From positions 224,001 to 288,000 of the forward strand of contig OZ241917.1 of assembly GCA_965203805.1 (NCBI GenBank): DNA of 64,000 bases, given 5' to 3'. The first letter of the stretch is position 1. Each line of letters begins with the position of its first letter. Below, in pieces: positions 1 through 64,000 of the stretch. The notes under the pieces are model-generated. The model was given only the letters and a program-made list of their open reading frames with translations, did no database searches and was not told where the DNA came from. The translations under genes were made by a program, and so were the position numbers. This DNA is from Candidatus Latescibacterota bacterium. Lineage in GTDB: Bacteria; Latescibacterota; UBA2968; GCA-2709665.

Positions 1-1
1 G

Positions 2-2719
2 GACATTAACCCCGTTGCCTGGTTCATTCTCAAGTGTACCCTTGAGTACCCGCAAAGGCTTGTCGGGCAGACCCGACCACTACCTGAGTTTGCGTTGCAG
101 GACCAGAAATTCATGGAAGATTACTTAAAGGAACAAGGGTTTAGGGGTGCGAGCCTGCGGACCCTTCTGGAACGGCTTGGCCACGGTAGCAGTGGCAATA
201 CACAACTCGATATCGTACAACAGGATGATCCCATCTTTAAGGCTGATCTTGCCTGGCATGTGCGCGCCTGGGGTCGCTGGGTGCTGGCAACGGCGCGTAG
301 GAAGCTTGCTTCGTATTACCCGACCTATGCGGAGTTTGAGCCACTTGAGACCGGGAGACAGTTCGAATCTCGCGCGATTAGGCTGCTAGAAACCGATGAT
401 GTCGGGGTTACTAGACTCGATCCGCTCAACGCCGGTTTCGACGCCGCCTATCTAAAGGATCCCCGTAACCCGCGCTGGATCGTCAAGCCTACGGTGGCCT
501 ATCTGTGGGCGCGGACCGCGACCTGCAAGCAATGCCGCACCACGCTGCCGCTGCTTAAGACACGCTGGTTGTGTAAGAAGGATCGGAAACGCGTGCTACT
601 TACGATCGAGCCAGGTGATAACGAGAACGGCGTCGGCTTTGGCATACGCAACGACGTACCGAAACATGGCGGCAACGCGGCACAGAGGCGTGAGCACGAC
701 AAACGCGTTGGCGCGGGCACCATGTCGCGCACCGGCGCGACCTGCCCGTGTTGTGGAACAATTATGACCATGGAGGACATCCGATTTGAAGGACGCGCAG
801 GACGGCTGAGTGCGACCATTACAACTGTGGTGGTGGACGGGCCAAAGGGCAAGGAATACCGTTTGCCAACGGACCATGAGCGGACGGTGGCGGACGTAAC
901 CGAGAATCAACTTGAGGAGCTCTATGCGGATGTCCCGTTCGGTTTGCCGGAGGAACAGACGCCCAAGGCGGGAATCGGGGCATCGCGGGCATTTTCGGTC
1001 GATGGTTATGGCTTCGACACGTGGCGCAAGCTCTTTACGAATCGTCAACTGTTAGCCCTCGGCGAGTTCGTTTACGTGTTAAATACGATGTCAAGGAAAC
1101 TCGCCGACTGCACTCCTAAATGGAGAGAATCTCTCGTTGCGATGTGCTTGCCCATCATCAGCCGAATTGCAGATCGAGGAAGCACGTTGGCGACATGGAC
1201 CAATAATCCCGAAAAAATCAGAAGTACATTTGCACGATTCGCGTTGCCCATTACCTGGGATTTTTCAGAATCCGCACCTCTTTCTGACACTACGGGAGGT
1301 TTTGTACAATCCGTCGATTGGGTGTTCAAGGTATGCAGTCATCTACAGAAGAGTGTCGATACAGCTAGAACGGGACAGACAGCGTGCGCCTCGGCTGTCC
1401 ACTGCAAAAACGAAAGTGTGGATCTGATCCTGACCGATCCACCCTATTACGACGCGATTCCCTATTCAGACCTAATGGATTTCTTCTACGTGTGGTTGAG
1501 GCGATCTATTTTGGGATTATCGCCTGAGTTAAATTTGGCTTTCTCTAGTACTCTCGGCCCCAAATGGGATCACGGCAACGACGACGGAGAACTCATTGAT
1601 GACGCAAGCAGATTTGACGGCGACAGAGAACGGTCAAAGCAGAATTACGAAGACGGCATCGCTCGTTCATTCCGCTCCTGTCACTCTGCACTAAGGCCGG
1701 ATGGACGGCTCGTGGTCGTATTTGCCAATAAACATCCCGACGCGTGGGAGACGTTGGTCGCCGCGCTGATTAGATCGGGTTTCGTGGTGAACGGCTCCTG
1801 GCCGATCCAGACGGAAATGAGTAACCGAAACCGAGCAATAGCCTCGGCCGCTCTTTCATCTTCCGTTTGGATTGTCTGCAAAAAACGATCAGTCGCACGC
1901 CCCGGATGGGACAATAATGTGCTCAACGAGATGCGCGAGAACATTAGCCATAAGCTCCGGGAATTCTGGGACGCAGGTATTCGTGGGCCCGACTTTGTAT
2001 GGGCGGCGACCGGTCCGGCTCTCGAAGCGTTTAGCAAGCACCCCGTCGTCAAGAAAGCAAATGACCCGAACCAATTAATGACAGTGTCGGAGTTCCTGCG
2101 CGAAGTGCGCCGCATGGTCGTTGATTTCGTCGTCGGTCGAGTACTAATCCGAGATGCCGACCAAGAAACTGAGACTGGACTCGACGACGTGACTACCTAT
2201 TACCTGCTCCATCGCTACGACTTTGGCCTGGAAGACGCACCAGTCGGTGGCTGTATTCTCTACGCGTTGTCCTGTAACCTATCTGACACAGCTTTAATCA
2301 ACCATCACGACCTCCTCGCACAACCGGGCAAAGGAGGTGGCGACGATCTCGATGAGGACGACCCGCCCGAGGACGCGGAAGAGTCAGGCGGAGGTGCCAA
2401 GGTCAAACTCAAACCTTGGAGCCGCCGGAGGAGCCGCAATCTTGGACTGGAGTCACCCAGTGGTCGCTCTGTACCACTAATCGACCAGTTACACAAGCTT
2501 ATGCACCTCTGGCGCGGCGGCGACCAGGTCAAGGTTGACGACTACCTCGACACACGCGGCCTTCAGCGCAACGCCTTGTTCAATCAGATCCTTCAAGCTC
2601 TTATCGAATTGGCCGACCGTCGTTCCGACGAGCGTTCGATTCTCGAATCCCTAAGCAACCATATAGCCGCCCGTGGCGATGTCGGGACACCGGGGCAGGC
2701 GCGGATTCAGTTCCGGTAA
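2..2719 (+). CDS. DUF1156-family adenine-specific DNA methyltransferase with Zn ribbon (5' truncated by window edge)
   Basis: Frame is open from nt 2 (DINPVAWFILKCTLEYP, a typical DUF1156 segment), upstream of the called start at 95. Contains CKQC/CPCC Zn ribbons, FTNRQLLAL and the catalytic TDPPYYD motif. Confidence 0.9.
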   Translation, partial: DINPVAWFILKCTLEYPQRLVGQTRPLPEFALQDQKFMEDYLKEQGFRGASLRTLLERLGHGSSGNTQLDIVQQDDPIFKADLAWHVRAWGRWVLATARRKLASYYPTYAEFEPLETGRQFESRAIRLLETDDVGVTRLDPLNAGFDAAYLKDPRNPRWIVKPTVAYLWARTATCKQCRTTLPLLKTRWLCKKDRKRVLLTIEPGDNENGVGFGIRNDVPKHGGNAAQRREHDKRVGAGTMSRTGATCPCCGTIMTMEDIRFEGRAGRLSATITTVVVDGPKGKEYRLPTDHERTVADVTENQLEELYADVPFGLPEEQTPKAGIGASRAFSVDGYGFDTWRKLFTNRQLLALGEFVYVLNTMSRKLADCTPKWRESLVAMCLPIISRIADRGSTLATWTNNPEKIRSTFARFALPITWDFSESAPLSDTTGGFVQSVDWVFKVCSHLQKSVDTARTGQTACASAVHCKNESVDLILTDPPYYDAIPYSDLMDFFYVWLRRSILGLSPELNLAFSSTLGPKWDHGNDDGELIDDASRFDGDRERSKQNYEDGIARSFRSCHSALRPDGRLVVVFANKHPDAWETLVAALIRSGFVVNGSWPIQTEMSNRNRAIASAALSSSVWIVCKKRSVARPGWDNNVLNEMRENISHKLREFWDAGIRGPDFVWAATGPALEAFSKHPVVKKANDPNQLMTVSEFLREVRRMVVDFVVGRVLIRDADQETETGLDDVTTYYLLHRYDFGLEDAPVGGCILYALSCNLSDTALINHHDLLAQPGKGGGDDLDEDDPPEDAEESGGGAKVKLKPWSRRRSRNLGLESPSGRSVPLIDQLHKLMHLWRGGDQVKVDDYLDTRGLQRNALFNQILQALIELADRRSDERSILESLSNHIAARGDVGTPGQARIQFR

Positions 2720-2756
2720 GAGGAACGGTGTACAGCAAATTTGCCAGGAGGTATCA

Positions 2757-5378
2757 GTGTCTATGTACCAGGCGCTTCGCAATTTGCTTAGGACTGACGA
2801 ATTCACGGTAGAGGAACAGTTCGAAATTCCGGGTCGGCAGGCGCGGTATACGGCAGTACCGAGGTTCTTGTTCGAGTCACGCGTTGGACGGCATCTCCGA
2901 GAGCAGGCCGAGCGCCACGTTTGGCAAGGGCCGCTGTGGGATCACCAAGCCCAGGCGTTGGAGGCGCTTGGGCGAGGTGAAAACGTCGTTCTTTCGACGA
3001 GTACAGCGTCAGGTAAGAGTCTTGTATTCCGGTCGATTTCGTTCCACAAAGCTCTTCTGAATCCTGACAGCCGTGCTATCGTTTTCTATCCGCTAAAGGC
3101 GCTCGCTGCAGACCAGATACGTGGCTGGCGGGAAATGGCGCGAGAGCTTGATCTTAAAGAAGGCGTCATCGGGAGAATAGATGGGTCGGTACCAGTCAAA
3201 GAACGTGAAGAAGTACTTCAACGTGCTCGCATCGTTATAATGACTCCGGATGTTTGTCATGCGTGGCTAATGTCCCGCTTGTCACTACCCCTGGCAAGGG
3301 ATTTTCTGCGTAGGGTTTCAACAGTAGTTATCGACGAAGCGCACACACTGGAAGGCGTATTTGGGAGCAACTTTGCATTTCTCTTTCGTCGGCTCATTGC
3401 AGCACGCAATAACCTTCTGAATGAAGTAGAAGACGAAAAGCCGCTACAATTCGTAGCCGCGACCGCGACCATCAAGAATCCCGGTGAGCACCTTAGGCAT
3501 CTTGTCGGTTCCAAGTTCACTGTAATTGACCATATGTCGGATGCCGCTCCACAGTACAATCGGATTGTAGCACACGTCTCGTGTCAAAATGGTGAAGAGC
3601 ACGAAGTAGCCAAGGCACTCCATGGTCGTGTGCTCGCACCTGGCACCGAAGGGGGATTCATCACGTTCGTGGATTCAAGGAAGGGCGTGGAAGGCCTGGC
3701 CGTAGCGACTCAAGATGCATCAAGAGACGAAGCGATAGCTAACTCGCTGAGTGATGCCGAGGTACTTCCTTACCGGGCTGGTTACGACGCTACGGATCGT
3801 CAGAAGATCGAACAAAGGCTACAGTCGGGAACCCTTAGAGGAATCGTCTCGACGTCGGCGCTTGAACTCGGAATCGACATTCTTCACTTGGCGGTAGGAT
3901 TCAACATAGGGGTTCCTGCAACGCGCAAGGCTTATCGGCAGAGGCTTGGACGGGTTGGAAGAAGTGGACCTGGCGCATTCGTAGTGATTGCCCCCGAACT
4001 TGCGTTTCGAAGTTTCGGGACCACCTTTCGTGAGTATCATGAGATGTCGGTTGAACCGTCCTATCTGTACCTGGACAATCGTTTCATGCAATTTGCCCAT
4101 GGACGTTGCTTGGCTGCCGAGTTGGAATCCCTCGGCGCCCCGCCTGCCACGCCTTCCCGTGTTGACTGGCCCAAGGGATTCAAACAGATGCACTTGGCTG
4201 CCCGTCCCGGCGGTGCCAGAGCACCAGAATATGACTCCATCGCCGCACTCGGAGGAGACACGCCCCATTTTGGCTATCCGCTTCGCAATGTCGGCGAACT
4301 CAACTATCTTATAACAAGGGGATCGAATGACGACAGCTTCGGTCAGGTCAGCCAGCTCCAAGCTCTAAGGGAGTGCTACCCTGGCGCCACCTACCTGCAC
4401 CTGACAAAGCCATATCAGATCGTCGCCTGGCACGCGAGTACGTTTGAGCCCTTCATCCGTGTAAAACCTTGTCGCCCGGGAAGATCGACACGGCCAAGAA
4501 TCACGACGTGGATTAACGCATCAGTAGCGCCTAATGACATCCAGGGTCGCCACTTTATTAGGGGCGAGAATGGATTTCTTGTTGAATGTCTAATGCAGAT
4601 TACGGAACGCGTGGAAGGATACATAGATGGATCAAGTGGTCATTTTCACTCCTACCAAGATCTCCAACAAAAGAACCCAAACATGCGGGCGCGCTCTCGT
4701 AATTTTCGCACAAGTGGGGTAGTGCTCTGTATCGACAAGGATTGGTTCAAGAATGCATCGGTGAAACGGTCTTTTGCTGAGAGGCTTCGTGAGGTGTTCG
4801 TGCGGGAATATAGTATCTCGACACAAGATGTTGGCTCGGCAGGCACGAACATCTCTGTTCGAAGCGTTGACGGAAGCAGAATAAGTGGGGGATGCGTCGC
4901 GATATATGACGAGACCTATGGCAGCCTGCGTCTTACTGAAAGGCTCTATATCGAATTCGAGCATGTTCTGACTCGACTGTCACACGCCGTGGCGGTAGAC
5001 CCGATCGATGAAGGAGACGAACTTGAAAAGGTCGTGGCACAGGTGAGAATTGAAGTGGACGCGTTCAGCGAAACTCTGATGGGAGCGCCGGATAACGAGA
5101 TGACGCATAGTCGAACCGGCTACGATCAGGTCTTTTCTAAAGGGTCTACGGTCTGTTACCAAGTGGCCGGGCAAATGGCAATCGATGTCGAAGTCATCCA
5201 GCCAACAATTTTGAATGGAACATTGATGTACCAGGTAACCCTTCCACAGAGGGGCGCGAAGCGGTGGATTTCAGCGGCAGACATAGCCCCGTCCGCGAAC
5301 GCCGACGCTTGGGATATTGCTTGGTGGAATCGCGACACCGAAACTTATGAGGATCCACCGGAAGGGGAGGAGTCATAG
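2757..5378 (+). CDS. DEAD/DEAH-box helicase, MrfA/YprA/Hrq1 (DUF1998)-like, lacking the C-terminal Cys cluster
   Basis: Motifs TSTASGKS, YPLKALAADQ, IDEAHTLEGVFGSN, STSALELGIDI, QRLGRVGR. AGGAGG precedes GTG 2757 / ATG 2763. Confidence 0.85.
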   Translation: MSMYQALRNLLRTDEFTVEEQFEIPGRQARYTAVPRFLFESRVGRHLREQAERHVWQGPLWDHQAQALEALGRGENVVLSTSTASGKSLVFRSISFHKALLNPDSRAIVFYPLKALAADQIRGWREMARELDLKEGVIGRIDGSVPVKEREEVLQRARIVIMTPDVCHAWLMSRLSLPLARDFLRRVSTVVIDEAHTLEGVFGSNFAFLFRRLIAARNNLLNEVEDEKPLQFVAATATIKNPGEHLRHLVGSKFTVIDHMSDAAPQYNRIVAHVSCQNGEEHEVAKALHGRVLAPGTEGGFITFVDSRKGVEGLAVATQDASRDEAIANSLSDAEVLPYRAGYDATDRQKIEQRLQSGTLRGIVSTSALELGIDILHLAVGFNIGVPATRKAYRQRLGRVGRSGPGAFVVIAPELAFRSFGTTFREYHEMSVEPSYLYLDNRFMQFAHGRCLAAELESLGAPPATPSRVDWPKGFKQMHLAARPGGARAPEYDSIAALGGDTPHFGYPLRNVGELNYLITRGSNDDSFGQVSQLQALRECYPGATYLHLTKPYQIVAWHASTFEPFIRVKPCRPGRSTRPRITTWINASVAPNDIQGRHFIRGENGFLVECLMQITERVEGYIDGSSGHFHSYQDLQQKNPNMRARSRNFRTSGVVLCIDKDWFKNASVKRSFAERLREVFVREYSISTQDVGSAGTNISVRSVDGSRISGGCVAIYDETYGSLRLTERLYIEFEHVLTRLSHAVAVDPIDEGDELEKVVAQVRIEVDAFSETLMGAPDNEMTHSRTGYDQVFSKGSTVCYQVAGQMAIDVEVIQPTILNGTLMYQVTLPQRGAKRWISAADIAPSANADAWDIAWWNRDTETYEDPPEGEES

Positions 5379-5637
5379 GCGGAAAATTCTGGCCCCCTCA
5401 AGAACACTATGACTTTCCACTTACAATGGACGTCAGACTCCTTTATCTGCCTACTCCATTTTCTTTTCGTTTCACGCGTTGGGATTATGTGGGCTTCCCA
5501 GCAATACGTTTGTGGATTTGCCCGAAATCATTGAGGCGCTTGAGCGATCGATTCCTGAGATTTCGAGCGAAAATGTGGTGAGGATTCATCGACCAATGTA
5601 GAGTTATTTACAGTGTATTGGAAACGACGAGGACGAT

Positions 5638-8600
5638 ATGTCAATTAGACCTTCGATTAAACCTTGGCACGAGGTGGTGCAGCTTCGTGATGACCTTAGA
5701 TCCGGTGAATTGCCACTGGCGATATTCGCCGCTGATCTGTACGACGTGGTGATGCAGAAGGGTTCGCGTCCCGCATACGAGCGGCCTGAAGACTTTTTCG
5801 CCTTGACCTATGCGACTTTAAATCTTCGTGAACTGGTCAAAGATGTGGCGATGAGGCTGTCCGGGCAGAGCGACAAGGCCTATAGAAAATTGTCGGTAAA
5901 TTACGGCGGTGGAAAGACCCACACACTCATCGCGTTGCGGCATCTTGCATACAATCCGGACAATCTTCCAGACCTGCCGTCGGTGAAGGATTTCGATGCA
6001 CACATCGGGTTCAGGATGCCTAAAGCCCGCGTGGTGGCGCTATGCTTCGATAAAATCGACCTGGAAAAAGGTGTCGAGACCCTGGGCCCCTGCGGGGAGA
6101 TCAGAATGCTGAAGCATCCGTGGAGCATCCTCGCCTTTCAACTGGCGGGGGCCGACGGTCTACGACTCATACACGCTGACGGCGGGGACGAAGAGCGTGA
6201 GACGCCGCCGGCAGAACCGTTATTGGCGGAGCTTCTGTCAAGACCACAAGCGGAGGAGCTATCGACGCTGGTGCTGCTTGACGAAGTCCTTATGTACGTT
6301 CGTACACTGGTTGAGTCGCACCCGGATTCGCGGGGACGCCTGGTCAGTTTTTTCCAATATCTGACCCAGGCCGTGGTCAAAGTGGACCGCTGTGCCATGG
6401 TAGCCTCGCTTCTCGCATCGGATCCGCGGAAGCACGACGAATTCGGAAACGAACTCCTGCGTGACGTAGGCGATGTCTTCGGTCGGCAAATGGAGGAGGA
6501 TGCAAGTCCCGTAAGCAAGGAGGACGTGGCGGAAGTGCTGCGGCGTCGATTCTTTAAGCCGGAATCCATCCGTGACCCGGGAAAATTTCGACCCGTTGTC
6601 ACTTCTATAGTCGGCAGCATCGCAACGCTAGACGAACAGACGGCAAAGGAACGTGGAGCGGCCGAGGAGCGATTCCTTGCCAGTTATCCGTTCCACCCCG
6701 ACCTCACTGAGGTCTTCTACACCCGCTGGACGCAACTCGAAGGGTTTCAACGAACTCGTGGAATCTTACGTACGTTTGCCATTGGATTGCGCGATGCCGA
6801 GACGTGGGATACGAGTCCGCTGGTCGGGCCGAATATTCTGCTGGCCGATCCGGAAAAGGAACCCTTGGCAGAAGCCGCCAGTGAACTTGCTTCCTTTGCC
6901 AGCGTGGACGCGGCCACCGGAAAGCACCAGGAATGGCGGCCGATCCTTGAAGGCGAGTTGACCAAGGCACGTGCCATTCAGACGGAGGCGACTGGCCTGA
7001 GCCATCGAGAAATGGAACAGGCTGTTATTGCCGTCTTTCTGAGTTCTCAGCCCATTGGCCACAAAGCGCTAACCCGGGAGCTTGTGTTACTAATCGGAGC
7101 GGCCAATCCTGATAAGATAGAACTTGAGAAGGCGCTGCGTCGTTGGATTGAACTTTCGTGGTTTCTCGATGAAGCGGAAGTCGCCACCGGGGAAGACGGA
7201 TCCGACCGGCAATTGCCCAGGGCATGGAGGCTGGGCAATCGTCCCAACCTTCGACAGATGCACCACGATGCCTGCAGCAATCGTGTGCCTCCGCCTTTGG
7301 TTGATGCGCAAGTGATCGATGCGATTGAGAAACAGCGATCGCTTACCTCTGGCGCGGCCGCAGCCGGTGCAACCGTGCACAACCTTCCCGAGAGACCTCG
7401 AGACATCGGGGACGACGGGAAGTTTCACTACGCCGTACTCGGCTCCGATGCGGTATCCGAGTCCGGTAAACCAAGCAGCGTCGCTAGGCGATTCATCGAT
7501 GAGAAGACTGCTTCTGATCGCCCGCGCGTGAATCGGAACGCAATCGTCCTCGCCGTTCCTTCGAAGGACGGTTTGGATGCACTGCGTGTTCGTGTGCGAG
7601 AGCATCTCGGCTGGATGGAGGTTGGCGAACAACTCAAGGAACAGCCAATCGACCCGATTCGCGAACAGATGCTCTCGAGCGAAACACGGGCGTCACAAAG
7701 GCGGATTCCAGAAGCCGTCACCCAGGCCTATTCCATTGTTGTTACGGTGAATGAAAGCAACGACGTCCACGCCTTCAGAGTCGTCGTGACGGACGAACCC
7801 TTGTTCACGACCATAAAGGCCGACAAGCGAGCCCGCATCCAGGAAGCGCCGATAAACTCGGAAGCAATGATGCCCGGCGGTCCCTACGACTTATGGCGGG
7901 AAGACGAACCGTCACGCCGGGTCAGGGATCTCGTAGGAGCCTTCGCGCAGTTTGCAAAGTTACCGAAAATGCTGCGGCATAAGGAAATTCTGGACACCGT
8001 GGTTCAGGGCGTTCAGGAAGGGATATGGGTGGCGCAGGTATCCCGCCCTGACAGGACAATCAGGACCTTCTGGCGAACGCCCATCGACGACACGGCCCTA
8101 CAAGATCCCGGTCTGGAGGTGTTTCTCCCGGAGGCAGCTACCTTAAGCGAATTGGCGCCAGAGTTGCTTGTACACAATCAGCTCCCCGGGCTCTGGGGGT
8201 CCGATGAACTCACAGTACAGGATGTCTATGACTATTTCTCTGGTGGCCATACGGTAGTCGTTCCAAGGGAGGGCTATGAAGAGACAATTGTGATCCCGAA
8301 ATGTGACTCGAAAGATGTGGAAGGCGCTATTTCCCAAGCCGTCGAACAGGGTCAGGTGTGGTTGACAGCCGGCCCGGCCTCGATTCTAAAGGAGCCCTTG
8401 CCGCCCGGCGTACTCACGGCCTCTGCAGTGTTGAGGCCGCCACCGGAGGGTATCGACGTTACACAATTGATGCCACAGTCGATTCCGGGCGCTTGGGTAG
8501 AAGGCAAGGCCAACGCGCTCGCTATTTCGGCCACGCTCTCGGCTCAATGGGGAATGACCCTGCCCTGGTCGACGGTCGAATCGGTGATTGACTCTGGTAT

Positions 8601-8958
8601 ACGTGCTCGGTGGATCGAGCTCAGCCCTGACAGCGTTGAGTGGCCGTGCGGTATTGGCAATGCACAGCATGTAATTCTGCAGATTCCGTTGCAGAAGGGC
8701 GTCGGAGAAGCTGGCGGCGGATCATATGGAACCGGGGATCAACCAAAGGGCGCGCTCCGTGCTGAAGCCGTACTTGAAGCCAATGGTATTCAGGACCTGG
8801 CGGATCAGATTCCGGACATGACTAAAACTTCGATCGGCACGGATCTCAAATTTACCGTCCGGGTTGATTTGGGGGGAGAGAAATCGCCTGATCCGAAAAC
8901 GGTGGAGAAAATCAATGAACTGCTTTCCGAGGTGTCGGATGAGTTTAAGTTGGAGTGA
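5638..8958 (+). CDS. DUF499-family AAA+ ATPase (BrxC-related)
   Basis: N-terminal PWHEVVQLRDD...FAADL, Walker A YGGGKTH, Walker B LLDE, SYPFHP, FQRTRGILR. Confidence 0.9.
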   Translation: MSIRPSIKPWHEVVQLRDDLRSGELPLAIFAADLYDVVMQKGSRPAYERPEDFFALTYATLNLRELVKDVAMRLSGQSDKAYRKLSVNYGGGKTHTLIALRHLAYNPDNLPDLPSVKDFDAHIGFRMPKARVVALCFDKIDLEKGVETLGPCGEIRMLKHPWSILAFQLAGADGLRLIHADGGDEERETPPAEPLLAELLSRPQAEELSTLVLLDEVLMYVRTLVESHPDSRGRLVSFFQYLTQAVVKVDRCAMVASLLASDPRKHDEFGNELLRDVGDVFGRQMEEDASPVSKEDVAEVLRRRFFKPESIRDPGKFRPVVTSIVGSIATLDEQTAKERGAAEERFLASYPFHPDLTEVFYTRWTQLEGFQRTRGILRTFAIGLRDAETWDTSPLVGPNILLADPEKEPLAEAASELASFASVDAATGKHQEWRPILEGELTKARAIQTEATGLSHREMEQAVIAVFLSSQPIGHKALTRELVLLIGAANPDKIELEKALRRWIELSWFLDEAEVATGEDGSDRQLPRAWRLGNRPNLRQMHHDACSNRVPPPLVDAQVIDAIEKQRSLTSGAAAAGATVHNLPERPRDIGDDGKFHYAVLGSDAVSESGKPSSVARRFIDEKTASDRPRVNRNAIVLAVPSKDGLDALRVRVREHLGWMEVGEQLKEQPIDPIREQMLSSETRASQRRIPEAVTQAYSIVVTVNESNDVHAFRVVVTDEPLFTTIKADKRARIQEAPINSEAMMPGGPYDLWREDEPSRRVRDLVGAFAQFAKLPKMLRHKEILDTVVQGVQEGIWVAQVSRPDRTIRTFWRTPIDDTALQDPGLEVFLPEAATLSELAPELLVHNQLPGLWGSDELTVQDVYDYFSGGHTVVVPREGYEETIVIPKCDSKDVEGAISQAVEQGQVWLTAGPASILKEPLPPGVLTASAVLRPPPEGIDVTQLMPQSIPGAWVEGKANALAISATLSAQWGMTLPWSTVESVIDSGIRARWIELSPDSVEWPCGIGNAQHVILQIPLQKGVGEAGGGSYGTGDQPKGALRAEAVLEANGIQDLADQIPDMTKTSIGTDLKFTVRVDLGGEKSPDPKTVEKINELLSEVSDEFKLE

Positions 8959-9068
8959 AAAGTAACACCCGAAAGACGTCGTATCCTCTTGTCTTTGGGT
9001 AGTCCTTTTTCCAGATTATCTCTGTCAGCATCAGGTCACGATGGATAAACCTCAAGGGATGCCACAAT

Positions 9069-10028
9069 ATGCCAACCCAAGACCCAAACGACCTGTCTTT
9101 TGACTTCGATGTCTGTCTGTCCTTCGCTGGCGAAGAAAGAGAATATGTCTACCAAGTGGCCAACCAGCTTCGGGAGCGCGGCATTCGGGTTTTTTACGAC
9201 AAATACGAAGATGCCACATTGTGGGGTAAAGATCTTTACGCGCATTTGGATGATATTTATCGTCATTCGGCGCGTTACTGCGTTATGTTTATCTCGAAGC
9301 ACTACGCAAAGAGACTGTGGACGAACCACGAACGACGGAGCGCCCAAGCTCGGGCGTTGAAGGACAATGCCGAGTACATTCTTCCTGCACGATTTGACTC
9401 AACGGAGATTCCAGGACTCCCCGGCACGATCGGATATGTCGATCTCCGCGAAATTAAAATGGAACGGCTCGTAGAGATGATTACGGAGAAGATCGGCCCA
9501 AGGCAAAACTTCAGTTACCTGCCACCTGTCCCCGATCGTCTTTTTCATTCCCTAGCCGTCAAAGACAAAACTGACCAAGATTTCGTACATCGAAGTGCGT
9601 GTAGTTTTCTCGAGTCACTAGGCAGAATGTCTAAAGAAGAACGCAGTGTCACATTTCAATTCGTCCTTAACGCTTGTCTAGAAGAGCTTCCCGATAATTT
9701 GCATATTAACATTGACTTACTCAGACGATACACCGGTTCCACTCCACAACGGCTTCGTCGTATACTGGGCGGCCTTCAATCCTTGGGATTCGAATCCCTC
9801 GTCCGAGATGATGAAGAGACAAGGCCTGGCCGGATTGGTAAGTCTGAAATGTTAGTTCTGCGATGGCACGATATGAAATACAACGGAATGGGAAATGCCA
9901 CGGATATTATCTACTCCATGATTCAAGGCGCTACTGAGGGATATTGTCACGAACACGCGATGTCGGCACTTGATCGGCTCGATTTTTCACAACTTGGAAC
10001 TGCATCCACAGAAATTGATGAACATTGA
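9069..10028 (+). CDS. TIR-domain protein with uncharacterised C-terminal domain
   Basis: FDVCLSFAGEER...GIRVFYD...LWGKDL...CVMFISKHY...WTNHER matches the bacterial TIR pattern, with the putative catalytic Glu retained. Confidence 0.9.
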   Translation: MPTQDPNDLSFDFDVCLSFAGEEREYVYQVANQLRERGIRVFYDKYEDATLWGKDLYAHLDDIYRHSARYCVMFISKHYAKRLWTNHERRSAQARALKDNAEYILPARFDSTEIPGLPGTIGYVDLREIKMERLVEMITEKIGPRQNFSYLPPVPDRLFHSLAVKDKTDQDFVHRSACSFLESLGRMSKEERSVTFQFVLNACLEELPDNLHINIDLLRRYTGSTPQRLRRILGGLQSLGFESLVRDDEETRPGRIGKSEMLVLRWHDMKYNGMGNATDIIYSMIQGATEGYCHEHAMSALDRLDFSQLGTASTEIDEH

Positions 10029-10295
10029 CGTATATTGACAATTTTTATCCGCTACTGGATACGGATCTCGGTTCTTGCTTTTCAGGGTCGGATAACCGTT
10101 CGCATTGGCAGCGATTGATCCGAGTGATTTTCGCTGGTTCGGTGCGGTGTATTCTGGCACCGAAGTTGCGGTTAAGACAATAGGCGAGATGAGATCCTGA
10201 GGAGTGCAACAGACTTATTCCCGCAACAGATCAGAATTGTAGTCCGGCCTGGATTTCGATGTTTATGGGTAACCGGTTTCCTGAACCGGAATAAC

Positions 10296-10739
10296 ACCAC
10301 TGCCACCTCACCCGTAGCTGCGTAGTCTGATGGTCGTTCAGGAGAAATACGAAAACTATCGAGGTCTATAGTACAGGCAGTCGTGAAAACGCCTCGTATT
10401 GAGATTTTCGTCAAAGGGGAGATTCAAGAAGAGCTCATGTCTGTTTTAAATGAGGAATACGCCGGACAGGTTCGGTTGTTGCAAGACAGTGGCGATGAAA
10501 TCGTCGATATCATCCAGACCGAATGGTATCGGAGCGTCAAATCCGGAATGACACCGGGCGACAATCTGAGGATTTACCGGGAGAATCAGGGCTTGACGCA
10601 GGCAAGGCTGGGCGAGATGATCGGGGGGATTCCGCGCCAACATATCTCGAATATGGAGCGGGAAGTCCGGTCAATCAGCCTGAAGACCGCTCGATAGTTG
10701 GCAGAGATATTGCGTGTGTCGCCACAGAAGTTTATTTGA
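10296..10739 (+). pseudogene. Degraded RelE/HigB toxin 3' remnant plus XRE-HTH antitoxin pseudogene (paralog of 31,664-32,264)
   Basis: DNA aligns by eye with 31,821-32,264. The toxin 5' part is absent and the remnant has a TGA. The antitoxin has lost its ATG and has TAG at 10,695 where the intact copy has AAG. Confidence 0.85.
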
Positions 10740-10888
10740 AGGTATGGAATGGCAAACGGCCCCCGACAGGAGCCAACGTGAAGGTTTCAGCATCATGAGG
10801 TCATCCGGATTCGAATGGTAATGACTCCGTACATTGACTGCGTTGCCGACGCGCCCCAAGGCACGTCTTCCGCAAAGGACGTACAAAC

Positions 10889-11125
10889 GTGAAATCGATT
10901 GACAAATATATCGTGATCCCTGCGGACGGCACGTTGCCACAGGATTTCCGTGAAGCATTTGGCCGGAAGGCCCGTGTCGTCGTCTACCTGCAGGACGAAG
11001 AGTTTCAAAACACACAGTCCAACCAACGCCTGATGAGCCTCGCTGGCAAAATTCAAGCATTCCGAGATGTTGACGATCCGGTTGACTTACAGCGTGATCT
11101 TCGAAATTCGTGGGAGCGCGGTTAG
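10889..11125 (+). CDS. Small orphan antitoxin-like protein (VapB-like)
   Basis: 78 aa ending LMSLAGKI...DPVDLQRDLRNSW, a pattern typical of PIN-toxin antitoxins. No toxin follows. Confidence 0.5.
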   Translation: MKSIDKYIVIPADGTLPQDFREAFGRKARVVVYLQDEEFQNTQSNQRLMSLAGKIQAFRDVDDPVDLQRDLRNSWERG

Positions 11126-11130
11126 GACCG

Positions 11131-11480
11131 ATGACTCACATTACCGACACTTTAATCGACGACATGGTTCAAGCGATCGTCGACGAAGTGGATCCCGAGC
11201 AGGTGATCCTCTTTGGCTCCCGCGGGCGCTGCGGGAGGGTAACGTGCTCTATGAGCGACGTTAAGTGTGCCAGGATGCTTCTTCGGGCGGCGGAGCGCGG
11301 GATATAACCGCACGCAGATTTATGTGCGGTCCGAGCGATTACAGGCCCTCCGCCTTGCCGCGTCGCAACCATAGTGTTGGCCCCGATGCCGAGCCCATTG
11401 ATCGACAGGACGCTCTAGCACTCGTAGAGACACTGAGGGGACACGTTGGGCCAGAGTTACCAGAAGCGGAGGCCGGGTGA
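11131..11480 (+). pseudogene. Collapsed MNT (minimal nucleotidyltransferase)-HEPN TA remnant
   Basis: MTHITDTLIDDMVQAIVDEVDPEQVILFGSRGR (MNT N-terminus) breaks off. MSDVKCARMLLRAAER and GPDAEPIDRQDALALVE resemble HEPN N- and C-termini, in different frames. Confidence 0.65.
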
Positions 11481-12661
11481 TGGCGTGGCCCATGGCGGAA
11501 TTGAACACGGTAGCCGAAATTCGGGGAGGAGCCACCCCGCGGCGCGACAACCCGATATACTGGAATGGAGACATCCCCTGGGTTACACCTACCGACCTGC
11601 CAGCGCTTGGGGAGGGCATTTCAGAGCTGGATAGTACCACAGAAGCGATCACCAACGAAGGACTTGCGTCCTGCTCAGCCCGCCTTCTTCCGCCCGGGAC
11701 GGTTCTGTTCTCTTCGCGTGCGACGATTGGAAAAGTCGGAATTGCAACTGTCCCGCTCGCGACGAACCAGGGATTCGCAAATTTCATACCTAAATCTGGA
11801 GTGGAATCGCGTTATCTCGCATGGTGTCTTCATCACGCCGCTGATCGGGTCGCAGGGCTCGCCGGCTCGACAACGTTTAAGGAGGTCTCAAAGAGCTCAT
11901 TTGGGCGTTTTCGCATCCCAATCCCACCACTCTCCGAACAACGCCACATCGTCGACATCCTCGATCAGGCCGACCGCCTCCGCCGTCTCCGAGCCGAAGG
12001 CGATGCCAAAGCAGCGCGCATTCTGCCAGCCCTTTTTATCGAAATGTTCAGTGATCCGGCGACAAATCCGATGGGGTGGCCAGTCAGGCCCTTTGACAGT
12101 GTCTGTGAGTCTCGACTTGGCAAGATGCTGGATCAAAAACAGCAGACTGGCCGACATCGACGTTTTTATCTTAGGAATGCGAATGTTTATTGGGATCGGT
12201 TGGACCTTCGCGAAGTTCTTGAGATGGACTTCGACGAGGCAGACCGCGATGAATTCAGACTAAGGAAGGGAGACGTCCTGATCTGTGAAGGTGGAGAGGT
12301 TGGTCGTTGCGCCATTTGGAATGACGAGTTACCGGAGTGCTACTTCCAAAAAGCCCTCCATCGAGCACGTCCCTTTCCGAGCACTGCGACTTCTGAGTAT
12401 ATCGTATTTCTATTTCTGTTGTTGGCGCAGCGCGGCGCTTTGCTGGACGCCGCCTCCAAGGTGACATTTTCGCACTTAACAGGCGTAAAGTTGAAAGGGC
12501 TGGCAATTCCAGTACCGCCTTTCCATCTTCAGGAACGATTCTCTTCGAAGGCGCGCGCGACAAAGAATGCTCTGGAACCGGCCGCATTGGCACAGGATAG
12601 AATCAGTTTGGCGAATACGGTCCTCTTGAACCGCGCTTACTCCGGTACACTGACAGCTTGA
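11477..12661 (+). CDS. hsdS: Type I restriction-modification specificity subunit
   Basis: Two TRDs (GGATP...IPWVTPTDL...SSRATIG; KGDVLICEGGEVGR), conserved IPIPPLSEQ and IPVPPFHLQ repeats, C-terminal LLNRAYSGTL. Confidence 0.9.
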   Translation: MMAWPMAELNTVAEIRGGATPRRDNPIYWNGDIPWVTPTDLPALGEGISELDSTTEAITNEGLASCSARLLPPGTVLFSSRATIGKVGIATVPLATNQGFANFIPKSGVESRYLAWCLHHAADRVAGLAGSTTFKEVSKSSFGRFRIPIPPLSEQRHIVDILDQADRLRRLRAEGDAKAARILPALFIEMFSDPATNPMGWPVRPFDSVCESRLGKMLDQKQQTGRHRRFYLRNANVYWDRLDLREVLEMDFDEADRDEFRLRKGDVLICEGGEVGRCAIWNDELPECYFQKALHRARPFPSTATSEYIVFLFLLLAQRGALLDAASKVTFSHLTGVKLKGLAIPVPPFHLQERFSSKARATKNALEPAALAQDRISLANTVLLNRAYSGTLTA

Positions 12662-12853
12662 ATCGAGAACTGTGCTTGAGTGAATCAGGTGCAACAAAAG
12701 CGGAAAATTGCCGAATTGTGGGGGGCCGGGGGCCGTCAATAAGCAACACGGGAGTCGGCAGGAATGCCGGAGTCCTTAGCGGGGTCGCCGGGTTGTGCCG
12801 AACAATGACTCGAATACATACCGTGATCGAACACCTGGAACCAGATTGCCGCG

Positions 12854-14566
12854 TTGGTGACCGTCATGACAAGACAAGATGTTGTGAATGGAACACAGTG
12901 TGACGCCAAAGATCTAGTGAAAAGTCGCTCGCTTGAAAATTCGACGGTGGATCCTAGACGACTCCGAGGAGTATATTACACGCCGGACGCAATAGCGGGC
13001 CTCTTGGCAGAATGGGCGATCGCAGCGGAGCCAGGCACTGTACTGGATCCCAGCTTTGGCGGATGCGCGTTTATGAACGCGGCAACGAGAGTCTTAGCTA
13101 GCAGGGGTATCTCGTATCCCGGGCGTTTAGTTTTCGGCGTAGACGTTGAACCCTCTTGCTTGGAATATGTACGCGCAAGCACAAATCTCGTTGAGACAAA
13201 CTGCACGATCAACGACTTCTTAACTCTTTTGCCCGAGGATATGCATGGTGCTCCGTTTCAGGCGGTTATCGGCAATCCGCCATACGTGCGTCACCATTGG
13301 CTCAAAGGAACCACCAGAGAGGCTGGCAGCACAGCCATAGAAGCCACGGGGGTAAACCTTTCCGGCAGGGCGAGCGCGTGGGCATATTTCCTGATTCACA
13401 CAATGAACTTTATTGCAACGAATGGTAGACTTGCGCTGCTTGTTCCCGAAGCAATCCTTCAAGCCGACTACGCTACCGCAGTCAGAGACTTCCTCCGAAG
13501 TTCCTTTAGTCATGTTTGCCTCGTTCACGTTCGCGATCGTTTATTTGAGGACACCGACGAGGCTGTTGTCGTGGTCGCTGCTTCGGAATATGGAGGCAAC
13601 GGTGGCCTTCTGCGTGTTGAAGCAGTCGAGTGCTCAGAGGAACTGGAGGCGGTTCTAAATGCTCCAAGCAGCCGGAAAGCTAGTTTACAACTCGTAACTT
13701 CGAAAGGTCGTCGCGTTGAGTCGCTGACTTTGGAAGTGCTTAGTGAATTAGAGCAACACCCGTCAGTACGGCAGATCCATGATTTCGCGACTGTGAAGGT
13801 TGGCGTGGTGACAGGTGCTAATCAACACTTCATCCGCAATGACAATGACATGAAGCACCTCGGTGTCCCCCAAGAATTTTGGGAGCGGCTAATTTCACGT
13901 ACGCGATGGCTTTCAGGATTGGAATTCACTGAAGAAGATCTTCATCGACTCGCGGACGCAGGCCATCATACAATATTGGTTCGCCCTCTGTCAACGATTG
14001 AAGAGTCTTCCGGCATCCAGCAGTGGATTGCGGAAGGCATGGAGGCAGGAATTCACGAGCGGTACAAATGTAAACTGCGACGTCCCTGGTATCGTGTCGA
14101 CTTACAGGCTGCACCGGATGCCTTCGCTACATGCACCCGTCTGGGCGCTCCCCTGCTCGTACTAAACCTAGCAGGCTGCCGATGCACCAATGCACTCCAT
14201 GCGATGTATTGGCATCAGGGAATCGAGGTCTCGCCGTCGGCCATCTCTGTAGGGTTCCTCACAAGCGCGGTCAGTGTCTGGGCCGAACTCCACGGCCGTC
14301 GGTACGGAGGAGGCGTTTTGAAGATCGAACCTAGCACCTTGAACCGAACGCCGGTACCGCTCGTTGAGAATTCGGAAGGTGCTTTCGACGAATTGAATCA
14401 ACTCATTCGATATGGCCGAGAAGCCGAAGCCAGGGCGCTGGCGGACGATCTGGTTCTTGGAGACCGATTGGGATTAACGAAGAAAGATATCCGGCGACTA
14501 CAGCGGGCACGCACGCAATTGATGGCCCAACGCCGACCCGTCAGAAATGGAAGTGACCATGCCTAA
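12854..14566 (+). CDS. N6-adenine DNA methyltransferase (gamma class, Eco57I/TaqI-like) with C-terminal TRD
   Basis: GVYYTP, LDPSFGGCAF (motif I), IGNPPYVR (motif IV), C-terminal ELHGRRYGGGVLKIEP. Exact start uncertain. Confidence 0.9.
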   Translation: MVTVMTRQDVVNGTQCDAKDLVKSRSLENSTVDPRRLRGVYYTPDAIAGLLAEWAIAAEPGTVLDPSFGGCAFMNAATRVLASRGISYPGRLVFGVDVEPSCLEYVRASTNLVETNCTINDFLTLLPEDMHGAPFQAVIGNPPYVRHHWLKGTTREAGSTAIEATGVNLSGRASAWAYFLIHTMNFIATNGRLALLVPEAILQADYATAVRDFLRSSFSHVCLVHVRDRLFEDTDEAVVVVAASEYGGNGGLLRVEAVECSEELEAVLNAPSSRKASLQLVTSKGRRVESLTLEVLSELEQHPSVRQIHDFATVKVGVVTGANQHFIRNDNDMKHLGVPQEFWERLISRTRWLSGLEFTEEDLHRLADAGHHTILVRPLSTIEESSGIQQWIAEGMEAGIHERYKCKLRRPWYRVDLQAAPDAFATCTRLGAPLLVLNLAGCRCTNALHAMYWHQGIEVSPSAISVGFLTSAVSVWAELHGRRYGGGVLKIEPSTLNRTPVPLVENSEGAFDELNQLIRYGREAEARALADDLVLGDRLGLTKKDIRRLQRARTQLMAQRRPVRNGSDHA

Positions 14567-16889
14567 GTTTACTGTCGACACGCACTTGTTTCGCGAGTTG
14601 GGGGAGCTGTTGGTCGGGCGCGACTCAACCGCGCTCATCGAACTGATCAAGAACGCCTACGATGCCGATGCGACCGAGGTTACCGTCTATGGAGAGCGGC
14701 TCGATAGTCTAGATGAAGGCGGCATTCTGATTACCGATAACGGGGTCGGTATGACCGCGGATAATTTTGAGAACGGATTCTTGCGGATCGCTTCTAGGAT
14801 GAAAGAGCACGGAGAGCGGCGATCCAACGTATTTCAACGTCGTTACACCGGCGCCAAGGGAATCGGCCGACTCGCCGCCCATAAGCTTGCCAGAAAGCTC
14901 GACGTAGATAGCGTTCCGCGAGACTCTGAGCCCGAGGGGCTTCAAGAAATCGTGCACGCCGAGATAGATTGGGATAAGATCGAGGGGTACGAAATTCTGG
15001 ATGAACTTGACGCTACCGACGCGATTCGTCTGGAAACGAAGACGGTGCACGAAAACGCCGTTCCCGGCACGACGCTCGTTCTCTCTCGGCTGCGGCGAGT
15101 CTGGACAGAAGTTGAGCGTGCGAGGTTTTTTGCCGAGGTCCAATCTTTCGATCCTCCCTCATTCCTACGCGAGCCGCTCCCTCGATCAGTCGTCGAAAAA
15201 CCACTGCTGTTCGACACGCCGACTGTCCGGGACCATGGTAACGACGCTGCGGCCTCCTCATTCAAAGTGAATCTTGAAGGGGACTTTGCTGCTGGCGAGA
15301 ACTACTGGGCGCTCGTTGCCGAGGTTGCGACTTGGGTGCTGGAGATAACGGCAGTTGCCGGCAGCGACGAAGTGCATTTTGCCATTGCGCCAACGAAAAG
15401 AACACGCAAGGATAACCCGGAAGCGAGGGAGTACTACCATTCGATCCGTCATCCCACTCCCGGAAAGGGTCCGCATTTCGAGGCACGTATCCTGGTCAGA
15501 GAAGGGCGCGTTAGCGGCAGCCGGGACCAGCGGGTGTGGGCGACGCGAGTCAGCGGAATCCGAGTTTATCTGGAAGGTTTTCGCGTCTTACCCTATGGCG
15601 AGCAACAGGACGATTGGCTCTCGATTGACGCGGACTATACGAGACGCCCGCGGCAACTCGAGATGCTTCAAGAACTCCGTCTTGGTGCAGAAGCGACCGA
15701 CCCCGACGAGGGCCTCATTCGCGTGCCGAACAACAACTACTTTGGAGCGGTTTTTCTTATCCAGGAACGCTGTCCCAATCTTCGTGTTCTCGTGAACCGA
15801 GAGGGATTCATCCCCGAGGCCGGATTTGACACATTGGTGAAACTCGTGCGGACAGGAATCGATTTTTGCACGCGCGCGAGGGCAGCAGCGGCCCACGCGC
15901 GCCGCCAACGAAGGAAGGAAGACCGTCGTCGAGAACCAAAGGCCGCATTGGGTCAGACGGGAGAGGTAGAAGCCAGTGGAGCTACAGACGAGGCGATTGA
16001 GGAGCTTGCGGCGCCCAACCGGCTTCGAGGTGCGGTTCAGCTCATGAAAAAAGCTCGCGTGCACCTCAGCGCGGGAGATACCACAACAGCCGAAGTCACC
16101 ACTAACGCGGCCCTGCAAGAACTAGGCGAAGCGACTGATCTCGTCGAGGACCTGTGGTCCGAACGATCTCTCCTGCACATCCTTGCGTCCGTGGGAACTC
16201 AGATGGCCGCTTTCGTCCATGAAATCAACGCCTTGATCGGAGCGGCACAAACCATCGAACAGGCCCTGGAATGCGTCCTCAAAGAGAAAGGGCTGTCTCA
16301 AGAACGGCGCCGAACGCTAAGGGAGATAGTTACGGTCGCCACGGACCTGAAGCGTGGGCTGGAGCGCCAGGCTGCCTATCTGATAGACATCGAAACGCCC
16401 GACGCACGCCGCCGCCGTTCGCGCCAGCGTTTAAGCGAACGCTTCGAAGCTGCGGTTCGCCTCGTTAGGCATCAAGCGGACCGCCGAGACATTGACATCG
16501 ACAATCAGATTCCATCTGAATTAAGATCTCCCCCGATGTTTCCTGCTGAGGTTACGGCGGTATTTGCCAATCTCCTGACCAATGCGGTTAAAGCCGCTGG
16601 AGAGGATGGACGTATCCGTGCTTCGGCATCCAGTGAAGGCAATCAAGTACAGATTCGTATTCAGAACACCGGTGACGCCGTCAATCTTGATGAATCAGAG
16701 CGCTTGTTTAAGCCATTCGAGTCGACGACATTGGAAGTAGACTCAGTATTGGGTCAGGGAATGGGGCTGGGGTTACCGATTACACGGAACCTGTTGGATA
16801 ACTATGGGGCGTTAATAGATTTCGTCGATCCAACCGATCCGTTCGCGACGGCTATTGAGATCACCTTTCCAGGCAGGAGTCAACCTTAG
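14559..16889 (+). CDS. GHKL (MORC/HSP90-like) ATPase fused to a C-terminal histidine kinase
   Basis: N-terminal ELIKNAYDADA, DNGVGM, GAKGIGRL, GTT. C-terminal H-box FVHEIN, N-box NLLTNAVKA, F-box LFKPFEST, G2 GMGLGL. No obvious TM helices. Confidence 0.88.
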   Translation: MPKFTVDTHLFRELGELLVGRDSTALIELIKNAYDADATEVTVYGERLDSLDEGGILITDNGVGMTADNFENGFLRIASRMKEHGERRSNVFQRRYTGAKGIGRLAAHKLARKLDVDSVPRDSEPEGLQEIVHAEIDWDKIEGYEILDELDATDAIRLETKTVHENAVPGTTLVLSRLRRVWTEVERARFFAEVQSFDPPSFLREPLPRSVVEKPLLFDTPTVRDHGNDAAASSFKVNLEGDFAAGENYWALVAEVATWVLEITAVAGSDEVHFAIAPTKRTRKDNPEAREYYHSIRHPTPGKGPHFEARILVREGRVSGSRDQRVWATRVSGIRVYLEGFRVLPYGEQQDDWLSIDADYTRRPRQLEMLQELRLGAEATDPDEGLIRVPNNNYFGAVFLIQERCPNLRVLVNREGFIPEAGFDTLVKLVRTGIDFCTRARAAAAHARRQRRKEDRRREPKAALGQTGEVEASGATDEAIEELAAPNRLRGAVQLMKKARVHLSAGDTTTAEVTTNAALQELGEATDLVEDLWSERSLLHILASVGTQMAAFVHEINALIGAAQTIEQALECVLKEKGLSQERRRTLREIVTVATDLKRGLERQAAYLIDIETPDARRRRSRQRLSERFEAAVRLVRHQADRRDIDIDNQIPSELRSPPMFPAEVTAVFANLLTNAVKAAGEDGRIRASASSEGNQVQIRIQNTGDAVNLDESERLFKPFESTTLEVDSVLGQGMGLGLPITRNLLDNYGALIDFVDPTDPFATAIEITFPGRSQP

Positions 16890-16891
16890 TC

Positions 16892-18004
16892 ATGAAGAAG
16901 ATCAATAGGCCATCAATTCTTGCAATTGACGATAAACCTGATGAATTGATTCCTCAATTCGCTCTAGATCTGAATAGCCGCGTAGCGGCACGTGTAATTC
17001 ATCCTCAGGATGTAGATATATCGGACCTTGAAGATGCCGATCTGGTTCTGGTGGACTATCGCCTGGACAGTTGGCGGGAAAGGGACGTTCTCTCGACCGC
17101 TTCACTACAGCCAGCAACGGGAATGGCTCTAGCGACTATTCTGAGAGAGCTGGTAGATAAAAATGAAAGAGATAGATTGACGGCATTTGCGTTGCATACG
17201 GCTCATCTCGGCGATATTAGAGGCCGTTTTCCTTCAGGGACGGCTCAACACGTTCTTGCGCGTCTGAACAACCTGGAGTGGATTTTTCCTAAGACAGAAC
17301 CTAATCGTCATTACCAGATGCTTCTTCTTGCGAAGGCCGTACAACGACTTCCTGACCGATGGCCGGATAACTCGACTTCAACGGCAAGGCAGCTTCTCGA
17401 TATGGATGAGGACGACGATTCGTTTCAGAGTTGCTGGCACGATGTTCGAGACTGCCGGGTGCCAATTAATGAGTTGACGACAGGTGGACACGGCATCCTT
17501 TTCATACGATGGTTGCTTCATCAAGTATTGCCGTATCCCACCTTTTTGTGGGCAGAGCATTGGGTTGCGGCGCGCCTTGCAATTTCGGTTGGTGTCCTTC
17601 GCGATATACTGGCGGGAGATAGTCTTTTGGCTAAAGACTTGAAAGCCATGCGCTATTCTGGGATTCTGGCGGGATTTCTCGGAGTTAGGTGGTGGCGAGG
17701 TGCTCTCGAGGACTACGTTTGGAAATTATCAGGAGGATCCACGGCTGATGCACAACTATTGCGGAACGCCCTAGTCAAGCGTGCAGGGGTGGATTTGGAT
17801 CAAATTGACGCGCATCCTGCAGTCGTTTGTATGGACAGGGATTTACAGCCCACCGGCAAGTTTTTAACGCCAATGACCGCGATTGCTATCCACCCGGACC
17901 ACTGGCCCCCATTTGCTGACGCAGCCTGGATAGACATCGAAACCGTGAGACATGACACTACTTTGCTGTCCATGGTGGATCCTCTTGACCCTCGCCTTGA
18001 ATGA
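16892..18004 (+). CDS. Receiver (REC)-domain protein with unknown C-terminal domain
   Basis: ILAIDD, DLVLVDY (phospho-acceptor Asp), LHTAH, WIFPKT. Starts 2 nt after the kinase stop. Confidence 0.75.
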   Translation: MKKINRPSILAIDDKPDELIPQFALDLNSRVAARVIHPQDVDISDLEDADLVLVDYRLDSWRERDVLSTASLQPATGMALATILRELVDKNERDRLTAFALHTAHLGDIRGRFPSGTAQHVLARLNNLEWIFPKTEPNRHYQMLLLAKAVQRLPDRWPDNSTSTARQLLDMDEDDDSFQSCWHDVRDCRVPINELTTGGHGILFIRWLLHQVLPYPTFLWAEHWVAARLAISVGVLRDILAGDSLLAKDLKAMRYSGILAGFLGVRWWRGALEDYVWKLSGGSTADAQLLRNALVKRAGVDLDQIDAHPAVVCMDRDLQPTGKFLTPMTAIAIHPDHWPPFADAAWIDIETVRHDTTLLSMVDPLDPRLE

Positions 18005-18741
18005 AGATGAACAGGAAAATAATAATGGCTGGATTACGGTTTAAGGTGATTGAACTTGTACAGGAAACCAAAGCAATGATAACCATGGGAACAGGTTTCT
18101 TTGATTCGCGAACATCGTGGGCATTGGACCAGTTCCTGCGCGATCTCCAAAGGATTGGTAGTAGGGTACATACAGGAAGTTCTCGGTTGGTGCTACAATG
18201 CCTTCACACTAAACCGAGCGACAAATACGAGGCTGGTCGACGTCGAGGTGGTAAACGGATACACGCGGTAATTGCAGGCACTTGGGATCTGCGACCGTTA
18301 GAGAAGCGCGAGATAGAATTCTGCGGGATCGCTTCTACTAAGGTCGAATTGTACGCTTCGGACGATCCGAACGAACGCTTGGCAATGTGGCGTTTGGAAC
18401 TGGGTGCTGAGGACAGCCCGGGCTGCTACGTACACGCTCAGATACTGGGGGACACCGAAAAACCGCCATTCCCCAAATCACTACCGATTCCCAGATTACC
18501 TAGCCTCTTCGTCACTCCAATGAGCGCTGTAGAGTTCGTACTCTGCGAACTTTTCCAGGACGATTGGGCTAAGGCGATCGCTAAAAAGAGTCACGCGGCC
18601 GACGATTGGCGTGCGCTGCAAAAAAAGTGGCTCCATAAGCTGTTTTCATGGTACAGAGAACAAATAGAAAAAGCGGGTTCCTCTTCTTGGGTGACATTAA
18701 AGGAGGCGAAGCCAAAACACAATATGTTTCTTCCACGTTGA
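18001..18741 (+). CDS. Hypothetical protein, fourth gene of the MTase-HK-REC operon
   Basis: 246-aa ORF with ATGA overlap to the REC gene. Contains CYVHAQI...IPRLPS...TP. Confidence 0.7.
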   Translation: MKMNRKIIMAGLRFKVIELVQETKAMITMGTGFFDSRTSWALDQFLRDLQRIGSRVHTGSSRLVLQCLHTKPSDKYEAGRRRGGKRIHAVIAGTWDLRPLEKREIEFCGIASTKVELYASDDPNERLAMWRLELGAEDSPGCYVHAQILGDTEKPPFPKSLPIPRLPSLFVTPMSAVEFVLCELFQDDWAKAIAKKSHAADDWRALQKKWLHKLFSWYREQIEKAGSSSWVTLKEAKPKHNMFLPR

Positions 18742-18881
18742 ATTCCCAAGGTTGGCATGTCACGTTTGCCGCAGACAACTCCGTTCCAAGGAGTTGAGCA
18801 CCCAGATAGATATCGCTTGCGGACCCGATTTTTTAAGTCTCCTTTGCCGCACAGTGAAATTAGAGACTTCATCGTTAGTCA

Positions 18882-19106
18882 ATGAACAATAAGATAATCA
18901 GCAGGAATCCCGGCATCCTCTGCGAAACCCCCGTGTTCTCTGGGACCAGGGTGTCGATACGTATTCTGTTCGAATACTTGGAAGCAGGGGACCGTCTCGA
19001 AGACTTCCCTGACAGCTACCCCACGGCGTCACGCGATCAGGCGATTGAAGTACTCAAAACCGCGAAGATGACGCTGACCGGGAAATCGGATGAAGCTGTT
19101 GTTTGA
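18882..19106 (+). CDS. DUF433-family antitoxin
   Basis: ISRNPGIL..TPVFSGTRV...LEAGD.LEDF..SYP. Confidence 0.85.
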   Translation: MNNKIISRNPGILCETPVFSGTRVSIRILFEYLEAGDRLEDFPDSYPTASRDQAIEVLKTAKMTLTGKSDEAVV

Positions 19107-19222
19107 CAAGTCCCTGCCGATACCGCTCGAAGCTTACTTCCCGGGATCATTTGATATACTTACGGTTTAGCGCATGGACTGGACGAGGTAATCAAACGGT
19201 GAGCTACTGTACCTGCCGCTTC
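19090..19222 (+). pseudogene. DUF5615 PIN-like toxin remnant
   Basis: Reads MKLLFDKSLP...TV*RMDWTR*SNGELL, with in-frame stops at 19,168 and 19,189, then truncates. Confidence 0.75.
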
Positions 19223-19265
19223 CACGCACCGGTACGGCCGGACACAACCGCCGGGAATCTCGGAT

Positions 19266-22200
19266 GTGAAACTTCCCGAGGGCCGGGTGCCAGGTCGCCT
19301 GTTCTGCTGTGTAGTGTGGAATGCAGGTTTATTCAATACTCCAATTATCCATCCAGGAGGTATTATTACACTCTGTAATGAAGAGAATACCATTGCTGTT
19401 CTCCTGGCTACGTCCAACCGGACATATCTGCTGAAGAACCGGGCGCTTCCATCGATCGAGCAGCAGTCCCGTCCCCCGGCCCGGGTGATCATCGTCGATG
19501 ACTCGGGCGATGAGGCTGCCGCCGAACGAACCGGGCTGATAGTCCGGCAATGGCAACGGGCCCGAATGGATGTGGATTTTCTACACAACCGGCGCACGAA
19601 GGGGGCCGCAGGTGCGTGGAACTCAGGTTTAGATCACCTGCTGCGAACATGCTGTGACCCAAGACAACAGTACGTCGCAATCTTGGACGACGATGATCAG
19701 TGGCATCCCCACCATCTGCGCACATGTCTGGCGACCGCCGAGAAAAAAAGCCTTGACATGGTCGCGGCTCCGTTTCTTCGGGTGGAAGAGAACGCCAAGA
19801 CCCTCTTGACGTCTCCGCCAGCATCACTCGATGCGGCGAACTTCTTGGTCGGTAATCCCGGTATCCAAGGCAGTAATCTGGTTTGTCGCCTGAGCGTGTT
19901 ACTTGAAGCAGGTCTGTTCGATGAATCGCTGCCGAGTTGTACCGATCGCGATCTATGCATCCGCATCGCGGAGTTGCCCGGCGTTCGGTACGGTTCCACC
20001 ACGGAACCGACTGTCCATCACTTTGCTTGCGAGTCAAGACCTCGATTGTCAACACCCGGGTCGCACGACAAGGTCAGGGGGCTGGATCGATTCTTCCGCA
20101 AGTACAAGGGGCGTATGTCCGATGTCGAGAAAGTAGCGTTTTGCGCCCGCGCCGAGAGACTTTTCGGATGGAAGGAATCGCCGCAATCACCCGAAGCTGA
20201 AGGTCGTCTGCACGGCGGCCGACTGTCATCAGCCTCTCCAACACTGGCGCCACGTCAGGCACCGCCCCACTTGGTCGTCGGGGTGGTTGCCGACAATGCC
20301 AGGCACAAGGAGGTGGGAAATCTTCTCGACGATCTTCACGGGTTGGCCGATGCGACTGACTTATCGGGCTACGACGTCTTAGTCTTGGAGAACGGCGACG
20401 ATGGGACGCCCAGCGACGAACTACGTACACTAATCGAGCGCGAGCGTAGTAACGGTCTGAGTATCCATTTTATGGACCGTGCGCGGCATTTGCAAGATGC
20501 CACGAGCGGACGGGTTCTCGACGGTGGCGTGAGTAAGGAAGTTAGGTTGTCAATCGCCCATGCGCGGACGGTATTGCAGACGTACCTGTACGCATTCGCT
20601 AAAAGACGGCCAGGTGCGGTGGTTTGGATCATCGATGACGACATGCGGCTCGACCCGTTGTTCATTGAGAAAAATGGAAGCCTACAACGGCGAGCAAATA
20701 AGATTGCACCGATACTCCGAGAGCTTCGCCGACTCCGTGCCGGTGGGATCGTCGATATCGCAATCGGGACGTACACTGGAGCGGCGCCTTTGCCGTCTTT
20801 CGCAACCGTACGTGTTCAGGTCGTCGATTTGATCGCGTCGCTATGGTGGCTGGCGTCCCAGAAATCTACAGACTGCCTTCCGGATCGAGGGATGGAGAAC
20901 GCCACGTGGCGGTCCGGCCGGCGCGACTACTATTACGATCTGTCGCGCAAAGAGACAGATCGATTGGAAGCCCCGTTCTGGATCACGCCCGCGTTTCCCG
21001 GTGAAAAGGTCGGTTCAGCGTTCGTGCGCGTAGCTGGCATTGCGGAGCGGATCCTCGCTGGCGAGCAGGTCTTCCGGCCTCTTGCATTGGAGGCCAATCT
21101 CAATCCTCTCGATTTGATCGGTGAAGGGCTTCAGCGAGGCGGCAATACCTTTGTGCTCGATGTCGAATCTCTGAAGCTGGCCCCTAATCCATCACCGATC
21201 ATCGACGGGCGACCGAGCCGCCGTGCTGACATGATTTGGGCGTTGCTGCAGAAACGCTACTTCAGCCGTCAGATCGTCACCTTGCCGTTCGGCCTGTTTC
21301 ACGACAGATCACATGTCGCCGCCGCCGAATTGGATGTCGCCGACATCGTCGACGATATACGTGGATACGCGATGTTCTCAGCGCTTGAGGACATTCCTGG
21401 GGTATTCAAGATCACCACGGATGACCGGGGCATTCGTTTGTCCGAAGAAATGGTCGTTTGTTTCGCTCAGCGCGTCCACAAATACCTCGAAGAACGGCGG
21501 GCCGCATTTCGCCTTTCATTCTACCGAATCCGCGGTCTGATCCGTGTCTTACGAAGGCTAATGGACGACCCAGAAAATTGGTGGCAGGGAGTTGAATATC
21601 GAACTGCGGTAAGACAACTTCGGACGTTTTCCGAACGCTTGGCCGATTTCTACAAGATGGAGACTCTGAATCGCATTGAACGCGGAACTGAGGAACTTGA
21701 TGCACGCCGCATCGCCGAGTTTCTTGAACATCTGCCAATCGAAATTGAGAGCCATAGAAGGCGGCTTTCGGATATCTCGGCTCTGGTTCACAGCCTTGAG
21801 GGCGACAGGATCGCGAACGCCAAGGCCATTGCCACGCGACTGGCAGTACCCATCGGTGTGCTTAAGGTATTGGGATGCGGCATGGAGGGAGTAGCCCTCA
21901 CCGATGGCACCAGGGTATTTAAAGTCTTCGATTACTGGTGGAAGCGTTCTCACAAACTCTCGGCCCCTGCGTTCCTGCGTTCGCTTGTCGGCGCCTGGAA
22001 GGACACGCACGCTCTCTATCCGCTTCATGATTTCGTCGAGTCGGGACATCAAAAGGTGCTGACGTACTCTTATGAAGTCAGCACACCTTACAAGGGCGGT
22101 CACGGGCCCTCCATGGTTAATCTGGTCGCCGAATGTCGCCGGCATGGTATCGTTTGTCGAAACATCGATCCAGACAACCTGCGTGTAGTTAATGGACGGA

Positions 22201-24647
22201 TTCGGCTGATCGACTACGGTTCGGACATCCACCCATTCGATGAAGATGAATTCCATACGATGTGCCAGCGCGCTTGGCTATCATATCGCTGGGCTGACCG
22301 TTCAAACTTAAAAAACATCATGCGCGAGGCGCTGACGGACGAGAAAATACCTGAACTCGATGGTTTTGAGCGGTTCTACGAGGCAATTCGAAAGGTTACA
22401 GGTCAGCATGAAACGCCGAAGGATGTTGTGCTGAATTTTGTTGAGAAAGCCGAGCGAATTCTCGACTACGGGTGTGGCAAGGGATGGCTTGCCCGAGAAA
22501 TTTCGGACATGGGCAGGGATGTCTTTGGTTACGATCCTGGAGAAGCATACAAGTCGCGTTGGGAGTCACTCTGTCGGAAACGTGAAAACCTACGATTTGC
22601 GGATGATCTGAGTGACGCGTTGGCGGCGGGTCCATTTGATCTTGTTGTTTGCCGTCGTGTGCTTTGCACGATTGAAGACAACGAAGAATTTAGGACGATT
22701 CTCAGCGATTTGCGAAATCTGGTCAGCGAGAGTGGTCGGGTATTGGTTACCGTTTGTGACCCAAATTTCACGTTCGGTGGTTCGACACCTGAGGCTGACC
22801 GTGAACTGCCCCCTGATGCCCGTTACGAGAGTGTCTTCAGGTGGCTCAAGAGGGTGCGCGAAACCGGCAGGGTGCGCCTCGAGGTGCACCGACCCGAGCG
22901 GATGCTTCGGCGAGAATTTGCTCTGGCAGGTCTGGCGGTGTGTCGCCGTGTCGAAGTACCTACAATTGATCTTGAGCGATTCGAACCATCGTCGGACCAG
23001 TTAGTCTTTGAACTCAGCCCAATAGCGCCACTGCCCGGCGAGGTCACGCTAATGATCAAGGCATGTGGCATGGAAGCTGCTACTTTGGATGTGCAGGTTC
23101 GCCACCTTGTTTCACAACTGGAGACCTCGAGGGCTTTTACCGAGCGAATTCTGGTAATCGACTCCCGTGAAGATGAATTCCTTAGGCAACACACCATTGG
23201 GAACTTGGCCGATTTGTATAATGCGGCGCGTCGTTTGGAGCAAGCAGGATGGATCGACCGGATTGTTGACGGGCCGAATGACGTCGACGACACGGTATTG
23301 CTAAACAAGCGGTGGTTCGGAATTCCCTGTCGTACGGCTCACGCTTACAGCGGCGCTCAGATCGCCTCTACGCTGAACGGATTCGATGCATGTTCCACCC
23401 GGTACGTCCTCCAATTGGACGTTGACGTCATGGTTGGCCGACTGGACCGTAGTCATGATTATCTAGCGGAAATGCTTTCAGTGTTGCAGCGCGATCCGGA
23501 AGCGGTCACGGTATCTTTCAATGTAGCGATGGACCATGATCGGCCCTATACGGAAGCGGGAGAGACGGGGGCGTGGCGTGTGGAGGTGCGCGCAGGATTG
23601 ATAGATCTCCAACGTCTTTTCGACGCTCGGCCGCTACCGAACCGGCTCCGCGGAGAACGTCTGGAATTTCACTGGTACCGAGCCCTAGATCGGCAGATCG
23701 CGCAGGGTAGGGGTCGTTCATATCGCGGCGGCGACCGTCGAACCTACTTCGTGCACCCGCCCAATGTTCGCAAGCGCAATATTACTGAGTGGTTCGCAAT
23801 ACTCGACCGCATTGAACACGGTGTGGTCCCGTGCGTTCAATTTGGAAACGTGGATTGGGTCGGCGACAAGGTGAGCTGGATGGGACCGCAGCGGTTAGAA
23901 CAGTTCGTCTTTGTGGTATCGGGTCGTAACGTGCAGCCGGGGCGGTTTCGTCGTTGCATCGAGTCATTGGCTAGACAGAAAGGGGCACAATGGGGCGCCG
24001 TGGTTATTGATGACGGATCGGACCCGATGTTTGCCGAACACTTTGAGATCGCTTGCCGGCCGCTCGTAGAGCGTTGCACGGTCATTCGTAACCGCCGTCG
24101 TTGTGGATTGCTCGTCAACATGGTAACTGCAATTAGGCAGTTATGTGCCGATCCCGAATCGGTCATTGTAACTCTCGATTCTGACGATGCCCTGATCGGC
24201 GATCGCGTTCTGGAAAGACTTGCAGCAGAGTACGATCGGGGAGCCGACGTGACAGTTGGTACAATGCTGCGGATCGACAAGGACGCCAATTATCCGGTTT
24301 GTTTCGATCAGCCGCGGCGACACCGTGGAGGAAACGTTTGGCAGCACCTTCGGTCGTTCAAAAAACGGCTTTTCGATGCCATTCCTGACGATGCACTTCG
24401 GCTCGATGGAGACTATATCGACCTCGCCAATGACTGGGCGTACATGCTGCCGATTGTGGAGATGGCAGACATGCCCGTACATATTGCTGAACCACTTTAT
24501 CTTTACGAACCTTCAAGGATTTGGAAAGGAGCTGATCGAGCACTTCGCGAGGAAGTCATCGCACGCATCGCCGCCAAGGACACGGTGTACCAAGACGAGA
24601 CGTGCAATGCGTACAGCGAAAAAATCGACGCAAGGGTCAGGCGATAA
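19266..24647 (+). CDS. Giant multidomain protein: GT2 + GT-A-like + protein-kinase-like + SAM methyltransferase + GT-A-like + GT2
   Basis: IIVDDS/AILDDDD (~19,686); VLEN/WIIDDD (~20,634); LGCGMEG..VFK, RNIDPDN, IDYG (~21,870-22,220); ILDYGCGKG (~22,460); LQLDVD (~23,410); VIDDGS/LDSDD (~24,000-24,190). True start uncertain. Confidence 0.8.
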   Translation: MKLPEGRVPGRLFCCVVWNAGLFNTPIIHPGGIITLCNEENTIAVLLATSNRTYLLKNRALPSIEQQSRPPARVIIVDDSGDEAAAERTGLIVRQWQRARMDVDFLHNRRTKGAAGAWNSGLDHLLRTCCDPRQQYVAILDDDDQWHPHHLRTCLATAEKKSLDMVAAPFLRVEENAKTLLTSPPASLDAANFLVGNPGIQGSNLVCRLSVLLEAGLFDESLPSCTDRDLCIRIAELPGVRYGSTTEPTVHHFACESRPRLSTPGSHDKVRGLDRFFRKYKGRMSDVEKVAFCARAERLFGWKESPQSPEAEGRLHGGRLSSASPTLAPRQAPPHLVVGVVADNARHKEVGNLLDDLHGLADATDLSGYDVLVLENGDDGTPSDELRTLIERERSNGLSIHFMDRARHLQDATSGRVLDGGVSKEVRLSIAHARTVLQTYLYAFAKRRPGAVVWIIDDDMRLDPLFIEKNGSLQRRANKIAPILRELRRLRAGGIVDIAIGTYTGAAPLPSFATVRVQVVDLIASLWWLASQKSTDCLPDRGMENATWRSGRRDYYYDLSRKETDRLEAPFWITPAFPGEKVGSAFVRVAGIAERILAGEQVFRPLALEANLNPLDLIGEGLQRGGNTFVLDVESLKLAPNPSPIIDGRPSRRADMIWALLQKRYFSRQIVTLPFGLFHDRSHVAAAELDVADIVDDIRGYAMFSALEDIPGVFKITTDDRGIRLSEEMVVCFAQRVHKYLEERRAAFRLSFYRIRGLIRVLRRLMDDPENWWQGVEYRTAVRQLRTFSERLADFYKMETLNRIERGTEELDARRIAEFLEHLPIEIESHRRRLSDISALVHSLEGDRIANAKAIATRLAVPIGVLKVLGCGMEGVALTDGTRVFKVFDYWWKRSHKLSAPAFLRSLVGAWKDTHALYPLHDFVESGHQKVLTYSYEVSTPYKGGHGPSMVNLVAECRRHGIVCRNIDPDNLRVVNGRIRLIDYGSDIHPFDEDEFHTMCQRAWLSYRWADRSNLKNIMREALTDEKIPELDGFERFYEAIRKVTGQHETPKDVVLNFVEKAERILDYGCGKGWLAREISDMGRDVFGYDPGEAYKSRWESLCRKRENLRFADDLSDALAAGPFDLVVCRRVLCTIEDNEEFRTILSDLRNLVSESGRVLVTVCDPNFTFGGSTPEADRELPPDARYESVFRWLKRVRETGRVRLEVHRPERMLRREFALAGLAVCRRVEVPTIDLERFEPSSDQLVFELSPIAPLPGEVTLMIKACGMEAATLDVQVRHLVSQLETSRAFTERILVIDSREDEFLRQHTIGNLADLYNAARRLEQAGWIDRIVDGPNDVDDTVLLNKRWFGIPCRTAHAYSGAQIASTLNGFDACSTRYVLQLDVDVMVGRLDRSHDYLAEMLSVLQRDPEAVTVSFNVAMDHDRPYTEAGETGAWRVEVRAGLIDLQRLFDARPLPNRLRGERLEFHWYRALDRQIAQGRGRSYRGGDRRTYFVHPPNVRKRNITEWFAILDRIEHGVVPCVQFGNVDWVGDKVSWMGPQRLEQFVFVVSGRNVQPGRFRRCIESLARQKGAQWGAVVIDDGSDPMFAEHFEIACRPLVERCTVIRNRRRCGLLVNMVTAIRQLCADPESVIVTLDSDDALIGDRVLERLAAEYDRGADVTVGTMLRIDKDANYPVCFDQPRRHRGGNVWQHLRSFKKRLFDAIPDDALRLDGDYIDLANDWAYMLPIVEMADMPVHIAEPLYLYEPSRIWKGADRALREEVIARIAAKDTVYQDETCNAYSEKIDARVRR

Positions 24648-24898
24648 GGATTATTTTCGTTGTAGCGGTTATTTTGCGGGAACCATGCCGCGAACTCTTC
24701 TGTTATGATTCAGACGAAAAATGGGCTTTTTCGGTTTATGTATAAGCCATAAGTTGGACTCAATAGATGGAGGAGTCCGTATCGAAGAAGCGGTAGCAGT
24801 AAAGCCTATTGCCGCAAGCTATCACGGGGTTTTTATAGTTGATATAATAATCCTGTGTAGGAGGAGCGAGATATTTCAATTATTCTACGTTCGAACAG

Positions 24899-25177
24899 AT
24901 GCTAATCAAACTTACTATCCGCATATCTAGACGCTTCCGAGAGGTTGAGATCGAATTGGGGAGTCCGGCGGGCTTCATCGGACCCAACAACTCGGGCAAG
25001 ACCTTGGCCATGCAGGGGCTGGCGTTATGGGACATTGGGCTGATGCGCTGGAATGAGAAGCGCTCCGGCAAGAGTTCACCCGAGAAACCCCCGGGAGTCA
25101 CGATATACCGGTGTGAACTCGTTCACTGCGTCCCCGAACCGAAATTCGGATTGAACTCGACGCAATTTCGGATGTAG
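24899..25177 (+). pseudogene. Truncated AAA/ABC ATPase (N-terminal fragment only)
   Basis: IKLTIR..RRFREVEIEL...FIGPNNSGKT Walker A. Ends after ~90 aa with no Walker B. Confidence 0.7.
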
Positions 25178-25208
25178 CCGATAGTGCGATTTCTGCAGGA
25201 GATTCAAC

Positions 25209-26936
25209 ATGAATCTTACAGCCTTCAGTATCGCTAACTTCAAGGCCTTCGCCGATGCTCAACGCATTCCGCTACGGCCCATCACATTGATCTACGGCGC
25301 TAACAGTGCCGGAAAATCGAGTGCGATTCATGCGCTCGCACTTGCGCATCACGCTATCGAGACCGGAGACCTCGACGTACAGCGGACCCGTATCGGTGGC
25401 GAGTCCATTGATCTTGGCGGTTTCCAACAGTACGTACATCGGCGTGAACACACCAGAGACGTCGAACTCGGTTTCGAATTGGATCCAACCGGCCTCGTCG
25501 ATCGCCTTCCGGATTCGCTGGACTCGACGTACAAGATCGAGGCGGAACTGACAATCGGAGAAGCGGATGGCGGCGTAAGAACTGCATCATCAGGTAGTCG
25601 TACTCGCGGCGTGTGCCTTCATCGCTTTGTGCTGAACATTGATGATGCAGAGTTGCTTTCCATGAGCGCCAGGCGTGGGGGGCTGATGGGCATGAATCGA
25701 ATTGACCACGAACATCCGGTCCTTCGGGATCTTTTTCGTCGCCAACTGTTGCAGGTTACGGAGAGTCGAGAAAATCTCGATACAGACGTCGCCAATCTCC
25801 ACCAAATGCTCAGGCTGCTGGTCCCCAATATCACGGCCACGTCCGGAGGAATATTCCCTCGAATAAGAAAGGAGTTTGCCGGTAATGATCTGTATGGGAG
25901 CAGGCGGGAGGACACCGTACGTGCAATCGTACCAATCGACGCGATAAACGATCTCATGGTGGGACTTGGCACGGCCCTTGAGGACGAATTAGATAGACTC
26001 CGCTACCTTGGCGCGTTAAGATCGTATCCTCCCAGACATCATGTCTTTTCACAGCACGATGATCCAAACAGGTACGCTGGTGGCGGCTATGCCTGGGACG
26101 TAGTTCGTGATAATCCGGAAGTGCGTAGACTCGTTAATGAATGGCTGGGTGACTCAGAACGGCTGAAGACACCTTACGAACTCCAGGTACGTGATTTGCT
26201 ATCGACAGACATGGTGTCCCGCGATGTGCGAGGAAAGATTCGCAAGGCGCTACACGATCTTCTAACGTCACTTCTCAGCCGAATGGACGCACAGGAACTC
26301 ATCAAATTGAAGGTCCTGGCTGATCGTCTTGCCGAGCGAATCGTAGAACTTGACCCGGAGGATGAGGAGGATTTGATCCCCGATATTGAGGAACTCGTAT
26401 CGTCGTTAAGCGACGAAGACCAGGTGTCCGAGCGGTGGGTTGAGGAGATGGTAGCGGCGCGGTCTGAAGCCCTAAAACAGCTCGTTCTCATCGACAAACG
26501 CACCGGCACCCCGATTAGTCACCGTGACGTGGGAATCGGTGTGAGCCAGGTGCTGCCGGTTCTGGTCTCGGCCTACGCATCGAAAAACAAACTACTGGCA
26601 ATCGAACAGCCGGAAATCCACCTCCATCCGGCGCTTCAGGCCGAGTTGGGCGATGTATTTCTGCAGTCGGCGTTGGGCGACAGCGACAATACATTCCTCA
26701 TTGAAACACACAGTGAACACTTGCTGCTGCGCATCATGCGACGCATGCGGGAGACGGACGCTGGCGAATTGGATGATTCATTGCCGGACGTGCATCCGGA
26801 CGACGTGATGGTACTATTCGTCGAGCCAGACGGACCACAAAGTATCGTCCGCCAGATGCCCCTCAACGAACGTGGAGAGTTGGTCAAGGCCTGGCCTGGT
26901 GGCTTTTTCGAGGAAGGAATAAGGGAAATCTTCTGA
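25209..26936 (+). CDS. ABC-type ATPase, AAA_15/AAA_21 with DUF3696 C-terminus
   Basis: NFKAF, GANSAGKS, DVGIGVSQVLP, IEQPEIHLHP, IETHSEH, WPGGFFEE. Confidence 0.9.
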   Translation: MNLTAFSIANFKAFADAQRIPLRPITLIYGANSAGKSSAIHALALAHHAIETGDLDVQRTRIGGESIDLGGFQQYVHRREHTRDVELGFELDPTGLVDRLPDSLDSTYKIEAELTIGEADGGVRTASSGSRTRGVCLHRFVLNIDDAELLSMSARRGGLMGMNRIDHEHPVLRDLFRRQLLQVTESRENLDTDVANLHQMLRLLVPNITATSGGIFPRIRKEFAGNDLYGSRREDTVRAIVPIDAINDLMVGLGTALEDELDRLRYLGALRSYPPRHHVFSQHDDPNRYAGGGYAWDVVRDNPEVRRLVNEWLGDSERLKTPYELQVRDLLSTDMVSRDVRGKIRKALHDLLTSLLSRMDAQELIKLKVLADRLAERIVELDPEDEEDLIPDIEELVSSLSDEDQVSERWVEEMVAARSEALKQLVLIDKRTGTPISHRDVGIGVSQVLPVLVSAYASKNKLLAIEQPEIHLHPALQAELGDVFLQSALGDSDNTFLIETHSEHLLLRIMRRMRETDAGELDDSLPDVHPDDVMVLFVEPDGPQSIVRQMPLNERGELVKAWPGGFFEEGIREIF

Positions 26937-27866
26937 GTGCCGCTTCTTGCCGATTACGCAATTACGCCTGATGTGTTCGACCCCACGTCTTACTCCAACG
27001 AGGAAATCGGACGTCTGCACCTCCGTGAAATTGGCGAAGTAATGAGGACCGAGGGTGTCGTTCGCGATCTCCGTTCTGGGGAATGGCGCCGACTCTTCGC
27101 TTCCGACGTACGGCCCTGGCATCGAACCGGTAAGGAATTGGTAAGGAAACTTGCGGCTCAAGGAAGACTGATTGAATTCCAACCGGCATTGGGTAACGTC
27201 CCTGCGGATGATGCCGGCTGGTGCGCAGAAGCGCTCGCGACACAGGCGGTGATGTCCCTCACGGGTGGCATCATTGCGACGGAGCCGGTGAAAGACCTCT
27301 ATCGGTCAGAATCGTTGGTAGCACGCATCGACCGGCTTGACAGCGCGGACTGGTGGCAGAATCGCAGTTCTTCCGTTCGTCTTCCCCGCAGCCTGACGGC
27401 TTATCAGCAGCATCTCGAACCGATTCTCCGCTGTGCGAACTCACTGCAGTTCATCGATCCACACCTGGATCCGACGTTAGGACGATACAGGGAATTCGGG
27501 GACCTCCTTGATGTTATTGGTGCGCCAGTGATCGAAATTCACCGCGTGTGTTACTATGGGACCGGCAGCAGTCGCAGGATTCCCGATCTCGCCGAGTGGG
27601 AGAAACACTTCCGCGCCGGGCTTGATGCTTCCCTACGATCCGCAAATCTCCGGGCAGAGATCTTCATTTGGGATAACTTCCACGACCGTTACCTGATCAG
27701 CAATCTGATTGGCATCTCGCTGCCGAATGGCTTCGATACGACGAGCATCCCTAATGACAGAACCACCTGGACCCGCCTTGGTAGGCGCGACCGCGACGAC
27801 ATACAGCGCGAGTTCGATCCCGCCAGCAGACACCATACACTACATGGGCAATTCAGCATACCGTAG
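26937..27866 (+). CDS. Putative PLD-like (HDR-motif) nuclease partner of the ATPase
   Basis: GTG start directly abuts the ATPase stop. FIDPHL and FHDRYLIS resemble the DPY/HDR motifs of MIT_C-like PLD-fold domains. Confidence 0.55.
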   Translation: MPLLADYAITPDVFDPTSYSNEEIGRLHLREIGEVMRTEGVVRDLRSGEWRRLFASDVRPWHRTGKELVRKLAAQGRLIEFQPALGNVPADDAGWCAEALATQAVMSLTGGIIATEPVKDLYRSESLVARIDRLDSADWWQNRSSSVRLPRSLTAYQQHLEPILRCANSLQFIDPHLDPTLGRYREFGDLLDVIGAPVIEIHRVCYYGTGSSRRIPDLAEWEKHFRAGLDASLRSANLRAEIFIWDNFHDRYLISNLIGISLPNGFDTTSIPNDRTTWTRLGRRDRDDIQREFDPASRHHTLHGQFSIP

Positions 27867-27876
27867 GCCAGTGTAA

Positions 27877-30354
27877 ATGCCCGATACGGAGCTCGACAGA
27901 CTCGCCGCTCAGATCGCACGCGAGGAAGCACGGCTAAGAGAAATCGAGGCCGAACAGACCGCCGCCAGGCAGCGTCTGAAGGCACTATCCGCGAAGCTCG
28001 GCATGCTGCAGCAGTCGGTTTCCGGCGCCCCGGTTTCGCCGCAAACAAACGCCCAGAAGGTCGCCCTCTTCCGGTCTCTATTCAGAGGCCGAGCCGACGT
28101 TTTCCCCAGGCATTGGCAGAACCCGAAAAAGCAAACCACTGGCTACGCCCCGGCATGCGCCAACGAATGGGTGCGTGGGGTCTGTGAAAAACCACGCGTC
28201 AAGTGTGGCGAGTGCCCCAATCAGGCCTTCATCACTGTGACGGATCAAATGATCATCGATCACCTCAGAGGTCGTCACATCGTTGGCGTTTATCCGTTGC
28301 TGGAAGACGAGACGTGCTATTTCCTCGCTCTCGACTTCGACAGGGCGGACTGGAAGAATGATGTGGCCGCATTCCGAAACACCTGTAAGCATTTCGGACT
28401 GAATGCGGCAGTGGAGCGTTCCCGGTCCGGCAAGGGAGCCCACGTGTGGTTCTTCTTTGCCGAGCCGGTTCCCGCGAGTGAGGCGCGCAGACTGGGATGC
28501 TACCTGATCACCGAGACGATGGCGCACCGGAACGAGCTTCCGATGAGCTCGTACGACCGTCTGTTTCCAAGCCAGGACACGATGCCGCAAGGTGGTTTTG
28601 GCAATCTGATCGCCCTGCCGTTGCAGTACGAGGCCAGGCAGCAGGACAATACCGTGTTCGTCAATGAGTCATGGGACCCGTACCCGGACCAATGGGCGTA
28701 CCTGGCGGGCCTTCCCAGGATCGACCGATCTCGAGTGAAGGAGCTGGCGAGAGACGCGGTAGAGCGAGGAAAGGTTGTCGGCGTTCCTATCGCGCAGGAA
28801 ACGAAGGGAACAAGAAGCCAACTCAGCCTTGAGGAGGCTTCAAGGAGGACAATCGCTATAAATAAAACGCTTCCGCCCCGTGTGTGCGCTGTTCTCGGAG
28901 CGGACATCGTGGTGGACGCAACGAGTTTGCCACCGGTGCTGATCGATCAGATCAAACGCCTCGCCGCTTTCGAGAATCCGGAGTTCTACAAGAAGCAGGC
29001 AATGCGTCTGTCGACGGCGCTGACGCCGCGCGTAATCAGCTGTGCCGAAGTGGCAGGCAACCGGATCGGCTTGCCCCGAGGTTGTCTGCCCGCACTTGAG
29101 GATTTGATCGATAAGCACGATATCGAATTCGTAATCGATGATCAAAGATTGGATGGCGAGGCAATTGGTGTTGAGTTTCGCGGTGAGTTGACCGTCATTC
29201 AGCAGCAAGCGGTTCGTGCGTTGCTCGCCCACGATATCGGTGTCTTTGTCGCTCCCCCTGGCAGTGGTAAGACGGTTTTGGGCACGCACCTGGTAGCCGA
29301 CCGTGGACGCAGCGCGCTCGTCCTTGTGCACCGTACGCAGCTCATTGACCAGTGGAGAACTCAACTGTCCGTTTTCCTCGATTTGAATCCGCGTGAGATC
29401 GGACAGATCGGCGGAGGCAGGCGAAAAACCACGGGAATTGTCGACGTCGGCATGCTGCAGAGCCTCGTGCGACGCGACAGGGAGACCCTGTCGGGGTACG
29501 GACACGTGATCGTGGACGAATGTCATCATGTCCCCGCCGTCTCTTTTGAAAAGGTAATGCGGACGGTGCAGGCACGGTATATAACCGGGCTCACTGCAAC
29601 GCCTCAGCGGAGGGACGGTCATCATCCGATCCTGCATTTCCAACTCGGCCCGATCCGCTTCTCGGTCGATTCCAGGCGCGCGAAGGCAGCGCAGTGAATG
29701 GAACATCAGGTCATAATAAGACAGACGGCCTTTCGGCTTGAGGACGAGTCGTCTGGATCCAGCATCCAGGAGATCTACTCGAAACTCGCAAGCGACCGAA
29801 ATCGCAACGAGATGATTCTGGACGATGTCATTGGCGCCCTCGAGAAAGGAAGGTCTCCCATTCTGCTCACGGAACGCAGAGACCATCTCGACTACTTCGT
29901 CGGCCAACTGCACAGCGTCGCTCGGCACCTGGTGGTACTTCAGGGAGGAATGGGTGTGAGACAGCGGGAGGGAGTCCGTCAGCAATTGAAGGACATTCCT
30001 GATGACGAGGAACGTCTCATCCTGGCAACCGGCCGCTTTATCGGTGAAGGCTTCGATGATTCCAGACTCGACGCGTTGTTCCTTGCAATGCCGATCTCGT
30101 GGCGAGGCACCCTTGTGCAATACACGGGCCGGCTTCATCGCAGGCACCCGTCCAAGTCCGAGGTTCGCATATACGACTACGTGGACGCCGATGTGCCGAT
30201 GCTCGCAAAGATGTTTAAAAAACGACGAAAGGGATACCGGGCTATGGGCTATGATCTGCGCAAGCCCGACAACGACGAAAGTGTTGGAAGCGGCGAATAC
30301 GTTGTTGAATACGACCGGGAAGTGATCCAGAGTCTCGGACGTGAGACGTTCTGA
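27877..30354 (+). pseudogene. Archaeo-eukaryotic primase (TOTE-type) + SF2 helicase fusion interrupted by an in-frame TGA at 29,695
   Basis: AEP motifs LALDFD, ERSRSGKGAHVW, GFGNLIALPLQ. Helicase motifs PPGSGKT, DECHH, GLTATP. The same frame resumes at ATG 29,698 with GEGFD and QYTGRLHR. Confidence 0.85.
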
Positions 30355-30439
30355 TTTACCGATCTGAGCGGCTTCGCCTGCGAGACCGGACTCGACGCGG
30401 GGAAAATGGGCGAAACTGAAAACATCACACAGTGCGCAT

Positions 30440-30476
30440 TTGACGTGATCCCTGCTTAGCTATATGCGTAGCTAAG
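30440..30476 (+). promoter_or_regulatory. Putative promoter and Phd operator
   Basis: TTGACG at 30,440 and a perfect inverted repeat CTTAGCTA-N6-TAGCTAAG (30,455-30,476) upstream of the antitoxin. Confidence 0.6.
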
Positions 30477-30509
30477 AAAGTTATCGACCGTTTTTGAGGG
30501 AGTCACACA

Positions 30510-30743
30510 ATGTCAGTAGTCAACGTACATGAGGCCAAAACACAGCTATCCCGTCTCCTGGCGAGGGCTGAGGCGGGTGAAGAGATCGTCATTGCCCGTA
30601 ATGGCGACCCGGTTGCAAGGCTCGTGCCCTGCGAAAATTGTCCCGGTGTCCGGCAGTTTGGCGCCAAGAAGGGCCTGATTGTGGTCGACGACAGTTTCTT
30701 CGACCTACTTCCGGAAGACGAATTGGCTGCCTGGGAGGGATGA
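30510..30743 (+). CDS. Phd/YefM-family antitoxin
   Basis: VNVHEAKTQLSRLLARAEAGEEIVIARNGDPVARLVP. Confidence 0.92.
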   Translation: MSVVNVHEAKTQLSRLLARAEAGEEIVIARNGDPVARLVPCENCPGVRQFGAKKGLIVVDDSFFDLLPEDELAAWEG

Positions 30744-30747
30744 TTGC

Positions 30748-31136
30748 GTGCGCATTCTACTCGACACCCATGCCTTTCTCTGGTGGCTCGCCGGCAGTGA
30801 TCGTTTGTCGGGGATTGCCCGCGATGCAATTGCCGACCCGGGTAAAGATGTCCTCATCAGCGCGGCGTCCGCGCCTGGGAGATCGCAACGAAGCATCGCC
30901 TCGGGAAGCTTCCGTGGGCCGACGTGGTCGTACATGACTTCGCCGGCTGCATTGCGGGCCAGGGATTTCAGGAATTGCCGATTACCGTCCGAAACGGCGA
31001 ACGCGCCGGTCGGCTGCAGGGATTGCATCGCGACCTCTTCGACCGGATGCTGATCGCACAGGCCCTCACCCTCGATGTCCCCCTTGTTTCGATAGAGACA
31101 CGATTCGATCGATATGGCGTTAACCGCTTCTGGTAG
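30748..31136 (+). pseudogene. vapC: VapC (PIN) toxin, frameshifted
   Basis: RILLDTHAFLWW...ISAASA, then 2 extra nt (GC, ~30,871), then WEIATKHRLGKL...HRDLFDRMLIAQA in another frame. Confidence 0.85.
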
Positions 31137-31632
31137 TGATGTCGACCCCCAACCCTATTGCGGAATCTCGCACGCACAATCAGGAGCGAATTATCGGCAG
31201 CGCTGTCATAGACGGTGGTCATTGAAGTCTCCGACATTCTATCGAGGACGGGATGGAACTTGACATCGAGAGGATATGGCCACCTGTTGCCGGACACAGA
31301 TCCATCCTGTCCACCATCGACCGCCTGGAAGTTTTGCGTCCCGGCGGTCGAAGTCATTGCGGCCGTGACCGTACTCGGGTTTATGGGTATCGACCACAAG
31401 CAGATTCGTGAAACCACAGAGTTCCCTATGCATGATGTAAGTACCTGAAAATACGTAGGGAGTTATGTTTTAAGTGAGCGAAAGCATGGATGCGCATTTG
31501 GTTCGTTGCGACGCCTGGATCCTGACACTGCGCGTGAGTGGACGATGGCACGCGGATTGCACGAGTTTTCGTCTGCGACGGAAAGCCGAACCGATTCGTA
31601 GATGCAATGCTGGGTTTGTCGACGACTTTAAT

Positions 31633-31661
31633 TTGACATGTAACTATTTAATGGTTACGTT
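31633..31661 (+). promoter_or_regulatory. Sigma70-like promoter with operator for the RelE/HigBA pair
   Basis: TTGACA-N17-TACGTT, overlapped by the inverted repeat GTAAC-N9-GTTAC. Confidence 0.5.
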
Positions 31662-31663
31662 GG

Positions 31664-31927
31664 ATGTATCGAATCCACATAAGGAGAAGCGTACTGCGGC
31701 GTATTCAGAGGCTACCCGAATCAGTACAACGAAGGGTAGCCAACCTTGTCGAGGATCTGCGGGATAACGGGCCTATCCAAAACAACTGGCCCAACTACGG
31801 AAAACTGGGAGCGGACAGATACCACTGCCACCTCACACGGAGCTGGGTAGTCTGTTGGTCATACAGGAGAAATGCGAAAACGATCGAGGTCTATTATGCA
31901 GGCAGTCGTGAAAACGCCCCGTATTGA
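31664..31927 (+). CDS. RelE/HigB-like toxin
   Basis: Basic 87-aa protein (LPESVQRR...GP...YHCHL...VCW...YYAGSRE) overlapping the downstream HTH gene. Confidence 0.75.
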   Translation: MYRIHIRRSVLRRIQRLPESVQRRVANLVEDLRDNGPIQNNWPNYGKLGADRYHCHLTRSWVVCWSYRRNAKTIEVYYAGSRENAPY

Positions 31928-32264
31928 GATTCTCATCAAGGGAGACATCCCTGACAAGCTGATGTCCGTGCTGAATGAGCAATACGGCGAACAGGTTCGG
32001 CTATCGGAAGACAACAGCGACGATCTCATCGACGTATTCAAGACCGAATGGTACCGGAGCGTCAAATCGGGAATGACGCCGGGCGGCAATCTGAGGACTT
32101 ACCGGGAGAATCACGGGTTGACTCAGGCAAGGCTGGGGGAGATGCTCGGCGGTGTTCCTCGCCAGCATATCTCGAATATGGAGCGGGATGTCAGATCGAT
32201 CAGCCTGAAAACCGCACGCAAGTTGGCAGAGATATTCCGTGTGTCCCCCGATAAGTTCATTTGA
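31896..32264 (+). CDS. XRE/HigA-like HTH antitoxin
   Basis: NLRTYRENHGLTQARLGEMLG.VPRQHISNMER...ARKLAEIF. ATG at 31,896. Confidence 0.85.
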   Translation: MQAVVKTPRIEILIKGDIPDKLMSVLNEQYGEQVRLSEDNSDDLIDVFKTEWYRSVKSGMTPGGNLRTYRENHGLTQARLGEMLGGVPRQHISNMERDVRSISLKTARKLAEIFRVSPDKFI

Positions 32265-32503
32265 CTATCGACGTAACGCCAAGACTTTCAACGAAATGAA
32301 GAAAATAGCCGTTGTATTCAATCGTCCTGTCGGTGTAATCCGTCTGTTGCATGCGGCGGATCGATATCTGGAAAAACGCTAAGGGACCAATTCCCGGATG
32401 ACGAAGAAGAATTGTACGCATCGTCTGCGGAAGTGACGAGGTCTTCCATTTGCCATGGTGCGTATATACGGCTTGCTCAAGTATCTCAATCGAGGATTGA
32501 AAT

Positions 32504-33823
32504 ATGCCCAGGATAGAAGGATTCCGGGTCAAGAACTTCAAGGTACTCAAAGATGTGACACTGGGCCGCCTCTGGAACCAGAGGCGAATTAAGCCACTTG
32601 ACCCCATGACAGCCGTTATTGGCAAGAACGGCGTTGGAAAGAGTGCGTTGTTCGATGCATTCGGATTCCTTGCGGATGCCCTCAAAACGGGCGTCGAAGA
32701 AGCTTGCGATGCACGCGGCCGGGGCGGATTTGAGAAACTGCGTTCACAGGGGCAAGCTGGTCCAATCGGGTTTGAGGTGTATTATAAGGGACATGTTAAC
32801 TCCCGGCCCATCACTTACGAGATTGCGATTGACACGGACGAGCATGCCCGCCCGTATGTGTCGCGCGAACGTCTGAGACAGAGACGAAGAAACCAAAGGT
32901 ACGGACGCCCCTTTTCGTTTTTGTGGCTGGATGACGGGAGTGGTATCGCATGGAAAGGGGAGGAGGGTGACCAGGAAGATAGACTTGAGAAACTGCATGA
33001 AGACGCGATGGGGCAAGACGACCCTGAGGTGAAGCGATCGAAATTGTGGGAGATCGTAGAGCTAATTAGAAGAGAAGAGCCCAATGAGACCGAGCAAATT
33101 GAACTGGAAGATCGACGCAGGCTTGGCATCGCGACTTTAGGCGCCCTGAAACAACATCCCAGAATCTCTGCCTTCAGGCGTTTTATCGAGGGATGGTATC
33201 TCAGCTACTTCACGCCCGACGCTGCCCGAAGTCTGCCGCTGACCGGACCCCAGAGCCGTCTCAGCATCCACGGCGACAATCTCGGCAACGTCGTTCAATT
33301 CATGGAACGCGAACACCCTCAGCGGTTTAAGGCCATCCTGAAAGGGATTGCAGACAAAATTCCGGGTATCGATAGGATCGACACAGAAAGATCCAATGAC
33401 GGACGGTTGTTGCTCCGCTTCAACGATAAAGGTTTTCAGGATCCGTTTTACGCTCAGCAGATGTCCGATGGAACACTGAAGACTTTCGCCTATTTGCTGC
33501 TCCTTGAAGATCCTAGCCCGCCTCCATTTTTGTGTATAGAAGAGCCTGAAAACGGCCTGTATCACAAGCTCCTTGAAACTTTGGCGAGCGAATTCCGTGA
33601 ACACACCAGGAACCCGGGAAGCGGATCTCAGGTTTTTGTGACCACCCATCAACCCTATTTTGTCGATGCACTAGAGCCGGCCGAAGTTTGGATCCTCGAG
33701 AAGGGGACGGACGGTTTCTCAACGATTCGCAGGGCGAGTGACGATCCAATCGTGAACAACATGGTCGAAGAGGGTCTGCCACTGGGCGGCCTCTGGTTCA
33801 GCGACTATCTGGACGCGAGGTGA
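32504..33823 (+). CDS. AAA_21-family ABC ATPase
   Basis: VKNFK, GKNGVGKS, MSDGTLK, IEEPENGL, VTTHQP. Confidence 0.9.
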   Translation: MPRIEGFRVKNFKVLKDVTLGRLWNQRRIKPLDPMTAVIGKNGVGKSALFDAFGFLADALKTGVEEACDARGRGGFEKLRSQGQAGPIGFEVYYKGHVNSRPITYEIAIDTDEHARPYVSRERLRQRRRNQRYGRPFSFLWLDDGSGIAWKGEEGDQEDRLEKLHEDAMGQDDPEVKRSKLWEIVELIRREEPNETEQIELEDRRRLGIATLGALKQHPRISAFRRFIEGWYLSYFTPDAARSLPLTGPQSRLSIHGDNLGNVVQFMEREHPQRFKAILKGIADKIPGIDRIDTERSNDGRLLLRFNDKGFQDPFYAQQMSDGTLKTFAYLLLLEDPSPPPFLCIEEPENGLYHKLLETLASEFREHTRNPGSGSQVFVTTHQPYFVDALEPAEVWILEKGTDGFSTIRRASDDPIVNNMVEEGLPLGGLWFSDYLDAR

Positions 33824-33827
33824 TCGG

Positions 33828-34478
33828 ATGCACTTTGAGATACTCGTGGAGGATATTTCCGGAAAAAAGGCGCTGGATATCCTGGTACCAAAGATCGTGA
33901 GCAAAGAACATACATTCAGGGTCATCGGTTTCAGAGGAATCGGCCACATTCCCAGAAACCTGAAAAGTGGGACCGCCGTGACAAACCGCCTTCTGCTCAA
34001 TCAACTTCCCAGGTTACTCAGGGCCTACGGGAGGACGTATGCGGGAGGTCCAACAGACCATCCTGCAGCAGTGATTCTTGTCTGCGACCTGGACGATAGG
34101 TGTTTGAAGAGATTTCGTCAACGGTTGATCTCGGTTTTGAATGCGTGCAACCCGAAACCGACAACGCGGTTCTGTATCGCCATCGAGGAAGGCGAAGCCT
34201 GGCTGCTTGGAGACGATTCGGCGATTAAACGTGCGTATCCGAATCTCAGGGAGACCGTGCTGAATGGATACAAGAACGACTCGATTTGCGGTACCTGGGA
34301 AGTTCTGGCTGACGCTGTATTCACCGGTGGATCAACTGCGCTCAAGAGTGGTGGTTGGCGGGCAGTAGGGACGGAAAAATCCGCGTGGGCCGAGAGAATC
34401 GCACCGCTGATGGATGTAGAGAACAATGCATCGCCCAGTTTCTGCTATTTTCGAGAGAAGCTTCGTGAACTTACCTGA
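33828..34478 (+). CDS. DUF4276-family (TOPRIM-like) protein
   Basis: ILVED.SG, VCDLD, IEEGEAWLLGD, NASPSF. Starts 4 nt after the ATPase. Confidence 0.8.
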   Translation: MHFEILVEDISGKKALDILVPKIVSKEHTFRVIGFRGIGHIPRNLKSGTAVTNRLLLNQLPRLLRAYGRTYAGGPTDHPAAVILVCDLDDRCLKRFRQRLISVLNACNPKPTTRFCIAIEEGEAWLLGDDSAIKRAYPNLRETVLNGYKNDSICGTWEVLADAVFTGGSTALKSGGWRAVGTEKSAWAERIAPLMDVENNASPSFCYFREKLRELT

Positions 34479-34513
34479 GTATTCAGCGCGGGTGGAACGA
34501 TTGAGGTGAATCT

Positions 34514-34738
34514 ATGTACAGCAAGGCGATCAGCCGGAATCCCGACGTTCTCGGCGGCGCCCCCGTATTCTCCGGAACGAGGGTACCGATACGAATTCTG
34601 ATGGAATACCTGGAGGCCGGGGACCGGCTCGACGACTTCCTCAACAGCTACCCCACGGTGACACGCGACCAGGCGATTGAAGTCCTCAAAACCGCGAAGA
34701 TGGCGCTGGAGGGGGATCCGGATGAAGCTGTAGTTTGA
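34514..34738 (+). CDS. DUF433-family antitoxin (second copy)
   Basis: ISRNPDVLGGAPVFSGTRVP; close paralog of 18,882-19,106. Confidence 0.88.
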   Translation: MYSKAISRNPDVLGGAPVFSGTRVPIRILMEYLEAGDRLDDFLNSYPTVTRDQAIEVLKTAKMALEGDPDEAVV

Positions 34739-34760
34739 CGAGTCCATGCCCAGACCGCTT
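34722..34760 (+). pseudogene. DUF5615 PIN-like toxin stub
   Basis: Reads MKL*FDESMPRPL: stop at codon 4, then similarity is lost. Confidence 0.6.
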
Positions 34761-34900
34761 GTCGGCAGAGTGGTCGATATGGTCACTGGTGACCTGCAAA
34801 GAAGTATCTATCGGATTAGGATAGGCTAGGTTTGCTCGCAATTGAAGTCACGTACTCGCAGGGGTATGTCATCGCCTCTATTGGGATAAACACGGAAACC

Positions 34901-36163
34901 ATGAACGATCTGTTCAATAAATCCAGCGACACTTTTCGCATAGTACACACTGCGGATTGGCATCTGGGAAAAACCCTGAACGATCAATCTCGGGACGAAG
35001 AGCACGCGATGTTCCTGCACTGGCTGCTCGGGGTAATTGAAGAACGTGAAGTCGACGCTCTGATTATAGCCGGGGACGTGTTCGACGCCGCAAATCCGCC
35101 TCAATCCGCACAGTCCCAATATTACAACTTCGTGTCGGAACTTTACAGGAACACCACCTGTTCACTCATCGTGATTGGCGGCAACCACGACTCGCCCGCA
35201 CAACTGGAAGCGCCGCGGGAGGTGCTGCACGCGCTCAGGGTTCACGTCGTGGGTTTCATGGCCGAGAAACCGGCAAGCTGCCTCATTGTGTTACCTTCAG
35301 CCGAAAATCCAAGCCTTGTCGTCGCGGCGATTCCGTTTTTGCGAGACAGGGATATCAGAACGGGGCACGCCGGTCAGGATGCGGAAGACATTCGAAGGGC
35401 GATTACCGAGGGCATATTGCGGCGTTACGCGGAGACCGCAGAAGCCGCAGACAAGTGGGCTAAGCAAGGAGTACCGATATTGGTAACAGGCCACCTAACT
35501 GTCACGGGTGCCTCAGATTCGGACAGCGAAAGGGAAATTCATATCGGTGGTCTTGGCGCCGTTAGCGCTGACGCCTTTCCCGATATCTTTTCTTACGTTG
35601 CCCTGGGACATCTGCACCGGCCGCAAAAGCTGGATATGCGGGTCGGTTACTCCGGATCTCCGATTCCATTGAGCTTCAGCGAAGCAAACGACACGAAGCA
35701 GATTCGGATACTGGATTTCGCGGATGGCGAGATGATTGCGCAGGCGTCAATTCCTGTGCCGGTCTTCCGCCGACTGGCTCAGATTCGTACTACGTGGGAC
35801 GGCCTCCCCGAAGCTATCGGGAATTTTGATCCGGTTACAGGAGAACTGCAAACCTGGGTAGAGGTCGTTATCCAAGACGCGGGTACAGGTGAGGATATCA
35901 ACGAGACAGTACAGCGTCTGGTGGAGAACCGAGAATTCGACGTCTTGAAAGTTATGCGTGAGGTGACCATTTCGCGGGTGGGCATGAGCGTTGGAAGCGA
36001 TTCCGCCGACGAAGCTATTGAGAGAATCCTTGAGAGTCCGGCGCAGGTATTCGAGCACAGATTGGGTGAAGAACCCCAATTTAACGAAGAACTGAAGCAG
36101 GAGCTCAGAATCGCCTTTGCCTGGTTACTCGAACAACGTGAGGGGAATGGCGCAGACGTATGA
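34901..36163 (+). CDS. sbcD: Exonuclease SbcCD subunit D
   Basis: HTADWHLG, IAGDVFD, GGNHDS, ALGHLH, YSGSPIPLSFSE. Confidence 0.95.
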   Translation: MNDLFNKSSDTFRIVHTADWHLGKTLNDQSRDEEHAMFLHWLLGVIEEREVDALIIAGDVFDAANPPQSAQSQYYNFVSELYRNTTCSLIVIGGNHDSPAQLEAPREVLHALRVHVVGFMAEKPASCLIVLPSAENPSLVVAAIPFLRDRDIRTGHAGQDAEDIRRAITEGILRRYAETAEAADKWAKQGVPILVTGHLTVTGASDSDSEREIHIGGLGAVSADAFPDIFSYVALGHLHRPQKLDMRVGYSGSPIPLSFSEANDTKQIRILDFADGEMIAQASIPVPVFRRLAQIRTTWDGLPEAIGNFDPVTGELQTWVEVVIQDAGTGEDINETVQRLVENREFDVLKVMREVTISRVGMSVGSDSADEAIERILESPAQVFEHRLGEEPQFNEELKQELRIAFAWLLEQREGNGADV

Positions 36164-39093
36164 AAATTCAGCGAATCATTATCAAGAATCTGAATTCACT
36201 TCGTGGCCCACACACCATTGATTTCACCGATGAACCTCTGGCAACAGCAGGTCTGTTTGCGATTACGGGAGCCACGGGCGCCGGCAAGTCCACGATACTG
36301 GATGCTATAACGCTCGCCCTCTACGGTCGCGCCGCTCGTTACGGCACCCAGACCAATCCGGAAGACATGATGAGCCGCCATTGCGGCGAATGTTCTGCCG
36401 AAGTCGAATTCGAGGTCTCCACGGGACAATACCGGGCCGAATGGAAACTCCGTCGAGCGCGAGGCAAGTCGGGCGGAAAGATACAGGCGCCAAGGCGCTA
36501 CATCTACGATGCGGACGGCATTGTAATTGCTCAACAGGTACGTGATTGCGACGTTCGAGTTGTCGAACTGACAGGACTCGATTATGACCGATTCGTGAGA
36601 AGCGTTATGCTCGCGCAGGGCGAGTTCGCGCGGTTCCTGAAAGCCAGTGCAAATGAACGCGCTGAGTTACTGGAGTCCCTGACTGCAACCTCGATATATT
36701 CAGAACTGGGCATCCTCACATTCAGGGAAGCAACACGCCGAGAAATTGAACTCAATGCCATAAAACAGGCGCTGGAGCATATTGAGACCCTTGAGGATGA
36801 AGAGCGTAAGGAGATCGACGAGAGCATCGTCGCGTTGCAAACGGAAAGATCCGTGGTTGAAAAGCGCCTCGATAAACAAACCGAAATTGCCGCAAAAATC
36901 GATGCCCTGGAATCGGCGTTAACTCGACAGACGAAAATAACCGAGGACTTGGGAGTCTTGGAAGTACGTAGGAACGAGACTGAATCTGATTTGACACGTC
37001 TCGAACGACATCGCAAGACCGCCCCATTTCAGGACGATCTCATTCGTCTGGATAATGCGGAGGTTGCCGCGCGGATGCGCGAAGAACAGAGACGGGAAGC
37101 GCAACGCGTGCGTGAAATAGGATACCAACAACGCCTGCAGGCAAAACTGGACTACTTCCGGACATTAAAAAACAAAATCGGCAAACTCGAACTGACAATT
37201 CACGGCGCCGACGTACTGGCCCGTAATGCGGGAGAAACTCTTGATGCAGAAAGGGAGTGGTTGGAGACCCACGCAATCGACGCACACCTTTCAGATGGCA
37301 TTGCTGATTTGGCCGTGGAATTGACTGAGTTACGAGCCAAACGCGCGACACTTCGACGGGAGTGGGGGCAATTAAACGACATAACACAGGTATTGAGTGC
37401 CCAGTTCGACTTGCCTGTGGTGCCTCAGATTGAGGGAGAAGAGGAACTGAAGAAGGTACTGAATAGAGTTGCGCGACGATTGGCGCGAGAACAAACCGGT
37501 GCCGAAGCCGAACGTTCATCCGCCGAGGACGATCTCGGGCTTCGGAGAGATCATTTGCACAAGGCTCGATTGATTGCAGACCACGAGACACATCGCGCTA
37601 ACCTTGTCGATGGAGATCCATGCCCGCTTTGCGGCGCAACCGAGCATCCTTACGCGAAAGGGCGCGAGCCAACGTTTCCGTTCGCAGAACTGGAAGCGGA
37701 AGTCGGCAGAGCAACAGAAACCCTTGACGCCCGGACCCAACGTATCTCGAAACTATGCGGCGCGCGTGAGACGCTGAGTTCCCAACAGTCCGTCGTCATA
37801 GATGCCTTTCGTGCCCGGTCTGAATGTGAGGCGCAGCTTTCAAAGCGTCTTTGTCTCTTTGACGTCGGATTGCCGGGTGAAGGGCAGGAGGACGAGACAA
37901 GAAAGACCCTTCAAGGCCGAGAAAAGGAATTCCAGACCCACCGGGAGAATCTCCACAATGCCGAGCAGGCAGTTACTCGTGCGAGAGAAGACGGTAATAA
38001 CGCCCGGGAATTATTCGAAAAAATGACACGAGAAGTTCAGCAACTCGGCGAATGCGATGCCGGGCAACTTGAAATCGAAGACGATGTCGAAGAGTCCCTC
38101 AATGTAGAGGAAGCAGAAAAGGCCTGGCTGGAAAAAGAGACCGCATGTAAAATTCACGACTCTGAACTCGAGACCCGGGTAAGAGAAGCGCATGCCGCTG
38201 GAACATCGCTGCGGAAATCTCGAGAAGCGCTTGAGTTCTGTTTGGCGGGATCGGCTTTCCGCGACCTGGATGAACTGCGCGCCGCAAGGTTGGATCACGA
38301 AGAAGCATCCGGCATTGAACAGATTGAAGTCGATCTCAGAAATCGTGAGCGCGATTTGACAACCCGTCTGAACGTAGCCAAGGAGGAGGCCGAATCCCTT
38401 AGAAACGCAGGAATTCCTGAAGGCGAAAATGCTGTTCGGTTTAAAGCGGAATTCGAAGAATTCCGTAAGTCCAGAGATACGCTGATCGAGCAGTTGAAAG
38501 ACTTGCAAATCCGGATTGAATTGGACGACGAAAACCGTAAAAAACTCGCGGATCAGCAGGAACTGCTGGCTGCGGCAAGAAAGGAAGCGGTGATTTGGAA
38601 CCGTATGCGAGGGCTGATCGGTTCCCACGATGGCGCGAAATTCCGCAAATTTGCACAGAGTATCTCTCTGGACGTTCTCATCCGCCACGCGAATCGACAT
38701 CTGGGTCGGCTGAGCGATCGGTACCGGATTCGGCGGTTCACGGGTGAGGAGCTTCAGCTCGAGATTGAGGACCTGCACCAGGCGGGAGCTACACGTCCGA
38801 TGGCCAGTCTCTCCGGCGGCGAGAGTTTTCTGGCCAGTCTGGCCCTGGCTCTCGGCCTGTCGGAACTAGCGGGACGCAACGTAAGGATCGATTCGCTCTT
38901 TATCGACGAAGGATTTGGCAGCCTGGATTCCGACGTTCTGGATCTCGCCATTGGAACTCTTGAAGCATTGCACCAGCACAACAAGAGCGTGGGCGTCATT
39001 TCGCATGTAGAGCTACTTAAGCAGCGTATCGCAACGCAAATCCGAGTAATAAAACAAACGGCCGGCGAGAGTACCCTGAAAGTCGAATCCTGA
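36160..39093 (+). CDS. sbcC: Exonuclease SbcCD subunit C
   Basis: NLNSL, GATGAGKS, LAQGEF, zinc hook CPLCG, LSGGE, FIDEGFGSLD. ATGA overlap with sbcD. Confidence 0.95.
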   Translation: MKIQRIIIKNLNSLRGPHTIDFTDEPLATAGLFAITGATGAGKSTILDAITLALYGRAARYGTQTNPEDMMSRHCGECSAEVEFEVSTGQYRAEWKLRRARGKSGGKIQAPRRYIYDADGIVIAQQVRDCDVRVVELTGLDYDRFVRSVMLAQGEFARFLKASANERAELLESLTATSIYSELGILTFREATRREIELNAIKQALEHIETLEDEERKEIDESIVALQTERSVVEKRLDKQTEIAAKIDALESALTRQTKITEDLGVLEVRRNETESDLTRLERHRKTAPFQDDLIRLDNAEVAARMREEQRREAQRVREIGYQQRLQAKLDYFRTLKNKIGKLELTIHGADVLARNAGETLDAEREWLETHAIDAHLSDGIADLAVELTELRAKRATLRREWGQLNDITQVLSAQFDLPVVPQIEGEEELKKVLNRVARRLAREQTGAEAERSSAEDDLGLRRDHLHKARLIADHETHRANLVDGDPCPLCGATEHPYAKGREPTFPFAELEAEVGRATETLDARTQRISKLCGARETLSSQQSVVIDAFRARSECEAQLSKRLCLFDVGLPGEGQEDETRKTLQGREKEFQTHRENLHNAEQAVTRAREDGNNARELFEKMTREVQQLGECDAGQLEIEDDVEESLNVEEAEKAWLEKETACKIHDSELETRVREAHAAGTSLRKSREALEFCLAGSAFRDLDELRAARLDHEEASGIEQIEVDLRNRERDLTTRLNVAKEEAESLRNAGIPEGENAVRFKAEFEEFRKSRDTLIEQLKDLQIRIELDDENRKKLADQQELLAAARKEAVIWNRMRGLIGSHDGAKFRKFAQSISLDVLIRHANRHLGRLSDRYRIRRFTGEELQLEIEDLHQAGATRPMASLSGGESFLASLALALGLSELAGRNVRIDSLFIDEGFGSLDSDVLDLAIGTLEALHQHNKSVGVISHVELLKQRIATQIRVIKQTAGESTLKVES

Positions 39094-39397
39094 TCGGCCC
39101 AGGTCCAACTTGATTAATGGCTTATGCCGCCGATTTCTCGTTTCGACGACTCTGGATATACCTGGCGACGCGCAAGCTGAGGCCCCGGCCGAGCGATCAG
39201 CTTGAGATGGTAGAACGCCCAAGCGGCTTGCGCCATTGCGCGAAATGCTTGTACACGGCCCTGGCGAGTTCAATCTTGATGTGTTCCGTGGTCAGCCCTA
39301 TGATCCGTCGTTACGGAATTGACGTGATTGAAATACACGACAATCGGATGATGTAAAAACGCCGCCTGGATCTACCGACTCTTTTCGGCAAAATGGC

Positions 39398-39426
39398 TTG
39401 ACATGTTGTATCGGCGTACATACTTT
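39398..39426 (+). promoter_or_regulatory. Sigma70-like promoter
   Basis: TTGACA-N17-TACTTT. RBS AAGGAGGCAGGAG before ATG 39,471. Confidence 0.6.
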
Positions 39427-39470
39427 TTTGTGCATCCGACTGAGTCGTTTCCCATGTAAGGAGGCAGGAG

Positions 39471-39998
39471 ATGTCCGCAGTTTTAGATATGTCTTGTGTG
39501 TCGCAGGTCTCTTCGGTCTGGGCGCAGGGCAAAACGCTTCCAATTAGCGGGAAAGATCGGAGAATAAGGGACCTGAAGCAGAGGATGGCCGATTTTCGAG
39601 AACTGTCATCTCGGACAAGAGAAGCTTTGAGCCGGCTTGATTCTCTGACCCTCGAAGCCGTGCGCGAATTGAGAAGGGGATTGGATTTCCTGGAGAAGAA
39701 TCCGGAAGAATATCTGGTTCTGTGCAATGGTGATGCGAAATCTGCAATCGAGGAGATGAACAGCGCAGAATCAGTCGCTAATGAGATAATCGATGAGATC
39801 TACCCGCTATTGGAATTATGCGATGAATTCGATAAGCCGCTATTCGATTCAACCAGGGGTGTCATAGACAATCTTCGATCGCTTGCAGCATTGATTCGAG
39901 AAGTCCGATGGTATGTCACAATCCTTCAAAGGAAAAACGAGCCTGCAACTGGAAGCACCTATTCGGTGGATGAAGCTATCGCCCAACTGCGGGGTTGA
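39471..39998 (+). CDS. Helical hypothetical protein, probable antitoxin
   Basis: Overlaps a RelE-like gene. Acidic, helical, with an antitoxin-like tail GSTYSVDEAIAQL. Confidence 0.55.
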   Translation: MSAVLDMSCVSQVSSVWAQGKTLPISGKDRRIRDLKQRMADFRELSSRTREALSRLDSLTLEAVRELRRGLDFLEKNPEEYLVLCNGDAKSAIEEMNSAESVANEIIDEIYPLLELCDEFDKPLFDSTRGVIDNLRSLAALIREVRWYVTILQRKNEPATGSTYSVDEAIAQLRG

Positions 39999-40309
39999 AT
40001 GTGCATGGGTATCGATTCCCACCCATCGAACGAATTGAGTACCACAATAGTAGCGTCGAAAAATCCGCCAGAAGATTGCCACAAGAAATCAGAAACAACC
40101 TTGGGAGATTTTACAAAGAACTCCAGGAGCGAATTGACCTCCCGGGAAGGAGGCTCAAAAAAATAGACGACGTATGGACCGCCCGCATCGGGAAGAAACA
40201 TCGGATTGGATTTGTAATCGAAGAAAACAAGGTTCGAATTCTATATGTTGAATCTCATGATGAATCCGACAGGTTTTTAAATAGGGTTCGATCCGGAACT
40301 GGCAGATAA
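39995..40309 (+). CDS. RelE/ParE-family toxin
   Basis: ARRLPQEIR...LKKI..VWTARIGKKHRIGF...ILYVESHD. Exact start uncertain. Confidence 0.7.
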   Translation: MNVHGYRFPPIERIEYHNSSVEKSARRLPQEIRNNLGRFYKELQERIDLPGRRLKKIDDVWTARIGKKHRIGFVIEENKVRILYVESHDESDRFLNRVRSGTGR

Positions 40310-40388
40310 CACAGGTAGCTCCAAGAATACCGTCCACTTCCAGAAGGCTTTCGGCAGGCGTTTTTTTTATGTACAGAAATGACGCTTT

Positions 40389-42179
40389 CTACCCCTCATA
40401 CCAACCCGCCTGAAGCGCCCACATCCGTGCGTACTCCCCGTTTCGCGCAACCAGTTCGTCGTGGGTTCCGGTTTCGATCAGCCGCCCTTCGCTGAGGACG
40501 AGAATCCGGTCGCACATCCGTGCCGAGCCCAGCCGGTGAGAGACCACGATCGTGGTGCGTCCGCCGGCCATGGCGAGAAATCGCCGGAAGACGTCTGCCT
40601 CAGCCTTCGGATCGAGGGAAGCGGTCGGTTCGTCGAGCACCACGAGGTCGGCGTCCCGCATGAATCCCCTGGAGATCGCAACCCGCTGCCACTCCCCGCC
40701 GGACAACTCCGTCCCGCCTTCGAACTCCCTGCCGAGAAGAGTCTCGTACCCGTCCGGGAGCCGGCCGGCGACGGCGTCCGCCCCGCCCCGGCGCGCCGCG
40801 CGGTCGATCTCGGCCTGTTCGCGCATCCGCTCCCACCGGCCGAGCCCGATGTTCTCACCCAGGGTGAAGGCGAAACGGGTATGGTCCTGGAAGACCGCCG
40901 TGCACCGGTTCCAGAAGAGATCCCTGTCCGCCCGTTCCGCCGGAATGTCGCCGTAGCGAAGTTCGCCTTCCATCGGTCGGAACAGTCCCAGCAGTACCTT
41001 GACGAGGGTGGTCTTGCCGGACCCGTTCTCGCCGACCAGGGCGACCCGCTCGCCGCGTCGGATAGCCAGGGTGACTCCGCTGAGTGCGTGACGCTTGGCC
41101 TGGGGATATCGGAAGGAGAGGTTCCTGACTTCAATGGTCCGTCCCTCGAGCGATGTGATGGCGGCTTTCCGGGGCGGCTCTTCCGGGCCGAGGTCGAGGT
41201 AAGTGAACAGGTCGGCGATGTTCAACAGTTGGATGGCAAGAAAGCTCATGCGGTTTACGAGGTGGTCAACGCCTGTACGTACCTGACGCAGGGCGACCAG
41301 CATTGCCGCGAACTGTCCGGCGGACAGCCCGCCGGCGAGGACCGTCCACGCCGACCAGCCGACGGCGCCGGCAAATGCCGACAGGCTGACGGCAGACAGG
41401 CAGCCACCGGTAGCGTGATGCCTGCGTCTCTGGCGGTACAGGGGGTTTGCGACCTGCCAGTAGAGGTGGTCCCACCACCTGACCAGGACGGGCGCAATGC
41501 CGAAAATCCTCACCTCTTTGGCGCATTCCCTTTCGGTGAGGATACTCTCCAGATATCCGCGCAGTCGATCCTTCTGCGTCTGCCGGCGTTGCAGGTAGAA
41601 CTCGTGCACGTTATGGTAAAGGCCGGCAAGCGGCGGCGGCAACGAGACGAGGACGATTGCCACGAGCAGGTACGGATCCCAGAACCCGACGACGATGCCC
41701 ACGGAAACCGCGGTCAGCCCTCCGGTCAGGATCCGGTAGATCGCGCCAAGCAGGTTCAAGAAGAAGCCGGGCGTCGCCGCCACCTGTGCGCGGCGCAGCA
41801 GGTCGTGGAAATCGGCCCGCTCGAACACATCCAGACGGAGAGACCGGGACTTGATCTGGAGTTGCTCGAGAAGGCGGTCTTCCATCTCCTGCTTCAGCCG
41901 CTCCAGCAGGATGGTCCGCGACCACGTCCGGAGGCCGGTCTCGACGAGGGTAACGGACGCCCAGCCCGCGAGCCACGGCAGCATCGAATCGACGGGCGCC
42001 AGACCCTGGTAAACACCGACGCCGCGATCGAACAATTCCCTCACGATCCAGACCGTCGCGGCCGGCAGCAGGCCGGACGTGAACTCCAGAACCAGGGACG
42101 TAACCGCCCGCCATGGATCGGTGCGGATCATCCAGCCAAGGAACCGGATGAGGGTCCGGGGCCCGCGAGGACGCAGCAT
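40389..42179 (-). CDS. ABC exporter, fused permease/ATPase subunit
   Basis: TM helices, then GENGSGKT, LSGGEWQR, LDEPTA, SHRL. Start taken at MLRPRG (42,179), below the upstream gene. Confidence 0.9.
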   Translation of the reverse strand: MLRPRGPRTLIRFLGWMIRTDPWRAVTSLVLEFTSGLLPAATVWIVRELFDRGVGVYQGLAPVDSMLPWLAGWASVTLVETGLRTWSRTILLERLKQEMEDRLLEQLQIKSRSLRLDVFERADFHDLLRRAQVAATPGFFLNLLGAIYRILTGGLTAVSVGIVVGFWDPYLLVAIVLVSLPPPLAGLYHNVHEFYLQRRQTQKDRLRGYLESILTERECAKEVRIFGIAPVLVRWWDHLYWQVANPLYRQRRRHHATGGCLSAVSLSAFAGAVGWSAWTVLAGGLSAGQFAAMLVALRQVRTGVDHLVNRMSFLAIQLLNIADLFTYLDLGPEEPPRKAAITSLEGRTIEVRNLSFRYPQAKRHALSGVTLAIRRGERVALVGENGSGKTTLVKVLLGLFRPMEGELRYGDIPAERADRDLFWNRCTAVFQDHTRFAFTLGENIGLGRWERMREQAEIDRAARRGGADAVAGRLPDGYETLLGREFEGGTELSGGEWQRVAISRGFMRDADLVVLDEPTASLDPKAEADVFRRFLAMAGGRTTIVVSHRLGSARMCDRILVLSEGRLIETGTHDELVARNGEYARMWALQAGWYEG

Positions 42180-42193
42180 ATCAGCATCGGTTT

Positions 42194-44110
42194 CTACCTG
42201 TACCACGAAGCCTGTTCCTCCCACATGCGGGCGTAAACGCCCCCGTGAGCCACGAGGTCGTTGTGACATCCGTCCTCGACGATGCGACCCTGGCTCAGTA
42301 CCAGGATGCGATCCGCCATTCGCGCGGAGCCGAGCCGGTGACTGATCAGCAGGGCGGTTCGTCCCTCGAGCAGTTCTGCGAACTGCCGGTAGAGCGCTGC
42401 TTCCGCCACGGGATCGAGGGCGGCGGCCGGCTCGTCGAGGATGAGCAATTCCGGTTCGCGGGTAAACGCGCGGGCGATGGCGATACGCTGCCACTCGCCG
42501 CCGGACAGTCCCTGCCCGCCGTCGAGGACGTGCCCGACAGGGGTATCGTATCCCCCGGGAAGCCGTTCCGCGAGATTGTCGACACCGGCACGCCGCGCCG
42601 CATCCGCGACCGCCGACATGTCCGGTTGCAGCGAGGAAGGCCACAGACCGGCGGCATCCCCATCGCCCGAGCCGCCCACTGTTCCGATACCGATGGATTG
42701 GCCGAGCGTGAACTCGAATCGGCAGTAGTCCTGGAAAGCCGCGCTCACAGCGTCTCCCAGGCTATCCGTGTCTATATCGGCATAGTCCAGGCCGTCGGCA
42801 GTCACGCGCCCGGCAGTGGGCGGATAGAGTCCGAGGAGGATCCTGGCCAGGGTGGACTTGCCGGCGCCGTTGTCGCCGACGAGGGCGACGCGTTCGCCCG
42901 GTACCAGGCGAAGCGTTACCCCGTTCAGCACGGACGGGGCCCTTTCGCCGGAAGCCAACGCCGGGTACGTGAAGTGGACGTTGTCCACGACGAGACCTCC
43001 CCGCAGGGGTCGGGGAAAGACGGCGGCATTCGATTTGCCGTCCGTGCCGGGAGATGCTACCGTTTCCGGTTCACTGCCATCCGGTCGTTCGAAGAACTCC
43101 CTGACGTAACCGACCTCCGCGGAACAAGCCTGCAACGCCCTGGAGCTGAAACCGAGACTGCCTCCTGCGCGCAGCATGTCGCCGACGCCCTGAAAGAGCG
43201 CAACAAATCGTCCGGGCGTGAGGACCCGGTGACCCAGCAGGAACGCGAGGATAACCGCGACGCCAACTCCCACTGCCACGTGAAACCCCGTGGCAGGTAT
43301 GCTCACAAAGACCTGGCGTTGCCGCTGGCCCAGCAGTCGATCCCGCAGTACCTGGCGCATCCTCCGCCAGCGCCCGGTCAACGGCGCGTGCAGGCCGAAC
43401 AACCGCATTTCCTTCTGCTCCGACCGACCCGTCAGGATCCGGTTCACGTACCCGGCACGGCGCTCCTCCGGTGTCTCGCCATAGGTGAATGCCATGAACA
43501 TACGGTTCTGTCGGATCTCCAGGAGGACGAGCGGCGCCAGCGCTCCCAGCAAGGCAACGGAGATCCATATGGAAACCGGCGCGAACATCGATGCCACCGA
43601 GACGGCTGTGACCACGGCCTTGGAGAAATGCAGCGCGGTGGAAAACAGCGCACCGAGCTTGCGTCCCGGATCGCGCGCGCGTTCCAGACGGTCGTACGTC
43701 TCGCTGACGTCGAAGAACAGCAGGGGCAGCCTCGACGACCGTGCCAGGAGGCGGCGGCCCAGAACGTGGGAAAGATCCTGCTCCAGACGCAGGTAGAAGA
43801 CATCGCGCAAATGCCACATCACATCGTCGGTCACCAGCTGGATCAGGCCGAATGCAATCAGCCACGGCAGGATATCGTGAAATCCGGATGGGCCGCCGCC
43901 GGCCGCATCGACGACGGCGTCGACGAGATGTCTGGTCACGTGGATGAGCATCGCCGGCTGTAAGCCGAGGAGGATGTGTATGACAATCAGCCAGAGCGCG
44001 GCCGACCTGCCGTGCACCCGGATGCGGCTCCAGGTCCAGCGCAGGTTGGCGAGAATGGCGCTTGCGCTCTCGCGGCGGTTCCAATATTCGAGATCGGATC
44101 TCGGCGGCAT
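42194..44110 (-). CDS. ABC exporter, fused permease/ATPase subunit (heterodimer partner)
   Basis: TM domain, GDNGAGKS, LSGGEWQR, LDEPAA. Confidence 0.9.
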   Translation of the reverse strand: MPPRSDLEYWNRRESASAILANLRWTWSRIRVHGRSAALWLIVIHILLGLQPAMLIHVTRHLVDAVVDAAGGGPSGFHDILPWLIAFGLIQLVTDDVMWHLRDVFYLRLEQDLSHVLGRRLLARSSRLPLLFFDVSETYDRLERARDPGRKLGALFSTALHFSKAVVTAVSVASMFAPVSIWISVALLGALAPLVLLEIRQNRMFMAFTYGETPEERRAGYVNRILTGRSEQKEMRLFGLHAPLTGRWRRMRQVLRDRLLGQRQRQVFVSIPATGFHVAVGVGVAVILAFLLGHRVLTPGRFVALFQGVGDMLRAGGSLGFSSRALQACSAEVGYVREFFERPDGSEPETVASPGTDGKSNAAVFPRPLRGGLVVDNVHFTYPALASGERAPSVLNGVTLRLVPGERVALVGDNGAGKSTLARILLGLYPPTAGRVTADGLDYADIDTDSLGDAVSAAFQDYCRFEFTLGQSIGIGTVGGSGDGDAAGLWPSSLQPDMSAVADAARRAGVDNLAERLPGGYDTPVGHVLDGGQGLSGGEWQRIAIARAFTREPELLILDEPAAALDPVAEAALYRQFAELLEGRTALLISHRLGSARMADRILVLSQGRIVEDGCHNDLVAHGGVYARMWEEQASWYR

Positions 44111-44243
44111 CGGATGCTCCGGTCGGCTGGCAATGCAAAGGAAGCCTCGTGATTGTCCAGGCGATCGGGAAGATAATGCATCGCGCGAACGAAATCAACA
44201 GCTCTTTTCTACATAAATACATATTTTTAAATAATTTATATGC

Positions 44244-44272
44244 TTGACTTTTGCGCAGTTTTTTGGTATATT
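44244..44272 (+). promoter_or_regulatory. Near-consensus sigma70 promoter
   Basis: TTGACT-N17-TATATT with extended -10 TG and an AT-rich upstream tract. Confidence 0.6.
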
Positions 44273-44288
44273 ATTTACGTGGGAAATC

Positions 44289-44330
44289 AAAGAGGGAGCA
44301 GAAGGCAATCGCCTTCTGCTCCCTCTTTTT
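44289..44330. terminator. Intrinsic terminator, possibly bidirectional
   Basis: Perfect 18-bp stem AAAGAGGGAGCAGAAGGC-AATC-GCCTTCTGCTCCCTCTTT followed by TT. Confidence 0.8.
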
Positions 44331-44453
44331 CGGTAATTTCGATCGAGCTTTTCAACCTTGCACCGCACCGTATCCCAAGTCTGATCAGCCGGGGCACGAT
44401 GTCACACCGACGCGATCACTCGGAGGAACCTGCCGCCTGGAACCGCCGCCGAC

Positions 44454-44711
44454 TCACGATCGTTCACTCAGGAATCGCGTCGCGTAAATGTCCAGCACCT
44501 TTCGAATCATGCTCTGATAGGGTACGCCGTTTTTCCGTGCGTTCGACTTGAAGAAATCGACGCTTCTCTTGTTGAGGTTCAGGGTCACACGCACTGTTTC
44601 CTCTTTCGGGACAAGCTGGTCGGGAGGCGGCAGAAAGTCCGGAATAACAAGGGCCTGTTCAATGGCGTCAGCAATTTCGGCAGGCGCTTTTTCATATTTC
44701 GTACTGTTCAT
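44454..44711 (-). CDS. brnA: BrnA/CopG-like antitoxin
   Basis: DFLPPPDQL...VRVTLNL...VDFFK..A...GVPYQSMIRKVLD. Confidence 0.85.
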   Translation of the reverse strand: MNSTKYEKAPAEIADAIEQALVIPDFLPPPDQLVPKEETVRVTLNLNKRSVDFFKSNARKNGVPYQSMIRKVLDIYATRFLSERS

Positions 44712-44972
44712 AACGCTTCCTTCCTTCTCGCCAATACCCGGCGCGGAATATGCGGATATTGCCTTTACGATACGTAAAACGGACGGTCAAGACCCGATCC
44801 TCAACGCTTCCAAAAAAAAATTCCGTGTTTCCTGAGATGTACTATGTTTGCGGTCGACGGCGACAATACGATCGGGGTCCATAAACGCGAGTTGCGCTTC
44901 GGCGAATGAGACACCGTGTTTGCCCTGGTTGAGGCGGTCCTTTCTGTCATCCCACTCAAAGGCTATATTCAT
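44692..44972 (-). pseudogene. brnT: BrnT toxin, frameshifted in a T9 run
   Basis: FEWDDRKDRLNQGKHGVSFAEAQ...HS..ETR. One added T at 44,812-44,820 restores GSVEDRVLTVRFTYRKGNIRIFRAGYWREGRKRYE. Confidence 0.85.
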
Positions 44973-44994
44973 CCAGTTTCTTATTCGTTAGCGC

Positions 44995-45038
44995 ATTATT
45001 ATACATATAATAATACATATTTTCGTTGCATATGTCAA
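44995..45038 (-). promoter_or_regulatory. brnTA promoter and operator
   Basis: Minus-strand TTGACA-N17-TATTAT, with a perfect inverted repeat ATTATTATA-CA-TATAATAAT (44,995-45,014). Confidence 0.7.
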
Positions 45039-45088
45039 TTTTTCCTTTGCGGCAAATCTGAAAACGAGCTCGCCCACAGCTTGACACC

Positions 45089-46315
45089 CTACCGGTGATG
45101 GTACCCGTGACCCAGTTCCAGCCGGATGCCGAACACCAGCGCGTTCGCAAGCGTCCGGTCGGCGCCGGGGTTGATGATGTATTGAATGTCCGGCTGGATC
45201 TTCAGTCTGTCGTTGATGCTCACCAGATACGTAAATTCGATTGCCGTTTCGTGGCTCTGCGCGTTGTTGACGGCTCGGAAGTCCGGACCGAATCGCGCCA
45301 TCGCCAGGGAAACCCCGATCCGGTCCTCAGGACGGCGAGGGACGAATCCCGACAGGACCGCCCCGGCGCCGACGTAACTGTCAATAGGATTCAGCGCGCC
45401 GTTGGCGGTCCCGCACCGAACGAATGCCGATGCGCTTCGCTGTTTGACATCGTCCGCGTAAACGTCGCCCTCAGCGAATCCGTACAGACCGTAATTGCCT
45501 CCGCGGCGCACGGTATTCCCGTGCGCATCGGTTTCACGCACTGTCTCGAACTCCGCGCTATACGAGAATGCGCCGAGACCCAACCGCGGGCCGCCGGAGA
45601 ATTCACGGGTGTACTCGAAGGCGTGCAGGACACCCTCGCGGCTGCTCAACTTGATTGCCGTGGCCGAGGGATTGTCCGGATCGCCGGGCACTGCGTCGAG
45701 GAGCGCGTAACGTAGAAGATTGTCTTTGTGGATCTCCCATTGCAGGCGCGCCGACAGCGACGTCACCGGAAATATCGAGGGACCGTTCTCTCCGGTCTGA
45801 GAGTACGTGGGTGCGATTCCGTGAGAACTGTTCAGGAATAACGCCGACGAATCGACCGCGTCGAATTCGCTGTTGAGATCGTAGAGTCCGATTTTCAGAC
45901 TCAATTCGTCGGCGAGACGATGTTCGTACCAGAGTTCATAGAGGCGCAGGGCCCGTTCCGCATCGATGTTGGAGACGACCTGCACGTCGCCCGCGTAAAG
46001 ATCCGAAAACGTCGACGCGTCGTTCCAGAGCAGATAGGCGAACAACGACCCTGTCCCGGCTTCGAAGACCCGCCCGAGGTCGAACTCGATCGTCGCGTCA
46101 ATGTTCTGCAGATAGGCGGAGCCGTTCCGGATCCCCCCCGCGGCGTTTTGAAGCAGATCGCCCTTGTACCCGAGTTGCACCGAAACCGAGCGGGCATCGG
46201 CGTTGGTATCCGCGGTGGAAAAGCCAGGTGTCGAGCCGACCAGCAGCACGCAGAACACAACATGCCGAAAACCGGGAGTGTGTCCGTCTCCGTGCATTCC
46301 TGTCTGCCCTTTCAA
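45089..46315 (-). CDS. OprB-family carbohydrate-selective porin
   Basis: Signal peptide, QVVSNID...RLYELWY, DLNSEF, C-terminal IQPDIQYIINPG...GIRLE. Confidence 0.85.
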   Translation of the reverse strand: MKGQTGMHGDGHTPGFRHVVFCVLLVGSTPGFSTADTNADARSVSVQLGYKGDLLQNAAGGIRNGSAYLQNIDATIEFDLGRVFEAGTGSLFAYLLWNDASTFSDLYAGDVQVVSNIDAERALRLYELWYEHRLADELSLKIGLYDLNSEFDAVDSSALFLNSSHGIAPTYSQTGENGPSIFPVTSLSARLQWEIHKDNLLRYALLDAVPGDPDNPSATAIKLSSREGVLHAFEYTREFSGGPRLGLGAFSYSAEFETVRETDAHGNTVRRGGNYGLYGFAEGDVYADDVKQRSASAFVRCGTANGALNPIDSYVGAGAVLSGFVPRRPEDRIGVSLAMARFGPDFRAVNNAQSHETAIEFTYLVSINDRLKIQPDIQYIINPGADRTLANALVFGIRLELGHGYHHR

Positions 46316-46447
46316 TCTTCCTTCTGCCGGAATGCAGACGGAAGTGATCCAATAGATCGCGCCGTCGTTTTTCCGGCTGGAGAGACGGCGGCGCGTCGTG
46401 TACGGCGGCCGCCGATACCTTCGCGGCCCCTGCTCGAGCAGTACTTC

Positions 46448-47386
46448 CTAGAACTCGAGCTCGAATGTCTGCGAACTGTATCCGGCGAAGATTCCGTACC
46501 CATTCTCAACGTTGCTGTATACGTTCACCGGCTCCGCAAAGGGGTTGTCGTCCGTCGCGTCGTGTAGAAGGGCGCTCTTGAGGTGTCTGTAATATGCCTC
46601 GCTTATGTGGCGGACCTGGAGCCAGATTACGCGCTCCTGGTCTGGCTCAACCACGAGGCTGACGGACGATATCTCGATTTCGTGGGATTCACCATCGAAC
46701 AGGGCATCGCTGAAAAACGGCTCGGAACCTGTAAACGGCTCCACGACTTCGGTGACGGGATCTTCAATCCGGTTGTCGGAGATAATGGATGGATCTCTCG
46801 TCGAAAAATACAGATCGCGCGGACCCGGCCAGCCAGGCGCAATGACTCGAATCTGATAGCGGTTTTCCTCTCCGGGTGGATCCTGAATCTGAAGGTTGAT
46901 CCGGAACTCCATAACGGTCGAAACACCGGGTTCTCCCGAAGGGGGATCGCTGGTCTCGCCGGGAACAGGATCGCTGGTCTCCACGCGAAAGGATTCGATG
47001 GACGTCGGTACGGGTGGGGGCGCCCTGTCAGTCGCCTGGACGGTCTCGAAGCCCGGCGCTGACACGCGCAACGAGTAGGACATGCCTGCCTGCAGGGGCT
47101 CTTCGCTTATATACACTCGTTCCCGGTCAAAGAAGGACAGCCGATCGATGATCCGGCTTTCCGAAAGCAACTCCACGCTGGCGCCGGTAACCAATCGCTC
47201 GGATTCGGGCGAGGGGTCCAGAATGCCAACGGACCGACTGACGGATGCCGCCCATCCGCCGTCCGGCGTGAAGAAGGCCTTTATCACCAGTCGAGGCGTA
47301 TGTTCAGGCAAATTCGGTTGAATGATCAATTCGCACGCGGTGAAAGCGATAACGAAGATCGTAGTCGTGATGCATTTCTTCTTCAT
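46448..47386 (-). CDS. DUF4249-family lipoprotein
   Basis: Lipobox AFTAC; C-terminal PFAEPVNVYSNVENGYGIFAGY. Confidence 0.85.
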   Translation of the reverse strand: MKKKCITTTIFVIAFTACELIIQPNLPEHTPRLVIKAFFTPDGGWAASVSRSVGILDPSPESERLVTGASVELLSESRIIDRLSFFDRERVYISEEPLQAGMSYSLRVSAPGFETVQATDRAPPPVPTSIESFRVETSDPVPGETSDPPSGEPGVSTVMEFRINLQIQDPPGEENRYQIRVIAPGWPGPRDLYFSTRDPSIISDNRIEDPVTEVVEPFTGSEPFFSDALFDGESHEIEISSVSLVVEPDQERVIWLQVRHISEAYYRHLKSALLHDATDDNPFAEPVNVYSNVENGYGIFAGYSSQTFELEF

Positions 47387-47402
47387 TGAGGCGCGCCGAT
47401 GT

Positions 47403-49826
47403 TCAGAACTTGAACCGGTAACTGATCCATGGCAGAACCGGAAACAGGGTCACCTGTTTGGCCTGGTACTCCCTGGTATCCGTCTGAGGGTCATAGAAAT
47501 CGTCGAAATAAATGAAATAGGGGTTCTTTCGGTTGTAAGCATTGTAGGCGCCCACGCGGAATCCGTGCCTGGTCCAGTCGAAGTTGAACCCGAAGTCAAG
47601 GCGATGGTAGGCGGACATTCGGTAGCCGTTGCGTGCTTCGTATATTCTGGTTTCATAGGGCAGCACGCGCGGAGTCCAGAGCTCGCGTCCGCCAATTGAT
47701 CCCCTTACGTACTCGTCATAGTATCTTGCGACGGGTAGGGTAATCGCATTGCCGGTTCCGTACACCCAGTTTAACGAGGCGTTCGTGATGCGCGTCAGCT
47801 GGTGGGACAGGACAAGCGCCACGTCGTGCCGGCGGTCGTAGCGAAAGGGAAAAGCGCGCCCCTCGTTCAGTTCGGGGAAACGCCGCCTGGTCCAGGAAAG
47901 CGTGTACCCGATCCAGCCCGTGGTGCGGCCGCGTTTTTTTTGCGCGAACGCTTCGACGCCGTAGGACCATCCACGCCCGGTTTCCACCTTGTCCTGCCAG
48001 TCCTGGTGTTCCCCGAACCCCGCCATAAAGGTCGCGCCTTCCCGGTACTCGATCAGGTCCGTCATCGTCTTGTGATAGGCCTCCAGGCTGAGTTCGTATT
48101 GTCCCTGTTTCAACGCGCCCGCCACGCCGAGGCCGAACTGCCGCGACCCCTCGGGACGCGCGCGTTCGGTGGCCGGGAGCCACAGGTCGGTCGGGAGCCC
48201 TATGGTGCTGTTTGAGAGTAGATGAATATACTGGCGCATCAGGGAATAGGACGCCTTCAGGGCCCACCGCGGATTCAACAGAAAACGCGTCGAAACCCTG
48301 GGTTGCAGGGATCCGAACCGTGAGTCGTCCACGGCGAAGCCGGAGGCGTGCAGCCCCACGTTGGCGCTCAGGCGCCTGGACAGGCGGACGTCGTCCTCCA
48401 CGTACAGGCCGAACTCCATGGCGTCCGTCGCCTGGGAAACGCCAAGTGTTGTATCCTCCGGGGCGCCGGCGGCGGGGTCGAATCTGTACTGCGCCGCTCC
48501 GGGGCTATAGGTGTGGTAGGTGGCGTTGCCGCCAAAGCGGATATAGTGGGCTGGATTGGGAATGTAGTCGAGATCCATCTTCAGGCCGAAGTCCCGGATG
48601 CCTGAGTGGTAGCGCAGGCTGAGGGTCTCGGTCTCGTGGTCGTCCCCGTCGTGTATCTCGGAGCGATCGTCGATGTCCGAGGTAAGCTTATATCGGCTGA
48701 AGATTGCGGTGAGATTGCCGAAGAGCCGGTTGCTGAAGAGGACGTTCCAGCGCAGCGTCGAAGTGAAATTGCCCCAGCCGAAATCCGCCGACGTCGTTTC
48801 TTCGCTACGATAGGCGCCGGATGTGTACTCCTCCTGTATGTCGCTCCAGAAACGGTCGTCGCCGCCGTAGAAACTCAGGAAGACGCGGTTTCGGGGCGAC
48901 AGGATGTGGTTCATCTTGGCATTGATATCGTAGAAATAATACCCGCCCCGCTCGCCGGGCTCGAGAAAGGGACGGATCAGCAGATCGACATACGTCCGCC
49001 GGGCCGAAACGATGAATGAGGTCCGGTCCTTGCGGATGGGCCCCTGCAGGGTCACCTGAGACGCGACAAGACCGATGGAGCCTTCGGCTTCGAACGATTG
49101 CATGTTGCCGTCCTTCATGGCAACTTCCAGAACCGAAGAAAGACGCCCGCCGAAACGCGCAGGAAATCCGGCCTTTGTGAGCTGTACGTTCTTGACGGCG
49201 CTGGTGTTGAAGACAGAGAAAAAGCCGAAGAGGTGGGACGCGTTGTAGACCGGGGCGTCGTCGAGCAGGATGAGATTCTGATCCGGACCGCCGCCCCGAA
49301 CGTAAAGGCCGCTCATACCCTCGGCGCCGGATTGGACTCCGGGAAGAAGCTGCATGGTTTTCATCAGGTCGACTTCGCCCAGGAGGACAGGCGCCTTCTC
49401 AATCTGGGTGACGGGGACGTCGACAACACCCATCCGCGTCTGTTCCTGGATCGGATCCACTTGCTCGGCCTCTACCTCTATAGCTTGCATTTCCAGAGGG
49501 AGAGGCTTCAGGGCGAAATCCACGCGAAGGTCCCGGTCCAGGCGGATTGCCAGGGTATCGCTCCGAAACCCGATGTAGGAAACCACAATCCGAAGAGAAT
49601 CCGCCGGCAGTGTCAGACTGAAGAAGCCGTAGCGATTCGTCGTGGCGCCCTGTCGCAGGGCAGGTTCGTACAATGAGGCCCCGATCAGTTTCTCGCCGTT
49701 CGAGGCATCCGTGACGTACCCGCTGATGGTGTGTTCCGCAGGGGGCTGCGCATTGGCCCCGCAGACACAGCCAATCCAGAAGATAGACAACCATCCGACG
49801 GGCGTCTTTCGAAACGCCCGATTCAT
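47403..49826 (-). CDS. TonB-dependent receptor (carboxypeptidase-regulatory-like + plug + beta-barrel)
   Basis: TISGYVTDA..GEKLIGA, TNRYGFFSL, QLLPGVQ, YVRGGGPDQN, terminal YRFKF. Start inferred at MNRAFRK. Confidence 0.9.
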   Translation of the reverse strand: MNRAFRKTPVGWLSIFWIGCVCGANAQPPAEHTISGYVTDASNGEKLIGASLYEPALRQGATTNRYGFFSLTLPADSLRIVVSYIGFRSDTLAIRLDRDLRVDFALKPLPLEMQAIEVEAEQVDPIQEQTRMGVVDVPVTQIEKAPVLLGEVDLMKTMQLLPGVQSGAEGMSGLYVRGGGPDQNLILLDDAPVYNASHLFGFFSVFNTSAVKNVQLTKAGFPARFGGRLSSVLEVAMKDGNMQSFEAEGSIGLVASQVTLQGPIRKDRTSFIVSARRTYVDLLIRPFLEPGERGGYYFYDINAKMNHILSPRNRVFLSFYGGDDRFWSDIQEEYTSGAYRSEETTSADFGWGNFTSTLRWNVLFSNRLFGNLTAIFSRYKLTSDIDDRSEIHDGDDHETETLSLRYHSGIRDFGLKMDLDYIPNPAHYIRFGGNATYHTYSPGAAQYRFDPAAGAPEDTTLGVSQATDAMEFGLYVEDDVRLSRRLSANVGLHASGFAVDDSRFGSLQPRVSTRFLLNPRWALKASYSLMRQYIHLLSNSTIGLPTDLWLPATERARPEGSRQFGLGVAGALKQGQYELSLEAYHKTMTDLIEYREGATFMAGFGEHQDWQDKVETGRGWSYGVEAFAQKKRGRTTGWIGYTLSWTRRRFPELNEGRAFPFRYDRRHDVALVLSHQLTRITNASLNWVYGTGNAITLPVARYYDEYVRGSIGGRELWTPRVLPYETRIYEARNGYRMSAYHRLDFGFNFDWTRHGFRVGAYNAYNRKNPYFIYFDDFYDPQTDTREYQAKQVTLFPVLPWISYRFKF

Positions 49827-50081
49827 GGTGACTGCCGCGAAGTGAATGAAAGATGAATGCATGCTGTGTATTGAACGCGCGTTGGTGCTTCGGTGTTCCC
49901 GATGAAACCACGTCATCGGTGGATTCCGGCGCGGGCTTGAATCAGCGGGAGAATGGTGTGAACTTTCCGGGACAGAACACGAAGCCCGACTGTAATGGTA
50001 AAGCGGAATCGGACACATACCGTGAATTCCAAACGGCGTTCACGGCAACTCCCGGAAGGTCGGTTCTCCGGCGTATCTGCA

Positions 50082-50504
50082 CTAACTGGAATCGAGGACG
50101 AGACGGAAACCGCGGTTTCCGGCGGAACGATAGGCCGAAAAGCCGCGCCGGTCGAGGGTGGCGACGTCGGAACATTTCAATTGTTCTGCCAGCAGCACCA
50201 GGGTGGCGTCCGCGTAATCCATCGGGGTATCCGCGTATTTTTCCATAAGCGTTGCGCACGCGCGCAGGGCCGAGGGCTGAGCGAAGTCGAACACCCGGAT
50301 GCGGGCCGAGGTGACGAATTCAGAAAGCAATCGGGGACCGGACCGGCTTCCCGCGACGAAATGCATCGCTTCGGTGACGACCGCGCCTGTCGTACAGAGT
50401 TGTCCCGCAAAGCCGTCGAGCGCGTCTCCCACGCTCTGATGGGCCGGGTCGGCGGCGTTCAGATAGGCGACCAGCGGACCGGTATCCAGCAGCCAGACCG
50501 TCAT
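50082..50504 (-). CDS. vapC: VapC (PIN) toxin
   Basis: LLDTGPLVA, VVTEA, KYADTPMDYADATLV, TLDRRGF. Confidence 0.9.
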   Translation of the reverse strand: MTVWLLDTGPLVAYLNAADPAHQSVGDALDGFAGQLCTTGAVVTEAMHFVAGSRSGPRLLSEFVTSARIRVFDFAQPSALRACATLMEKYADTPMDYADATLVLLAEQLKCSDVATLDRRGFSAYRSAGNRGFRLVLDSS

Positions 50505-50734
50505 CCGCGCCAGTTCCGTTCACGCAATTGATCGCGCCAGGCGTCGGAATCGGGACCCGCCGGTTCGAGACGTCCCTTCAAATGCCCGGCGCGTTGGCCC
50601 AGCGGACGTTCGGAAATGGCGTCATCAAGAAGCCGGCGCACAAGTTCCGAAACCGTCAGTCCCTGCGCACGGGCGCGGTCTTCCAGCGCCTCCCGCATCG
50701 CCCGGTCGGTCCGTACCGTCAGTGTCGTATTCAT
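50501..50734 (-). CDS. vapB: RHH/CopG antitoxin (VapB)
   Basis: TLTVR...LEDRARAQGLTVSELVR; overlaps vapC. Confidence 0.85.
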   Translation of the reverse strand: MNTTLTVRTDRAMREALEDRARAQGLTVSELVRRLLDDAISERPLGQRAGHLKGRLEPAGPDSDAWRDQLRERNWRG

Positions 50735-50770
50735 GTATTACAATATACGACAATGTAATACAAACTGCAA
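50734..50770 (-). promoter_or_regulatory. vapBC promoter and operator, probably giving a leaderless transcript
   Basis: TTGCAG-N17-TATATT ends 7 nt before the ATG. Inverted repeat TGTATTACA-N11-TGTAATACA. Confidence 0.65.
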
Positions 50771-50863
50771 ATGCAATTCCGGGGAATTCGCGTTTTCCAT
50801 TGCAGTCTGTATATTCGTGAGAACCCTGTACGGGAGCCTCTCCTGCATCGTACCGATGATGGT

Positions 50864-51742
50864 TCACACGTCCGCGCCGGCCCGCCGCAGCAAATCCGGT
50901 ATCATATCCGTGAACTCAGCCGGTCTCCCATGAACCCTGTCGCGGAACCGGACCATGAGGTCTTTCACGAGCGGAGAGACCTCAAGCGGCACCCCAAGCG
51001 CTTCACCGAGCGCAACGCCCAGACGCATATCCTTCACCGCAAGGTCAGCGGTCGAACCCATTCGATCACCGTCCAGGAACAGGGAGAGCGTGCGTTCGAA
51101 AATTCGACTCTGACCCATACTCGCTTTCACCGCGTCCAGAAGCTGGTTCAGGTCGATTCCCGCCTTGGCGCCCATGGCCACGCCTTCGCACACGCCGACG
51201 AAGTTCACAAACATCATCAGGTTGTTGATCAGCTTGACCACGTTCCCGGAGCCGGCGGGTCCTACGTGAACGATCCTGTCGCCGATACACGCCAACACCG
51301 GCCGCACCCATTGCAGATCCTCCGCTTCACCGCCGACAAACAGCGTGAGCGTCCCGTCACGCGCGCCAAAGATGCCACCGCTGACCGGCGCGTCGAGCAC
51401 GCGCAAACCGCGTTCGGCCCCAAGCGCGGAAATGCGGCGCGTCACGGCCGGCGCGACGGTGCTGGTGTCGACGTACGTCGATCTTGCCGCAATACCGGCA
51501 AACACGCCGTCGTCACCCAACACCACGTCCTCGACGGCCTCGCCATCGGGCAGCGACGACAACACCACGTCGGATCGAACCGCTACTGTCTTCGCGTTCT
51601 CCGCCCAGGTCGCCCCCGCCGCCTCCAGGTCGCGGCCGGTGTGACGCCGGGTATCGTGGATGGTCAGTTCGTGACCGGCGCCGAGAATATTGGCCGCCAT
51701 CGGCTGCCCCATGTTTCCCAGACCGATGAACCCGACTCTCAT
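50864..51742 (-). CDS. NAD(P)-dependent beta-hydroxyacid dehydrogenase (3-hydroxyisobutyrate/tartronate semialdehyde family)
   Basis: GFIGLGNMG, LDAPVSGG, GSGNVVKLINN. Confidence 0.9.
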   Translation of the reverse strand: MRVGFIGLGNMGQPMAANILGAGHELTIHDTRRHTGRDLEAAGATWAENAKTVAVRSDVVLSSLPDGEAVEDVVLGDDGVFAGIAARSTYVDTSTVAPAVTRRISALGAERGLRVLDAPVSGGIFGARDGTLTLFVGGEAEDLQWVRPVLACIGDRIVHVGPAGSGNVVKLINNLMMFVNFVGVCEGVAMGAKAGIDLNQLLDAVKASMGQSRIFERTLSLFLDGDRMGSTADLAVKDMRLGVALGEALGVPLEVSPLVKDLMVRFRDRVHGRPAEFTDMIPDLLRRAGADV

Positions 51743-51760
51743 GCGAATCCTTTCCCGATG

Positions 51761-52150
51761 TTAGCGCTGCTCGTCGTGGGTGTCGAATTCGGCCGGCATG
51801 GTGATTTCGATCACTTCCCAGTCGTCGGAGTATTCGAGGACTTCGTGCTTGACACCCGGAGGCTGATACCAGGCGTCGCCCGCCTCGACCCGAATTTCGC
51901 CGATGTCCTCGAAATAGAGGCGGGCCCATCCGCTGATCAGGTATACCATCTGAAATTCCAGGTCGTGGGAGTGATAGCCGAGCGGGCCGGTGCAGGGTTC
52001 GTGAGCACGGATGATATGGGCCAGCACGCGACCCTCCGTCGCATCCCTGATACCCAGGTCGCGATAGCTGAAATACGAGCGCAAACCCTGCTGCATCCAG
52101 CGGGCATCTCTGGCGTGAGCGGCAAACGACTTTACCTTTTTTTCGGACAT
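51761..52150 (-). CDS. Cupin-domain protein
   Basis: HSHDLEFQMVY..SGW, GDAWYQPPGVKH. Confidence 0.85.
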   Translation of the reverse strand: MSEKKVKSFAAHARDARWMQQGLRSYFSYRDLGIRDATEGRVLAHIIRAHEPCTGPLGYHSHDLEFQMVYLISGWARLYFEDIGEIRVEAGDAWYQPPGVKHEVLEYSDDWEVIEITMPAEFDTHDEQR

Positions 52151-52241
52151 CGTGGATTCCCCTTTCTTCGTGGTGGTATCCATTGACGGTCGGACAATTC
52201 TGACCACGGAGTCTCCGAACGGCTTCCCACCTGCAGGCGCC

Positions 52242-53249
52242 TCACGCGTTCCATACCTGCTGGAAGATGCGCATCCAGTTGGCGCCGAGCAGTTTCGTGA
52301 TCTCTCCGGCGTTATAGCCCCGGTTGGCGAGCGCTTCCGCGACGTTGGGAAACTCCGATGGCGTGGCGATTCCCTTCGGCTGGAAGCTCAGTTCGGTGTA
52401 CGGAAGCGAGGCGTCTGAAAACGTGGATGGAAATTTCGTGCCCTGCTGCGATCCGATATAGTGCCAGAATTCGATGGGTTGATCCTGGGTGGAATCGGTG
52501 CCGATGGCGACGTGGTCGATGCCAATACGTTCTACCATATTGTCGATGGCGTCGACGAAGTCCTCCACCGTTGATTCGAATCCCCGGGGAAGGAAGGGCG
52601 TGAACGACGTTGCGCCCACGACACCCCCTTTTTCAACCAGGCGGTTCAGCGCGTCCTCTTCCTTGTTGCGCGGATGGTCACAAAAGCGCTTCGCGTTGGC
52701 ATGGGTGATGGCGACGGGATATTCGGACGCCTCGATGGCGTCCAGCGTCGTCCGGGGCCCCACGTGCGACAGATCGATGAGAATGCCGAGACGGTTCATC
52801 TCCCGAACCGCGTCGACACCGAAATTGCTGAGTCCTGCGTCGTTTCGTTCCCAGCAGCCGCTGCCCAGAAGGTTGGTCTCGTGGTAAGTGAGTTGGATCA
52901 CCCGGACCCCGAGTGCGAGGAAGAGACCCAGGCGATCGAGTTCGTTCTCGATCGGCGAAGCGTTCTGAAAGCCAAGAATGATCCCGGTCTTTTCCAGCTG
53001 CTTGGCAGCGCGGATGTCGTCCGTTGTTTTCACCTGCAGGATGTCGTCTCGCTCCCGGAACCGGCGCATCCACGTTGCGAGATGCGCCATGGTCTGGCTG
53101 AAGTTTTCCCATGTGGACACCGTCGCGTTGATCGCCGTGAACTTGCCGGCGCGCAGTTCCCGGAATACGGCATCGCTCGTCCAGTTGCATACGCTCAGCC
53201 CGTCGATTACAATCGCGTCGTTGTAGATTTCACTCGGATGCTTTGCCAT
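52242..53249 (-). CDS. Membrane dipeptidase (peptidase M19) family amidohydrolase
   Basis: IDGL, GVRVIQLTY, IDLSHVG, HPRNK, IGTD. Start MAKHPSE at 53,249. Confidence 0.88.
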   Translation of the reverse strand: MAKHPSEIYNDAIVIDGLSVCNWTSDAVFRELRAGKFTAINATVSTWENFSQTMAHLATWMRRFRERDDILQVKTTDDIRAAKQLEKTGIILGFQNASPIENELDRLGLFLALGVRVIQLTYHETNLLGSGCWERNDAGLSNFGVDAVREMNRLGILIDLSHVGPRTTLDAIEASEYPVAITHANAKRFCDHPRNKEEDALNRLVEKGGVVGATSFTPFLPRGFESTVEDFVDAIDNMVERIGIDHVAIGTDSTQDQPIEFWHYIGSQQGTKFPSTFSDASLPYTELSFQPKGIATPSEFPNVAEALANRGYNAGEITKLLGANWMRIFQQVWNA

Positions 53250-53263
53250 TGGAACACCCCCAC

Positions 53264-54394
53264 TCAATCGAAGCGGTTTCCGATCCTGAACATGTCGCCC
53301 AGGGGATTCTCCCGGTCTTCCAGGGCGTCGGCGATTACGGGACCGATGGCGCCGCCGAACTTGAACCCGTGGCCGCATCCGCACCCGGCAATCAACACCC
53401 GTTCGAATCCCTGGGCCCAGTCGATGACGAACGCTTCGTCCGCCATATCGGCCATGTTGGTATAGAGACAGGACCGGCCTCCGACCAGTTGCGCCGCACT
53501 GAGACCGGGAATGCGCCGGGCGACGAACTCCCGGGCCCAAGCCAGAAATTCGGGCGTCGGATCGCGTGAAACGTCGACCTCGGCATCGTCCAACTTGCTG
53601 TCTTCCGCCACCTTGACGAACCCCTCGTGCAGATACGGAAACCCGTACCACATGTTGCCGGGCGAAAGGATCGACCACACCGGAAAACGGGACCGTTCGA
53701 AGGGCCCCGGATCGTCGGGTACGAAGAAGGCCATCTGCTGCCGCGTGATGCGTACGCGTTTCTTCATTGCCGGTAGCAGTTCGGCCACCCAGGGGCCGGC
53801 CGCTATGACCGCGCGGTCGAACGCCATCCATGCCGCGCCGGTTCGGACGCTGGCCCGGCCACCCGTCTCTTCCACCGCGGTCACGCACGTATTCTCAAGA
53901 ATGGTCACGCCCGCTTCACGCGCCAGCGTCGCCAGGTCCGCCAGCGCCTGGCCGCTGCGCAGATACCCGGCCCACGGGTCGAAGAAAAGCCGGTCTTCGT
54001 CGCCTACGGTGAACTGCGGGAACCGCTCGCGAACCTGGCCGGCGGTGAGTTCGTAGACGTCCCGCGTCAACCGGCTCAGGGTCTCCCAGCCCGCGTGCGC
54101 TTCGTGATCCGAATCCAGATCGCGCGCGACGATCAGCTTGCCGTTCTGAAAGTAAATCGACCCACCGGTGCGGTTGTGCCACGCCCGCCACTGCCCCGCG
54201 GACCTGGTCACGAGCTCCACGTATGTCTCGTTCGGGTACATCGTGCGCCGGATTACTTTGGAGACATCCGTGCTCGATGCCTCCGGGTTGGGGATCTCGC
54301 CGCGCTCGATCAGCGTGACGTCGTGACCGCGGTTACGCAACTCCAGTGCGGCGGCCATACCAAAGATTCCTGCGCCGACAATACAGACATTCAT
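53264..54394 (-). CDS. FAD-dependent amine oxidase (sarcosine/fructosamine oxidase-like)
   Basis: IVGAGIFG, ASSTDVSKVIR, CLYT, GHGFKFG. Confidence 0.85.
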   Translation of the reverse strand: MNVCIVGAGIFGMAAALELRNRGHDVTLIERGEIPNPEASSTDVSKVIRRTMYPNETYVELVTRSAGQWRAWHNRTGGSIYFQNGKLIVARDLDSDHEAHAGWETLSRLTRDVYELTAGQVRERFPQFTVGDEDRLFFDPWAGYLRSGQALADLATLAREAGVTILENTCVTAVEETGGRASVRTGAAWMAFDRAVIAAGPWVAELLPAMKKRVRITRQQMAFFVPDDPGPFERSRFPVWSILSPGNMWYGFPYLHEGFVKVAEDSKLDDAEVDVSRDPTPEFLAWAREFVARRIPGLSAAQLVGGRSCLYTNMADMADEAFVIDWAQGFERVLIAGCGCGHGFKFGGAIGPVIADALEDRENPLGDMFRIGNRFD

Positions 54395-54470
54395 AGGTTT
54401 TCTCTCGAATCGGGGTTGGCGGGTACTGCGGCCGGGCGGGGCCGGGCGCGTTCGGACGATCCTGCGCCGG

Positions 54471-55256
54471 TCACGCCGAGGCGCCGGAATAGTGACGCAG
54501 CCCCCACCGCCAGAAAAGACGAGAGGCGATCAGCATTCCGGCGGCAACGAGAAGGGCGGCGGTCAGGGACTCGGAATCAAGCCGGCCGGTCAGGGCCCGG
54601 GCGGGGACCGTGATTGCAAACGCGACGGGAACGATGAACGTCAATACGAAGCGGAGCCAGTGGGGATAGATGCCTATCGGCCAGCGCCCCGCCTGGACCA
54701 TGGCGTCGAAGATATTGAGGATGTTTTCCACCTTGATGTACCAGAATGAGATGGTGGAAAGGATCAGGAAAAAGCTGTAGATCGTGGCCGCGCCGGACAG
54801 AAGAACCAGGCCGAAAGTGGCGGCGTCGGCAATGCCCACGTCCATGCCCTTCTTGTAGAGGGCATACGACAGCACGATCACGCCCAGCACGAAGTCGGTC
54901 GCCTTCCAGATGCGAAACTGGCTGATGCTGATCAGAAACTGCGCGTCCGCCGGCTTTGTGAGGGTGTAGTCGAGCGTCCCCCGGCGGACGTCCGTCATCA
55001 GCTGCGACATACTGGGCCGGATGACGATAGAGATCGCCCCCCCGATAATGACGAATACGCCGATCAGGGCGAGCAGGTCGTAGGATCGCCAGTCGCCCAG
55101 GGTTTCCGTGTGCAGAAAGACCACGTAGACCCCGAGAAGCGCCTGTACGAGGCTCACCGCGGACTGGAAGATCTGGACGTAGAAGTTGACGCGATAGGCG
55201 AGTTCATTGAGAATGCCAATCTTCAGGAACGTCCAGATCACGTTCACTTTGTGCAC
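54471..55256 (-). CDS. ABC-2 family permease (DUF990-like)
   Basis: YRVNF, GTLDYTLTKP, WPIGIYP, WRWGLRHYSGAS. Confidence 0.88.
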   Translation of the reverse strand: MHKVNVIWTFLKIGILNELAYRVNFYVQIFQSAVSLVQALLGVYVVFLHTETLGDWRSYDLLALIGVFVIIGGAISIVIRPSMSQLMTDVRRGTLDYTLTKPADAQFLISISQFRIWKATDFVLGVIVLSYALYKKGMDVGIADAATFGLVLLSGAATIYSFFLILSTISFWYIKVENILNIFDAMVQAGRWPIGIYPHWLRFVLTFIVPVAFAITVPARALTGRLDSESLTAALLVAAGMLIASRLFWRWGLRHYSGASA

Positions 55257-55283
55257 AGTCGGAGCCCCTCGCTGAATCTGTTC

Positions 55284-56078
55284 TCAGGAACCCACGGCGG
55301 AATATCTCCTGATGCCGCGGCGCCAGACGAATTTGACAATGACGAATCCGATAGCCACCCAAAACGCCTGCATCAGGAAGCCATGTGTGATCTGCGCTCT
55401 GTCGAGCCTTCCGAGGAGCAACTCGACCGGAAAGGCGACGGACCATTTGAACGGGAGCGCGTCCGCGACCGTCCTCGCCCACGCGGGCAGCAGATCCAGC
55501 GGCGCGATTCTGCCAGACAGAAACAGGCCGAAGAAGAAATACATCTGATTGACCGCGTCGGTCCGGGTTGTCCAGAACGCAACAAGGGAGAGTGCCCACT
55601 CGACGAAGAATCTGAGGAGGTACGCGAGTACCAGCGAGAACACGAAGAGCAGCACGTTGATGACTTCAAGGTCGAACGTGGGATTGAACAGGAAGCAGAG
55701 GACGGCCGCCGACGGGATCAATACGCACAATGTCAGGGTCTTGTAGCCAATGTTGTCGGCAATGTCGCTGTGGATCGGATGGATCGGCTTCAGGAGCATC
55801 GCGGACAGCTCCCCGTGCTGCACGCGATAGCCCATCTCGTGCATGATCCAGGTAAACGTCCACATGTTGACGACCATCAGGACGATGTAATACGAGGCAA
55901 ATCCGCCTGCGTCGTATCCGCCCACGTCGCCGCCGCGGGCAAGCGCAACGGTGGACCAGACGACGCAATAGATCGTCGGTTCGAGGAGCCCGCCGATCAT
56001 CCAGATCGCCAGGGCCACGCGGTACTGAAACTGAAGCGCAATGGTGGTCTTCAGGTATGCCCAGTAGATCGCAATCAT
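55284..56078 (-). CDS. ABC-2 family permease (DUF990-like)
   Basis: QYRVAL, GELSAMLLKP, SGRIAPLDLLP, WRRGIRRYSAVG. Confidence 0.88.
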   Translation of the reverse strand: MIAIYWAYLKTTIALQFQYRVALAIWMIGGLLEPTIYCVVWSTVALARGGDVGGYDAGGFASYYIVLMVVNMWTFTWIMHEMGYRVQHGELSAMLLKPIHPIHSDIADNIGYKTLTLCVLIPSAAVLCFLFNPTFDLEVINVLLFVFSLVLAYLLRFFVEWALSLVAFWTTRTDAVNQMYFFFGLFLSGRIAPLDLLPAWARTVADALPFKWSVAFPVELLLGRLDRAQITHGFLMQAFWVAIGFVIVKFVWRRGIRRYSAVGS

Positions 56079-56083
56079 CGGTG

Positions 56084-57088
56084 TCAGCCGGCTCCCGCCT
56101 GCCCCCCTCGGTATTCCGGGGTTTCCACCGAGAAGACCTGTTCGATGACCTCCTCGATGGGCGGGTCTTCGACGGTAAGGTCGAGCACGGGCAAATCACC
56201 CAGAATCCTCGCCGTTACCTGTGGGGTGGCTTCTTTGGGTACGCGCAGGGAATAGCGCAAGCCGGCGGCTTCAACCACTTCTCCGTATGGCGTCAGGTCG
56301 GCGCCTTCGGTCTCGAGTTCAACGTCGATGGTCTTGTGCGGGGAGAACCGGGCAACCAGGTCGGAAAGCGCGCCATCGAAGAGAATCCGGCCGTGGTGGA
56401 TGACCACGACACGCCTGCAGAGGGCTTCGACGTCGGCCATGTAATGGCTGGTGAGCAGCACCGTCGCGCCGTGCGCCCGGTTGTAGTCGTCGACGAAGCT
56501 CCGGATGCGGCGCTGCATGGTCACGTCGAGACCGATCGTGGGTTCATCCAGGAAGAGTACCTTCGGTCGATGCAGCAGGGCGGCCGCGATCTCGCATTTC
56601 ATCCGTTCTCCCAGCGACAGGTTTCTGACCGGTTTCGGCAGAAGCGACTCCAGCTCGAGCAACTCCGTCAATTCATCGAGCGTCTCGCTGTAGTCCCCGC
56701 GGGAGATCCGATAGACCGCCCGATTGCGCTCCAGCGAGTCGATCATCGGGATGTCCCAGATCAGCTGGTTTCGCTGGCCCATTACCAGCGTAATCTGGCT
56801 GAGGAACGCCTTCTCGCGCCGGTGAGGGACAAATCCCAGGACGTCGGCCGTGCCCCCGGTGGGGTAGAGCAGCCCCGATAGCATTTTGAGGGTCGTGGTC
56901 TTTCCCGCCCCGTTTGGACCTAGAAACCCGACGACCTCGCCCGGTTCGACGCTGAAGGAAATCGCCTCGACGGCCTTGACCACCCTGGATTTTCGTTTGA
57001 CAAGGCTCTTTGCCGCGGCGCGCAGTCCGGCCTCGCGTTCGGGTACGACGTAGTGTTTGGAAAGGCCTTCTACCGTGATTGCGTGCAT
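56084..57088 (-). CDS. ABC transporter ATP-binding protein
   Basis: GPNGAGKT, LSLGERMK, LDEPT, TSH. Confidence 0.92.
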   Translation of the reverse strand: MHAITVEGLSKHYVVPEREAGLRAAAKSLVKRKSRVVKAVEAISFSVEPGEVVGFLGPNGAGKTTTLKMLSGLLYPTGGTADVLGFVPHRREKAFLSQITLVMGQRNQLIWDIPMIDSLERNRAVYRISRGDYSETLDELTELLELESLLPKPVRNLSLGERMKCEIAAALLHRPKVLFLDEPTIGLDVTMQRRIRSFVDDYNRAHGATVLLTSHYMADVEALCRRVVVIHHGRILFDGALSDLVARFSPHKTIDVELETEGADLTPYGEVVEAAGLRYSLRVPKEATPQVTARILGDLPVLDLTVEDPPIEEVIEQVFSVETPEYRGGQAGAG

Positions 57089-57214
57089 GTGATCGTAAGA
57101 CGTCGGCTCCGGAGTTTCGCCATTATAGACAACGAGCCGCCGTTTTTTTGTATTCGGCGGCCCTTGACAGCGAGAACGGGAGTACTCAACCAGGACAACT
57201 CGTAACGCGATCGC

Positions 57215-58447
57215 TCAGGCTTCGATCCTGTCCTTTATCACCCGCCAGTCCGATGCCGTCATGTCGTTGTAATGCCAGTAAATGAGCGTGTTCAGACCGC
57301 CTTGCTCAACGGTCTGCAGCAGGTGTTCGAGTTCGCGGCTGTCCATGCGGACACCACCGTGATGCAGACCCATCCAGGGTCGGATGCGGGAGACGTCGCC
57401 CACGCGTTCCCTCATTTTGAAAATCTCGCTCAGGGCCACCTGCTCGAAGAACTCCGGTGGAAGCGCCGCGTCCAGATCGGCGAGGCGCGCGGCGCCTGGA
57501 ACCCACAGGGCAAAGAGTTCACGAACGCGGTCGAGCGCTTCCGGCTCGGTCATGCCGGGATTCCACTCGCAGAGGGTCTTTCCGTAACGGTACAGCGTGC
57601 CCTTCAGGCCGTCGATGCCGTGTTGCCAGAAATAGAGTTTGGGGCATTGAAAATCGACAATTCCCGCGAGGCGTCCGAAGTTGTAGCCTGTGAGCGGCGC
57701 AAATGCGGGCAGTCGGGGTCCGCAGGCTATCTTTCGCGGTGGATCGAGCGATCGGGCGGTGTCCGCGAAAGCCCGTACGTAGTTTTCGATGCTGTCGGTC
57801 TTGAAGCGGAACCAATCGAAGAGACCCGGGTTCGCAATCAGTGTGTCGAGACCGTCCATCAGGCCGCGTTCCCGGCGACCTGGCGGGAGGTTCCCCAGAT
57901 TCCGCAGACTGTCCTTAAGGCGTGCCTGGGCTTGCCAGACGGCATCGAAATCGTACCCCCATTCCGACGCCCTGTCGCGGCAGCAGTCACAGTCGCAGCG
58001 GAACAGATTGCTCCGATAATCGGGCGCGATCTCATACCCCCACTCGGGCCCGTCAAGGATGAATCCATCCACCCCGGGGAAACTTCGAACCACGTCCCGC
58101 GTCCGTGCCGGCCCGTACCTGAGTTTCTCCGGATCGTTGATGCAGCCCGGCGCTGACTGAAGCCAATCGTGGAGGTACACGCTGAAGTTCCGGTCTTTCG
58201 CCCTTTCGACTGCGCGTTGCAGGATTTCGAACCGGGCGGTGTCTTCGCGTGACATCTCCGGGGGAGGGGTCTCGCATTCCCTGTACAAATTCGGCGTGGG
58301 CGGATACGCCGGCGACGGTCCGAATCTCAGGTCGCCGAGCACGATGTTGCCGATGCCCGCCCCTTCCAGGCGGTCCAGAATACGGTCGGCGCCTTCTTCT
58401 TCGAAGGCGTCGATCCGGCCGATAAACATCCATATATCGAGTGACAT
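57215..58447 (-). CDS. Hypothetical protein, possible TIM-barrel glycoside-hydrolase-like fold
   Basis: VDGFILDGPE, CDCDCC metal-site-like motif, DWFRFK. Confidence 0.55.
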   Translation of the reverse strand: MSLDIWMFIGRIDAFEEEGADRILDRLEGAGIGNIVLGDLRFGPSPAYPPTPNLYRECETPPPEMSREDTARFEILQRAVERAKDRNFSVYLHDWLQSAPGCINDPEKLRYGPARTRDVVRSFPGVDGFILDGPEWGYEIAPDYRSNLFRCDCDCCRDRASEWGYDFDAVWQAQARLKDSLRNLGNLPPGRRERGLMDGLDTLIANPGLFDWFRFKTDSIENYVRAFADTARSLDPPRKIACGPRLPAFAPLTGYNFGRLAGIVDFQCPKLYFWQHGIDGLKGTLYRYGKTLCEWNPGMTEPEALDRVRELFALWVPGAARLADLDAALPPEFFEQVALSEIFKMRERVGDVSRIRPWMGLHHGGVRMDSRELEHLLQTVEQGGLNTLIYWHYNDMTASDWRVIKDRIEA

Positions 58448-58514
58448 GGAAGGTCCGTACAAAAGGAGGGCGGATTTGAAACCCCGCCCCCGTGGGCCCC
58501 TGCGGGTCGAAAAT

Positions 58515-59564
58515 TCAACCGATCTTCAGCATGCGATCCACTGCGCGTCTGGCGCGAATGCGGATGTCTTCAGGTACTTCGATGATCTGTTCGTTGTTTT
58601 TCAGCGCGTTCAGGGTGTCTTCGAGGGTGATTTCGTTCATGTGCGGGCAGCGGATACTGCACAGCCGTACCATTTCCTTGTCGGGGTTATCGGCCATGAT
58701 ATTGTCACCCATGCTGCACTCGGTAAGCAAGAGATAACTGGATGCGTCGGTCTCCTGCACGAAATCGCTCATTTTAGACGTGCTGCTGGAGAAATCGGAA
58801 GCGGAAACGACTTCGGGACTGCACTCCGGATGGGCGAGAACGAGGACGCCGGGAAATTGCTCCCGAACCTGGGTGACATCGTCGACCGTGAATTTCTCAT
58901 GCACTTCGCACCGGCCGTGCCAGCCGATCATCTCGTATTCGAGTTCCGCGCGGGGCAGATCGGGTTCTTCCCGCGAAGGGAAGATGATCCGCTTGCCGGT
59001 TTCCTGCGCCACGTTCGCCGCGAGGTATTCGTCGGGAAGAAAGATGACGGTATCGCTGCCGAGCGATTCCACAACCTTTGCGGCGTTGCTGGACGTGCAG
59101 CAGACGTCGCATTCCGCTTTCACGTCGGCATAGGTGTTGATGTAGGTGACGATGGGGACGCCGGGGTAATCCAGTCTGAGCATGCGGACGTCTTCGGCCG
59201 TGATACTCGCCGCGAGCGAACAGCCCGCAATCTTCGCGGGCAGGAGTACCGTCTTTTCCGGGTTGAGGATCTTTGCGGTTTCCGCCATGAATCGCACGCC
59301 GCAGAACACGATCGGATCGCAGTCGGTTTCAGCGGCTTTGCGGCTGAGTTCGAGCGAATCGCCTACCACGTCCGGCACGGTATGGAAGAGCGCCGGTTCC
59401 ATGTAGTTGTGTCCCAGGATGATGGCGCCGCGCGCCTCCTTCAGGCGGTTGATCTCGTAGACCAGTTCGGCTTTATACAGCAGCTCGATCTCCGGCACAA
59501 GACCACTGAGTTTGCGCTCCATCTGTTCGTACGTATCCTGGAGCGTGTCTGCGAGAATTGCCAT
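58515..59564 (-). CDS. nadA: Quinolinate synthase A
   Basis: GHNY, GDSLEL, FCGVRFMAE, GCSLA, YINT, CEVHE, AHPEC, CPHM. Confidence 0.97.
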   Translation of the reverse strand: MAILADTLQDTYEQMERKLSGLVPEIELLYKAELVYEINRLKEARGAIILGHNYMEPALFHTVPDVVGDSLELSRKAAETDCDPIVFCGVRFMAETAKILNPEKTVLLPAKIAGCSLAASITAEDVRMLRLDYPGVPIVTYINTYADVKAECDVCCTSSNAAKVVESLGSDTVIFLPDEYLAANVAQETGKRIIFPSREEPDLPRAELEYEMIGWHGRCEVHEKFTVDDVTQVREQFPGVLVLAHPECSPEVVSASDFSSSTSKMSDFVQETDASSYLLLTECSMGDNIMADNPDKEMVRLCSIRCPHMNEITLEDTLNALKNNEQIIEVPEDIRIRARRAVDRMLKIG

Positions 59565-59600
59565 CGAAAAAGTCTCCGTGCACTTCGAAATCCGAGTTTG

Positions 59601-59638
59601 TTAGCGCTAAAGATAACCAAAGTGTTTTGTATCGGCAA
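59601..59638 (-). promoter_or_regulatory. Putative nadA promoter with palindromic operator
   Basis: TTGCCG-N17-TATCTT; palindrome TTAGCGCTAA at 59,601-59,610. Confidence 0.45.
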
Positions 59639-59667
59639 GGGCATACCGCCCATGAATTTTCGTTTCG

Positions 59668-60780
59668 TTACGGATGCGTTCCAAAGGAAGTCTGCCGCCG
59701 GGCCCCTGGTCTCGTTCCGGACTCGTCTATCAGGTCCTCCTGCCGGGAACGCTTGAGAAGTTCCGCTTCCGCCGCGTGTCTCTCCGCCTCTGTCTCGAGC
59801 GCCGTTACAGTTACGCCGGGCGCAGGCGCCGGTGAAAGGATCCGGCTGGCGCCGGCATTCCACAGCGCCCTGACAACCGGTTCGGGTTCCGGCGCCAGGG
59901 CAATGATGGTGCCGCCGGCTCCGGCGCCGGCCAGCTTGGCGCCCAGGGCGCCGCAACTCAGCGCGGCCTGAATGAGTCGTTCGTTTTCCGGACCGGAACC
60001 GCCGAGATCCCGCTGGATTTCGTGGTTCTCCGCCATCAGTTCGCCCAGGGTTCGCCAGTCTGTTTCCAGAAGCGCCCGTTTTCCCATCCGGGCCAGGTGG
60101 GCGATGCGGAGGTAGCTGCGAACGACTTCCCGGTCGCCTTCCAGCCAGCGTTCCCGGATCGGCTGGTGTACCCGGGCGGAGTTTCGCTTTACGCCCGTGT
60201 GGGCCAGGATGAAGGGGCAATCCTCGATGAACGGCGCCAGGGGTTCCACGGTGGCGTACGGTTCGTCGGCCAGCGCCCGGTAGAACTGCTTTTCACGGAA
60301 GTCCATAAAGTTCAGACCCCCGATCGTGCACATATATGCGTCCTGATATCCGCAGAGTACAAGATAGTGCAACTCGATGTGGCGGGCCATTTCCGCGCGG
60401 TAGTACACGTGGACCGACCGGCCCATGTAGGCCAGCACAGCGTTGAGGATGGATACAATCAGGGCGGATGAACTCGAAAGACCGGCACGGAAGGGGACGT
60501 CGCAGGCCCAGCGCAGGGAGAATAGCGCGTTCTTCAGGTTGAGGTAGTCGACAACGGCCATCGCAACGTCGAAATATCCGCCGTCCGGTTTCGGTTCGTC
60601 CGAGGGTTGTATCACACGGCGGCAGCCGGCAACCTCGAAGCTCAGAACGTCGGCGGGTTCAATGAGTACGGCAGCACGTTCCCTTGTGGAACAGGAGATG
60701 ACGCTGCCCCCGTACATATCGGTGGGATTGCCGATAATGCCCGCTCTGCCCGGCGCCGTGCTCAGATAGGCCCCCGGCAT
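59668..60780 (-). CDS. GHMP-family sugar kinase, glucuronokinase-like
   Basis: PGRAGIIGNPTD, PFRAGLSSSSA, GYQD, GAKLAGAGAGG. Confidence 0.8.
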   Translation of the reverse strand: MPGAYLSTAPGRAGIIGNPTDMYGGSVISCSTRERAAVLIEPADVLSFEVAGCRRVIQPSDEPKPDGGYFDVAMAVVDYLNLKNALFSLRWACDVPFRAGLSSSSALIVSILNAVLAYMGRSVHVYYRAEMARHIELHYLVLCGYQDAYMCTIGGLNFMDFREKQFYRALADEPYATVEPLAPFIEDCPFILAHTGVKRNSARVHQPIRERWLEGDREVVRSYLRIAHLARMGKRALLETDWRTLGELMAENHEIQRDLGGSGPENERLIQAALSCGALGAKLAGAGAGGTIIALAPEPEPVVRALWNAGASRILSPAPAPGVTVTALETEAERHAAEAELLKRSRQEDLIDESGTRPGARRQTSFGTHP

Positions 60781-60782
60781 CG

Positions 60783-61688
60783 TCAGAATTCCCTCAGTTG
60801 TTTCTGAATATGCTGGCGGACGATATAACCGTGGCGCTGGTCCGAGATGGCGAAATCGATAAAGGCCTTGTAGTAGGATACCGGGTCGCCGATACCATAT
60901 CGAAGTTCCTCCTTCTTCAGGCGCACGCACCGCACTTTTCGTCCCATCTTGATCAGGGTGGCGATCGCGTCTGTCAACTCCAGTTTGCCGCTCGGCCCGG
61001 GAAGGGTGTGCCGGATTGCGTCGAAAATCTCAGGATGAAACACATACCGCGCGGCGACGGCAAGGCGACTGGGCGCGTCGGCCACGGCCGGCTTCTCGAC
61101 GATGCCCTCGATTTCGAAGTCCGTGCCGGCCCTGTTTTCGGGATTGACAATACCGTAGTTGGACACATCCGAAGGATCCACTTCCACAACAGCGATGGTA
61201 CAGCGGGAATCGTGCCGGAAATGGGACCTGATCATCCTCCGGATCAACCCGGCGTGGCTGCCGGACTTCACAATGGTATCTCCAAGCGCCACGACAAACG
61301 GGTCGTTTCCCACGAAGTCCTCGGCACCGCCGATGGCGTCTCCTATTCCGGGCGGCGTATGCCGCCCCTGGGGGACAAGCTGGCGGGTGAAGAAAAACCT
61401 CACCGCTTCCCGTCCATAGTCCACCGCGTCCAGCAGTTCCCGGTTTTCGCTTTCCGATAGACGATTCAGCAGTTCAGGGTCCCGATCGAAGTGATCTTCC
61501 ACCGACCGTTTGTCCCGCCCGGTAATGAACAGGAATCTTGACAGGCCCTGATCAACCATTTCTTCGACGACGTATTGCACCACGGGTTTGCACCCAACGG
61601 GAAGCATCTCCTTCGGTTGCGATTTGGTGGCCGGCAGGAGCCCGGTACCCATACCGGCCAGCGGGATCACGACCTTTTCGATTTCCAT
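60783..61688 (-). CDS. galU: UTP--sugar-1-phosphate uridylyltransferase (GalU-like)
   Basis: VIPLAGMGT.LLPATKSQPKEMLPV, VEDHFD, IVEKP, LELTDAI. Confidence 0.8.
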   Translation of the reverse strand: MEIEKVVIPLAGMGTGLLPATKSQPKEMLPVGCKPVVQYVVEEMVDQGLSRFLFITGRDKRSVEDHFDRDPELLNRLSESENRELLDAVDYGREAVRFFFTRQLVPQGRHTPPGIGDAIGGAEDFVGNDPFVVALGDTIVKSGSHAGLIRRMIRSHFRHDSRCTIAVVEVDPSDVSNYGIVNPENRAGTDFEIEGIVEKPAVADAPSRLAVAARYVFHPEIFDAIRHTLPGPSGKLELTDAIATLIKMGRKVRCVRLKKEELRYGIGDPVSYYKAFIDFAISDQRHGYIVRQHIQKQLREF

Positions 61689-61930
61689 AAGACGGAACTC
61701 CCTGGGTTCGTTGAATACAAAAATCAGGGCGCGCCTGCTGCGGCACACCCTGCATTCGATGTGATGAATATGTTACGTACAGCGGCCATCGAATCCGGCC
61801 GCGCCGGTGTGTCAACGGGGTCGGGCTCTGGCTGCGGACCCAATAATGGGTCAGGCTCGCGGCCGGCAAAGGCCGGGGGAACACCGCATCCCGCCTGCCA
61901 GGGTCCCTTCGGGACGCGTGGCCGCTTGTC

Positions 61931-62260
61931 TTATAGCACGGCCTCGAGTTTTTCAACCAGTTGGTTCTTGGGTACCGCGCCGACAATCTGGTCGGCCAGT
62001 TCACCGTCTTTGAATATGAGCAGCGTCGGGATGCTGCGAATTCCGTAGTCGGCGGCGATTTTCCGTTCGGAGTCGACGTCGACCTTGCCGACCTTGACCC
62101 TGCCCTCGTATTCGACGGCCAACTCGTCCACGATGGGCGCAACCATGCGGCAGGGACCGCACCAGACGGCCCAGAAATCCACGAGTACCGGAATCGAGGA
62201 CTGTACCACTTCAGTCTGAAAGCTGTCGTCGGTTATTGCTATTGCATTTGCCAACGCCAC
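61931..62260 (-). CDS. trxA: Thioredoxin
   Basis: VDFWAVWCGPC, IRSIPTL. Confidence 0.97.
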   Translation of the reverse strand: MALANAIAITDDSFQTEVVQSSIPVLVDFWAVWCGPCRMVAPIVDELAVEYEGRVKVGKVDVDSERKIAADYGIRSIPTLLIFKDGELADQIVGAVPKNQLVEKLEAVL

Positions 62261-62378
62261 ACCGCCTTTCGTTAACTGGTTCGAGTAACATTGAAGCGTT
62301 CACCGCGAGACCGGCGCGCGACGCGCCAGGGGGTTCCTGATTCGAACCGTCGGATGATGGCTTCTTCACTGGTTGTCA

Positions 62379-62407
62379 AATCTACCATGTTTTCAAGGGC
62401 GTGTCAA
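62379..62407 (-). promoter_or_regulatory. Sigma70 promoter for trxA
   Basis: TTGACA-N17-TAGATT with extended -10 TG. Confidence 0.6.
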
Positions 62408-62457
62408 GAATCAGAAAAGCGGTTGGGGACATTGAGGGGGAGCCGTATTGCGACCGT

Positions 62458-63486
62458 TCAGCCGGCCGGCCCGGAACAGATGCGGCAGATGAGCCGCGTG
62501 AGCGTGGCGTGAGGTGCTCGAGACCGCGACTTCAGGCGGTTGTCCGCGTGCAGGAGCGCTTCGTAAGCGCGCCACAGGCTCTGTTCGTCAAACTGTGCGG
62601 CCTGCTCGAGGTAACTGGAAACAAAGAACGGAGGAACTCTCAGCTTTCCCGCCATTTCGGACCGCGACAATCCCTGATTCCGGAGCCACCTGGCCTTGCG
62701 AAGAATCCCGATGTGACGCACAAGCATTGCCACAATTGCCACCGGATTGTCTCCGCGTTCCACAAGGCGGTGCAGAACGGACAGGGCATCGCGCGCATTG
62801 CGTTGCCCAACGGCATCGGTGAGTTCGAACACCGTTGCACTTCGCGCGGCGCCGCCAACCTGGATAACGTCGTCGCGCGTGATGGTATCGCGTCCTTGCG
62901 TATAGACGGCCAGCTTTTCGAGTTCACTGGCCAGTTCCCCCGGATTCGGACCCACGCCCAGGTGCAGCATGTGCGCGGCGTCGGGTTCAATGCGTTTTTC
63001 CAGGGTAGCCGCGCGGCTCTGAATCCACCGAGGGAGTTCACTTTCGTAAGGCGGCTTGAACTCCACGGAAACAGCGTTCTTTCTCAAGGCGGCGGAGATC
63101 TTCTTGCGGCCGTCCAGTTTGTCCGCGGTAAATACAAGGACAGTGGTCTCGACCGGGTTGTCGATGAGGGGCAGAAGGGTTCGCGCGTCCGTGTCCCGCA
63201 ACCGTTCCAGGCGCTTGACCACCACAACCCGACGCGACGCCATCATTGGAAAGGCGGTTGCCCGGCTGACCGCGTCGGCCGCATCCATCTCCTCGCCGCG
63301 GAAGATATCCAGGTTGAACGGTTTCGACGCGGGTTCGACGGCTGCGTCGACGAGGGCCGTCAGACTCTCTTCCTTGCTGACGTTTTCAGACCCATGCAGC
63401 AGATACAGGGGTGCGAATTCCCGCCGCTGTATCTGCGCGGTCAGTTTATCCTGAGAATTGCCGGCTCTGGCTTTGGTTTTGGCCAC
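62458..63486 (-). CDS. holA: DNA polymerase III subunit delta
   Basis: PLYLLHG.E, FPMMASRRVVVV, SELEKL, VFELTDA, ADNRLKS. GTG start inferred at 63,486. Confidence 0.9.
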   Translation of the reverse strand: MAKTKARAGNSQDKLTAQIQRREFAPLYLLHGSENVSKEESLTALVDAAVEPASKPFNLDIFRGEEMDAADAVSRATAFPMMASRRVVVVKRLERLRDTDARTLLPLIDNPVETTVLVFTADKLDGRKKISAALRKNAVSVEFKPPYESELPRWIQSRAATLEKRIEPDAAHMLHLGVGPNPGELASELEKLAVYTQGRDTITRDDVIQVGGAARSATVFELTDAVGQRNARDALSVLHRLVERGDNPVAIVAMLVRHIGILRKARWLRNQGLSRSEMAGKLRVPPFFVSSYLEQAAQFDEQSLWRAYEALLHADNRLKSRSRAPHATLTRLICRICSGPAG

Positions 63487-63568
63487 GGTCGTGTTGGACG
63501 GGAAAGAAGCGAACAACCATAATACATGTGCCGTTGCCCGCCGGCGTCGCGCGGACAGAGACAGAACA

Positions 63569-63760
63569 CTAGCTGTCAAGGTCGCGAAATTCAGCATCGC
63601 GAATCCGATTCCTGCTGTCTCGCCAGGATGGCTTCTTGCCGGCTGTACGGGCCTCGTCCTTTGCCCTGGCGACCCATCGAAGCGTGGATCGCAAACCGTC
63701 CCGAAGCACGCGGTAAACCAGACCCAGCAACAGGCCGAACAGGAAAATGCGCAGCAACAT
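63569..63760 (-). CDS. Small membrane-anchored hypothetical protein
   Basis: N-terminal hydrophobic helix and C-terminal IRDAEFRDL; fits between purM and holA. Confidence 0.6.
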   Translation of the reverse strand: MLLRIFLFGLLLGLVYRVLRDGLRSTLRWVARAKDEARTAGKKPSWRDSRNRIRDAEFRDLDS

Positions 63761-63772
63761 GGTGTACTCCCG

Positions 63773-64000
63773 CTACAGGATTTGAACACCGGATCCCGGA
63801 TCCTTCACAATTTCCCCGACGACGTAGCCTGTATCTCCACTTTGCCTCAACGCTTCTATCGCTTTCTCCGCCTGGCCGGAAGGCACGACAAGCAGCATCC
63901 CCAGACCCATGTTGAATACCCGAAACATCTCGTCGGTGGCGACGTCCTCGCCCACCCGCTGCAAAAGGCTGAAAACGGGAAGTTCGGGCCAGGTCCCCCA
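63773..64000 (-). CDS. purM: AIR synthase, 3' end (truncated by window edge)
   Basis: WPELPVF..LQ...EMFRVFNMGLGMLLVV. Confidence 0.92.
   Translation of the reverse strand, partial: WGTWPELPVFSLLQRVGEDVATDEMFRVFNMGLGMLLVVPSGQAEKAIEALRQSGDTGYVVGEIVKDPGSGVQIL

Follow-up and report, generated by a model that had tools for sequence, protein, structure and literature searches.

The giant gene and its defence-island setting

Within the window, the whole 64,000-nucleotide stretch of DNA analysed here, one very long open reading frame lies inside a defence island, with the remains of a toxin–antitoxin pair upstream and a fragment of an ATPase gene downstream:

1..40387, strand not assigned: defence island holding the giant gene (similarity breakpoints, GC, defence annotation)
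18882..19170, plus strand: upstream toxin–antitoxin remnant, a DUF433 antitoxin (Pfam) and a 26-codon ORF
19266..24647, plus strand: giant enzyme, maximal ORF of 1793 codons with a GTG start
24898..25177, plus strand: 5′ fragment of an AAA_15/21 (GajA/AriA-like) ATPase gene (blastn, tblastn, PADLOC)

The island ends on the right at about 40387, where similarity to the core ABC-transporter genes of relatives starts and GC rises from 0.52–0.58 to about 0.60–0.65; its left edge lies beyond the window, and it exceeds 40 kb. The initial annotation had placed the gene among defence genes, and the neighbours are indeed mostly defence or toxin–antitoxin genes. Directly upstream, the DUF433 antitoxin gene (18882–19106) is followed by a 26-codon ORF (19090–19170) that, from its sequence, looks like the truncated partner toxin. 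Downstream, positions 24898–25123 match the loci of the two closest relatives (L001 8044–8269 and L002 8053–8278) at 79–80% by blastn, the ATPase fragment gives 85 aa at 73% identity by tblastn, and PADLOC aligns it with the N-terminus of GajA/AriA. Both L001 and L002 carry an intact ATPase gene immediately upstream of the giant gene. The giant protein itself matched no system model when compared with the known anti-phage systems in PADLOC-DB v2, where its matches are weak and at the level of single domains only (the methyltransferase matches mad2 at E 6e-10, and kinase residues 949–996 match PD-T4-6 at E 1e-4).

The giant ORF is a real and intact gene, and the open frame first reported for it is present. 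Its true start is probably later than the maximal frame implies, between 19311 and 19395, which would give a protein of about 1755–1780 aa: homologues start 5–10 residues ahead of a conserved ‘VAVLVAT’ strand, ORF residues 1–30 are unconserved in the family alignment, DNA similarity to L001 and L002 begins at 19395 (blastn), and a GGAGG lies at 19355–19359. No in-frame ATG, GTG or TTG occurs between 19311 and 19395. That the fusion might be an assembly artefact, a doubt raised at the outset, is ruled out, as the full-length fusion is conserved across many genomes; the ORF is continuous, shows no frame break when aligned to L001 and L002 over 5.3 kb, and has 98–100% of its sampled words present in 3 runs. 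None of the runs listed as holding the gene is an RNA dataset. The gene, with all six of its modules, is under purifying selection (dN/dS about 0.2): the whole-gene value against two congeners is 0.175–0.226 and the values per module span 0.115–0.294, with module 6 at 0.115–0.124. As had been supposed, there is no convincing membrane segment in a 19-residue Kyte–Doolittle scan, the highest mean of which (1.58) falls inside the kinase N-lobe.

Modules and motifs of the giant protein

The module order is GT2, GT75-like, kinase-like, SAM methyltransferase, GT-A and GT2, and all six modules carry invariant cofactor-binding motifs, invariance being scored in 61 aligned family members. Pfam recognises a GT2 domain at either end of the protein and a class I methyltransferase across residues 1060–1186; the two GT-A-like domains in between, like the kinase-like domain, are visible only with profiles and with AlphaFold2 models of the protein halves (pLDDT 92.0 and 92.9):

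19383..20165, plus strand: module 1, GT2-type GT-A glycosyltransferase, aa ~40–300 (Pfam PF00535/PF13641, VIA-align)
20259..21779, plus strand: module 2, GT75-like domain, aa ~332–838 (fold match of the AlphaFold2 model, VIA-align)
21837..22406, plus strand: module 3, small protein-kinase-like domain, aa ~858–1047 (profile matches, invariant columns)
22407..23024, plus strand: module 4, class I SAM-dependent methyltransferase, aa ~1048–1253 (Pfam Methyltransf_23/11/25, VIA-align)
23028..23894, plus strand: module 5, GT-A glycosyltransferase-like, aa ~1255–1543 (joint alignment with module 6)
23895..24590, plus strand: module 6, GT2-type GT-A glycosyltransferase, aa ~1544–1775 (Pfam PF00535, E 1e-28, VIA-align)

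This agrees with the six-module parse of the initial annotation, with corrections to domain 2 and to the kinase. The motifs it had named were all found (DDDD at aa 141–144, DDD at 457–459, DVD at 1385–1387 and DSDD at 1638–1641), the Asp residues of all four are invariant in the 61 members, and of its four GT-A-like domains the second is GT75-like and not a plain transferase.

Module 1, with its invariant DDDD, has as its best single-domain match by identity AvpGT, a Streptomyces nucleoside 3′-O-glucosyltransferase (PMC11959488; PDB 9jma/9jn3; VIA-align Z 22.3, rmsd 3.3, 229 aligned, 23% identity), which is also the best GT sequence-profile match (E 1.1e-5). WrtF (Z 22.3), SpsA (Z 20.5) and the A2 domain of K4CP (Z 20.6) align as well, and because WrtF, SpsA and TarS/TarP come within 1–3 Z units of AvpGT on a generic GT2 fold, the acceptor is not readable from this match.

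Module 2 aligns with MtdL (VIA-align Z 22.9, rmsd 3.3, 306 of 371 residues aligned, model residues 296–802) and with rice UAM2 (Z 18.9). It has the three parts of the GT75 fold, a GT-A part, a core and a C-terminal helical domain, as well as the conserved DDD (D457–D459), and this three-part fold and motif are common to MtdL, Hyg20 and the plant UAM enzymes. In contrast to these, it has no detectable sequence similarity to GT75 and sits within a six-module protein: there is no match to RGP (Pfam PF03214) at E ≤ 1, so that by sequence it is not a member of that family, there is no PDB sequence match, and eight stand-alone relatives of the module fall into no Pfam family at E ≤ 0.01. Two profiles (A5 and A6) tried for sequence-level links of modules 2 and 3 gave no meaningful PDB matches, and the ESM Atlas leads for module 2 are DUF6271 (0.94) and RGP (0.90). 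The known bacterial GT75 members act in antibiotic pathways of actinomycetes (PMC9937993), and the same paper assigns to MtdL a nucleophilic Arg (R159), a substrate Arg (R257), a base Asp (D260) and a Mn-binding His (H287). After its DDD motif module 2 has invariant R516, R604, R652/R653 and R681 and a near-invariant H679. Judged from the model, module 2 looks like an NDP-sugar pyranose/furanose mutase or a self-glycosylating domain, and we predict it to be one or the other.

The invariant arginines bear on a reading in which the enzyme glycosylates protein, either by starting a chain on an arginine of its GT75-like module, as in glycogenin and RGP, or by decorating a host or phage protein; the kinase-like domain would then bind or regulate. 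Members of GT75 glycosylate themselves on a conserved arginine (PMC9937993), and a self-primed chain would explain how one gene can work in very different hosts. Against this, PMC9937993 gives no characterised autoglycosylation for GT75 members of bacteria, and the recurring partners described below (SLOG, NADAR/GCHII, phosphatase and deacetylase) fit small-molecule chemistry better; we regard protein glycosylation as unlikely.

The helical region at aa ~726–838 belongs to the GT75-like module. It comprises six helices of 6–41 residues in a compact model (pTM 0.93) and falls inside the MtdL-aligned stretch, which includes the C-terminal helix domain of MtdL. Since it aligns to that domain and its longest helix has 41 residues, it does not, judging from model geometry, appear to form a coiled-coil molecular ruler of the WbdD type.

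Module 3 has the invariant residues of a kinase fold, namely a G-x-G loop (G870, G872), K886, N971 and D983, and its profile matches CK2 alpha′ (E 6.8e-6), TTK and CaMKII (E about 1e-5) and MRCK/ROCK (E 1e-4) in the PDB. The position of the HRD Asp is taken by an invariant Asn (N966) in 61 of 61 members, with ‘crN’ aligned opposite ‘HRD’ in the CK2 alpha′ match. A protein-kinase-like domain had been called here, and this holds for the ATP/Mg residues, which are kept, though not for the catalytic Asp; phosphorylation of the WbdD kind is therefore not assured, and from its sequence the domain may be inactive. Module 3 is thus a natural kinase fold that keeps the ATP site without the catalytic base. 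A search among shorter proteins for stand-alone kinase–methyltransferase relatives of other families gave 37, nearly all of them fragments of the same family.

The class I SAM methyltransferase called earlier is confirmed by the Pfam match and by an invariant SAM motif of the Rossmann-like GxGxG type, motif I (D1067, G1069, G1071 and G1073) being followed by D1090, the acidic residue after strand 2. By VIA-align module 4 is closest to ToxA (Z 20.9), XrdM (Z 20.5) and GSMT (Z 20.1).

In module 5, D1385 and D1387 of the DxD are invariant; it has no PDB sequence match, and its ESM Atlas leads are to GT2-like clusters. Module 6, the most conserved of the modules in the conservation profile, has invariant D1638, D1640 and D1641 and aligns with WrtF (Z 21.0, rmsd 2.2, 209 aligned), RmlT (Z 20.2) and TarS (Z 20.1). 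Modules 5 and 6 align jointly to residues 147–658 of K4CP (Z 22.1, 409 aligned), with an rmsd of 21 because the domain orientations differ.

Relatives, partner genes and comparison with polysaccharide polymerases

Relatives of the full-length protein are widespread. About 110 of the 120 homologues among the matches listed have at least 1,665 aa and 50–93% identity, and across 185,579 species genomes 139 relatives were confirmed out of 226 pattern matches; the 80 of these that were retained represent three archaeal lineages and many phyla of bacteria, the family as a whole having members in archaea, Dehalococcoidia, Actinomycetales and diderm bacteria. Among 40 relatives of the window's genome only 3 carry the gene. 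In one locus (L070) it has a phage portal gene on one side and a terminase gene on the other, and an integrase lies near it in 2 of 3 viral contigs; PHROGs has no family for the protein at E ≤ 1e-5. The gene probably moves horizontally, alone or as a cassette of two genes, among bacteria and archaea that are only distantly related. Identity of 35–93% across phyla is unusually high for a defence gene and counts against a defence role. Literature searches on DUF6271, LDcluster4 and SLOG with these domains found no description of the family.

Neighbours were counted within three ORFs of at least 110 aa and assigned by Pfam at E ≤ 1e-5. By this measure wzm/wzt, kps, wzx/wzy and initiating transferases are absent from all 75 relatives' loci and from the window, and the concern that homologues might lie mostly in polysaccharide loci has not been borne out. 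The raw count of loci with a clear defence or mobile-element gene in the same range is 31 of the 75, and in about 35 the neighbours are housekeeping or unknown genes only. ABC-transporter genes were rejected as a part of the system: an ABC_tran cluster occurs in 14 loci, and in the window, L001 and L002 these genes are the core flank at the island edge.

These loci weigh on the idea that the enzyme polymerises an envelope polysaccharide and carries its own chain terminator, working on a lipid-linked acceptor, relying on the host's general export and, for example, masking phage receptors. In kind, its modules are those of Klebsiella pneumoniae O7 ORF6 and Escherichia coli O9a WbdA/WbdD, which likewise join GT2 modules, a kinase and a SAM methyltransferase in one polypeptide or complex and act as polymerase and methylphosphate terminator of ABC-transporter-dependent O antigens (PMC11231755, PMC3482155). 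Furthermore, the module 4 profile matches the WbdD methyltransferase (E 1.3e-4), and the tandem GT-A pairs resemble those of the capsule polymerases K4CP (E. coli K4) and PmHS2 (Pasteurella multocida). These two are the top Foldseek matches of both halves (E 7e-12 for the N-half, 1.3e-17 for the C-half) over 500–600 aligned columns (VIA Z 20–22, rmsd 15–21), each half containing two GT-A domains in tandem; the TM-scores of 0.2–0.35 are low because the domains are oriented differently. The differences are nevertheless considerable. Identity to K4CP and PmHS2 is 13–17%, and those enzymes, which use UDP-GlcA and UDP-HexNAc, lie in kps capsule loci, in contrast to the giant-gene loci, which have no kps. 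Unlike ORF6 and WbdD, the giant enzyme runs from kinase-like domain to methyltransferase, with the two set between two GT-A pairs, it lacks a wzm/wzt locus, and its family is an orphan cassette across bacteria and archaea. Its helical region appears to be an MtdL-like helix domain and not a ruler, and of a kinase–methyltransferase terminator it has the methyltransferase without the kinase catalytic Asp, a residue that ORF6 requires, as its D441A variant is inactive (PMC11231755). With the absence of export and initiation genes, the lack of a membrane segment and the presence of the family in archaea, Dehalococcoidia and Actinomycetales, this makes an envelope polymerase improbable.

Instead of export genes, the usual neighbour is a gene of the SLOG superfamily, which in 55 of 81 loci comes next downstream and on the same strand. 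Its product belongs to LDcluster4 (PF18306, Pfam E about 1e-31), keeps GGxGG and GGGxGTLSE-type glycine motifs, and has as nearest solved relatives a Moco carrier protein (6y01, E 2.8e-28) and LOG enzymes (E 1e-12); it has no match in PADLOC-DB v2. The SLOG clusters were reportedly defined by Burroughs and colleagues in Nucleic Acids Research in 2015. A histidine phosphatase (His_Phos) extension is present in 14 loci and a NodB deacetylase in 9, and a UDP-glucose dehydrogenase or an epimerase is adjacent in 5 (the dehydrogenase in L057, L064 and L075, the epimerase in L003, L032 and L057). Protein P0302 fuses a GT75-like domain to GCHII and NADAR, and in L077 a gene of the order GT2, GT75-like, GCHII, NADAR adjoins a gene for the C-half only.

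The LDcluster4 protein, related to the Moco carrier and to LOG phosphoribohydrolases and the usual partner elsewhere, has no counterpart here: a search of the window, of the full G000 genome (E ≤ 0.001) and of the two congeners carrying the giant gene found no SLOG partner, and the same search was positive in genomes G040, G041 and G042. An absence of partner genes is thus true of this genus and not of the family, whose members usually have SLOG and in some loci phosphatase, deacetylase or sugar-nucleotide enzyme genes, and inferences from the two-gene form may not hold for the window copy. One could take the window copy for a decaying, non-working remnant stripped of its partner genes, and the missing SLOG partner, the replaced 5′ end of the gene and the broken neighbours (the 26-codon toxin remnant and the ATPase fragment) are consistent with this. 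Set against decay are the frame that is intact over 5.3 kb, the dN/dS values, which stay below 0.3 in each module, and the retention of every motif residue; in addition, 26 of the 81 loci have no SLOG match, so that solo forms are common. We therefore think that a non-working remnant is quite improbable.

Restriction-modification genes around the gene in the window and in several relatives would suit yet another role, DNA hypermodification, in which bases are glycosylated, phosphorylated and methylated as an arm of modification-based defence. Many loci, though, have no restriction genes nearby, there is no conserved nuclease partner, the protein shows no domain for DNA binding or base flipping and none of the DNA-methyltransferase type, and its methyltransferase is like the small-molecule N/O-methyltransferases ToxA, GSMT and UbiG. 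DNA hypermodification is accordingly very improbable.

Proposed chemistry of the giant enzyme

We propose that the protein is a soluble, self-contained and mobile glycan assembly line that acts on a cytoplasmic, possibly nucleotide-derived, acceptor, a reading that in our estimation has an even chance of being right. The giant enzyme probably makes a small decorated sugar chain inside the cell. In such a model the GT75-like module would convert an NDP-pyranose into an NDP-furanose donor, or glycosylate its own arginine, and the three DxD transferase modules would then add sugars sequentially to the acceptor, the last two in the tandem arrangement known from K4CP and PmHS2, which polymerise glycosaminoglycans. 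The kinase-like module would bind ATP, and the methyltransferase would decorate or cap the product. In most relatives the downstream SLOG protein, which is related to LOG and to the Moco carrier, might handle the product or the acceptor, and some relatives may add a histidine phosphatase or NodB deacetylase step; the window copy would be the cargo of a variable defence island, without the SLOG partner.

The SLOG, phosphatase and NodB partners, together with the paralogue of the N-half fused to GTP cyclohydrolase II and NADAR, point to a nucleotide- or phosphoribosyl-derived acceptor, and, judged by gene context, a product linked to a nucleotide is more likely than the modification of DNA or the masking of a receptor. 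A role in conflict, whether anti-phage or inter-microbial, is tentative and falls clearly short of an even chance, and the glycan chemistry stands regardless of it. Less likely again is a conflict system of a new kind, portable across bacteria and archaea. In it one polypeptide, in most cases accompanied by a SLOG carrier or N-glycosidase, would assemble an oligosaccharide that contains a furanose and bears a methyl or phosphate cap, using a phosphoribosyl or ADP-ribose-like acceptor derived from a nucleotide; the outcome would be a nucleotide glycoside with antiviral or antimicrobial action, or else a signal.

Should one portable protein indeed make a glycosylated nucleotide or some other soluble glycoside, this would represent new chemistry in microbial conflict or symbiosis, and the enzyme, if the proposal is true, would be a compact biocatalyst that joins donor isomerisation, three glycosyl transfers and methylation. 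It would also be the first GT75-type mutase fold within a prokaryotic multi-enzyme protein. The family is open to experiment through its cultured carriers, Roseovarius sp. A-2, Roseovarius autotrophicus, Rubrivivax sp. A210, Salinisphaera dokdonensis and Pseudotabrizicola sediminis, and a split form of the giant gene is present in Aliiroseovarius zhejiangensis.

Architecture and predicted folds of the giant protein

The frame at 19266..24647 (+) contains 1793 open codons, and its product (the giant protein, numbered from the annotated GTG) is a mobile enzyme of glycan assembly with six modules, as yet uncharacterised, whose predicted chemistry we outline with moderate confidence. Pfam places GT2 domains at both termini and a class I methyltransferase at aa 1060-1186. 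The initial observation holds and its interpretation is supported in part. The six modules of the initial annotation stand, with corrections to module 2, to the kinase-like module and to the gene company of relatives, where a SLOG-domain partner is usual. Both halves were modelled with 61-sequence alignments, covering aa 37-862 (N-half, modules 1-2; pLDDT 92.0, pTM 0.93) and aa 850-1775 (C-half, modules 3-6; pLDDT 92.9, pTM 0.89). Foldseek ranked PmHS2 and K4CP, glycosaminoglycan polymerases with two domains, highest for both halves (E 7e-12 and 1.3e-17 over 500-600 aligned columns); the differing orientation of the domains keeps TM-scores low (0.2-0.35).

Structural matches of the modules (VIA-align)
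Module 1 (GT2), aa ~40-300: AvpGT, Z 22.3 (23% identity); WrtF, Z 22.3; SpsA, Z 20.5
Module 2 (GT75-like), aa ~332-838: MtdL, Z 22.9 (rmsd 3.3, 306/371 aligned); rice UAM2, Z 18.9
Module 4 (SAM methyltransferase), aa ~1048-1253: ToxA, XrdM and GSMT, Z about 20
Module 6 (GT2), aa ~1544-1775: WrtF, Z 21.0; RmlT and TarS/TarP, Z about 20
Modules 5 (GT-A) and 6 together, aa ~1255-1775: K4CP residues 147-658, Z 22.1

Module 2, initially read as a second GT-A-like domain, keeps its DDD motif and GT-A fold, but its modelled fold is that of GT75 (MtdL match) and not of a plain transferase. According to PMC9937993, GT75 enzymes combine a GT-A domain, a novel core and a C-terminal helix domain, carry a DDD motif, and convert NDP-pyranoses to NDP-furanoses, with an autoglycosylated arginine. 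Given this build and the MtdL match, the helical stretch that could pass for a coiled-coil ruler is, in the model, part of module 2. The putative link to GT75 comes from structure and not from sequence: the giant protein has no Pfam RGP match, and the module 2 profile (A5) had no match among PDB sequences. The ESM Atlas pointed to DUF6271 (0.94) and RGP (0.90) as leads for module 2, and for module 5 to GT2-like clusters.

All four acidic motifs named initially are present (aa 141-144, 457-459, 1385-1387 and 1638-1641), and none of their Asp residues varies across the aligned sequences of 61 family members. The reported lack of evident transmembrane segments is likewise borne out, as no 19-residue Kyte-Doolittle window reaches a mean of 1.6 (maximum 1.58, in the kinase N-lobe).

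The protein-kinase-like domain agrees with the first reading in its fold: a profile of aa 858-1050 matches CK2 alpha', TTK and CaMKII (E about 1e-5). Its ATP/Mg residues G870, G872, K886, N971 and D983 are invariant, but the catalytic Asp is replaced: the profile alignment sets the family's 'crN' opposite the kinases' 'HRD', and the position is N966 in 61/61 members. Read from its sequence, this module should bind ATP-Mg, although the general base typical of kinases is missing. K. pneumoniae O7 ORF6 is described as depending on the equivalent Asp, D441A being inactive (PMC11231755).

Of the systems described so far, the O-antigen polymerase-terminators come closest, but this family departs from them in three defining features, namely the kinase catalytic Asp, the coiled-coil ruler and a locus with wzm/wzt and an initiating transferase; the nearest folds are GT75 mutases and GAG polymerases. 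PADLOC assigned the protein to no known defence system, and the family was not met in our literature searches.

The real start probably lies downstream of the annotated one, as aa 1-30 are unconserved, homologues begin 5-10 residues ahead of the first beta-strand, DNA similarity to the closest relatives runs from 19395 onward, and a GGAGG lies at 19355-19359; no in-frame ATG, GTG or TTG occurs between 19311 and 19395. Against the two closest loci, both from congeners (L001 and L002), the whole gene gives dN/dS values of 0.226 and 0.175 and the single modules 0.115 to 0.294, and by these low values all six modules are maintained in the window's clade.

Spread and neighbourhoods of the family

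A word-indexed protein search (8000 candidates scored) returned 435 proteins at E<=0.001; about 110 of the 120 matches listed are 1,665-2,089 aa long with 50-93% identity, and all of these share the same Pfam set. Of the 226 stretches that met the search patterns in 185,579 species genomes, 139 encode a relative; the locus analysis used the best 80. These best 80 are mostly full length (35-85% identity) and come from Latescibacterota, Gemmatimonadota, Alpha- and Gammaproteobacteria, Planctomycetota, Dehalococcoidia, Verrucomicrobiota, Myxococcota and Actinomycetales, and from three archaeal lineages (Methanomicrobiales, Thermoplasmata and Methanomassiliicoccaceae). The fusion thus recurs full-length in many genomes and is not the assembly artefact that the initial annotation had considered. 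Full-length copies occur in only 3/40 relatives of the window's genome (G003 and G006 from the same genus, G040 from another family), which together with the wide spread over phyla makes this a patchy, horizontally spread accessory gene. Only 3 of 2.9 million viral contigs carry a relative, 2/3 with a large serine integrase nearby.

Neighbours were read from up to three ORFs of at least 110 aa per side (Pfam E<=1e-5) in 75 loci; L022, L026, L061 and L076 have no flanks, and L028 was dropped as nearly identical to L027. Homologues might have lain in ordinary polysaccharide loci, but wzm/wzt, wzx/wzy, kps and initiating polyprenyl-phosphate transferase genes are found within three ORFs in 0/75. 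By our own reading, 31/75 loci have a clear defence or mobile-element gene, a raw count and not a measure of enrichment. Defence genes make up a few per cent of genes. Among the defence neighbours are AAA_15/21 ATPases, STAND/NACHT/NB-ARC proteins, SIR2, HEPN, PIN, BrxB, a BrxL-like ATPase, Cas GSU0053/54, SNF2 with Eco57I/MmeI methylases, C5 methylases with Vsr and a MORC-like ATPase, type I R-M, GmrSD, Mrr, AbiEi, Fic and an OLD-plus-UvrD pair; the mobile-element neighbours include integrases, resolvases, transposases and a relaxase. Nine further loci have ambiguous helicases or nucleases, and about 35/75 have housekeeping or unknown neighbours only. At one locus (L070), a phage portal gene and a terminase gene flank the pair of giant gene and SLOG partner.

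The SLOG partner, a second architecture and a proposed acceptor

When our own ORF calls (>=80 aa, greedy by length) in the 80 loci and the window were clustered, the sole widely shared neighbour was a ~195-aa protein encoded just downstream in the same orientation, in many cases with an overlap at the stop codon. It belongs to SLOG cluster 4 (PF18306, E about 1e-31); the solved structures most similar to it are those of the Chlamydomonas Moco carrier protein (6y01, E 2.8e-28) and Thermotoga 1rcu, with LOG phosphoribohydrolases more distant (E 1e-12). By tblastn it is present in 55/81 loci, and 2 of the 26 negative loci extend <600 nt downstream. It is absent from the window, its whole genome and the congeners G003 and G006, while the same search was positive in the genomes G040, G041 and G042.

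Other accessories include a histidine-phosphatase extension at the C-terminus of the giant protein (14 loci) and a NodB-type deacetylase (9 loci). In five of these 9 the deacetylase is joined to SLOG (L003, L011, L012, L013, L015) and in two to the giant protein, while in the other two it is a protein of its own. The initial statement that no sugar-nucleotide genes lie nearby is true of the window but not of every relative: UDP-glucose dehydrogenase occurs in L057, L064 and L075, and an NAD-dependent epimerase in L003, L032 and L057. Two SLOG-less giant genes have other company. In L009 a 1424-aa protein with NADAR, DprA-like and two YAcAr SLOG domains (17952-22226, -) lies three ORFs away, with a SIR2_2 protein on the other side; in L052 a 154-aa DUF1937/DUF4406 protein (15634-16098, -), presumably of a nucleoside 2-deoxyribosyltransferase-like family, directly follows on the opposite strand.

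The module 2 profile matched 723 proteins at E<=0.001, 395 of them at E<=1e-30, among 1.84 billion representatives. A Pfam scan of 28 of the 150 matches listed found eight stand-alone proteins (469-500 aa, no Pfam family) and fusions to GT2, to Asn synthase with N-acetyltransferase and GT2, to a tetrapyrrole-type methylase and, in P0302, to GTP cyclohydrolase II (GCHII) and NADAR. In Aliiroseovarius zhejiangensis KCTC 42443 (L077), an opposite-strand gene encodes GT2, module 2, GCHII and NADAR (27% identity to the window's N-half over 742 aa, E 2e-48; hhalign 99.8% for module 2), head to head with a C-half-only gene for the kinase-like module, methyltransferase and modules 5 and 6. Both lie with an Asn-synthase gene at 5043-12685, beside a type I R-M system. 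This split variant in a cultured Aliiroseovarius is open to genetic study.

SLOG/LOG and GCHII-NADAR are nucleotide-ribose N-glycosidase or ligand-binding modules. Mainly because they recur, we favour an acceptor or ligand that is nucleotide- or phosphoribosyl-derived. SLOG and NADAR are described as NAD/ADP-ribose-centred domains in conflict systems in PMC7824862.

The defence island of the window

The giant gene lies inside a dense defence island. The first description took all its neighbours for defence or TA genes, and most of them are.

Features of the island
2-8958: Hma-like DUF1156 methylase, helicase, DUF499 ATPase
9069-10028: TIR protein
11477-16889: Type I S subunit, Eco57I-like methylase, BbrUII/HgiDII-like GHKL enzyme
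18882-19170: DUF433 antitoxin with 26-codon remnant
19266-24647, +: giant gene
24899-25177: ATPase fragment
25209-26936: AAA_15/21 ATPase
27877-30354: AEP-TOTE primase-helicase
32504-34478: HEC-01 pair
34832-39093: SbcCD-like pair

Three further ORFs (370, 246 and 309 aa; 16892-18741 and 26937-27866) have no Pfam, NCBIfam or PADLOC match. From 40387 the sequence resembles the relatives' core ABC-transporter genes and GC rises. As this core flank lies 6.8-8.9 kb beyond the giant gene in L001/L002 versus 15.7 kb in the window, island content is variable within the genus.

The first 226 nt of an AAA_15/21 ATPase gene are similar between the window (24898-25123), L001 (8044-8269) and L002 (8053-8278). 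This 5' part lies upstream of the giant gene in L001/L002 and downstream, as a 92-codon fragment, in the window, a permuted order that suggests a past tandem duplication or circular intermediate of an ATPase-giant unit.

The DUF433 antitoxin gene is followed only by the 26-codon ORF where its partner toxin would be expected, and the lineage-specific 5' end of the giant gene begins just past this remnant. The AEP-TOTE primase frame with the ResIII helicase N-lobe (27877-29697) ends one base before a 218-aa ORF with the helicase C-lobe (29698-30354), so that this is either a split or a stop-interrupted gene. Two HTH_3-type regulator copies (10305-10753 and 31830-32264) share 77% and 83% DNA identity with one gene that adjoins the giant gene in L001/L002.
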